Shown here piece by piece: positions 1-64,000 of a DNA stretch of 64,000 nucleotides. The stretch covers positions 507,940-571,939 of the forward strand of contig NZ_VKLU01000005.1 of the NCBI RefSeq assembly GCF_007352635.1. Direction: 5' to 3'. Within the stretch, counting starts at the first letter, position 1. Every line of letters begins with the position of its first letter. The notes under the pieces were generated by a model that worked only from the letters and a program-made list of their open reading frames with translations, ran no database searches and was not told the origin of the DNA. The stretch is from Corallococcus sp. Z5C101001. GTDB taxonomy: Bacteria > Myxococcota > Myxococcia > Myxococcales > Myxococcaceae. A program made the translations under genes and the position numbers.

Positions 1-576
1 ATCCTCCCCGCCCCCGGAGAGCCGGAGGACTCCGGCCCCCACGCCCCGGGGCCGTATCAGGACCTGAGCTATGAAATCTCCACCGAGCTGGCGTCGTTCG
101 GGACGCTCAAGGCCGTCTGGAACTCGGGGACGCCGCAGCCGGACGACCGGGTGGGCCGGCCGTGCTTCGGCGCCTTCGCCCACCGCGACACGCCCTGTCT
201 GGACTGCCCGCTGACGGCGGCGGCGACCACCGCCTGGCCCCACACCATCGTGCGGCACGCGGACGCCGCCAGTGACGGCTACGAGGTCGTCACCGCCACC
301 CCGACCGGGGCCGGCACCGCGCGGATCACCGTGCACACGATTGGCGACGCCACGCTCACCGGCCTCTTCGAGGCGAAGGTGCGCAGGATGGCGCTCACCG
401 CGCGGCTCTCCGAGCGGGAGGGTGATGTCTTGCGTTACCTCGCGCTCGGCCGCTCCTCCACCGACATCGCCGCGGTGTTAGGCATTACCGAACGCACCGT
501 AAAATTCCATCAAGCCAATCTCTTGCGAAAGCTGGGAGCGGAGACGCGGTACGACCTGCTCCGCCTGTTCTTCTGA
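1..576 (+). CDS. LuxR-family (GerE-type HTH) transcriptional regulator, 5'-partial; runs off the left window edge
   Basis: The frame is open from nt 1 with no upstream stop. The C-terminus 'LSEREGDVLRYLALGRSSTDIAAVLGITERTVKFHQANLLRKLG' is a canonical LuxR/GerE helix-turn-helix. Stop codon at 574-576. Confidence 0.7.
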   Translation: MLPAPGEPEDSGPHAPGPYQDLSYEISTELASFGTLKAVWNSGTPQPDDRVGRPCFGAFAHRDTPCLDCPLTAAATTAWPHTIVRHADAASDGYEVVTATPTGAGTARITVHTIGDATLTGLFEAKVRRMALTARLSEREGDVLRYLALGRSSTDIAAVLGITERTVKFHQANLLRKLGAETRYDLLRLFF

Positions 577-714
577 TCAGGCCCCCTTCCCTGGGGGACA
601 GCATTCCCATTCCGAATCGCTTGCGCCATGCTGGCGTCTCGACTCGGGAGTCCTGCGGGTCGGGGGGGCCGTTGCCCATGGGCAGCGCCGGCATACTCCA
701 TCTCAAAGACAGAC

Positions 715-2922
715 ATGGCGCGCGAGCGTTCGCGCGGGGACGCGCCGCCCGTGGCTGAGACTCCGGGCTGGGATGAGGTGATGCGGGAGTTCCTGGTCGA
801 GTCCCGCGAGCACGTGCAGGGCATCGAGGCGACGGTGCTGGAGCTGGAGGCTCAGCCGGGTTCGCAGGCGCTGCTGGCGCAGCTCTTCCGCAGCCTCCAC
901 ACGGTCAAGGGCACCTGCGGCTTCCTGGGCTTCTCCCGCCTGGAGGCGCTGATGCACGCCGCGGAGGAGCTGCTCGGGCTGGCGCGCGACAGGCGCCTCA
1001 CGCTGGACCGGGAGCGCGTCTCCACGCTGCTGGCCATCGCGGACGCGGCGCGAGGGGCGCTGGAGCACATCGAGGCGACGGGGCTGGAGCCCGCGGTGGA
1101 CCACTCCGCGCTGTTCGCCCGGATGGCGGGCGCGACGGCGGCGTCCGCGCCCCTGGCGGCCTCCGAGCCCCTGACGCCACCGGGCACCCTGCCCTGGCGC
1201 GGCGCGGCCACCGGCATGGACTCCAAGCTGCGCGTGGACGTGGCGCTGCTGGACCGGCTGATGAACCTGATGGGCGAGCTGGTGCTGGCGCGCAACCGCA
1301 TCCTCCAGTGCGCCACGTCCCCCGCGCCGGGCGCGGAGCTGGTCACCGCGTCGCAGCGGCTGGACGTCGTCACGACCCAGGTCCAGCAGGTGGTGATGAA
1401 GACGCGGCTGCAGCCCGTGGGGCAGGTGTGGAACCGCTTCCCCCGGCTCGTGCGCGAGCTGGCGAACGGGTGCGGCAAGCAGGTGCGGCTCCAGTTGCAG
1501 GGCGCGGACACGGAGCTGGACAAGACGCTGGTGGAGGCGCTGCATGATCCGCTCACCCACCTGCTGCGCAACGCCGTGGACCACGGCGTGGAGACGCCCG
1601 AGCAGCGCCGCGAGCGCGGCAAGCCGCCCGTGGGGTGCGTGACGCTGCGGGCGTCGCACGAGGGCGGGCTCGTGCACCTGGGGATGTCCGACGACGGCGC
1701 GGGCATCGACGTGCAGCGCGTGCGTCAGGTCGCGGTGCAGCGGGGCCTGTTGACGGCGGAGCAGGCCGCGCGGCTGCCGGACGCGGACGCGCTGATGCTC
1801 ATCTTCATGCCCGGCTTCAGCACCGCCGAGCGCGTGACGTCGCTGTCCGGCCGGGGGGTGGGCATGGACGTGGTGCGCACGCAGGTGGAGCGCATTGGCG
1901 GCACCGTGGAGGTGCACAGCCGGCCCGGCCAGGGCACGACGTTCACCCTGAAGATCCCCCTCACGCTGGCCATCATCCCCGCGCTGCTCGTCACCTGCCG
2001 GGGGGACCGGTACGCGCTGCCACAGGCCAGCCTCCGCGAGGTGGTGTGGTTGGAGCCGGAGCAGGCCCGGCGCGACGTCACCCGCATCCAGGGCGCGTGC
2101 GTGCTCCGGCTCCGGGGGGAGCTGATGCCGTTGGTCGTCCTCGCCTCGGAGCTGGGCGTGGGGCCCGCCATGCCGGACCTGGACGAAGGCGTCACCGTCG
2201 TCGTGTTGCAGGCCGGGGAGCACTCCTTCGGGCTGTGGGTGGACGCCATCCACGACACCGAGGAGATCGTCGTCAAGCCGCTGTGGAAGCACTTGAAGGG
2301 GCTGGCCTGCTACGCGGGCGCGACGGTGCTGGGCGACGGGCGCGTGGCGCTCATCCTGGACGCGATGGGGCTGGGACGCCGCGCGGGCACCCTCGACGAG
2401 ACGCAGGCCCAGGTCGTCATCCCCGAGCCCGTCCCGGAGGTGGCGCCGCGGCCCGAGGCGCCGCGCGAGCGGGTGCTCCTGTGCCGCACCGGCGAGGAGG
2501 GCCGCGTGGCCATCCCGCTGTCGCGCGTGGCGCGGCTGGAGGAGCTGCCCGCCTCGGACGTGGAGCGCTTGAGCGGAGGCATGGAGATGGCGCGCTACCA
2601 CGGCCAGCTCCTCCCGCTGGTGCGCGTGGCCTCCGTGCTGGCGTCTCGACAGGGCGCGACGGAGACGCTCACCCAGGCGCTCCAGGCCGCGGCGGGCGCG
2701 TCCCTGTCCGTCGTCGTCACCTCTCACGCGGAGACGCGCGTGGGGCTGGTGGTGGACGCCATCCTCGACATCGCGGAGGTGGACTTCGCGCTCCAGCGCG
2801 AGACGCGGCGCCCGGGAGTGCTGGGCTCCATGGTGGTGCAGAGCCGGGCCACCGAATTCCTGGACGTGGAGGGCACCGTGCGCGCCGTGCACCCGGAGCT
2901 GCTGACGGGCGGTACGCCATGA
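715..2922 (+). CDS. cheA: CheA-type chemotaxis histidine kinase (Hpt-dimerization-HATPase-CheW-like domains)
   Basis: Hpt motif 'SLHTVKGTCGFLGF', HATPase N-box 'HDPLTHLLRNAVDHGVE', G-boxes 'GRGVGMDVV' and 'GQGTTF', and a C-terminal CheW-like domain. Start chosen at the ATG at 715 (MARERS...); alternatives are 628 or 781. Confidence 0.9.
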   Translation: MARERSRGDAPPVAETPGWDEVMREFLVESREHVQGIEATVLELEAQPGSQALLAQLFRSLHTVKGTCGFLGFSRLEALMHAAEELLGLARDRRLTLDRERVSTLLAIADAARGALEHIEATGLEPAVDHSALFARMAGATAASAPLAASEPLTPPGTLPWRGAATGMDSKLRVDVALLDRLMNLMGELVLARNRILQCATSPAPGAELVTASQRLDVVTTQVQQVVMKTRLQPVGQVWNRFPRLVRELANGCGKQVRLQLQGADTELDKTLVEALHDPLTHLLRNAVDHGVETPEQRRERGKPPVGCVTLRASHEGGLVHLGMSDDGAGIDVQRVRQVAVQRGLLTAEQAARLPDADALMLIFMPGFSTAERVTSLSGRGVGMDVVRTQVERIGGTVEVHSRPGQGTTFTLKIPLTLAIIPALLVTCRGDRYALPQASLREVVWLEPEQARRDVTRIQGACVLRLRGELMPLVVLASELGVGPAMPDLDEGVTVVVLQAGEHSFGLWVDAIHDTEEIVVKPLWKHLKGLACYAGATVLGDGRVALILDAMGLGRRAGTLDETQAQVVIPEPVPEVAPRPEAPRERVLLCRTGEEGRVAIPLSRVARLEELPASDVERLSGGMEMARYHGQLLPLVRVASVLASRQGATETLTQALQAAAGASLSVVVTSHAETRVGLVVDAILDIAEVDFALQRETRRPGVLGSMVVQSRATEFLDVEGTVRAVHPELLTGGTP

Positions 2923-3407
2923 GCGACCCGCGCCAGCTCTGCTCGTTCCTGGTGGGCGAGCACCTGTTCGGCCTGGACATCGAGCGGGTGCAGGAGATCC
3001 TCCTGCCGCCCCCGCTCACGCGCGTCCCTGGCGCCCCGCCGGAGGTGGCGGGCCTGCTCAACCTGCGCGGGCAGATCGTCCCCGCCATCGACCTGCGCCG
3101 CCGCCTGGACCTGCCGGAGGCCACGGCCCCCGCGGACGCGCCCCACGTGGTGCTTCGCGGTGACGACGGCGCGGTGAGCCTGCGCGTGGATGCCATTGGC
3201 GACATCCTCCCCTTCGTCGACGCGAAGCTGGCCCCGGTGCCAGACAACCTGCGCGGGCCCCTGCGCTCGCTGCTGTTGGGCGTCCACGCGCTTCCAGACC
3301 GGCTGTTGTTGGTGTTGTCCGCGGACGCGGTGGTGGACGGGCTGTCGCCCGCGTCCAACCCCGCCGCATCCCCTTCCCTTTCCGCGCTTCCCCAGGAGCC
3401 CCACTGA
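2919..3407 (+). CDS. cheW: CheW coupling protein
   Basis: 162 aa single CheW-like domain. Its ATG overlaps the cheA stop (ATGA at 2919-2922). Only the last 162 codons of track ORF 1635..3407 are credible. Confidence 0.85.
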
Positions 3408-5509
3408 TGGCCCGCACCTCCGCGCCCACCGAGAAGACCAGCCTCTTCCACCGCCTGGGGGGCAAGGCCGCCCTGACGGCCGCCGTGCAGAAGCTCTACG
3501 CGCGCGTGATGACGGACACCCAGCTCACGCCCTACTTCCACCGCACGGACCTGGTCCCGCTGCAGCGCCAGATGGTCACCTACCTCACGCAGCTGCTGGG
3601 CGGGCCCGCGCTCTATCACGGCCGGTCGATGCGTGACGTGCACGCGAGGATGGACCTTCAGCCCCAGCACTTCGAGCGCGTCGCCGAACACCTGGCCCAT
3701 GTCCTGGACGACCTGGACGTGCCGGGCCCCCTCGCCCAGGAGGTCCTGGCGGCGGTGGGCGCGCTGCGGGACGACATCGTGAGCCCGTCCGCGCCCAAGT
3801 CCTCCTCCCCTCCCGCGACGCCTCAGGCTCCGGCGCGCTCGCCCCGGACCGCGGGACGGCGGATCGCCAAGGGCCCCTCCCGCGCGCCGCGCTCCTCCCG
3901 CCGCCGCGCGTCCATGTCCCTGGGGAGCGGCCTGGGCGAAGCGCTGCTGGACGCGGCGCGGGTCAACCTCTTCGTGCTGGACATGGACCTGGGCATCGTC
4001 TTCGCGAACGCGTCCGCCATGGAGGCCATCGAGCGCATCGAAGAGAGCGATGCGTTCCCAAGCCATGGCGCGGACGAAGCGGGCGGCGACTTCCTCTCCC
4101 GCTTCGAACACCAGCTGCGGCGCGAGGAGGGACGGCTGAACACGCCGTCGGCGCTGCCTCACGAGGCCGCCTTCTCCGTGGGCGCGCTCCAGCTCAAGGC
4201 CCGCGTGGACGGCATCCTGGACAAGGCGGGCGCGCTCACCGGCTACGTGGTGAACTGGACGGACGTCACGGAGAAGCAGCGCACGGACACGGAGATGGCG
4301 CGCCTGCGGGCCATGCTGGAGAACGCGCCCACGTGCGTGATGGTGGCGGACGTGGACCTGAGGATCGTCTACCTGAACCCGGCATCGCGCCGGTTGTTGC
4401 AGCGGGTGGAGAAGCACCTGCCGGTGACGGCGGACCGGGTGATCGGCTCGACCATCGACGTCTTCCACCGGGACGCGGCGTACCAGCGGAAGATCCTGGC
4501 CAACGACAAGAACCTGCCGGTGCGCGCGAACATCCCCATCGGGCCGGAGATCGCGGACCTGCTGGTGACGGCGGTGTACGACGGCCAGGGCCGCTACCTG
4601 GGGCCCATGGTGACCTGGGAGCTCATCACCGAGAAGCTCGCCGTGCAGCAGCGGGAGAAGGAGCTGGACACCACCCTGCGCGGCATCTTCCAGGAGGTGA
4701 CGCAGCACTCGCAGACGCTCGCGGCGTCGTCCCAGGAGCTGTCCAGCGTCAGCCAGCAGATGGTGAGCAACGCGCAGGAGACCGCGGCGCAGGCCACCCA
4801 GGTGTCCGCGGGCGCCGAGCAGGTCAGCCGCAACGTGCAGCGCGTCGCGTCCGGCATGGAGGAGGTCAACGCGAACATCCGGGAGGTGGCGCGCAACGCG
4901 AGCACCGCGGCCCGGGTGGCGTCCTCCGCCGTCAAGCTGGCGGACGGCACGTCCGTCGTCGTGGGCAAGCTGGGGACGAGCAGCCAGGAGATTGGCAAGG
5001 TCATCAAGGTCATCACCTCCATCGCGCAGCAGACCAACCTGCTGGCGCTCAACGCGACCATCGAGGCGGCGCGCGCGGGCGAGGCGGGTCGGGGCTTCGC
5101 GGTGGTGGCCAACGAGGTGAAGGAGCTGGCGCGCGAGACGGCCCGGGCCACGGAGGACATCGGGCTGAAGATTGGCAGCATCCAGGGGGACACCGAGGAG
5201 GTGGTCAACGCCATCCTGGAGATTGGCGCCACCATCGGCCGGATCAACGAGTTGCAGACCTCCATCGCGTCGTCCGTGGAGGAGCAGACGGCCACCGCGG
5301 GGGAGATCCTCCGCAACGTGGGAGAGGCGGCCAAGGGCAGCCAACAGATCTCCGAGAACATGGCCGCCGTGGCGGAGGCCGCGCGCAGCACCACCGAGGG
5401 CGCGGGCAGCACGCAGCGCTCGGCGGTGGAGCTGGCCCACATGGCGCAGTCACTGCAACGGCTGGTCATCCAGGTGGACACCACGGACAAGCAGAACCGG
5501 TCGAAGTAG
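3407..5509 (+). CDS. Cytoplasmic methyl-accepting chemotaxis protein: N-terminal truncated hemoglobin (2/2 Hb) domain + two PAS-like domains + MCP signalling domain
   Basis: N-terminus '[37 protein letters not shown]...[34 protein letters not shown]' matches the group-I truncated hemoglobin pattern (GG pairs, proximal His). Pro/Ser linker follows. PAS-like segments '[25 protein letters not shown]' and '[22 protein letters not shown]'. MCP signalling domain '[33 protein letters not shown]'. No transmembrane segment. The start overlaps the cheW stop (TGATG). Confidence 0.85.
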
Positions 5510-5539
5510 CGCGCGGTCAGGACTCGGGAGCCACGGCGC

Positions 5540-7063
5540 GTGAGAACCGGACTGATGCGATGGTGGGAGCTGGGCCGCGTCGCCCAGGCCTCCAAACGCC
5601 TGCGGCGCGCGTCCCGACCCCAGGACGTGGAGCCCGCGCGGCACGAGCTCGCCGAGCGATTGCTCGGGCTGCGCGGGCTGCCCCAGAAGGTGGGGCAGGT
5701 GCTCACGCTCTCCGAGCTGGGCACGGACACCCCGGGGTTCGGTTCGCTCGCGGAGGCGCCCTCCCCGCTCGCGCCCGAGGCCGCGCTGGAGGAGATCTCC
5801 CGCCGGCTGGGCAGGCCGTGGCGGGAGGTGTTCGCGACACTGGAGGGCGTGGGCATCACCGCGTCGCTGGGGCAGGTGCACCGGGGCGTGCTGCGGGACG
5901 GGCGTGCCGTGGCGGTGAAGCTGCGGCACCCGGGCATCGTGGACGCCGTGCGGGATGATCTGCGCGCGCTGGGGTGGCTGGCGGCGCCGCTGGGCGGCTG
6001 GCGCGGGAAGCTGGACCTGTCCGCCTACCGTCGCGAGCTGGCGGAGATGCTCCAGCGCGAGCTGGACTACCACCTTGAGGCCCAGGCCCTGCGGGACGCG
6101 AACGCGCGCCTGTCGGAGGTGCCGGGCGTCACCTCCCCGGTGCCGGTGGACGCGCTCGTGCGCGAGGACCTGCTGGTGATGAGCTGGGTGGAAGGCCAGC
6201 CGCTGGCGGAGGCCCGGCGCTGGAGCGACGCGGACCGCCGCGCGCTGGCCACGACGCTGGTGCGGCTGTTCCTCCACGGCTGCTTCACGTGGGGCGTGCT
6301 GCACGCGGATCCACACCCGGGCAACTACCGCGTGTCACGAGGCCCGGACGGACGGCCCGTGCTGGGGGTGCTCGACTTCGGCTGCGTGAAGCCGATTCAA
6401 CCCGAGCTGCCCCTGGGGCTGGGCCGGTTGATCGCGCTCCTCCGGGGACCCGCGCCGGAGGCCGACCATTTGCTATCCGCGTGGGTCACGCTGGGCTTCG
6501 CGCCAGAGCTGCTGGAGCCCATGGCGGAGGCGCTGCCCGCCATCAGCCAGGTGCTCCTGGAGCCCTTCCTCCAGGACCGCCCCTTCGAGGTCAGGAGCTG
6601 GCGGTTGGGGGCGCGGATCTCCGAAGCCCTGGGGCCCCACCGGTGGAACTTCCGAGCGGCAGGTTCCGCCTCGCACCTCTACGTCCTGCGCGCGTTCCAT
6701 GGGCTGGTGCGCCACCTGGAGGTGCTGGACGCGCCGCTCGCCTGGGGCCCCCTGCTGGACGAGGCGCGCGCCCCCTCGCTGCCGCCTCCGCTTCCACCGC
6801 CCGCTTCGCACCTCGAGGGGGCGGCCAGGTACCTGCGGGTGCGGGTGACGCAAGGGTGCCTCACGCGCGTGGCGCTGACCTTCCGCGCGGATGTGACGGC
6901 GCACCTGGAAGAGCTGTTGCCGGACGACCTGGCGCGAAGGCTCGCGGCGCGGGGCCTGGATCCAGCGGCCATCGGCGCGGCGGCGGTGGCCTCGGGGCTG
7001 CGGCCTTCGGAGCTGTTCCACCTGGACGAGGGCGACCGGCAAGTCCGGGTCTGGCTCGAGTGA
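5540..7063 (+). CDS. ABC1/UbiB-family atypical protein kinase (ADCK-like)
   Basis: Motifs 'LPQKVGQVLT' and 'GITASLGQVHRG...AVKLRHPG' are typical of ABC1/AarF kinases. GTG start at 5540; an ATG at 5555 is also possible. Confidence 0.75.
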   Translation: MRTGLMRWWELGRVAQASKRLRRASRPQDVEPARHELAERLLGLRGLPQKVGQVLTLSELGTDTPGFGSLAEAPSPLAPEAALEEISRRLGRPWREVFATLEGVGITASLGQVHRGVLRDGRAVAVKLRHPGIVDAVRDDLRALGWLAAPLGGWRGKLDLSAYRRELAEMLQRELDYHLEAQALRDANARLSEVPGVTSPVPVDALVREDLLVMSWVEGQPLAEARRWSDADRRALATTLVRLFLHGCFTWGVLHADPHPGNYRVSRGPDGRPVLGVLDFGCVKPIQPELPLGLGRLIALLRGPAPEADHLLSAWVTLGFAPELLEPMAEALPAISQVLLEPFLQDRPFEVRSWRLGARISEALGPHRWNFRAAGSASHLYVLRAFHGLVRHLEVLDAPLAWGPLLDEARAPSLPPPLPPPASHLEGAARYLRVRVTQGCLTRVALTFRADVTAHLEELLPDDLARRLAARGLDPAAIGAAAVASGLRPSELFHLDEGDRQVRVWLE

Positions 7064-7085
7064 ACGACGGACAAGGAGGTGGCGG

Positions 7086-7424
7086 ATGGTCACCATCGGC
7101 ATGAACTACGAAGTGCGAGAGGGCAAGGCGGAGGCCTTCGAGCGGAAGTTCGCGCTCGTGTTGGAGGCCATGCGAGCGCTGCCCGAGCACGCCAGGACGG
7201 AGCTGTTCCGGAGCGTGGAGGCTCCGGGCCGCTATCTCATCGTCTCCGAGTGGCACACCCGCGAGGGCTTCGACGCCTTCGTCACCTCGGAGGCCTTCCA
7301 CCGGGTGACGGACTGGGGCGCCAGCGCCATCCTCGCGAGCCGGCCCCGGCACGAGGTGTACGGCAACGCGGCCTCCAGTTCCCCCGCCGGGGGCCGCTGC
7401 CCGGTCGCGCACGCGGCCCGGTGA
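7086..7424 (+). CDS. Antibiotic-biosynthesis-monooxygenase (ABM)-like small protein
   Basis: 112 aa with a ferredoxin-like ABM pattern (EVREGKAEAFERKF...SEWHTREGFDAFVTSEAF). Strong RBS AAGGAGGTG at about 7071-7079. Confidence 0.65.
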   Translation: MVTIGMNYEVREGKAEAFERKFALVLEAMRALPEHARTELFRSVEAPGRYLIVSEWHTREGFDAFVTSEAFHRVTDWGASAILASRPRHEVYGNAASSSPAGGRCPVAHAAR

Positions 7425-7435
7425 AGAGGGGGCCC

Positions 7436-8500
7436 ATGAACGCCATCCGGGTCCTGGTGGTGGACGACGCGGCCGTGGTGCGGCGGCAGGTGTCCCTGCT
7501 GCTGGACGCGGATCCGGGCCTGGAGGTCGTCGCCACCGCGCCCAACGGCCGCATCGCGCTGACGAAGGTGGAGCAGTTCCAGCCGGACGTGGTGCTGCTG
7601 GACCTGGAGATGCCGGACCTGGACGGGCTGGAGACGCTCAAGCTGCTGCGACAGCGCGCGCCAGAGCTGCCGGTGGTGATGTTCAGCGCGCTCACCGAAC
7701 GCGCGGGCGTCCTCACCCTGGAGGCGCTCGCGCTGGGGGCGCGTGACTACGTGACGAAGCCCACCTCCGCCGGGGGCCTGCACGTCACCGTGGAGGCGGT
7801 GCGGGAAGAGCTGGTGCGCAAGCTCAAGGCGCTCCATGTGCGCGCGTCCCCCGCGCCCCCCGCGCAGGCCTCCGTCCCACGCGCGCCCCGGGCCCGCGCA
7901 CACGCGCCCTCGCGCGTGGAGGCCATCGTCATCGGCGCGTCCACCGGGGGCCCCGGCGCGCTGGTGCGCGTGGTGTCCGCGCTGCCCGCGGATCTGCCGG
8001 TGCCGGTGCTCATCGTGCAGCACATGCCGCCCCTCTTCACCCGGCTGCTCGCGGAGCGCCTGGAGGCCGCGAGCTCGCTGCGCGTGCGCGAGGCGGTGTC
8101 CGGAGCGTTCGTCCAGCCTGGCGCGGTGTGGGTCGCGCCGGGGGACTTCCACCTGGCCGTCCGCCGGGATGCGGCGGGAGTGCGGCTGCACACGCATCAG
8201 GGGCCCGCGGAGAACGCCTGCCGTCCGGCGGTGGACCTGCTCTTCCGCTCCGCGGCGGACGTGTACGGCCCGGGCGTGCTGGCGGTGGTGCTCACCGGCA
8301 TGGGGCAGGACGGCCTGCGCGGATGCCGCCGGGTGAGCGAGTCGGGCGGTCAGGTGGTGGTGCAGGACCAGGCCAGCTGCGTCATCGGCAGCATGCCGGG
8401 CGTGGTGGAGCAGGCGGGGCTCGCGGACGCCGTGGTGCCGCTGGACACCCTGGCCACGGAGTTGGTGCGGCGCGTGGAAGCACGCGGAAAGAGGACGTAG
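7436..8500 (+). CDS. cheB: CheB protein-glutamate methylesterase (receiver + methylesterase)
   Basis: Receiver 'IRVLVVDDAAVVRR...VVLLDLEMPDLDGLE...MFSAL' and esterase 'IVIGASTGGPGAL...LIVQHMPPLFT...GMGQDG'. The real start is internal to track ORF 7079..8500. Confidence 0.9.
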   Translation: MNAIRVLVVDDAAVVRRQVSLLLDADPGLEVVATAPNGRIALTKVEQFQPDVVLLDLEMPDLDGLETLKLLRQRAPELPVVMFSALTERAGVLTLEALALGARDYVTKPTSAGGLHVTVEAVREELVRKLKALHVRASPAPPAQASVPRAPRARAHAPSRVEAIVIGASTGGPGALVRVVSALPADLPVPVLIVQHMPPLFTRLLAERLEAASSLRVREAVSGAFVQPGAVWVAPGDFHLAVRRDAAGVRLHTHQGPAENACRPAVDLLFRSAADVYGPGVLAVVLTGMGQDGLRGCRRVSESGGQVVVQDQASCVIGSMPGVVEQAGLADAVVPLDTLATELVRRVEARGKRT

Positions 8501-8502
8501 TC

Positions 8503-9387
8503 ATGCCCCTGCTTCCCGAGGACTTCTCCTACCTGCGCCAGCGCGTGCTGCGAAGGTCCGGGTTGGTGCTGGAGTCCGACACGCACGCGCTGGTGGAGAC
8601 GCGGCTCACGCCGCTCATGCGCGAGGAGCGACTCCCCGACATCACCACCCTGGTGGCGCGGCTGCGCTCGCAGCCCGAGGGCAGCGCGCTCCACCAGCGG
8701 CTGGCCGAGGCCCTGGCCAACCACGAGACGGCCTTCTTCCGGGACGCGCCGGTGTTCGACGCCCTGCGCTCCACGGTGCTGCCCGCCCTGCTGGCCCGGC
8801 GCGGCCGGACGCGGACGCTGCGCATCTGGTGCGCGGCGTGCGCCTACGGGCAGGAGCCCTACAGCGTGGCGATGACGCTGGCGGAGGCGGGGCTGCTCAT
8901 CACCGGCTGGACGGTGCGCATCCTCGCGACCGACTTCTCCCTCCGCGCCCTCAGCCGCGCCAGCGAGGCCCGCTATGAAGCCCAGGAGCTCCACCGCGGC
9001 GTGACGCCCGTCCTGCGCCAGCGCTACTTCCACCAGGAGCGCGACGGGTGGCGGCTGAACGAACAGGTGCGCAAGCCGGTGGAGTTCCGCCCGCTCAACC
9101 TGATGGAGGACTTCCCACTGGAGGCGCCCGTGGACCTCGTGCTGCTTCGCAACGTGATGATCTACTGGGACGTACCCACGCGGCGCGCGGTGCTCGCCCG
9201 CGTGCGGCGGATGCTGCACGCCGACGGCTACCTGGTGCTGGGCGCCGCGGAGGCCGCGCCCCTGGTGGAGGACGGCTTCACGCGGCACCTCATCGGGCAG
9301 ACGAGCTGGTACCGCCCCGCGCCCCTCTCCACCGGCGCGCCCGTGGAGCACGGCTCGCGCACGCCCCACTCCAACGCTACACCTTGA
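8503..9387 (+). CDS. cheR: CheR protein-glutamate O-methyltransferase
   Basis: 'ETAFFRDAPVFDAL...RIWCAACAYGQEPYSVAMTL...LLRNVMIYWD' is the CheR SAM-methyltransferase signature. The start is 3 nt after the cheB stop. Confidence 0.9.
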   Translation: MPLLPEDFSYLRQRVLRRSGLVLESDTHALVETRLTPLMREERLPDITTLVARLRSQPEGSALHQRLAEALANHETAFFRDAPVFDALRSTVLPALLARRGRTRTLRIWCAACAYGQEPYSVAMTLAEAGLLITGWTVRILATDFSLRALSRASEARYEAQELHRGVTPVLRQRYFHQERDGWRLNEQVRKPVEFRPLNLMEDFPLEAPVDLVLLRNVMIYWDVPTRRAVLARVRRMLHADGYLVLGAAEAAPLVEDGFTRHLIGQTSWYRPAPLSTGAPVEHGSRTPHSNATP

Positions 9388-17947: not shown

Positions 17948-20632
17948 TCAGTGGGTGCGGAGGAAGTCCCGGATGCTCGACAGGTGGAGCTTCTGGGATT
18001 CGGCGCACAACTGGATGGACTCCAGGGCCCGGGCCAGGGCGCGTGGACCGCCTTCGATCTTCTCCACGCGGGGCTTGAGGAACGCCTCCACCTGGGCCCG
18101 CTGCGTCTCATCACAGAGATTTCCCAGACGGCCAATCAGCCCGCCCATCTCGTCCGAGCGCAGTCGCTGCGCCAGCTCATCGAAGTGCGCCTGATAGAAG
18201 CTCAAGGCCCGCGACTGCGACTCCGGGATGACCAGCGCCATCTTGAGGATGATCTCGGAGTCCCTGACGTCGAAGTCCGACCCCATGACGAGCGCCAGCG
18301 CCCGCTCCACCAGCTCCGGGGCGCGGAAGAAGGCCAGGGCCGTCAACAGCCGCGTGCGCTCGTTGCGGTCCTGTTCCTTCTTCGCGGCCGCCAGCAGCGC
18401 GTCGAACAACGCCGCGTCCCCGTGCGCCGCCGCCCAGGGCAACGCATTCGACAGCGCCTCGGGATCCACTGACTTGCGGTCCGCCAGCCACGCACGGACC
18501 AGCGGCGCGGCCTCCTTCGCCAGCTTGGGATCATCGCCGAGCCCCGCCGCCAGCGCGAGCAACAGCGAGCGCGACTGCGTCATCGCGTCATCGTCTCCGG
18601 CCTTGGGCATCCAGCCGAGCGCGCGCGCGCGCGGCGCATAGAGCGACGCCACCCAGGCCCGGAAGCGCTGCCGCTCCTCCACGGTGAGCTGATCCTCACG
18701 CACCCGGTGAAGCAACGCGGCGCCCCCCTGCACCACCAGGCGATCCGCCGACCGGGCGGTGGCGGGCACCGCGCTCAAGGCCTGCCCCAGTGGCAGGATC
18801 CCCCGAGTCACCGCCGCGTCCACGTCCGCCCAGAGCGCCACCTGCTCCCCCACCGTGAAGGCGGTGGCCGGCGTCGAGAGCAGCTTCGTCAATTGCTCCC
18901 GCGTGTAGCCGCCCCGGTAGTAGCCCGTGCCGCCCGCGTTGAGCAGCACCCACGCCGGGCACTGCTTCAAAGGCAGGGACACCTCCGCCGTCCGCCCCTC
19001 CATCATCGAGCACACGCGGGACGACTGCGCGCCGGTTCCCGCGCGAAGGCACACAGGCACGAGCCATTCCTGCTGGGAGCTCGCCTGCGATCCCACCGGC
19101 AGGTAGCGCTCCTGCGACAGCTTCACCGTCGGCGTGCCTCCCTTGGGGCATGACACCTGCGCGGACACGCTCGCCGCGCCGCCCTGCTCGATGAAACCGC
19201 CAAAGGACCGCGCCACCTCCGGTCCCGCCGCCTGGGACAGGTCCGCGAGGAAGTCCTCCATCGTCGCGACGCCCCAGGCGTGCTTGCGGACATACCCGCG
19301 CAGCGCCTCGCGGAAGCGCTCCGGACCCAGCCACGCCTCGAACATGGCGATGACGGACGAGCCCTTGTCATACGTCGTCCCGTTGTCGAAGGAGCCGACG
19401 ATGTCGCTGTTGCTCGTCACCGGCTTGCGCACCGGCAGCGCGGCCTCCAGCGCGTCCGACTCCAGCGCGTTGCGGGTCGCGGACATGGCGCGCTCCTGCT
19501 GGAAGTTCCAGGAAGGCTCCAGCCGGTCCACCGTCTGCCGGTCCAGCCACGCGGTGAAGGACTCGTTCAGCCAGATGTCGTTCCACCACGCGCAGGTGAC
19601 GACGTCGCCGAACCAATAGTGGCCCAGCTCATGGTTGGCGATGACGGCGTAGGACTTGCGCCGGGCCAGCGTCTCCTCGCCAGGCGGGATGAGCGTGAGC
19701 GGCTGTCCGAGCGCGACGATGCCCGGGTGCTCCATGGTGCCCCAGTAGCGGGGCACCACCGCCACATCCAGCTTCTCGTACGGATAGGTCTGATCGAAGA
19801 AGTCCTCCAGGCCCTTCACGATGCGCGGCGTGATGCTCGCGGCGTACCGCGTCTCCGCGCCCCGGCCCTTCGGCACGACGAAGCGCAGCGGCACGCTCGC
19901 GCGCCCCACCGTGCCCGCCTCCACCACGTCGAACGGCCCCACCATGAAGGCCACGAGGTAGCTGGGCATGGGCTTGCTCTCCGCGAACGTGACCCGCTCC
20001 AGCCCGTCCGTCAGCGGCTCGCGAGACACGACGGGATGGTTGGCCACCGCCACGTGCCCCGCCTTCACCGTGAAGCGCAGGCGCCACGGCACCTTGAAGG
20101 TCGGCTCGTCGAAGCACGGGAACGCGCGGCGCGCGTCGATGGGCTCGAAGAACGTGTAGAGGTAGGGCTCGCCCCCTTCCGCCTGGCCGTAGATGCCCTG
20201 GCTGCGCTCGCGGTCCACCTTGCCGGTGAAGTCGATCACGAGCCGCGCCCGGCCCGCCGGCAACGCCTCCGGCAACAGCAAGCCCAGGCGCCCCTCGTCC
20301 GCTGTCACCGGCTTCGCCTCCAAGGTGCGGTCGCCCACCACGACCCGGGCTCGCGTCACCTCCAGGTCCTGCGCGTGCAGCCACACCTGGCGCACCGGCT
20401 CACGGACCTCCACGTCGATGGTGACGCTGCCCGGATAGGTGTCCTCCGAAGGCACCAGCTTCAGATCCAACGCGTAGTGCACGGGCCGCACGGTGTCCGG
20501 CAGACGCAGCGCGGGGGGAAGGGCCTCCGGCCACGCGACGGCGGGAGGCGCGGAGGCGGACGGCGCGGCCTCCGGTGCGTGGGCACAGCGGACGGTCAAA
20601 GCCAACAGGACGAGCAGAGGGAGCAGACGCAT
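17948..20632 (-). CDS. Secreted M1-family aminopeptidase (aminopeptidase N-like)
   Basis: Signal peptide MRLLPLLVLLALTVRCAHA. 'GTMEHPG', 'HELGHYWFG' and 'WLNESFTAW' are the GAMEN/HExxH...E signatures of M1 peptidases. 894 aa. Confidence 0.9.
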   Translation of the reverse strand: MRLLPLLVLLALTVRCAHAPEAAPSASAPPAVAWPEALPPALRLPDTVRPVHYALDLKLVPSEDTYPGSVTIDVEVREPVRQVWLHAQDLEVTRARVVVGDRTLEAKPVTADEGRLGLLLPEALPAGRARLVIDFTGKVDRERSQGIYGQAEGGEPYLYTFFEPIDARRAFPCFDEPTFKVPWRLRFTVKAGHVAVANHPVVSREPLTDGLERVTFAESKPMPSYLVAFMVGPFDVVEAGTVGRASVPLRFVVPKGRGAETRYAASITPRIVKGLEDFFDQTYPYEKLDVAVVPRYWGTMEHPGIVALGQPLTLIPPGEETLARRKSYAVIANHELGHYWFGDVVTCAWWNDIWLNESFTAWLDRQTVDRLEPSWNFQQERAMSATRNALESDALEAALPVRKPVTSNSDIVGSFDNGTTYDKGSSVIAMFEAWLGPERFREALRGYVRKHAWGVATMEDFLADLSQAAGPEVARSFGGFIEQGGAASVSAQVSCPKGGTPTVKLSQERYLPVGSQASSQQEWLVPVCLRAGTGAQSSRVCSMMEGRTAEVSLPLKQCPAWVLLNAGGTGYYRGGYTREQLTKLLSTPATAFTVGEQVALWADVDAAVTRGILPLGQALSAVPATARSADRLVVQGGAALLHRVREDQLTVEERQRFRAWVASLYAPRARALGWMPKAGDDDAMTQSRSLLLALAAGLGDDPKLAKEAAPLVRAWLADRKSVDPEALSNALPWAAAHGDAALFDALLAAAKKEQDRNERTRLLTALAFFRAPELVERALALVMGSDFDVRDSEIILKMALVIPESQSRALSFYQAHFDELAQRLRSDEMGGLIGRLGNLCDETQRAQVEAFLKPRVEKIEGGPRALARALESIQLCAESQKLHLSSIRDFLRTH

Positions 20633-20735
20633 GGGGGCCCCAGCTTAGACCGGCGCGCGCTCGCCCACCGGGATGCTTTCACCGTCGGGAGCCGCTACCT
20701 TCCCGCTCTGCTTTTCCGCACAAGCCGAGGAAAAC

Positions 20736-21626
20736 ATGATGCATCACGGCCGCCGTCTTCCCTCCCTCGTCGTGTCCCTGCTCCTGATGACGGGCTTCGC
20801 GTTGCCTGCCAGCGCGGACACGTACCAGACCTACACAACGCCCACGGTCAATGGCTTTCAGATTGGCACGGTGCAACCCAACTTCCCGACAGGCAATTAC
20901 AGCACCCCCACGGACACCGCCCGCCGCTTCTGCACGGACCAGGGCCACAGCGGGGCGCGGTCCTTCACCACCGCCATCCGGGGCTCCGCGTATACGTACA
21001 TCATCGGCACGGGCGGCGTGGGCGTGTGGAACACGACGGGCAACGCGAACGTGACGATGATTGAATCCGTCACCTGCTTCACGTCCATGACGGAGGTCAC
21101 GTACACGGCGCCGACAGTGGATGGCTATCCGGTGGGCACTGTCCAGCCGCTCTATCCCACGGGCAACCTCAGCACGGCCGCGGACACCGCCCGCCGCTTC
21201 TGCACGGACCTGGGGCACGCCGGCGCGCTGCGCTTCACCAGCACGGTCCGTGAGTCCGCGTATTCGTACGTCGCCGGGACGGGCGGTGTGGGCCCCTGGA
21301 GCAAGTCCGGCAACTCAAACGCGACGATGCTGGAGTCCATCACCTGCTTCCATTCAGCGGAGGTCGCGTACGAGACGCCCAAGGTGAATGGCTTTCAGAT
21401 CGGCACGGTCCAGCCGAACTTCCCCACGGCCAACCTCAGCACGCCCGCGGACACCGCCCGCCGCTTCTGCCAGGACCAGGGGCACGCCGGCGCGCTGAGC
21501 TTCACCACCGCCATCCGGGGCTCCGCGTATACCTACATCATCGGCACGGGCGGCGTGGGCCCCTGGAACACGACGGGCAATGGGAACGTGACGATGATCG
21601 AATCCATCCTCTGCATCACGTACTAG
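20736..21626 (+). CDS. Secreted protein made of three tandem ~90-aa repeats, two Cys per repeat; no family recognised
   Basis: Signal peptide 'LVVSLLLMTGFALPASA'. Repeats 1 and 3 are nearly identical (NGFQIGTVQPNFPT...DTARRFC.DQGH.GA.SFTTAIRGSAYTYIIGTGGVG.WNTTGN.NVTMIES..C); repeat 2 is diverged. Confidence 0.65.
   Translation: MMHHGRRLPSLVVSLLLMTGFALPASADTYQTYTTPTVNGFQIGTVQPNFPTGNYSTPTDTARRFCTDQGHSGARSFTTAIRGSAYTYIIGTGGVGVWNTTGNANVTMIESVTCFTSMTEVTYTAPTVDGYPVGTVQPLYPTGNLSTAADTARRFCTDLGHAGALRFTSTVRESAYSYVAGTGGVGPWSKSGNSNATMLESITCFHSAEVAYETPKVNGFQIGTVQPNFPTANLSTPADTARRFCQDQGHAGALSFTTAIRGSAYTYIIGTGGVGPWNTTGNGNVTMIESILCITY
20829..21623 (+). repeat. Intragenic tandem triplication: 3 x ~270 nt (20829-21098, 21099-21365, 21366-21623)
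   Basis: The protein-level repeats are mirrored at DNA level; repeats 1 and 3 share long identical stretches such as 'gacaccgcccgccgcttctgca' and 'atccggggctccgcgtatac'. Confidence 0.6.
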
Positions 21627-21725
21627 CCGGACGTCCGGGCCGGGAGGGAGCCACGGGCGCGCTCCCGGCCGACAGCCTCCGACTTCCAGATGCGCCGGGC
21701 GGTGGAGTGGGCCAGGATGCGCCCC

Positions 21726-22547
21726 ATGTCCAACCTCCAAGGCAAGACCCTCTTCATCACCGGCGCCAGCCGCGGCATCGGCAAGGCCATCGCGCTGCGC
21801 GCGGCCCGGGACGGCGCCAACATCGTCATCGCCGCCAAGACGACCGAACCGCACCCCAAGCTGCCCGGCACCATCCACACCGCGGCGAAGGAGATTGAAG
21901 AAGCCGGCGGCAAGGCGCTCGCGTGCGTGGTGGACATCCGCGACGAGGCGCAGATCCACGCGGCCGTCGCGAAGGCCGTGGAGACCTTCGGCGGCATCGA
22001 CATCCTGGTGAACAACGCCAGCGCCATCAGCCTCACCGGCACGCTGGAGACGCCGCTCAAGCGCTTCGACCTGATGCACGGCATCAACACGCGCGGCACC
22101 TTCGCGTGCTCGCAGGCCTGCATCCCGTACCTGAAGAAGTCCAGCAACCCGCACATCCTCAACAACTCGCCGCCCCTCAACATGGAGCCGCGCTGGTTCG
22201 GGCCCCACGTGGCGTACACCATCGCCAAGTACGGCATGAGCCTGTGCGCGCTGGGCATGGCGGAGGAGCTCAAGGACGACGGCATCGCCGTCAACACCCT
22301 CTGGCCCCGCACCGTCATCGCCACCGCCGCCGTGCAGAACCTGCTGGGCGGTGACGACACCATCCGCGGCAGCCGCACGCCGGAGATCATGGCCGACGCC
22401 GCCTACACCATCCTCACCAGGCCCAGCCGCTCCTTCACCGGGAACTTCTGCATCGACGACGAGGTCCTCCGCGCGGCCGGCGTCACCGACTTCGACAAGT
22501 ACCAGTCCGTGCCCGGCGCGGAGCTGCTGCCCGACTTCTTCCTCTAG
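21726..22547 (+). CDS. Short-chain dehydrogenase/reductase (SDR), HSDL2-like
   Basis: 'GKTLFITGASRGIGKAIA' (TGxxxGxG), 'NNAS' and 'YTIAKYG' (YxxxK) motifs. Confidence 0.8.
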   Translation: MSNLQGKTLFITGASRGIGKAIALRAARDGANIVIAAKTTEPHPKLPGTIHTAAKEIEEAGGKALACVVDIRDEAQIHAAVAKAVETFGGIDILVNNASAISLTGTLETPLKRFDLMHGINTRGTFACSQACIPYLKKSSNPHILNNSPPLNMEPRWFGPHVAYTIAKYGMSLCALGMAEELKDDGIAVNTLWPRTVIATAAVQNLLGGDDTIRGSRTPEIMADAAYTILTRPSRSFTGNFCIDDEVLRAAGVTDFDKYQSVPGAELLPDFFL

Positions 22548-22570
22548 GCGTCCGGCCCCGCCCAGGCTCC

Positions 22571-23491
22571 ATGCCCCCGCGCAAGCTCCAGCGGCACCTC
22601 GTCTGGCTCGAGTCCTTCACCGCCGCCGTGGAGGCCGGCAGCATCGAAGCCGCCGCGGAGCACCTGGGCGTCGCCCGCTCCGTCGTGAGTGAACACATCC
22701 GCGCGCTGGAAGAGGTGCTCGCGGATGGCGCCGCCCTGCTGGAACGCGGCCCGGGCAGGCGCCTCCAGCTGTCCGCGCGCGGGGAGCGGCTCTACGCCGG
22801 CACGCAGACGCCGCTGCACCAGCTGGACATGAAGCGGTTGATGGACCTGGCCCGCGTGGAGCCCACCCTCCGCCTGGGCCTCAACCCCACCCTCTCCATG
22901 TCCCTGCTGGGCGGCATCGCGCAGGACGCCGCCGCCACCGACCTCAAGCTGGTGGTGGGCTTCGGCGGGTCGCATGAGCTCATGCGGCAGGTGCAGACGC
23001 GGCAGCAGGATCTGGTGCTCGACTTCACCCCGCTGCCCCCCCACGAGGGCGTGGACACCGAATCCCTGCTGCGCATGTCCTTCGTGGTGCTCGCGGGCCC
23101 CGACTCCACGCTCGCCCACGCGCACCCCTCCCGCCGCGCCCTGGATGTGAAGGACCTGGACGGTCAACGCTTCGTGGACTGGCTGCGAGACGACCCGTAC
23201 GGCGGCGCCAACAGCGCCCGCTTCGCCGCCCAGGGCGTCACCGTGAACGAGGTGGGCCGCGTGGAGAGCTTCCTCCACCTCTACGAGCTGCTGCGCGCCT
23301 ACCGGGCCTGCGCCATCGCCCCCGACGTGCGCCCCACCCAGCCGTTCCCCACCGACCTCCGCGTCTGGCCCCTGCGCGAACAAGACCCCCAGGCCGTGGA
23401 GGTCGTCGCCCTCTGGCCCTCCGGCGGCCTCAGCCCCGGCGCCCAGAGCATCCTGGACGGGCTGCGTCGCCGCCTGAACAAACGGCGATAA
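22571..23491 (+). CDS. LysR-family transcriptional regulator
   Basis: N-terminal wHTH 'LESFTAAVEAGSIEAAAEHLGVARSVVSEHIRALEEVL' followed by a LysR substrate-binding domain. Confidence 0.75.
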   Translation: MPPRKLQRHLVWLESFTAAVEAGSIEAAAEHLGVARSVVSEHIRALEEVLADGAALLERGPGRRLQLSARGERLYAGTQTPLHQLDMKRLMDLARVEPTLRLGLNPTLSMSLLGGIAQDAAATDLKLVVGFGGSHELMRQVQTRQQDLVLDFTPLPPHEGVDTESLLRMSFVVLAGPDSTLAHAHPSRRALDVKDLDGQRFVDWLRDDPYGGANSARFAAQGVTVNEVGRVESFLHLYELLRAYRACAIAPDVRPTQPFPTDLRVWPLREQDPQAVEVVALWPSGGLSPGAQSILDGLRRRLNKRR

Positions 23492-23584
23492 TCCGACGAA
23501 GACGTCGAATTCTGCCGGATTTCCGTCTTCCAGCCGGGTGCGTATTCTTCAAGGGTCCTGTTGCGCCTGAAGGAGCCGCCCGCG

Positions 23585-25180
23585 ATGACGCCCACGGAAC
23601 GGACCATTGCCCGCCTGCCCGCCCACCTGCGCCGCTACGTCGTGGCGCAGGACTACGCGGCGTACACGCCCAGGGATCAGGCGGTGTGGCGGCACATCCT
23701 GGGGCAGCTGCGGGAGCACCTGGGCGACAAGGCGCACCCCGTCTACCTGGAGGGCCTGGAGGCGACGGGCATCGGGGCGGAGGCCATCCCCAGCCTGGAT
23801 GAGATGAACGCGAAGCTGGCGAAGCTGGGCTGGGCCTGCGTGGCGGTGCGCGGCTTCATCCCGCCGGCGGTCTTCACGGAGCTGCAGGCGCTGGGCGTGC
23901 TGGCCATCGCGGCGGACATCCGCACCCACGAGCACATCCAGTACACGCCCGCGCCGGACATCGTCCATGAGAGCGCGGGCCACGCGCCCATCATCGCGAA
24001 CGCGCGCTACGCGCAGTACCTGAAGGCCGTGGGGCTGGTGGGGTTCAAGGCCATCGCCAGCGTGGAGGACCAGGCCGTCTTCGAGGCCATCCGCAACCTC
24101 TCCGTGGTGAAGGAGGACCCGACGGCGAGCGAGGAGGAGATCGCCCACGCCCAGGCCCGTCTGGAGGCCGCCAACGCCAGCCACCGCTACATCAGCGAGA
24201 GCACCCGCGCGAGCCGCCTGTACTGGTGGACGGCGGAGTACGGCCTCATCGGCGACCTGGAGCGCCCGCGCATCTATGGCGCGGGCCTGCTGTCCAGCAT
24301 CGGCGAGGCGAAGCACTGCCTGACGTCCGCCGTGCACAAGCTGCCCCTGGGCCAGGAGTGCGCGGACACGGACTACGACATCACCCGCATGCAGCCGCAG
24401 CTCTTCGTGGCGCGCGACTTCGAACACCTCTTCGAAGTGCTCGCCGACTTCGAGTCGACGCTCGCGTGGAAGCGCGGCGGGGACCTGGGCCTGAACGAAG
24501 CGCTGCGGGCGCGCACCGTCAACCACCTGGTGCTCGCGGACGGCCGGGAGGTCACGGGCAAGGTGGTGGAGCTGCTGCCCACCGCGAAGGAAGTGGCGCC
24601 GGGCCTGTCCACCGCGCTGGCGCGGCTGGAGGGCCCCATCCTCACGTCGGTGAAGGGTCAGGCCGTGGACAAGCCGTTCAGCGGCGCGGCGCTGGTGGCA
24701 TTTGGCCAGGGCACGCTGCCGGAGCGCGGGAGCTTCCGGCTCACCCTGGACAGCGGGCTGGTGTTGGAGGGGTTCGCGGTGGGCGGCGGAGAGGTCATCG
24801 CGCTGAGCGGGACCCTGGGCGGACAGCCGCTGACGCTGCCGTCCATGGCGCGGCTGTACCTGACGGAGCGGCTGCCGTCCGTGGCGGGCGGCCCGGCGGA
24901 TCCCGGCACCTGGGACCGGTGGTTCGGGGAGCTGGACGCCTTCACCGCGGGAGACGGCGAGGCGCTGGCCCGCGAGCGCAAGGCCCAGGCCCTGCCCCCG
25001 TCGCTGGCGGCGCTCTACACGGAGGTGCGCCGCATCCGCGAGACGGGGCAGCTCGCCCCCGAGCGGCTGGAGCAGATCGCCCGCGCGTCCACGGACTTCC
25101 CGTCGGACTGGCTCCTGCGCGCGGAGGTCGCGGAGCTGCGCGGCGAGGTGCCCGCGCGGCGGGACGCGGCGCACGCATAG
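23585..25180 (+). CDS. Aromatic-amino-acid (phenylalanine-4-) hydroxylase-like protein with a ~240-aa C-terminal extension
   Basis: 'YTPAPDIVHESAGHAPIIA' matches the iron-binding His-x4-His motif of biopterin-dependent hydroxylases; 'YWWTAEYGL' and 'RIYGAGLLSS' also fit. The C-terminal 240 aa have no recognised domain. Confidence 0.7.
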   Translation: MTPTERTIARLPAHLRRYVVAQDYAAYTPRDQAVWRHILGQLREHLGDKAHPVYLEGLEATGIGAEAIPSLDEMNAKLAKLGWACVAVRGFIPPAVFTELQALGVLAIAADIRTHEHIQYTPAPDIVHESAGHAPIIANARYAQYLKAVGLVGFKAIASVEDQAVFEAIRNLSVVKEDPTASEEEIAHAQARLEAANASHRYISESTRASRLYWWTAEYGLIGDLERPRIYGAGLLSSIGEAKHCLTSAVHKLPLGQECADTDYDITRMQPQLFVARDFEHLFEVLADFESTLAWKRGGDLGLNEALRARTVNHLVLADGREVTGKVVELLPTAKEVAPGLSTALARLEGPILTSVKGQAVDKPFSGAALVAFGQGTLPERGSFRLTLDSGLVLEGFAVGGGEVIALSGTLGGQPLTLPSMARLYLTERLPSVAGGPADPGTWDRWFGELDAFTAGDGEALARERKAQALPPSLAALYTEVRRIRETGQLAPERLEQIARASTDFPSDWLLRAEVAELRGEVPARRDAAHA

Positions 25181-25234
25181 CCACGGGCGCGCCGCACCCT
25201 CGACTGACTTCCGGGTGGGCGCGCGACGCGCGGA

Positions 25235-26851
25235 CTACGCGTTGCGACGCACCATCGCGACCTCGTAGCGGCGGTCCGTCACGTAGCCGTTCGCGGCCTG
25301 GCCGGGGCGGTACATCTTCCCGCTCTGGTCATCCACGTAGAAGCGGTTGTTGGGATTGGTGTCCTTGCCCTTGCTGGCGTTGGACGTGCCCGGGTCGTGG
25401 AACGTGTAGTAGGTGCGGCCCTTGTCGTCGACGCCACGGCCCGTGATGGTCACGAAGTGGTCCGTGAGGCCATCCGCGTTGTAGTTCGCGTCCTTGTGGC
25501 TGACCCCCACCACCACCGGCTTGCCCGCGTCCAGCTGCCGGTCGATGTAGTCGCGGCCCTCCTTGGCCTTCTTCGAGTCCACCGTGAGCTGGCCGGTGCT
25601 GTTCTCGCTCTTGCCCACCTGGATGCGGTTCTCCGGTCCCGTCACCTTCGCGCCCGACGCGCCCGCCATCGCCGTCGCGGCCTTGAAGCACGCCGTGTCG
25701 CTCGCGGTGTAGCCGTGGCCGTTCTCGAACTGGCTGTAGTACGGCACCTTCACGTGGACCGAGGGGCCGGACTTCGACGGGGCCACCTGCTGCGTGTCCG
25801 TGCGGTCCGCCTCCGTGGTGGGCCGCGAGGTCGTGGTGCCGCCCGTCTTGTTCGGAGGGACGATGCCCGTGTTGCCCGGCGTCGCCGCGCCGCCCGTCTT
25901 GTTCGGAGGGACGATGCCCGTGTTGCCCGGCGTCGCGGTGGCGCCCGCCTTCTCCTTCTTGAGCATCGCGAGCGCGTCCTTGGCCTCTGACTTGAAGCGG
26001 TTGGCCACGCCCTTCTGCACGTCCCGGGAGTTGCCGGAGAAGTGCACCAGGGTGCCGCTGGCGTTCGTGCGGCCGCGCTCGGCGTAGATGTCCTTGATGA
26101 GCTGCTCGTCGCTCACCTTGGCGGGGTCGCGCCCGGCCAGCGCCTTCTTGAAGATGTCATCCGCCGCGCCCGGGCCGTGCTGCACCGACGTGGACCAGGC
26201 CACGTCGCGCAGCGCCGCGGACCGCTTGTCCAGGTCGATGCCTGTCGCCTTCTTGATGTTCGCGGCGCCCACGTCGTAGTGCGTGGCCTTGATGTAGTCG
26301 TGCTGGGCCTTGTCGAAGCCCTTCGGGTCCTTCGCCGCCAGCTGCTTCCACGCCGTGGAGAACGCCGGCGTGCCCGGCTTGCTGCCTGACAGCGCCTTGT
26401 AGAAGTCCGGGTTCGACTTCTTCAGCGAGTTCACGAACGACTGCGCCGAGCCGTTCGCCGAGGCGAACTGGTAGGAGCCGTAGGACACGCCGCCCCGGTC
26501 CCCCTTGCCCGTGGAGACGGTGCCGGGACCGCGCGCCTCGTACTTGCGGCTCAGCCCGCCCAGCTCCCCATCCGCCGTACGGGTGGAGGGCGTCGCCGTG
26601 GAGGTGGCCGGCGCCTTCGTGCCCCCGGTGGACTGCGCGAAGCTGTCGCCCTGCGCCTTGCCCCCCGCGTTCGAACCGCGCGGGCCCTTCGTGTCGAAGC
26701 CGTCCTTCAGCTGGAGCGTCTGGCCCGCGAGGATCCGGTTCGGATCCTTGATGTTGTTCGCCTTGGCCAGCGCGTCCACCGACGTGTTGTAGCGCCTGGC
26801 GATCTCGGAAAGGGTGTCACCGGAACGCACGCGAATGCTGGAGACGGTCAT
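25235..26851 (-). CDS. LysM-domain protein with central domain of uncertain identity and C-terminal C39-like (papain-fold) peptidase domain; contains a perfect 17-aa tandem duplication
   Basis: N-terminal LysM 'VRSGDTLSEIARRYNTSVDALAKANNIKDPNRILAGQTLQL'. Tandem 'TPGNTGIVPPNKTGGA' x2. C-terminal 'VPYYSQFENGHGYTASDTACFKAATAM...DHFVTITG' resembles Peptidase_C39-like Cys/His. No signal peptide at the chosen start; the track ORF extends to 26944. Confidence 0.65.
   Translation of the reverse strand: MTVSSIRVRSGDTLSEIARRYNTSVDALAKANNIKDPNRILAGQTLQLKDGFDTKGPRGSNAGGKAQGDSFAQSTGGTKAPATSTATPSTRTADGELGGLSRKYEARGPGTVSTGKGDRGGVSYGSYQFASANGSAQSFVNSLKKSNPDFYKALSGSKPGTPAFSTAWKQLAAKDPKGFDKAQHDYIKATHYDVGAANIKKATGIDLDKRSAALRDVAWSTSVQHGPGAADDIFKKALAGRDPAKVSDEQLIKDIYAERGRTNASGTLVHFSGNSRDVQKGVANRFKSEAKDALAMLKKEKAGATATPGNTGIVPPNKTGGAATPGNTGIVPPNKTGGTTTSRPTTEADRTDTQQVAPSKSGPSVHVKVPYYSQFENGHGYTASDTACFKAATAMAGASGAKVTGPENRIQVGKSENSTGQLTVDSKKAKEGRDYIDRQLDAGKPVVVGVSHKDANYNADGLTDHFVTITGRGVDDKGRTYYTFHDPGTSNASKGKDTNPNNRFYVDDQSGKMYRPGQAANGYVTDRRYEVAMVRRNA
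25841..25942 (-). repeat. Perfect 2 x 51-nt direct tandem repeat inside the LysM/C39 gene
   Basis: The unit 'gcccgtcttgttcggagggacgatgcccgtgttgcccggcgtcgc' occurs twice back to back and encodes ATPGNTGIVPPNKTGG(A) x2. Confidence 0.8.
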
Positions 26852-27042
26852 GGAAAGCCCTCTCATGTCCGCCCGCGAACAGACACATCGCGGACGCGAT
26901 TGGATTTCCACGATTATCGAAAGGCAATGCGCGCGGTTTCGCATTGATAGTCACAATCAAGCAAAGCATGTTATTCCAGCCGCTTCAGTTTCCACGGATC
27001 AATACGACGTCATCAAAGGACATGCCCAGGAGGTCCAATCAG

Positions 27043-34730: not shown

Positions 34731-36254
34731 ATGACACTCCCCAGCACGCGACATACGGTGGCCGCCGCCATGCGCCGCGCTCTCCTGTCCGCCAGCGTCT
34801 CCGTGCTGTTGACCGCCTGTGCCCACGCGCCCGCCACGCCGGAAGGCGGCCGGGGCGACACCCTGCCCGGCGTGGCGAAGGCGCTGCTGGAGACCCTGGA
34901 GGCGGACGGCGCGCTCGCGGGCGTGGCCGTGGTGGACGCGAGGACCGGCGAGCCGCTCTTCACCCACCGGCAGAACGTGCGGCTGTTGCCCGCGTCCACG
35001 ATGAAGGTGGTGTCCACGTCCGCCGCGCTGTCCGCGCTGGGGGCGGACTTCCGCTTCGTGACGCCCGTGTTCCTGGAGGGCTCGCAGACCGGGGGCCTGT
35101 TCCTGGGCGACGTGGTGGCGCAGGCCTCCGGCGACCCATCCCTGGGCTCGTGGCGCTTCCCGGAGACGGCGCTGGCCTGCGACCGCATCGCGGAGGCGTT
35201 CCAGGCGCGAGGCATCCACCAGTGGCGAGGCAGCGTGCGCATCGCCGGCACCGACGGGGTGGAGGGCGGGATGGGCCCCGGCTGGGCCTGGGACGACGCG
35301 GCGTATGCCTACAGCGCGGCGCCCACGCCCTTCGTCTTCCGCGAGAACGTGGTGGACCTGGCGCTGAGGCGCGCCCCCGGCGCCACGTGCGACGCCGCGC
35401 CCTCCCTCGAGTGGACCCCCACCTTCGCCCCCCTGGCCGCCGTGGTGCGCGTGGACGTCAACGCGGAGCGCGCGAACCTGGCCTGCGTGCGCGGCGGCGG
35501 CGGGGTGCGCTGCACGTGGCGCTCGCCCACGGGAGGCCCCTGCCCCCAGGCCGCCGCCGTGAAGCTGTCCGTGGACGCGCCCCAGGAGCTCTTCGCGGCG
35601 TGCGTGGATGACGCGCTGGCCCGGCGCGGGGTGACGCGGCTGCCCCTCTCGCTGGAGGCCCCGACCGCGCCCATGCCCCCCATCCCCATGCCGCTGGTGG
35701 AGCTGACCAGCCCGCCCCTGTCGGAGCTGGTGCGCGTGACGAACAAGGAGAGCCTCAACCTGTACGCGGAGCGGCTGGGCATGCGCTTCGCGCGCGAGCG
35801 CACGGGACAGGAAGGCTACGCCGCGCTCCGCACCGCCCTGGGCGCGGAGCTGCTGCGCCGGGGCGTGCCGGCCAAGGACCTGCGCCCGGTGGATGGCAGC
35901 GGCCTGTCCCGCTACAACCTGGCCACGCCCCGGGGCATGGCGCGGGTCATCTTCACGAGCCTCCAGGAGCCCTACGGCGCGGCGCTGGTGGACAGCCTGC
36001 CGCTGCTGGGCGTGGACGGGACCCTGGCGGGCCGGCCCACCACGCGGTCCACCGCGGGCCGCATCCGCGCGAAGACGGGGACGCTCACCGGCCAGAAGTG
36101 CTTCGTGGGCGTGGCCGAGCGGCCCCAGGACCCGGAGCACCCGCGCGTCGTCTTCGCCCTGATGCTGGGCAACATGGACGAGGGCACGAAGCCCTCCGCC
36201 AACGAGACCTTCGACACCTTCTCCACCGCCCTGGTGGAGCTGCCCCTGCGCTGA
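34731..36254 (+). CDS. D-alanyl-D-alanine carboxypeptidase/endopeptidase of the PBP4 (peptidase S13, DacB) family; lipoprotein
   Basis: Lipobox 'SVLLTACAHA'. Active-site 'LLPASTMKVVST' (SxxK) and an S13 domain layout. Divergent from the rdgC-like gene. Confidence 0.8.
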   Translation: MTLPSTRHTVAAAMRRALLSASVSVLLTACAHAPATPEGGRGDTLPGVAKALLETLEADGALAGVAVVDARTGEPLFTHRQNVRLLPASTMKVVSTSAALSALGADFRFVTPVFLEGSQTGGLFLGDVVAQASGDPSLGSWRFPETALACDRIAEAFQARGIHQWRGSVRIAGTDGVEGGMGPGWAWDDAAYAYSAAPTPFVFRENVVDLALRRAPGATCDAAPSLEWTPTFAPLAAVVRVDVNAERANLACVRGGGGVRCTWRSPTGGPCPQAAAVKLSVDAPQELFAACVDDALARRGVTRLPLSLEAPTAPMPPIPMPLVELTSPPLSELVRVTNKESLNLYAERLGMRFARERTGQEGYAALRTALGAELLRRGVPAKDLRPVDGSGLSRYNLATPRGMARVIFTSLQEPYGAALVDSLPLLGVDGTLAGRPTTRSTAGRIRAKTGTLTGQKCFVGVAERPQDPEHPRVVFALMLGNMDEGTKPSANETFDTFSTALVELPLR

Positions 36255-36290
36255 CCGTCAGCCAGGGCCCACCCGCATGCGAGGTGAACC

Positions 36291-38471
36291 ATGAAGCTCA
36301 GAACCGCCGTCACCACCGCCGTGCTGCTGTTGCCCCTGGTGTCCACGGCCGCGGGCAAGGCGCCCGCGAAGCCCGCCGCCGCGGAGAAGCAGCCCGTGGA
36401 GAGCACCTACCACGGCACCGCCGTGACGGACCCCTACCAGTGGATGGAGTCCGCCACCGACCCCAAGGTGCGGCAGTGGACCGACACGCAGAACGCCTAC
36501 ACCCGCGCGACGCTGGACAAGCTCCCCGGCCGCGAGCCGCTGCGCCAGCGCATCACCGAGCTGCTGTCGTGGAAGTCCGCCGCGTACGGCGGCCTGGATG
36601 AGCAGGGCGGCACGCTGCTGGCGCTGAAGTTCCAGCCGCCCAAGCAGCAGCCGACGCTGGTCGCCGTGGGCCAGGTGGACGACCTGTCGAAGGAGCGCGT
36701 GCTGGTGGACCCCACGCAGGTGGATGCGTCCGGCAAGACGACCATCGACTGGTTCCAGCTGTCGCACGACGGCAAGAAGGTCGCGGTGTCGATGTCGAAG
36801 GGCGGCACGGAGAGCGGCGACGTGTCCGTGTATGACGTGGCCACGGCGAAGGCGCTGCCCAACGAGCTGGTGCCGCGCGTCAACGGCGGCACGGCGGGCG
36901 GCAGCCTCGCGTGGAACGCGCAGGGCACGGGCTTCTTCTACACGCGCTATCCGCGCGGCGAGGAGCGCCCCCCCGTCGACCGCGAGGTGTACCAGCAGGT
37001 GTACTTCCACGCGCTGGGCACGCCCACGGAGAAGGACACGTACGAGCTGGGCAAGGACTTCCCGCGCATCGCGATGACCAACCTGGAGTCGAGCGACGAC
37101 GGCCAGTACACCTTCGCGCGCGTCGCCAACGGGGACGGCGGCGAGTTCGAGCTCTACCTGCACGGCCCCACGGGCACGTGGGCGCAGGTGGCGAAGTTCA
37201 CCGACAAGGTGGTGTCGGCGCGCTTCGGCGGTGACGGCGCGGCGTACCTGCTCAGCCGCAAGGACGCGCCGCGCGGCAAGGTGCTGCGCCTGCCCCTGGC
37301 CACGCCGACGCTGGACAAGGCGACGGTGCTGGTGCCGGAGAGCGAGGCGACGGTGCAGTCCATCCTGCCCACGCAGAGCCGCGTCTACCTGGTGGAGCAG
37401 CTGGGCGGTCCTTCCCAGCTGCGCATCGTGGACCTGACGGGCAAGGCGCAGGGGCTGGTGCCCACGCTGCCGGTGTCGTCGGTGGGCGGCGCGGTGCGAC
37501 AGGGCGCGGACGACCTGCTGTTCGTCAATGGCAGCTTCACCCAGCCGACCGCGTGGTTCCGCTACACGGCGAAGGACGGCAAGGTGACGAAGACGGCGCT
37601 GGCGCGCACGTCGCCCATCGACATGAGCGACGTGGAGGTGGTGCGCACGGAGGCCACGTCGAAGGACGGCACGAAGGTGCCGCTCTCCATCCTGAAGAAG
37701 AAGGGCACGAAGCTGAACGGCAACAACCCGGCGTGGCTGACGGGCTACGGCGGCTTCAACCTCGCCGTCACGCCGGGCTACAACGCGCTCGCGGGCATGT
37801 GGCTGGAGCAGGGCGGCGTGTTCGCGGTGGCGAACCTGCGCGGCGGCTCGGAGTTCGGTGAGGCCTGGCACCAGGGAGGTTCGCTGACGAACAAGCAGAA
37901 CGTGTTCGACGACTTCTACGCGTGCGCGAAGCTGCTGACGGACCAGAAGTACACGCAGCCGAAGAAGCTGGTCATCCAGGGCGGCAGCAACGGCGGCCTG
38001 CTGATGGGCGCGGCCGTGACGCAGCACCCGGAGCAGTACGGCGCCGTGGTGGCGCGCGTGGGCATCTACGACATGCTGCGCACGGAGCTGACGCCCAACG
38101 GCCAGTTCAACGTCACCGAGTACGGCTCGGTGAAGGACCCGGCGCAGTTCAAGGCGCTGTATGGCTATTCGCCGGTGCACCACGTGAAGGACGGGACGAA
38201 GTACCCGTCGGTGCTCTTCACGTCCGGGGCGAACGACCCGCGCGTGGATCCCTTCCACTCGCGCAAGATGGTGGCCCGGATGCAGGCGGCGACGGCGTCC
38301 CCGAAGCCCATCCTGCTGCGCGCCAACGCGGAGACGGGGCACGGCATGGGCACGCCGCTGTCCGCGCGCATCGAGGAGGAGGTGGACGTCTACTCCTTCG
38401 TCTTCAACGAGCTGGGCATGACGTACAAGCCCAACGCGACGAAGAAGGTCGCCGCCCCCGCCCCGCAGTAG
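36291..38471 (+). CDS. Secreted prolyl oligopeptidase (peptidase S9A)
   Basis: Signal peptide 'MKLRTAVTTAVLLLPLVSTAAG'. N-terminal beta-propeller. Catalytic 'LVIQGGSNGGLLMGAAV' (GGSNGG), 'ANDPRV' (Asp) and 'ETGHGMG' (His). Confidence 0.85.
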   Translation: MKLRTAVTTAVLLLPLVSTAAGKAPAKPAAAEKQPVESTYHGTAVTDPYQWMESATDPKVRQWTDTQNAYTRATLDKLPGREPLRQRITELLSWKSAAYGGLDEQGGTLLALKFQPPKQQPTLVAVGQVDDLSKERVLVDPTQVDASGKTTIDWFQLSHDGKKVAVSMSKGGTESGDVSVYDVATAKALPNELVPRVNGGTAGGSLAWNAQGTGFFYTRYPRGEERPPVDREVYQQVYFHALGTPTEKDTYELGKDFPRIAMTNLESSDDGQYTFARVANGDGGEFELYLHGPTGTWAQVAKFTDKVVSARFGGDGAAYLLSRKDAPRGKVLRLPLATPTLDKATVLVPESEATVQSILPTQSRVYLVEQLGGPSQLRIVDLTGKAQGLVPTLPVSSVGGAVRQGADDLLFVNGSFTQPTAWFRYTAKDGKVTKTALARTSPIDMSDVEVVRTEATSKDGTKVPLSILKKKGTKLNGNNPAWLTGYGGFNLAVTPGYNALAGMWLEQGGVFAVANLRGGSEFGEAWHQGGSLTNKQNVFDDFYACAKLLTDQKYTQPKKLVIQGGSNGGLLMGAAVTQHPEQYGAVVARVGIYDMLRTELTPNGQFNVTEYGSVKDPAQFKALYGYSPVHHVKDGTKYPSVLFTSGANDPRVDPFHSRKMVARMQAATASPKPILLRANAETGHGMGTPLSARIEEEVDVYSFVFNELGMTYKPNATKKVAAPAPQ

Positions 38472-38483
38472 CCCGCCTCCCCC

Positions 38484-38526
38484 CGCCCGTCTTCGGCCCC
38501 TGGGCGCTGGAGACGGGCGTTTCTTC
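38484..38526 (+). terminator. Rho-independent terminator after the prolyl oligopeptidase gene
   Basis: 9-bp GC stem 'cgcccgtct ... agacgggcg' followed by 'tttcttctcc'. Confidence 0.55.
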
Positions 38527-38555
38527 TCCCGCGTTTCGTGGCACCCTGGCGCCCC

Positions 38556-38990
38556 ATGAGCCCCCTCATCCCCTACTTCATCCTCTCGCCCGTGGTCGCC
38601 GGAGGCCTGGCCTGGTGGACGCTCACCCGCCTGGGCCGCAAGCGCAACGAGCGCGCGAAGGGCTCGCTGGACGCGGTGGTGACGCGGCTGCGCGGACAGA
38701 AGGCGGCCGGCACGGTGGACCTGTTCGTCCAGGACGTGTCGTGGTCCGGGGAGACGGAGCTGTCGCCGCAGAACTGCCGCGTCCGCGTCGTGATGGGCGG
38801 CCGGGACGCGGCGGGCATCCCGGCGCGCTTCGAGGTGGAGAGCGCCCCGGGAGCCCCCCGCCCGCCCACGGACGTGCTCGCGGCGCTGCGCGTGCTGGAT
38901 GCTCAGGCGATGGAGGCCCTGAAGTCCGGCGGCTGGAAGTGGCAGCGGCCCACGATTGGCTTCGAGCCAGCGGCGTCGCAAGTCCAGTGA
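38556..38990 (+). CDS. Hypothetical membrane-anchored protein
   Basis: 'MSPLIPYFILSPVVAGGLAWWTLT' is a transmembrane helix. No recognised domain. A GTG start at 38538 is also possible. Confidence 0.45.
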   Translation: MSPLIPYFILSPVVAGGLAWWTLTRLGRKRNERAKGSLDAVVTRLRGQKAAGTVDLFVQDVSWSGETELSPQNCRVRVVMGGRDAAGIPARFEVESAPGAPRPPTDVLAALRVLDAQAMEALKSGGWKWQRPTIGFEPAASQVQ

Positions 38991-39033
38991 CCGGGAAGCG
39001 GTCTCGGCGCACGGAGGGTCCGCGACGGGCTTG

Positions 39034-39056
39034 AGCCCCCGACGGTCACGGGGGCT
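39034..39056 (+). terminator. Candidate terminator hairpin (no U-tract)
   Basis: Inverted repeat 'agcccccg acggtca cgggggct' just after the stop at 38990. Confidence 0.3.
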
Positions 39057-39120
39057 GACCGGCGTCGTTCGCCACACTGGCGGGGGATTCCTGTGACGGG
39101 GTGACGCAACGGGTGCCAGC

Positions 39121-40215
39121 ATGCGCCGCATGTCCGTCCCCGCCCTGGATGCCCTCGATACGCCCGCCGCCCTCGTGGACCTGGACCGCGTGGAGCGGAA
39201 CCTCCAGCGCGTCGCGGACTACTCCCGCGAGCATGGCCTGCGCTGGCGGCCCCACACCAAGACCCACAAGACGGCGGAGCTCTGCGCGCTCCAGGTCGCG
39301 GCGGGGGCCTCGGGCGTCACGGTGGCCACCGTGCTGGAGGCGGAGGTGATGGCCTCCGTCTGTGATGACGTGCTGCTCGCGTATCCGCCGGTGGGCGCGC
39401 GCCGCCTCGCACGGCTCCTGGCCCTGCCCGCGCGCGTGCGGCTCACCGTGGCGCTCGACTCGCGCGAGGCGCTGGAGGGGCTGGCGCGCGCGGCCACGGA
39501 CGCGGGGCGCACCGTGGGCGTCCTCGTGGAGCTGGACCTGGGCATGCGCCGGGTCGGCCTGCGGACCCCCGACGAGGCCGTGGCCCTGGCGCGCATGGCG
39601 GCCTCCATGTCCGGCGTGACGTTTCGTGGCGTGACGTTCTACGCGGGCCACATCCGCGTCCCCCAGGCGGAGCTGGACGCCGCGATGCACGCCCAGTCCG
39701 AAGCGCTGACAGCGTTCGTGGAAGCCCTGCGCGGCGCGGGCCTCCCGCCCGAGGTGGTGAGCGGCGGCTCCACCCCCACCCTCTGGCAATCCCATACCGT
39801 GCGGGGGCTGACGGAGATCCGCCCCGGCCTCAACGTCTTCAACGACCGCAACAGCGCCGTCATTGGCGCTTGTGATGGGACGGAGTGGGCATACTCGGTC
39901 CTGGCCACCGTGGTGAGCACCGCCGTGCCCGGGCAGGTGGTCATCGACGCGGGGGCCAAGGCGCTCGCGAAGGAGGAAGGCCTGGCGCCGGGCTATGGCG
40001 TCCTGCTCGACCGGCCGGAGGTCGTGGTGAAGAGCCTGTCGGAGGAGCACGGGCTGCTGGACGTGTCCGCCACGACATGGCGCCCCCGCATCGGCGAGCG
40101 CGTGCGCGTGGTGCCCAACCATGTCTGTGTTTCGGTCCCCCTGCACTCACGGCTGCATGTCATTCGCGGCGATGCGAGCCTGGCGACGTGGGAGGTCGCC
40201 GCGCGAGGTTGGTGA
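39121..40215 (+). CDS. PLP-dependent D-serine deaminase-like / D-threonine aldolase-like enzyme (alanine-racemase N-terminal fold, fold-type III)
   Basis: 'ALVDLDRVERNLQRVADY...RPHTKTHKTAE' carries the PLP lysine in a HxKTxK-type motif; a C-terminal 'D-serine dehydratase-like' beta domain follows. Confidence 0.7.
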   Translation: MRRMSVPALDALDTPAALVDLDRVERNLQRVADYSREHGLRWRPHTKTHKTAELCALQVAAGASGVTVATVLEAEVMASVCDDVLLAYPPVGARRLARLLALPARVRLTVALDSREALEGLARAATDAGRTVGVLVELDLGMRRVGLRTPDEAVALARMAASMSGVTFRGVTFYAGHIRVPQAELDAAMHAQSEALTAFVEALRGAGLPPEVVSGGSTPTLWQSHTVRGLTEIRPGLNVFNDRNSAVIGACDGTEWAYSVLATVVSTAVPGQVVIDAGAKALAKEEGLAPGYGVLLDRPEVVVKSLSEEHGLLDVSATTWRPRIGERVRVVPNHVCVSVPLHSRLHVIRGDASLATWEVAARGW

Positions 40216-40223
40216 GACACGGC

Positions 40224-41219
40224 TCAGAGGATGCGCTTCAGCTCCTCGGACAGCACCTCCTCCAGGTGCCGGATGCTGCGGTAGACCAGACACCGGTAGC
40301 TGGAAACATCGAAGCGCAGCTCGCGCACGTCTCGCACGAGCATCAGGGTGGGCTTCCCGCGTCCCCAGGCATAGCCCACCTCCAGGTACACATTGGGGTT
40401 CGCCAGCGACAGGTCCGCGATGACGACCTTCGCGGTGTCGATGCGGTCGCGGATGCGCTGGATGATGGGGCCGTCGAAGGTGGCCTGATCCACGCGCTCG
40501 CACAGCAGGCCCGCGGCCTTCACGGGGCCCAGGATGCCGTAGTGGTACGTGTCCTCCAGCTCCGGCGCGAAAGGCATGGCCACGAAGGCATGCGGCTTCT
40601 CATTCGAGTTCGCGCCCGCGCTGGCCATCGGCGGCGCCTGGACGAAGCGGGACGTCCGCCGGACGCGGAAGCCCGTGATGCCCGGGAGCGGCTCCACGCC
40701 CGCGGTGGCCCCCAGGCCCAGCGCGATGGCGTGGCGCAGGCGCTCCATCCGCTTGGGGTTCAACTCCACGACCGTGATGCGCTCCAGGTCGCGAGGACCG
40801 CTGCCGCGCTGGAACGCGTCCACGAAGCCGCCCACCAGGGCCAGCACGGCCTCGTCCTCGTCGAGCCCGTAGTTGGGGCCGTGCACGGTGCACGCGAGGT
40901 GCCGCACGGAGTGCCGGGGCTCCAGCAGCTGGAGCGCGCGGACCGCGAACTGGCGGATCTCATGGTAGCCGAACTGCCGCAGGCGCACCGTGCCCAGGAA
41001 GAGCACCACCGGAGCCCCCAGGCCGCCGCGCGTCTCGACGAAGCGGTGGTCCCCAGGAAGGAGGGAGAGGGACTCCGCGGCGATGCCCGCCGACTCCAGC
41101 CGGCGCGCCACCGCCCCGTCCGCCCCATGGAAGCCCTGCGCGTACTTCAGCAGCACGGCGTCCGCGGCGGTCTCCGCCACGTCTCCCAGGTCCACGACGA
41201 CGTCCAGCGTGTCTCCCAT
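40224..41219 (-). CDS. Two-domain protein with C-terminal nucleoside-2-deoxyribosyltransferase-like / SLOG (TIR-like) Rossmannoid domain
   Basis: C-terminal 'HAFVAMPFAPELEDTYHYGILGPVKAAGLLCERVD...IIQRIRDRIDTAKVVIADLSLANPNVYLEVGYAWGRGKPTLMLV' has the hallmark layout of NDT/SLOG domains (MPF...E-G-A-G-GKP). The N-terminal ~165 aa are unassigned. This call is pattern-based. Confidence 0.5.
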   Translation of the reverse strand: MGDTLDVVVDLGDVAETAADAVLLKYAQGFHGADGAVARRLESAGIAAESLSLLPGDHRFVETRGGLGAPVVLFLGTVRLRQFGYHEIRQFAVRALQLLEPRHSVRHLACTVHGPNYGLDEDEAVLALVGGFVDAFQRGSGPRDLERITVVELNPKRMERLRHAIALGLGATAGVEPLPGITGFRVRRTSRFVQAPPMASAGANSNEKPHAFVAMPFAPELEDTYHYGILGPVKAAGLLCERVDQATFDGPIIQRIRDRIDTAKVVIADLSLANPNVYLEVGYAWGRGKPTLMLVRDVRELRFDVSSYRCLVYRSIRHLEEVLSEELKRIL

Positions 41220-41441
41220 GAGTCCGGGACTGTAGAGCGCCCCGAAGCGCCCGCGCCATCCCCGTGGTCCCGAAGGACCTCCCGGGGGTGCGGCCCCCCC
41301 TGAAACACAAACACCCGCAATCCCTGCTCAGCCGGCCTTGACAGGGATTGCGCGCACCCGGCTGTCTTTCAACCCGGCCCCCTGCCCACTGTGAAGCGCT
41401 TCACAGTTTCCACCCCGGCGCCCCGCTAGCATTCGGGCACC

Positions 41442-42332
41442 ATGTCCCTGTTCGCGCGCCTGCAGGCCCTGCTGTCCGCACACCCGTCCGCCCCGGCCAC
41501 CGGCGCCGGGCAGGCGTCCGCGGCACCGTCCACGGCGGCGGAGGCATCCCAGGTGGACGCGGAGACGCCCCCGGCACCGCCTCCGGTCTGCACCCGCTAC
41601 CTGTCCGCGGGGCAGGTGGTGGTGCGGGAGGGCGACCCGGGCCACTCGATGTTCGTCGTGCTGGAGGGCCGCGTCGCGGTGCTCCACGGCGGCGCCCCTG
41701 GCGCGAACACGGAGGTTGGCCGCCTGGGGGCCGGCGAGTTCTTCGGAGAGCTGGCGCTGCTCACCGGCACGAAGCGCACCGCCACCGTGGTGACGGTGGA
41801 GGACGTGGTGCTGCTGGAGCTGACCCTGGCGGGGGTCCGGGAGCTGGGCCGCGACTACGGCGTGAAGGGCGACCAGATGCAGGTCGCCGCCCGGGAGCGG
41901 CTGCTGGCGGACGCGCTGCGCAGCAACCCGCTCATCGCCGCGCTGCCTCCGGACGTGCAGCACGACCTGGGGGACGCCTTCGTCCCCTGCACCGTCCCCG
42001 CGGGCGAGACGCTGCTCACCCGGGGCCAGCCGGGCGACGCGCTCTACGTCCTGCTCCGCGGCCAGTGCGAGGTGTTCCACACGCACGGCGATGGCCGCCA
42101 GTCGCCCTACCCCCCGCTGGAGGAAGGCGCCCTGTTCGGGGAGATCTCCCTGCTTCGCAGCCGGCTGGCCACCGCCACCGTGCGCGCGGTGACCCCGTGC
42201 ACGCTGCTCAAGCTGGAGCGCGACGTGTTCAAGAAGGTGTTCCTGGCCCAGCCCGACCTGCGCGGCGCCCTGGTGCGCCTGGGCCTGGAGCGGCTCAAGC
42301 ACACGATGGAGGTCATGGGCGAGCCGAAGTAG
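41442..42332 (+). CDS. Protein with two cyclic-nucleotide-binding (cNMP/CAP-effector) domains and no output domain
   Basis: 'GEFFGELALLTGTKRTATVVTVEDVVLLEL' and 'GALFGEISLLRSRLATATVRAVTPCTLLKL' are two phosphate-binding cassettes (FGE...R.AT). The N-terminus is Ala/Pro-rich. Confidence 0.8.
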   Translation: MSLFARLQALLSAHPSAPATGAGQASAAPSTAAEASQVDAETPPAPPPVCTRYLSAGQVVVREGDPGHSMFVVLEGRVAVLHGGAPGANTEVGRLGAGEFFGELALLTGTKRTATVVTVEDVVLLELTLAGVRELGRDYGVKGDQMQVAARERLLADALRSNPLIAALPPDVQHDLGDAFVPCTVPAGETLLTRGQPGDALYVLLRGQCEVFHTHGDGRQSPYPPLEEGALFGEISLLRSRLATATVRAVTPCTLLKLERDVFKKVFLAQPDLRGALVRLGLERLKHTMEVMGEPK

Positions 42333-42345
42333 CCCGCCGCCCGGC

Positions 42346-42927
42346 TCAGCCGTGGAGCGTCTCCCCGGCCTCCAGCATGGCGACGAACTTCTCCAGCCGG
42401 CGCGTGCGCGTCTCCGGCTTCTTCGCATCATGGAGCTGGTAGAGGATGGCGTAGCGGTTGGCGCTCTTGAGCGTCGCGAAGAACGCCTTCGCCTGCGGGT
42501 TCGCCTCCAGCGCGCGCAGCAGGTCCTCCGGAACCTGGATGGTCTTCGCACCCGAGTAGGCCGCCTCCCAGCGACCATCCGCCCGGGCCGCCTCCACCTC
42601 GCGCAGGCCCGCGGCCTTCATCCGCCCCGCCGCCACCAGGGCCTCCACCTTGCCGACGTTGATCTTCGACCACTTGCTGCGGGGCCCCCGGGGCGTGAAG
42701 CGCTGCAGCCAGTACTCGGCGTCGAACGCGCCCTTCTGGCCGTCAATCCACCCGTAGCAGAGCGCCACGTCCAGCGCCTGGGGATAGGTCACGGACGCGA
42801 TGCCGGACTCCCCCTTCGCGAGCTTCATCCACACGCCCGGCGAGTCGGCGTGGTGCGCTGCCAGCCACTTCTCCCACGCCTTCTCCGACGCGAACGGCAC
42901 GACGGGCAGTTCTTGCTTCACCTTCAT
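42346..42927 (-). CDS. YdeI/OmpD-associated family protein (DUF1801-like)
   Basis: 'PGVWMKLAKGESGIASVTYPQALDVALCYGWIDG' and the C-terminal 'ANRYAILYQLHDAKKPETRTRRLEKFVAMLEAGE' match the YdeI family as I recall it. Confidence 0.6.
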   Translation of the reverse strand: MKVKQELPVVPFASEKAWEKWLAAHHADSPGVWMKLAKGESGIASVTYPQALDVALCYGWIDGQKGAFDAEYWLQRFTPRGPRSKWSKINVGKVEALVAAGRMKAAGLREVEAARADGRWEAAYSGAKTIQVPEDLLRALEANPQAKAFFATLKSANRYAILYQLHDAKKPETRTRRLEKFVAMLEAGETLHG

Positions 42928-43038
42928 TCCCAGGCACCTCACCCATCCGCCGCGTGCTTCGGCGGAGTTCACGACACTCCCACGGCCAGAATCCGTCCAT
43001 CAGTCTACCTGCGGAAGGCGGCCGGCGCGGAAGCGGTT

Positions 43039-43794
43039 ATGAAACACGCCATGGCCGATTCCACCTCCCGCCCACCGAACGCCGTGCCGCCCTCGCTCGC
43101 CCGCGTGGCCTTCCACGCCGTGGCGGCCGGGCTCACCCCGCTCATCCCCGTGCCCTTCCTGGACGACTACGCCCTGCGCCAGGTGCGCGAGCAGTCCGTG
43201 CGCGACCAGCTGAAGGAGCGGGGCCTCAAGGCCCCCGACAAGGCCGTGCAGTTGCTGGCCGGCTCGTACGAGGCGCGCGACCTGGGGGGGCGACTCGTGT
43301 CCTACCTGAAGGCCGTGGCCCTCTTCCCGGTGCGCAAGGTGTTCCGCAAGGTCTTCATCGTGCTCTGGGTGAAGGACTGCGTGGACCTGACGTCCACGTG
43401 CCTGCACCACGGCTACCTGCTGCACCACGCGCTGGAGCGCGGCGACCTGGACGCCGCGTCCCTCCAGGGGGACGGCCCCCGGACGGTGCAGGCCGCCATC
43501 GTCGCCGCCTGCGCGCTGATGGATGCGCGCCCCATCAACCAGGCCCTGCGCCGCCTCTTCCGGAGCAGCCGGCTGCTGATGGCGGAGGCCACCCGCGCCT
43601 TCATGCAGCCCGAACCCACCCCGCGCGTGCCCGACCGAGAGGACGAGAGCGCGGAGGTGCGGTCCCTCACCGACCGCCTCCTGGAGGAGCTGTGGGAGGA
43701 GCGCGGCTACTTCACCGCGCTCCAGGAGCACTACGTCCGCCACCTTCAGGTCGCCACGGCGCCGGCCACGCCCCAGGCCGCCACGGGGACTTGA
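43039..43794 (+). CDS. Hypothetical protein
   Basis: 251-aa ORF with a plausible start after the convergent upstream gene. No recognised domain. Confidence 0.4.
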   Translation: MKHAMADSTSRPPNAVPPSLARVAFHAVAAGLTPLIPVPFLDDYALRQVREQSVRDQLKERGLKAPDKAVQLLAGSYEARDLGGRLVSYLKAVALFPVRKVFRKVFIVLWVKDCVDLTSTCLHHGYLLHHALERGDLDAASLQGDGPRTVQAAIVAACALMDARPINQALRRLFRSSRLLMAEATRAFMQPEPTPRVPDREDESAEVRSLTDRLLEELWEERGYFTALQEHYVRHLQVATAPATPQAATGT

Positions 43795-43803
43795 AGCCAG
43801 ACA

Positions 43804-44811
43804 TCACGGCGCGGGCGCGGTGGCGGTCGTCGCGGGCGCGCGGATGCGCTCGGAGAAGTCATCCCGCCCCTGCGCGGCCAGGGCGCGCGCGTTGATTTCA
43901 TAGCGGCCGCGGACCTGCGACAGCGGCGCGTCCGTGTCGATGATGCCCAGCGAGTAGGCGAGCTCATCCGAGAACGCGGGCATCAACGTACGATGGTCGT
44001 ACGGCACGTTCCGCGTGGCCACCTTCTCGAAGTGGCGCACCAGGTTGGTGGTGCAGTTGCTGGTGAGCGTGTCGTAGAACTCCGGTGCCGCGTGCAGTCC
44101 GTTCATCCGCTGCACCATGTCCATGAAGAACGCGGCGATGCGTTCCCTGGATGCCTTCACGGGATACACATACACGGTGTCGTGTCGGAAGTTGGACCGC
44201 AGCTGCACCAGGTCCCGCTCGTCTCCCACGACGTACGCCAGCTCGAAGCGGCGGAACAGCCCCCCCACCGCGGAGAACGTCTCCCCCTTCTCGCGCCGGA
44301 CCTCCACGGAGAACACCACGCGGCGGCCGTCCTGGAAGCCGAAGCTCACCATGGTGTGCGCCGCGCCGTAGAAGCCGGAGAACGGCTCCACGATGAAGGA
44401 CGCCTCCGTGAGCGCCTCCGTGTCGTAGGTGGCCGTGTACCAGGCGGCATCCCAGTCCGTGGTGCTGCGGTAGCGGAAGTCGCGCACGTCGTGGATCGTC
44501 ACCTGGGAGCCAGCCACCTCCGCCCACGGCGCCCGCGCCAGGTCCGGCGCCCAGTCCCGCGTGTTGGAGGGCCGCACGGTGCGCACCCAGCCGTAGACCA
44601 TCAGACACCCCAGCAGCGCCACCGCCACGCCCCAGCGCCGCGAGCGCCACCGCCACGCGGCCACCGCCGCGCCCAGGAGCAGCCCGGCCAGCAGGGCCCG
44701 CCCCACGTGCGGTCCCTCCGGGCCCGCCCCTGTCAGGGCCAGGGCGAGCGAGGCCCAGCCGCCCCCCACGAGGAGCACGAGGCCCGCGACGGCGTTCTTC
44801 ACGATGCGCAT
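43804..44811 (-). CDS. DUF4105-family membrane protein (Lnb-like lipoprotein N-acyltransferase family)
   Basis: Two N-terminal transmembrane helices. 'WYTATYD...FIVEPFSGFYGAAHTMVSFGF' is DUF4105-like, from memory. Start taken at MRIVKNAV. Confidence 0.55.
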   Translation of the reverse strand: MRIVKNAVAGLVLLVGGGWASLALALTGAGPEGPHVGRALLAGLLLGAAVAAWRWRSRRWGVAVALLGCLMVYGWVRTVRPSNTRDWAPDLARAPWAEVAGSQVTIHDVRDFRYRSTTDWDAAWYTATYDTEALTEASFIVEPFSGFYGAAHTMVSFGFQDGRRVVFSVEVRREKGETFSAVGGLFRRFELAYVVGDERDLVQLRSNFRHDTVYVYPVKASRERIAAFFMDMVQRMNGLHAAPEFYDTLTSNCTTNLVRHFEKVATRNVPYDHRTLMPAFSDELAYSLGIIDTDAPLSQVRGRYEINARALAAQGRDDFSERIRAPATTATAPAP

Positions 44812-44997
44812 GGGGCGGAGTATCCGTGCCGCCCCCCTGCCTGTCACGACCACGGATTCCGGGTGGAACCCCGCCGGGCGGGCAGGCGCGGATCCGCCCT
44901 CGTGGGCAGGGCCGGTGAAGACCGCGTTCGCCTACCTTGACCGCTTTTCCCTGGGTGTGCGACGAAAGGGAGTCCCCAGCTTTCCAGGAGCCAGCCC

Positions 44998-45225
44998 ATG
45001 AGCGACGAGCGCGAAGACACGACCATCTACAAGGTCGTCGTGAACCACGAAGAGCAGTACTCCATCTGGCCCGCGGACCGCGAGAACGCGCTCGGCTGGA
45101 AGGACGCCGGCAAGCAGGGCCTCAAGGCCGAGTGCCTGGAGTACATCAAGGAGGTCTGGACGGACATGCGCCCCCTGAGCCTCCGCAAGAAGATGGAAGA
45201 GGACGCGGCCCGCAACAAGAACTGA
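44998..45225 (+). CDS. MbtH-like protein (orphan, no NRPS gene in this window)
   Basis: '[52 protein letters not shown]' is the canonical MbtH signature (NxExQxSxWP...GW...ECLxYIxxxWTDxRPxSL). Confidence 0.85.
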
Positions 45226-45286
45226 AGGCCGCGCCGCCCTTCGCCGTGCCCTCCCCGGTTCACCGGGGAGGGTGGGCCGTCCCCGC

Positions 45287-45973
45287 CTAGAGGTCCGGCG
45301 GAGGCCTGACGCCCAGGTGGCAGGCGCGCAGCGCGAGCTGGGTGCGGTTCTCCGCGCCCAGCTTGCGGTAGAGCTGAGTGACGTGGGACTTCACGGTGCG
45401 CTCGGCGATCTGCAGGTGCGCGGCGATCTTCAGGTTGTCCGCGCCTCCCGCCACGTACGCCAGCACCTCGCGCTCCCGCTGCGTGAGCAGCAGCAGCACG
45501 CTCGCCGTGGGTGACGTCACCGGCGGATGCTCGAAGTCATTGCGGAGCAGCTGCACCGGGAAGAGGCGTTCGCCCCGAACCAGCGACTGGACCGCGGAAG
45601 ACACGGCGTTCACGCCCAGCCCCGCGCGGAAGAGGTAGCCCGAGGCGCCCTCGTCGAAGCACTGGGAGATGACCTCCGGCGTGCTCACCGCGGACAAGAG
45701 CAGCATGCGGACCTCCAGCCGGCGCTTGCGGGCCTCGCGCAGCAGGTTGAGCCCTTCCGTCACGGAGCAGCCAATGGCGGCTTCGCCATCGCTCTCCACG
45801 TCCAGAATCGCCACCTGCGGCGGATCCGTTCCAAGCCCATCCAGGAAGCCGCGCACGTCGCGCGTCACCGAAGTGGAATGACCCTCACCCCGAAGCCCGT
45901 CCGAGAGGCCCTGCCAGGCCGCCCACGGTCCTTCGAGAATCGAAATACGAACTGCGGATTGATTCGCTGCCAT
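45287..45973 (-). CDS. LuxR/FixJ-type regulator with degenerate (pseudo-)receiver domain
   Basis: C-terminal 'LTQREREVLAYVAGGADNLKIAAHLQIAERTVKSHVTQLYRKLG' is a LuxR HTH. The N-terminal receiver-like fold lacks the acidic pair ('ISILEGPW' in place of DD). Confidence 0.7.
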   Translation of the reverse strand: MAANQSAVRISILEGPWAAWQGLSDGLRGEGHSTSVTRDVRGFLDGLGTDPPQVAILDVESDGEAAIGCSVTEGLNLLREARKRRLEVRMLLLSAVSTPEVISQCFDEGASGYLFRAGLGVNAVSSAVQSLVRGERLFPVQLLRNDFEHPPVTSPTASVLLLLTQREREVLAYVAGGADNLKIAAHLQIAERTVKSHVTQLYRKLGAENRTQLALRACHLGVRPPPDL

Positions 45974-46456
45974 GCGATGGCCCCCCAGCCGTCGTGGCGA
46001 ATTGCTTTCAATGCTACCTGTCGACTGCAACCTGCCCTGGAGTCGGTGGAACCGCGGCGGAACTTCCGCCAGTGCTGAGCGTGCGAGAACCGCGCTTCAA
46101 CTCCATCCAGGGTTCTTGTCAGTGCTGCCCCGCGGACTGCGCTTGCGACTGCCGAACTGGCCCGTCCTGGCCGTTCCTCCTTTTACGTTTCAGGCAATTC
46201 CAGCCAACCGAGACCCTAACACCATCCCAAGTCTCTTGCGAACCGACCCTGCCCGGACTGTCAATTGCGCACGAATCGCATCGAAATCCAGGGCCTCGTC
46301 CGTCAGGTCGTGATCGCTGTCGGCCGTGGGACACGCGTCCGGCGTCCACATTTCAATGTTTCGCGTGCTGTTTCGCCCCGCTGCCTTCATGCGGAGGGGA
46401 TGCATGCGGATGGCGCGTCCTGGACGCCAAGGGCGTATGCTGTGCGTCCCACGCGC

Positions 46457-47236
46457 ATGACTCCCTCTGCCCCCGCACCCCATGTCGCCGTCGCCACGCC
46501 CGAGCGGGTGGCTCTCTCCCTGCCCGTGGCCGGTATCGGCTACCGCTGTCTCGCGTGGCTGGTGGACGCAAGCCTGCTGTTCTTTTTCTGGGTGGCGCTC
46601 TACTTCGTCATCACGCTGCTGGTGTCCGACGTGCTGGGCGCGTTCCAGTCCCTGTCGGGGCTCACGCAGACGCTGTTCGCGGTGGGGCTCTTCGCCACGC
46701 AATGGCTGTACTGGACGCTGGCGGAGGTCTTCTTCCATGGACAGACACCGGGCAAACGCGCGCTGAGGATCCGCGTGGTGCGGGAGGATGGCTCGCCCGT
46801 GGGCTTCCTCGAAAGCGCCGTGCGCAACCTCTGCCGCGCAGTGGACTTCCTGCCGGTGCTCTACGCGACCGGCTGCATCACCATGCTGCTGGACGCAAGG
46901 CACCGCCGGTTGGGAGACCTGCTCGCGGGCACCGTGCTGGTGCGCGAGGAGGCCATCGACCTGGACAAGTACACGCGTCCCGCCGCGTCCGAAGCCGCGG
47001 CCCAGGCCATGACGGCCACCGCCGCGCAGCGGCCCCTGGGCGCGGAGGACGTGGAGCTGGTGCTGGCCTTCCTCGCGCGCGCCCCGGGCCTGGCGCCGGA
47101 CGTGCGGCGCCGGCTGGGCGCACGGCTGGTGGACCGCGTGGGAGCCACGCTGACGGACGAGGAGCGCGCCCAGGTGCTCCAGACTCCGGAGGCCCTGGAG
47201 TCCTTCTTGCGCACGCGCGCGCAGGCGGCCCACTGA
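46457..47236 (+). CDS. RDD-family membrane protein
   Basis: 'GYRCLAWLVDASLLFFFWVALYFVI...GQTPGKRALRIRVVREDG...RRLGDLLAGTVLV' is the RDD domain. Alternative start at 46400. Confidence 0.65.
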   Translation: MTPSAPAPHVAVATPERVALSLPVAGIGYRCLAWLVDASLLFFFWVALYFVITLLVSDVLGAFQSLSGLTQTLFAVGLFATQWLYWTLAEVFFHGQTPGKRALRIRVVREDGSPVGFLESAVRNLCRAVDFLPVLYATGCITMLLDARHRRLGDLLAGTVLVREEAIDLDKYTRPAASEAAAQAMTATAAQRPLGAEDVELVLAFLARAPGLAPDVRRRLGARLVDRVGATLTDEERAQVLQTPEALESFLRTRAQAAH

Positions 47237-47237
47237 C

Positions 47238-48248
47238 ATGGCCACGCCCCTGCCCGCCTTCGTCGCCCGGCGCCGCCCGGACTGGGACGCGCTCCAGGCG
47301 CTGCTCGCGCGCCAGCGCGCGGGCCGCTTGCACCTGGAGGAGCTGCGCACGCTGGACACGCTCTACCGGCGCGCGTCCGCGGACCTGGCGCGGGCGCAGA
47401 CGTTCTACCCGGGCACGGACGCGCACCGCTTCCTCAACCAGCTCTGCGGTCAGGCCTACGGCGCCATCTACCAGCCCCCCCGCGAGCGCTGGGCCTCCAC
47501 GCGAGACTTCTTCCTTCGCGACTTCCCGGCCACCCTGCGCCGCGAGGCGCGCTTCGTGGGCGTGAGCGCGGGGATGCTGGTGCTGGGGCTGCTGCTGGGC
47601 GCGCTGGTGGTGACGCTGGAGCCGCGCGGCGCGGAGCTGCTCGTGCCGGAGGGTGTGCGGCGCTACGTGGCGCAGGGGCGCATGTGGACGGATGACATCC
47701 TGTCGGTGGCGCCGCCCAACGCGGTGGCCTCGGGCATCGCCACCAACAACCTCACCGTCACGCTGTTCGCGTTCGCGTCCGGCATCCTGTTGGGCGTGGG
47801 GCCCATCTTCACGCTCGTGAACAACGGGGTGCTCATTGGCGCGGTGGGCGCGCTGTGCTTCCGCGAGGGCATGACGGTGGGCTTCCTGGACTTCATCGCC
47901 GCGCACGGGCCGGTGGAGCTGTCCATCATCGTCATCGCGGGCGGCGCGGGCCTGATGGTGGGCCAGGCGCTCATCGACCCTGGTGAGCTGCCCCGCGCGC
48001 AGGCGCTCCAGGCGCGCGGACGCGAGGCGGTGAAGCTGGTGGTGGGCTGCGCGCCCTTCCTCGCCGGCATCGGCATGGTGGAGGGCTTCATCTCCCCGGG
48101 CCACCTCTTCCCCACCTGGGCGAAGGTGGGGCTGGGCCTGTCGCTGGGAGCGCTCTTCTGGTTCTACCTGCTGCGCGCGGGCAGGACGGACGCGGGCGCC
48201 ACGCGCGACGCGGTGCCGGAGGACAGGGCCTCCAGCCGCTTGCGCTGA
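47238..48248 (+). CDS. SpoIIM-like (DUF95) membrane protein
   Basis: 'NNLTVTLFAFASGILLGVGPIFTLVNNGVLIGAVGALC...AHGPVELSIIVIAGGAGL' is the DUF95/SpoIIM core. Start 2 nt after the RDD gene stop. Confidence 0.65.
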   Translation: MATPLPAFVARRRPDWDALQALLARQRAGRLHLEELRTLDTLYRRASADLARAQTFYPGTDAHRFLNQLCGQAYGAIYQPPRERWASTRDFFLRDFPATLRREARFVGVSAGMLVLGLLLGALVVTLEPRGAELLVPEGVRRYVAQGRMWTDDILSVAPPNAVASGIATNNLTVTLFAFASGILLGVGPIFTLVNNGVLIGAVGALCFREGMTVGFLDFIAAHGPVELSIIVIAGGAGLMVGQALIDPGELPRAQALQARGREAVKLVVGCAPFLAGIGMVEGFISPGHLFPTWAKVGLGLSLGALFWFYLLRAGRTDAGATRDAVPEDRASSRLR

Positions 48249-48679
48249 CGGTGCTTGAGGATGCGCTCGTAGGCGGCGTTCAGCTCGCGCATCTGCTCCG
48301 CGGAGCCGCCCCGGTCCGGGTGCCGCTCCATGGCCAGCGCGTGAAACCGCGCGCGCACCACGTCCGGCGAATCCAGCGGCGAGACGCCCATCGTCTGGTA
48401 CGGGCACTGCTCCTGGACGGCGGTGAGCCACTTGTCCAGCCGGTCCTTCACCTCCACGAAGCGCGCGTCCGCGTCCGCGGTGTCCTTCACCGGGTGCGTG
48501 CGCATCTTCGCGTCCGCGCGGAAGACCTCGCTGTAGGTGCTGGACACCCAGCGGTGGCATGAGCCGCACCGGTAGTACTTCACCCGGCTTCCCGCCTGGA
48601 GCGTCATCATCACGCCGCAGTGGGTGCACTCCACCGTGACATTCTCCAGTGTCTGCCAGCTCGCGACCGCCGCACCCAT
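48164..48679 (-). CDS. DnaJ (J-domain) protein with N-terminal Cys4 zinc ribbon
   Basis: 'CTHCGVMMT...YYRCGSCHRW' zinc ribbon. 'YQTMGVSPLDSPDVVRARFHALAMERHPDRGG' is a J domain with HPD. Its 3' end overlaps the convergent SpoIIM-like gene by about 85 nt. Confidence 0.65.
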   Translation of the reverse strand: MGAAVASWQTLENVTVECTHCGVMMTLQAGSRVKYYRCGSCHRWVSSTYSEVFRADAKMRTHPVKDTADADARFVEVKDRLDKWLTAVQEQCPYQTMGVSPLDSPDVVRARFHALAMERHPDRGGSAEQMRELNAAYERILKHRQRKRLEALSSGTASRVAPASVLPARSR

Positions 48680-48825
48680 GGTCTCTTCGCCCTCCGTTCG
48701 CAACACGCCTGTAGCAGCGGCAACCTCCCACGTCCGGCGATCCCGTCAAGAAAATGTCGCCACCGACCCAGGGGATGGGGGTGCCGTGCTGCCGGGCCTC
48801 CAGGGTTTCGGGTAGAACGAGGCCC

Positions 48826-49386
48826 ATGCGACCGCTCCTCGCCGCCGCCCTGCTCCTGACCGCCGCCGCCCACGCCCAGGCCCCGTCGGCCCCGGCCAGG
48901 GCCGCCTCCCCGAAGGCCGCGCCAGAGAAGGCCGCGCCGGAGAAGGCCGCCCGGCCCCCCACGGAAGCGCCCTCCCCGGACGCCGCCCTCCTGAGGGGCC
49001 TGCTGTGGGCCGCGGAGCCGGCACCGGAGGAGATCCGCACGCTCGCCATCGAGGACCTGGCGCTCCTGGGGGACGCGCGCGCCCTGGACCCGCTGGCCGC
49101 GTACATCTGGGACCCGAACCCGCGCATCCAGCAGGCGGCGCTGCGCGCGGTGGCGCTCTTCCAGCACCGCCGCGCGGAGGAGATCCTGGGCAACGTCGTG
49201 CGCCACCCGCGCCTGCCGGACGCGCTGAAGATCCAGGCGCTGGGGGGCCTGCTCTACCAGCGCACCGCCACCGCGCGCCGGGTCGTGCAGGACGTGGCCG
49301 CGGACAGCCGCCTGGGCTACGCGGTGCAGAACGCCGCGCGCTCGGTGGCGTCTCAGTGGGAAGCCTCCACGGCCCCGGCCCCCTGA
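48826..49386 (+). CDS. Secreted HEAT/PBS-lyase-type repeat protein
   Basis: Signal peptide 'MRPLLAAALLLTAAAHAQA'. 'LALLGDARALDPLAAYIWDPNPRIQQAALRAVA' and similar HEAT-like repeats. Confidence 0.55.
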   Translation: MRPLLAAALLLTAAAHAQAPSAPARAASPKAAPEKAAPEKAARPPTEAPSPDAALLRGLLWAAEPAPEEIRTLAIEDLALLGDARALDPLAAYIWDPNPRIQQAALRAVALFQHRRAEEILGNVVRHPRLPDALKIQALGGLLYQRTATARRVVQDVAADSRLGYAVQNAARSVASQWEASTAPAP

Positions 49387-49500
49387 GGCCCGGCTGCCCG
49401 CCTGCCCGCCCGCCAGGCGCCATGACCCAGGCACCCCGCGCGTCTCCGCCCCCGGGGCCGATTCCTGGAGTGCGCCCGTGTATGGGTTAGACTGGCGCGC

Positions 49501-50028
49501 ATGAAGATCACCCCGCTCGACATCCGGCAGAAGCGCTTCGAGACGGCGATGCGCGGCTTCGCGCGTCCCGAAGTGGGCGCGTACCTGGAGCTGATCGCCG
49601 GCGAGTTCGAGGAGGTGGTGAAGGAGAACATCGCGCTCAAGGAGGAGCTGAAGCGCACGCAGCACAAGCTCGAAACGCACCAGGAGCGCGAGCGCACCCT
49701 CCAGGAGACGATGGTCACCGCCCAGCGCATCAGCGAGGACCTGAAGGACGCCGCGAAGAAGGAAGCGGAGATCATCATCGCGGACGCGGAGCACCAGGCG
49801 GAGAAGATCGTCCACGGCGCGCACCAGCGGCTGGTGCAGGTCGTGGAGGACATCAACGAGCTCAAGCGTCAGCGCACCCAGTTCGAATCGCAGGTGCGCT
49901 CCGTGGTGGAGGCCCACCGCAAGCTGCTGGAGACCTTCGCCGCCCCCACCTTCGCGGACCGCGACTACGCGCGCGTGGAGGACAACGTCTCCTTCCTGTC
50001 GCAGAAGAAGGCCACCTCCAACGACTAG
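49501..50028 (+). CDS. divIVA: DivIVA-domain cell-division protein
   Basis: 'MKITPLDIRQKRFETAMRGFARPEVGAYLELIAGEFEEV' is the DivIVA N-terminal domain, followed by a coiled coil. Confidence 0.85.
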   Translation: MKITPLDIRQKRFETAMRGFARPEVGAYLELIAGEFEEVVKENIALKEELKRTQHKLETHQERERTLQETMVTAQRISEDLKDAAKKEAEIIIADAEHQAEKIVHGAHQRLVQVVEDINELKRQRTQFESQVRSVVEAHRKLLETFAAPTFADRDYARVEDNVSFLSQKKATSND

Positions 50029-50035
50029 CGCCCCG

Positions 50036-50335
50036 GTGCCCGCCCCCTGGCTCAAAGCGCTGCCGGAGGGAGTGGAGCTGACGGTGCTCGTCCAGCCGCG
50101 CGCGTCCCGCACGAAGGTGGTGGGCGAACATGACGGCCAGCTGAAGATTCAGCTCGCCGCGCCCCCGGTGGATGGCGAAGCGAATGCCGCCCTGGTGGAA
50201 TTCATCGCCAAAAGGCTGGGTGTGCCCCGTCGGCAGGTGACACTCACCGCCGGTGACACGTCGCGCCGTAAGCGATTGAGGGTGGAGGGGGTTGATGCGG
50301 CGGCGGTCGAGGCTGTTATCTCTGGTGGACCGTGA
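50036..50335 (+). CDS. YggU/DUF167-family protein
   Basis: 'LTVLVQPRASRTKVVGEHDGQLKIQLAAPPVDGEANAALVEFIAKRLGV' is the DUF167 signature. Confidence 0.75.
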   Translation: MPAPWLKALPEGVELTVLVQPRASRTKVVGEHDGQLKIQLAAPPVDGEANAALVEFIAKRLGVPRRQVTLTAGDTSRRKRLRVEGVDAAAVEAVISGGP

Positions 50336-50343
50336 GGCCACGC

Positions 50344-51621
50344 ATGCTCCGCCTGTTCGCATTCCTGATGATGCTGCTGGCCTCGCCCGGGGTGTTCGCG
50401 CAGGAAGAGGGTCCGCGCGGCATCCACGCCACGGAGGCCGTCGTCACCGACGCCGTGCTCGTGCCCCACGCCCGCCCCGCGCTGGTGGCGGGTGAGCTGC
50501 GCACGCAGCGCTTCGTCATCCTCCACACAGCGAAGGCGGCGGGCGCGGCCCGGGCGCTGGCCGGGCAGATTGAAGGCGTGCGGGATGCCTTCGGCGCGAT
50601 GCTCGGGCGCGACTGGCCGGGCACCACGGAGATCCGCCTGGGCGTGGGCCGGGACGAGTTCGAGGCGCTGGCGCTGCCGGGCGGCAAGCCCCCGGGCTGG
50701 GCGGTGGCGCTCGCGTACCCCGGGCATCAAATCATCCTGCTGGACGCGCTGAGCCTGAGCGACGCGGAAGGCCCCACCACGCTCCGCCACGAGCTGGCGC
50801 ACGTGGCGCTGGGGCAGTTGGCGAAGGACTGGCCGCGCTGGTTCCAGGAGGGCGTGGCGCAGAACCTCACCGACGAGCGCTACTCCGTCGCCCACTACAC
50901 CGCCCTCTTCCGGGCGGTGACGCAGGAGCGCGTCTTCCACTTCGAGGACCTGTCCGACGACTGGCCGGACGTGCCCGCGGACGTGGAGATCGCCTATGCG
51001 CAGAGCGCCGCCTTCGTCGCGTACCTCACCGGGAAGCATGGCCCGCATGCCATGGGGCTGCTGGTGGACGGGGTGCGCGCGGGTGAGCCCTTCGAGCAGG
51101 CCTTCGGCAAGGCGTTCCACTCGTCGCTGCTGCTGGAGGAGCAGGACTGGAGGAACGGGCTCGCGGCGCGCTACGGCTGGCTGCCGCTCACCACCAGCTC
51201 CGCGCTCCTGTGGCTCACCGCCTCCGTCCTGTGCGTGGCCGCCTTCGTGCGCCGGATGCGGCAGAAGGCCGCGCGGATGACGGAGCTGGCCGCCGAGGAC
51301 GCCGCCGAGGACGCCGCGCTGCGCCTGCTCGCCGCGGCCCGCGCCGCGGGGCCGGTGGACGGCGCCGAACCCCTCTCCCCCGCCCTGCCCTGGCCGGAGT
51401 GGCCTGGCGCCACCACGCCCGCGCCGCCCAACCCCTCCGCCGCCCCCGCCCAGCCGGAAGCCCTGGAGGGAGCTCCGGAGGCGCTGGAGTCCGGTTCCGC
51501 CCTGCCAGAAGCCCCGGAGGACCTGGGCGCGGGCGACGAGGAGCCGGAGTCCTCCAGCGGCGAGTACGAGCTGGAAGGCGAGTCCCCGGTGGGCCGTCCG
51601 CCCAAGCCGACGCTCCACTGA
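50344..51621 (+). CDS. Secreted/membrane-anchored MA-clan-like peptidase (HExxH), with TM segment and acidic Pro-rich tail
   Basis: Signal peptide 'MLRLFAFLMMLLASPGVFA'. 'TLRHELAHVALGQL' (HExxH) followed by 'WFQEGVAQ' (Glu). TM helix 'LLWLTASVLCVAAFV'. Confidence 0.6.
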   Translation: MLRLFAFLMMLLASPGVFAQEEGPRGIHATEAVVTDAVLVPHARPALVAGELRTQRFVILHTAKAAGAARALAGQIEGVRDAFGAMLGRDWPGTTEIRLGVGRDEFEALALPGGKPPGWAVALAYPGHQIILLDALSLSDAEGPTTLRHELAHVALGQLAKDWPRWFQEGVAQNLTDERYSVAHYTALFRAVTQERVFHFEDLSDDWPDVPADVEIAYAQSAAFVAYLTGKHGPHAMGLLVDGVRAGEPFEQAFGKAFHSSLLLEEQDWRNGLAARYGWLPLTTSSALLWLTASVLCVAAFVRRMRQKAARMTELAAEDAAEDAALRLLAAARAAGPVDGAEPLSPALPWPEWPGATTPAPPNPSAAPAQPEALEGAPEALESGSALPEAPEDLGAGDEEPESSSGEYELEGESPVGRPPKPTLH

Positions 51622-51773
51622 AGGGCCCGCGCTGCCCAGGCAGGGAAGGTTCTTCCCCCCACCCCCTGGATTTCAACAGCCGCCCCGTAGGATTTACGCA
51701 CTCCGGCCTCCCTCCGGGGCCGCGCCTCTGCCCAAGGGTTTGGATTCACTGGGAACGGGGACACGTCTGGCGT

Positions 51774-51789
51774 TGGCAAAGCCCTTGCT
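51774..51789 (+). promoter_or_regulatory. Sigma-54-like -24/-12 promoter motif (TGGCAAAGCCCTTGCT)
   Basis: GG-N10-GC spacing with TGGCA...TTGC flanks, abutting the annotated ATG at 51790. If functional, the true start is probably the downstream Met at 51823. Confidence 0.25.
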
Positions 51790-52347
51790 ATGTCCCTGCT
51801 CGCGATGCGGACGACAGCGGACATGGCGGCGGAGCGGGGTCGGAAGAAGGCCGGGGCGGCCCGGGTCTTCAGCAAGCAGCCTGAGCGCATCGCGGCGCTG
51901 TGGCGGCGGATGCGTCTGGCGGCGCACGAGGGCCAGGGCGCTCCGGTCGCCAGCCTGCTGGACGGACTGGTGGAGCCCTTCGTCCGGGAGCTGGGACTGA
52001 CGCTGGAAGGCGTGGAGTCCAGCCCGTGGAGCCGCACCCGCGCGGTGCTGCGCCTGGCGCCGGAGCGTGGCGCGCGCGCCCTGCACGACGAGTTCGCGCT
52101 GCTGCGCCGGTGCCTGGTGGACGCCCTGGAGGTCCTGGGCGGAGGGGACGCGGAGCGCCAGCGCATCAACCGCGCGCTGGACGAGGCCGTGGACAGCGCG
52201 GTGGCGCTCCTCCAACGGCTGGCGGACCCGAAGGCGGATGGGCCGCGGGTGCCCTTTGGCGGGTTGGTGGTGGAGTACTTCGAGCGACCGTCCCATGCGC
52301 GCAAGGCCCCGGTGGGCCGTCGCGACGAGCGGTCCGCGATGCACTGA
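51790..52347 (+). CDS. Hypothetical protein
   Basis: 185-aa ORF with no recognised domain. The start may be a downstream Met at 51805 or 51823. Confidence 0.4.
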   Translation: MSLLAMRTTADMAAERGRKKAGAARVFSKQPERIAALWRRMRLAAHEGQGAPVASLLDGLVEPFVRELGLTLEGVESSPWSRTRAVLRLAPERGARALHDEFALLRRCLVDALEVLGGGDAERQRINRALDEAVDSAVALLQRLADPKADGPRVPFGGLVVEYFERPSHARKAPVGRRDERSAMH

Positions 52348-52700
52348 GTGGGATTCCAGCGCGCGGGTGGCGCTGAGGTGATGTCGCAAGGGTTTGCCGA
52401 TCCGTCCGGCTTGACGCTTCTCTCAACAGGAGGGTCCGGGGTCTGGCGGGAGGGTGCGCTGTCGCGGATGGGGGTCCGCGATGCGCCTTGAGGGAGCGTG
52501 CTCCTGCTCGGGGGAGCGGTGAGCGCGCACACAGGTTCGAACGCCGGAACGCGTGGATGGGGGTCCGCGCGCTCCGCCGGTCGGACGGATCGGCATGTTT
52601 TGTCAGGGGGAATTGGGACGGGGGTCGCGGGAGGGCGCCTACGGGGGTGGGCGCTCTCCCGCATGTCTTCGTCCGCGAGGCCTTGGGCCCGCGAGGCGCG

Positions 52701-55403
<2,703 letters not shown>

Positions 55404-55462
55404 CCCCCGTCCCTAGCGCGCCTCCCGGCGCCTGTCCATGAAGCCCGTACCGGCGCTTCAGC

Positions 55463-64000: not shown

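What the first reader, a model, noticed from the sequence alone, without database searches (positions are those of the whole stretch)
3407..5509. Chemoreceptor with a truncated-hemoglobin (2/2 Hb) sensor domain fused to PAS domains and an MCP signalling module
Classical heme-based aerotaxis receptors (HemAT type) use the sensor-globin fold. This cytoplasmic MCP instead starts with a clear group-I truncated hemoglobin: 'F..LGG', the 'GGP..Y.G..M...H' region with the proximal His, and an 'HF' E/F-helix pattern. After a Pro/Ser linker come two PAS-like domains and the methyl-accepting domain. This implies O2/NO/CO sensing feeding a dedicated CheA-CheW-CheB-CheR pathway, a domain combination that is rarely if ever described.
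Basis: partly seen in the sequence, partly recalled or inferred. Interest (0 to 1): 0.6.

Follow-up and report, generated by a model that had tools for sequence, protein, structure and literature searches.

The report
Truncated-hemoglobin/heme-PAS chemoreceptor of Corallococcus
The gene really encodes a soluble chemoreceptor that begins with a group I truncated hemoglobin followed by two Aer2-type PAS domains, but its close ortholog in Corallococcus coralloides was already described in silico in 2018 as a putative oxygen-sensing receptor, so this is a confirmed, still untested, known case.

Summary
Observation confirmed. Window 3407-5509 (+) encodes a 700-aa cytoplasmic MCP. Residues 10-126 are a group I (N) truncated hemoglobin: Pfam Bac_globin E=1.5e-20, and the AF2 model superposes on M. 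tuberculosis HbN at 1.1-1.3 Å. It has Tyr B10, Phe CD1 and the proximal His79. A disordered Ser/Pro/Arg linker (127-174) follows, then two PAS domains and an HAMP-less signalling hairpin.

- Both PAS domains are of the Aer2 heme-binding class.
- PAS2 keeps the heme-ligand His354, the Hβ-Leu and the Iβ-Trp404.
- PAS1 has Glu at the heme-His position in all 29 Corallococcus sequences examined.

This is not new. The protein is 82% identical to Cc_4972 (WP_014397685.1). Sharma, Parales & Singer (BMC Genomics 2018) described Cc_4972 and its Cc-5 cluster as a putative aerotaxis system, and a 2026 review still calls it an in silico prediction.

The fusion is much commoner than that paper found: at least 37 of the 80 best loci among GTDB species genomes, across several phyla. 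ABC1 recurs next to it outside Corallococcus.

Most likely PAS2-heme drives the kinase-control module and the tethered globin is an accessory gas input.

The parts
628..2922 (+). cheA (Hpt, dimerisation, HATPase_c, CheW-like domains)
   Evidence: Pfam. The stop overlaps the cheW start (ATGA).
2919..3407 (+). cheW (162 aa)
   Evidence: Pfam CheW E=2.3e-29. The stop TGA 3405-3407 overlaps the mcp ATG.
3407..5509 (+). Whole receptor gene: trHb-linker-PAS1-PAS2-MCP, 700 aa. Identical to WP_143901171.1 (Corallococcus).
3434..3784 (+). Group I (N) truncated hemoglobin domain, aa 10-126. Tyr31 = B10, Phe44 = CD1, Leu52 = E7, Met56 = E11, His79 = F8.
   Evidence: Pfam PF01152 E=1.5e-20. PDB sequence hits to group 1 trHbs, 3e-19 to 2e-18. 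AF2 pLDDT 88. Foldseek TM 0.82-0.85, rmsd 1.1-1.3 Å to 1S56/1IDR/1DLW/3AQ5. Invariant residues in A1.
3785..3928 (+). Disordered Ser/Pro/Arg/Ala-rich tether, aa 127-174
   Evidence: Composition. pLDDT 29-33 in the full-length model. In Corallococcus the gap between the globin and PAS1 matches is about 33-54 aa; in other members the globin-PAS gap is as short as about 17 aa.
3929..4267 (+). PAS1, aa 175-287. Aer2-class PAS with Glu234 at the heme-ligand (Eη-His) position. Iβ-Trp284 and the DxT motif (D286-V-T288) are kept.
   Evidence: Profile A2 vs 3VOL E=1.1e-19. Alignments. FE[H/Q] in 29/29 Corallococcus sequences.
4322..4630 (+). PAS2, aa 306-408. Aer2-class heme-PAS with Eη-His354, Hβ-Leu385 and Iβ-Trp404; the DxT motif is reduced to L-I-T408.
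   Evidence: phmmer vs 3VOL 2.2e-15, 4HI4 4e-14, 6CEQ 1.4e-12. H354 and W404 invariant in 28 sequences. Alignment.
4631..5482 (+). Kinase-control (methyl-accepting) coiled-coil hairpin, aa 409-692. Tip at E559. About 20 heptads per arm. No HAMP and no C-terminal pentapeptide.
   Evidence: MCPsignal E=7e-32. Arm lengths 150/141 aa. Continuous helices 409-556 and 558-692. No HAMP hit even at E<=1.
5540..7063 (+). ABC1/UbiB-type atypical kinase gene
   Evidence: Pfam ABC1 E=8.8e-44. 47% and 42% identical to the ABC1 genes that follow trHb-MCPs in L004 and L001.
7086..7424 (+). ABM (antibiotic-biosynthesis-monooxygenase fold) gene, 112 aa
   Evidence: Pfam ABM E=2.4e-15. 60% identical to the ABM of L004.
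7436..8500 (+). cheB (REC + methylesterase)
   Evidence: Pfam. ATG at 7436.
8503..9387 (+). cheR
   Evidence: Pfam. ATG at 8503, 3 nt after the cheB stop. A convergent YegS/DAGK gene at 9377-10297 (-) ends the operon.

Best explanation
The gene is the ortholog of C. coralloides Cc_4972. It encodes a soluble methyl-accepting chemoreceptor whose sensor module combines two different heme-domain types.

Shown:
- An N-terminal group I truncated hemoglobin with an intact heme pocket (His79 F8, Tyr31 B10, Phe44 CD1).
- A ~48-residue disordered tether.
- PAS1, an Aer2-class PAS that has lost the canonical heme-ligand His (Glu234).
- A helical connector.
- PAS2, an Aer2-class PAS that keeps His354, Leu385 and Trp404.
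- PAS2 runs directly, with no HAMP, into the ~20-heptad-per-arm signalling hairpin.

Inferred:
- Both the globin and PAS2 bind heme b and diatomic gases.
- PAS2 is the proximate signal generator. As in Aer2, O2 binding displaces the Hβ-Leu and rotates the Iβ-Trp, and the change passes through the C-terminal PAS strand into the coiled coil to control CheA.
- PAS1 is a heme-less relay or dimerisation module.
- The tethered globin is an accessory input. It could dock onto the PAS module in a ligand-dependent way, or act chemically nearby (O2 buffering, or NO dioxygenation as in HbN) to tune what PAS2 sees.
- CheR and CheB adapt the receptor.
- With no CheY in the cluster, the output is probably not classical motor control and remains unknown.
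For: Domain identities.

Residue conservation:
- Globin G18, G19, Y31, F44, G65, P67, M75 and H79 are invariant in 23 diverse family members.
- PAS2 H354 and W404 are invariant in 28 sequences, with or without a globin.
- At the PAS1 heme-His position, Glu occurs only in Corallococcus.

Architecture: linker pLDDT ~30; continuous helix from PAS2 into the hairpin; no HAMP.

Family logic:
- The PAS2-type domain next to the MCP module is present in every member examined.
- The globin is optional: about 41 of the 120 listed proteins carry it, and at least 37 of the 80 best GTDB loci.
- The globin is sometimes duplicated (P0015 has 2, P0199 has 4).
- It is always joined by a linker of variable length; the linkers read directly (window, P0054, P0058) are low-complexity.

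Precedent: in tri-PAS VvAer2, the PAS next to the output signals downstream, while upstream PAS-heme domains modulate or are dispensable (PMC10107281).

Orthology to the published Cc_4972 and its Cc-5 cluster.
Against: - There is no experimental heme or ligand-binding data for any member. The 2026 review still calls it an in silico prediction.
- PAS2 lacks the Asp of the DxT coupling motif (L-I-T). There is also no HAMP, so the Aer2 transmission mechanism cannot be transferred unchanged.
- The globin E11 residue is Met in Corallococcus (Leu in P0009) where non-Corallococcus relatives mostly have Gln, so its ligand chemistry may be unusual.
- The globin's strict conservation across the Corallococcus species examined, and across several phyla, argues that it is functionally important and not a mere appendage.
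- The AF2 monomer model says nothing about globin-PAS contacts.
Confidence: 0.55

Rival explanations
1. One reading: the truncated hemoglobin is the primary O2/NO/CO sensor. The PAS domains only relay its conformational change to the MCP module, making a 'truncated-globin-coupled sensor' analogous to HemAT.
For: The heme pocket is intact and strongly conserved. The globin is retained in all Corallococcus species examined and in at least 29 other species-level genomes. PAS1 has lost its heme His in Corallococcus, where the globin is present, which could mean the globin took over an upstream heme input.
Against: The globin is connected by a 17-54 aa linker of variable length. The window's linker is predicted disordered (pLDDT ~30), and the linkers read directly are low-complexity, so there is no rigid path for a conformational signal. 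Close relatives work without any globin, for example Hyalangium rubrum, with 62% identity in the PAS-MCP part. PAS2 itself keeps every Aer2 heme and O2 residue except the Asp of the DxT coupling motif.
Confidence: 0.25
2. The globin is not a sensor but a tethered enzyme or ligand buffer, for example an NO dioxygenase like M. tuberculosis HbN, or an O2 store. Placed at the chemosensory array, it would act together with the ABC1 and ABM proteins on respiratory or quinone status, and the PAS domains would do all the sensing.
For: The best structural and sequence matches are NO-detoxifying HbN-type trHbs. The tether is flexible. ABC1 genes are enriched next to globin-bearing receptors: 6 of 27 lineages against 1 of 34, Fisher p=0.025. 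ABC1+ABM follow the trHb-MCP in Corallococcus, P0015, L004 and L015.
Against: Most globin-bearing loci (21 of 27) have no ABC1. No reductase partner for NOD turnover is encoded in the cluster. Corallococcus has Met instead of Gln at E11, which weakens the HbN-like distal network. The association statistic is not phylogenetically corrected.
Confidence: 0.15
3. The globin-like domain is a degenerate, heme-free remnant, and the receptor senses something other than gases through its PAS domains.
For: None positive. It is only that heme binding has never been measured.
Against: The proximal His, Tyr B10, Phe CD1 and both Gly-Gly hinges are invariant across 23 diverse sequences at 34-68% identity. 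The model is confident (pLDDT 88) and superposes on holo-trHbN structures at about 1.2 Å.
Confidence: 0.03

Closest known systems
Cc_4972 / WP_014397685.1 and the Cc-5 'aerotaxis' chemosensory cluster of Corallococcus coralloides DSM 2259 (Sharma, Parales & Singer 2018, PMC6194562)
   Same: 82% identical, the same 700-aa length, and the same Bac_globin+PAS+MCPsignal architecture. [quoted passage not shown]
   Different: It comes from a different Corallococcus species or strain (WP_143901171.1). The paper's text, searched for these terms, never mentions 'truncated', a globin group or Aer2. From what was read of it, it also does not note two PAS domains, PAS1 degeneracy or the absence of HAMP. 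It reported the cluster as unique among myxobacteria and found no ABC1/ABM in other clusters. Both statements are now outdated.
Aer2 soluble PAS-heme O2 receptors (P. aeruginosa PA0176; V. cholerae and V. vulnificus Aer2)
   Same: The PAS class is the same, with the Eη-His heme ligand, Hβ-Leu and Iβ-Trp (PAS2). Both are multi-PAS soluble MCPs in a dedicated che cluster that is probably not devoted to flagellar control.
   Different: - No HAMP domains and no C-terminal pentapeptide.
- Scores 212 bits against the 1200-bit cut-off of the Vibrio Aer2 equivalog model.
- The hairpin is about 20 heptads per arm.
- It has an N-terminal truncated hemoglobin.
- PAS1 lacks the heme His.
HemAT and other globin-coupled sensors (sensor-globin / protoglobin fold, PF11563)
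   Same: An N-terminal heme globin is fused to an MCP signalling domain, and both are presumed gas-responsive.
   Different: The globin here is 2-on-2 group I, not the 3-on-3 sensor globin. There is no Protoglobin hit for the window protein. It is separated from the output by a disordered tether plus two PAS domains, not by a direct helical link.
Single-domain group I truncated hemoglobins (M. tuberculosis HbN, Tetrahymena, Paramecium and Chlamydomonas trHbs)
   Same: 31-36% identity, with the same fold and key residues: Tyr B10, Leu E7 as in HbN, Phe CD1, His F8.
   Different: Here the domain is fused to a signalling protein. E11 is Met in Corallococcus, not Gln. A 2020 review listed bacterial chimeric T globins only for groups O and P (PMC7475203).

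Membership tests
Group I (N) truncated hemoglobin | Significant match to the bacterial-like (2/2) globin profile over the whole domain | tested here: met
   PF01152 E=1.5e-20, 74 bits against a cut-off of 21, profile positions 1-119 of 121.
Group I (N) truncated hemoglobin | 2-on-2 helical fold, closer to group I than to group II/III structures | tested here: met
   AF2 pLDDT 88. The top 28 Foldseek PDB hits are all group I-type trHbs (HbN, Paramecium, Tetrahymena, Chlamydomonas, Shewanella): TM 0.74-0.85 overall and rmsd 1.1-1.3 Å for the best ones. Group II hits have E-values about 3 orders of magnitude worse. The sequence search gives the same order.
Group I (N) truncated hemoglobin | Proximal His F8, Tyr B10, Phe CD1 and the Gly-Gly hinge motifs | tested here: met
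   His79, Tyr31, Phe44, G18-G19 and G65-G66-P67, from the gapless alignment to 3AQ5. All but G66 (>=90% conserved) are invariant in A1.
Group I (N) truncated hemoglobin | Gln at E11 forming the distal H-bond network with Tyr B10 (HbN type) | tested here: not met
   Met56 in the window protein; Met in the other Corallococcus sequences except P0009 (Leu). Most non-Corallococcus members of the fusion family have Gln. This is a variable position, not an exclusion criterion.
Group I (N) truncated hemoglobin | Binds heme b and diatomic ligands | not testable with these tools
   Needs protein purification and UV-vis spectra.
Aer2-class PAS-heme domain (PAS2, aa 306-408) | Eη-His heme ligand, Hβ-Leu and Iβ-Trp (features as defined in PMC10107281) | tested here: met
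   His354 (IDVFH), Leu385 and Trp404 align to PaAer2 H234, L264 and W283. H354 and W404 are invariant in 28 sequences.
Aer2-class PAS-heme domain (PAS2, aa 306-408) | [quoted passage not shown] | tested here: not met
   W404-E-L-I-T408: the Thr is kept and the Asp is replaced by Leu.
Aer2-class PAS-heme domain (PAS1, aa 175-287) | Eη-His heme ligand | tested here: not met
   Glu234 follows the invariant R-F. All non-Corallococcus PAS1-type domains have His there. 29 of 29 Corallococcus sequences have FE[H/Q]. The homology itself is clear: profile vs 3VOL E=1.1e-19, with Iβ-Trp284 and DxT present.
Aer2 receptor (NCBIfam NF041847 equivalog; PAS flanked by poly-HAMP; C-terminal pentapeptide) | Equivalog score, HAMP domains, pentapeptide | tested here: not met
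   212 bits against a cut-off of 1200, covering the PAS region only. No HAMP at E<=1, and an uninterrupted helix from PAS2 into the hairpin. The C-terminus is ...DKQNRSK.
Globin-coupled sensor (HemAT type) | Sensor-globin / protoglobin 3-on-3 fold | tested here: not met
   No PF11563 hit for the window protein. The fold search returns only 2/2 globins among the 50 hits listed.
Methyl-accepting chemotaxis protein | MCPsignal domain with a conserved hairpin tip and antiparallel coiled coil; cognate CheA/CheW/CheB/CheR | tested here: met
   PF00015 E=7e-32. Tip sequence [19 protein letters not shown] at 553-571. Helices 409-556 and 558-692. Translationally coupled che genes.
Cc-5 chemosensory cluster (Sharma 2018) | Gene order CheA-CheW-MCP(Bac_globin+PAS)-ABC1-ABM-CheB-CheR with no CheY | tested here: met
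   against the paper's description. The MCP is 82% identical to the 90%-identity cluster that contains WP_014397685.1.

The most novel reading that the evidence does not exclude
The truncated hemoglobin may be a true signalling input, which would make this family the first 'truncated-globin-coupled sensors'. The receptor would then use two chemically different hemes, trHbN and Aer2-type PAS, to discriminate or integrate O2 against NO/CO. In the lineages that carry the ABC1/UbiB (± ABM) genes, including Corallococcus, it would link gas sensing to quinone or respiratory status. In Corallococcus, where the cluster has no CheY, this would run through a non-motility output.
Probability: 0.25. Interest if true: 0.6.

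Novelty: already known. Interest (0 to 1): 0.35.

Why it matters
All characterised heme-based chemoreceptors use either a sensor globin (HemAT) or a PAS-heme domain (Aer2). A 2/2 hemoglobin wired into a chemosensory pathway would be a third input type, and here it sits in the same polypeptide as an Aer2-type PAS-heme domain.

The idea has been in print since 2018 but has never been tested. What this analysis adds makes the published hypothesis more precise and directly testable:
- the group I assignment of the globin;
- the Aer2-class PAS domains, with PAS1 lacking the heme His;
- the disordered tether and the absence of HAMP;
- presence in at least 37 species-level genomes across several phyla;
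- recurrent ABC1 linkage.

It does not make the finding new.

Tried and rejected
- **Globin-only homolog search.** A word-index search with the globin domain alone returned nothing. That search was wasted and says nothing about distribution.
- **Genome scan with the globin alignment.** It was replaced by the sensor-module alignment A4.
- **ABC1 linkage overstated at first.** The first small sample suggested ABC1 follows nearly all globin-bearing receptors (6 of 8 against 0 of 3). The larger GTDB sample reduced this to 6 of 27 against 1 of 34 lineages. The link is recurrent and enriched, not obligatory.
- **Upstream LuxR-type gene as the missing response regulator.** The gene ending at 576 has no REC domain. 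Its N-terminal part is Cys-rich with no Pfam match, and the ORF runs off the window edge. Rejected.
- **Hidden HAMP between PAS2 and the hairpin.** None at E<=1, and the model shows a continuous helix.
- **ABM protein as an IsdG-like heme oxygenase.** Considered from its N/W/H pattern, but these residues are general to ABM folds. Not pursued.
- **Chemosensory class (F-type) and exact heptad class.** Not assigned, because no class-specific models were available. 'About 20 heptads per arm' rests only on arm lengths.
Full report
**What is there.** The window is ~70% G+C. The ORF at 3407-5509 (+) encodes a 700-aa protein. It is identical to WP_143901171.1, annotated 'MULTISPECIES: methyl-accepting chemotaxis protein [Corallococcus]'. 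Pfam finds Bac_globin (PF01152, aa 12-124, E=1.5e-20), PAS (aa ~298-355) and MCPsignal (aa 497-658, E=7e-32).

**The globin.**
- A sequence search of the PDB with aa 1-134 returns group 1 truncated hemoglobins as all the strongest matches: Tetrahymena 3AQ5 3e-19, Chlamydomonas THB1, M. tuberculosis HbN 2e-18. Group II/O proteins score five or more orders of magnitude worse than most group I hits.
- The gapless alignment to 3AQ5 places Tyr31 at B10, Leu52 at E7, Met56 at E11 and His79 at F8.
- An AlphaFold2 model built on 23 family sequences (pLDDT 88) superposes on HbN, Paramecium and Tetrahymena trHbs with TM 0.82-0.85 and rmsd 1.1-1.3 Å over ~115 residues.
- In that family alignment G18, G19, Y31, F44, G65, P67, M75 and H79 are invariant.
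- One lineage-specific oddity: E11 is Met in the window protein and other Corallococcus sequences (Leu in P0009), where most non-Corallococcus fusion proteins have the HbN-like Gln.

**The PAS domains are not generic.**
- NCBIfam matched aa 180-419 to the PAS region of the Vibrio Aer2 model.
- aa ~296-420 matches the crystal-structure sequences of the Aer2 heme-PAS domains: P. aeruginosa 3VOL 2e-15 and 4HI4 4e-14, V. cholerae 6CEQ 1e-12.
- The features that define Aer2 PAS-heme domains are the Eη-His heme ligand, the Hβ-Leu, the Iβ-Trp and a C-terminal DxT motif (PMC10107281).
- PAS2 has His354 (IDVFH), Leu385 and Trp404. Only the Asp of DxT is missing.
- PAS1 is 28% identical to PAS2. A profile of PAS1-type domains hits 3VOL at 1e-19.
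- In the column where every non-Corallococcus PAS1 has the heme His (…RFH…), all 29 Corallococcus sequences examined have Glu (FEH or FEQ). The adjacent His is itself not conserved.
- PAS1 keeps Trp284 and DxT.
- So the receptor most likely carries two hemes of different type, one in the globin and one in PAS2, plus a heme-less PAS1.

**Architecture.**
- The full-length AF2 model gives a confident globin, then aa 127-174 at pLDDT ~30.
- That stretch is the Ser/Pro/Arg/Ala-rich linker. It varies in length even within the genus.
- PAS1 follows, then a connecting helix (288-305), then PAS2.
- From PAS2 an uninterrupted helix 409-556 turns at E559 into helix 558-692.
- There is no HAMP (Pfam at E<=1). 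Some relatives do have one between the last PAS and the hairpin (P0058).
- The arms are ~150 and 141 residues, about 20 heptads each.
- There is no C-terminal pentapeptide.

**Genomic context.**
- The genes are translationally coupled: cheA 628-2922, cheW 2919-3407, mcp 3407-5509, ABC1 5540-7063, ABM 7086-7424, cheB 7436-8500, cheR 8503-9387.
- A convergent lipid-kinase gene closes the operon.
- No CheY is encoded.

**Prior art.**
- A full-text search for 'Bac_globin' plus 'MCPsignal' returned one paper: Sharma, Parales & Singer, BMC Genomics 2018 (PMC6194562).
- It describes Cc_4972 (WP_014397685.1) of C. coralloides DSM 2259. [quoted passage not shown] The authors propose it as an oxygen-sensing, aerotaxis system acquired by horizontal transfer.
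- WP_014397685.1 lies in the 90% cluster of P0004, which is 82% identical to the window protein and has the same length.
- A July 2026 review of aerotaxis still cites this receptor as an in silico prediction.
- The finding is therefore already known, and experimentally untested.

**What goes beyond the paper.**
- Searched for these terms, the paper's text contains no mention of 'truncated' (so no trHb group) and none of Aer2; it cites the Aer-2 paper only in passing. In what was read of it, PAS1 degeneracy and the missing HAMP are not noted either.
- It found 7 such proteins in 8,075 complete genomes, and only one myxobacterium.
- In the present databases, all Corallococcus species examined have the gene.
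- About 41 of the 120 listed homolog clusters carry the globin.
- A scan of GTDB species genomes gave 286 relatives. At least 37 of the best 80 loci carry the globin. They come from Myxococcota (Corallococcus, Polyangiaceae), Planctomycetota, Acidobacteriota, Nitrospirota, Thermodesulfobacteriota and Elusimicrobia.
- Some relatives have two or four tandem trHb domains in front of the PAS-MCP part (P0015, P0199).
- Hyalangium rubrum, another myxobacterium, has the closest globin-less cluster: CheA 61%, CheW 64%, MCP 62%, CheB and CheR 58-59% identity. It has two CheY genes and no ABC1/ABM.
- Contrary to the paper's statement that no other cluster contains ABC1/ABM, ABC1 directly follows the trHb-MCP in P0059 and L001. 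In P0063 it follows after one intervening unannotated gene. ABC1+ABM follow it in P0015, L004 and L015. In the GTDB set, ABC1 also follows it in L023, L024, L032 and L058.
- Over lineages, ABC1 is present in 6 of 27 globin-bearing loci against 1 of 34 globin-less loci (one-sided Fisher p=0.025; not corrected for phylogeny).
- Most relatives have a CheY between the receptor (or ABM) and CheB. All eight Corallococcus/Myxococcaceae loci lack it.

**Mechanism.**
- The PAS2-type domain, with its invariant His and Trp, is the one element always adjacent to the signalling hairpin.
- The globin is optional, sometimes duplicated, and always attached by a variable linker, which is predicted disordered in the window protein.
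- In VvAer2 the output-proximal PAS signals, while upstream heme-PAS domains modulate or are dispensable.
- I therefore favour PAS2-heme as the proximate signal generator, PAS1 as a heme-less relay, and the globin as an accessory input. That input could be ligand-dependent docking or local O2/NO chemistry.
A tethered-enzyme role is also possible (about 0.15). A heme-free remnant is very unlikely.
- All heme- and ligand-binding steps are inferred.

**Verdict.** The novelty class is 'already known': an ortholog in the same genus has been published with the same reading. Interest is moderate to low (0.35), because the hypothesis is still untested and is now sharper.

Noticed in passing
window 4100-4108 (Phe233-Glu234-His235 of PAS1): In all 29 Corallococcus sequences examined, the Aer2-type heme-ligand His of PAS1 is replaced by Glu (FEH in 23, FEQ in 6). 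Every non-Corallococcus PAS1-type domain examined keeps RFH. This suggests lineage-specific loss of one heme site.
   Followed up: yes
window 3572-3574 (Met56, globin position E11): Distal-pocket position E11 is Met in the window protein and other Corallococcus sequences (Leu in P0009), but Gln in most non-Corallococcus members of the trHb-PAS-MCP family. It could change O2/NO affinity or even allow His/Met hexacoordination.
   Followed up: partly
window 5540-7424; L001 9943-11451; L004 5405-7397; L015, L023, L024, L032, L058: An ABC1/UbiB-type kinase gene (± an ABM gene) follows the trHb-MCP in several unrelated lineages: 6 of 27 globin-bearing against 1 of 34 globin-less lineages, p=0.025. 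This contradicts the 2018 paper's statement that no other cluster has them. Function unknown.
   Followed up: partly
L002 (Hyalangium rubrum JAXIVS010000001.1) 6000-13103: A second myxobacterial genus carries the closest cluster: cheY-cheA-cheW-mcp-cheY-cheB-cheR, 58-64% identity. Its MCP has no globin but begins with a Pro/Ala/Arg-rich tail like the Corallococcus linker, and its PAS1 keeps the heme His. It has no ABC1/ABM.
   Followed up: partly
window 7424-7436, and L007-L014: The single-domain CheY that sits between the receptor/ABM and cheB in most related clusters is absent from all Corallococcus/Myxococcaceae loci. The pathway's output is therefore unclear.
   Followed up: partly
proteins P0141-P0251: The best-scoring representatives for this trHb profile are multi-unit proteins with 2 to 14 tandem truncated-hemoglobin domains (for example P0141, 1882 aa, 14 units). 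P0199 has four trHb units fused to PAS-MCP, and P0015 has two.
   Followed up: no
window 1-576 (+): A LuxR/GerE-type HTH gene lies directly upstream of cheA. Its reading frame is open to the window's left edge. Its N-terminal part is Cys-rich (C..CLDCP) with no Pfam match. It is not a REC domain, unlike the REC-GerE regulators next to related clusters (L001, P0015).
   Followed up: partly
window 9377-11131: Downstream neighbours are a convergent YegS/DAGK-type lipid kinase (9377-10297, -) and a Fic-domain protein (10415-11131, +).
   Followed up: no
window 17948-57679: The rest of the window looks like ordinary chromosome: an M1 aminopeptidase (17948-20632 -), a LysM + VgrG3-C-like muramidase (25235-26944 -), DNA polymerase I (52701-55403 -) and a double-FHA protein (55463-57679 -). 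Long ORFs at 29759-33964 (+, 1401 aa) and 36258-39131 (-, 957 aa) have no Pfam match. In this high-GC DNA they were not checked for being real genes.
   Followed up: no
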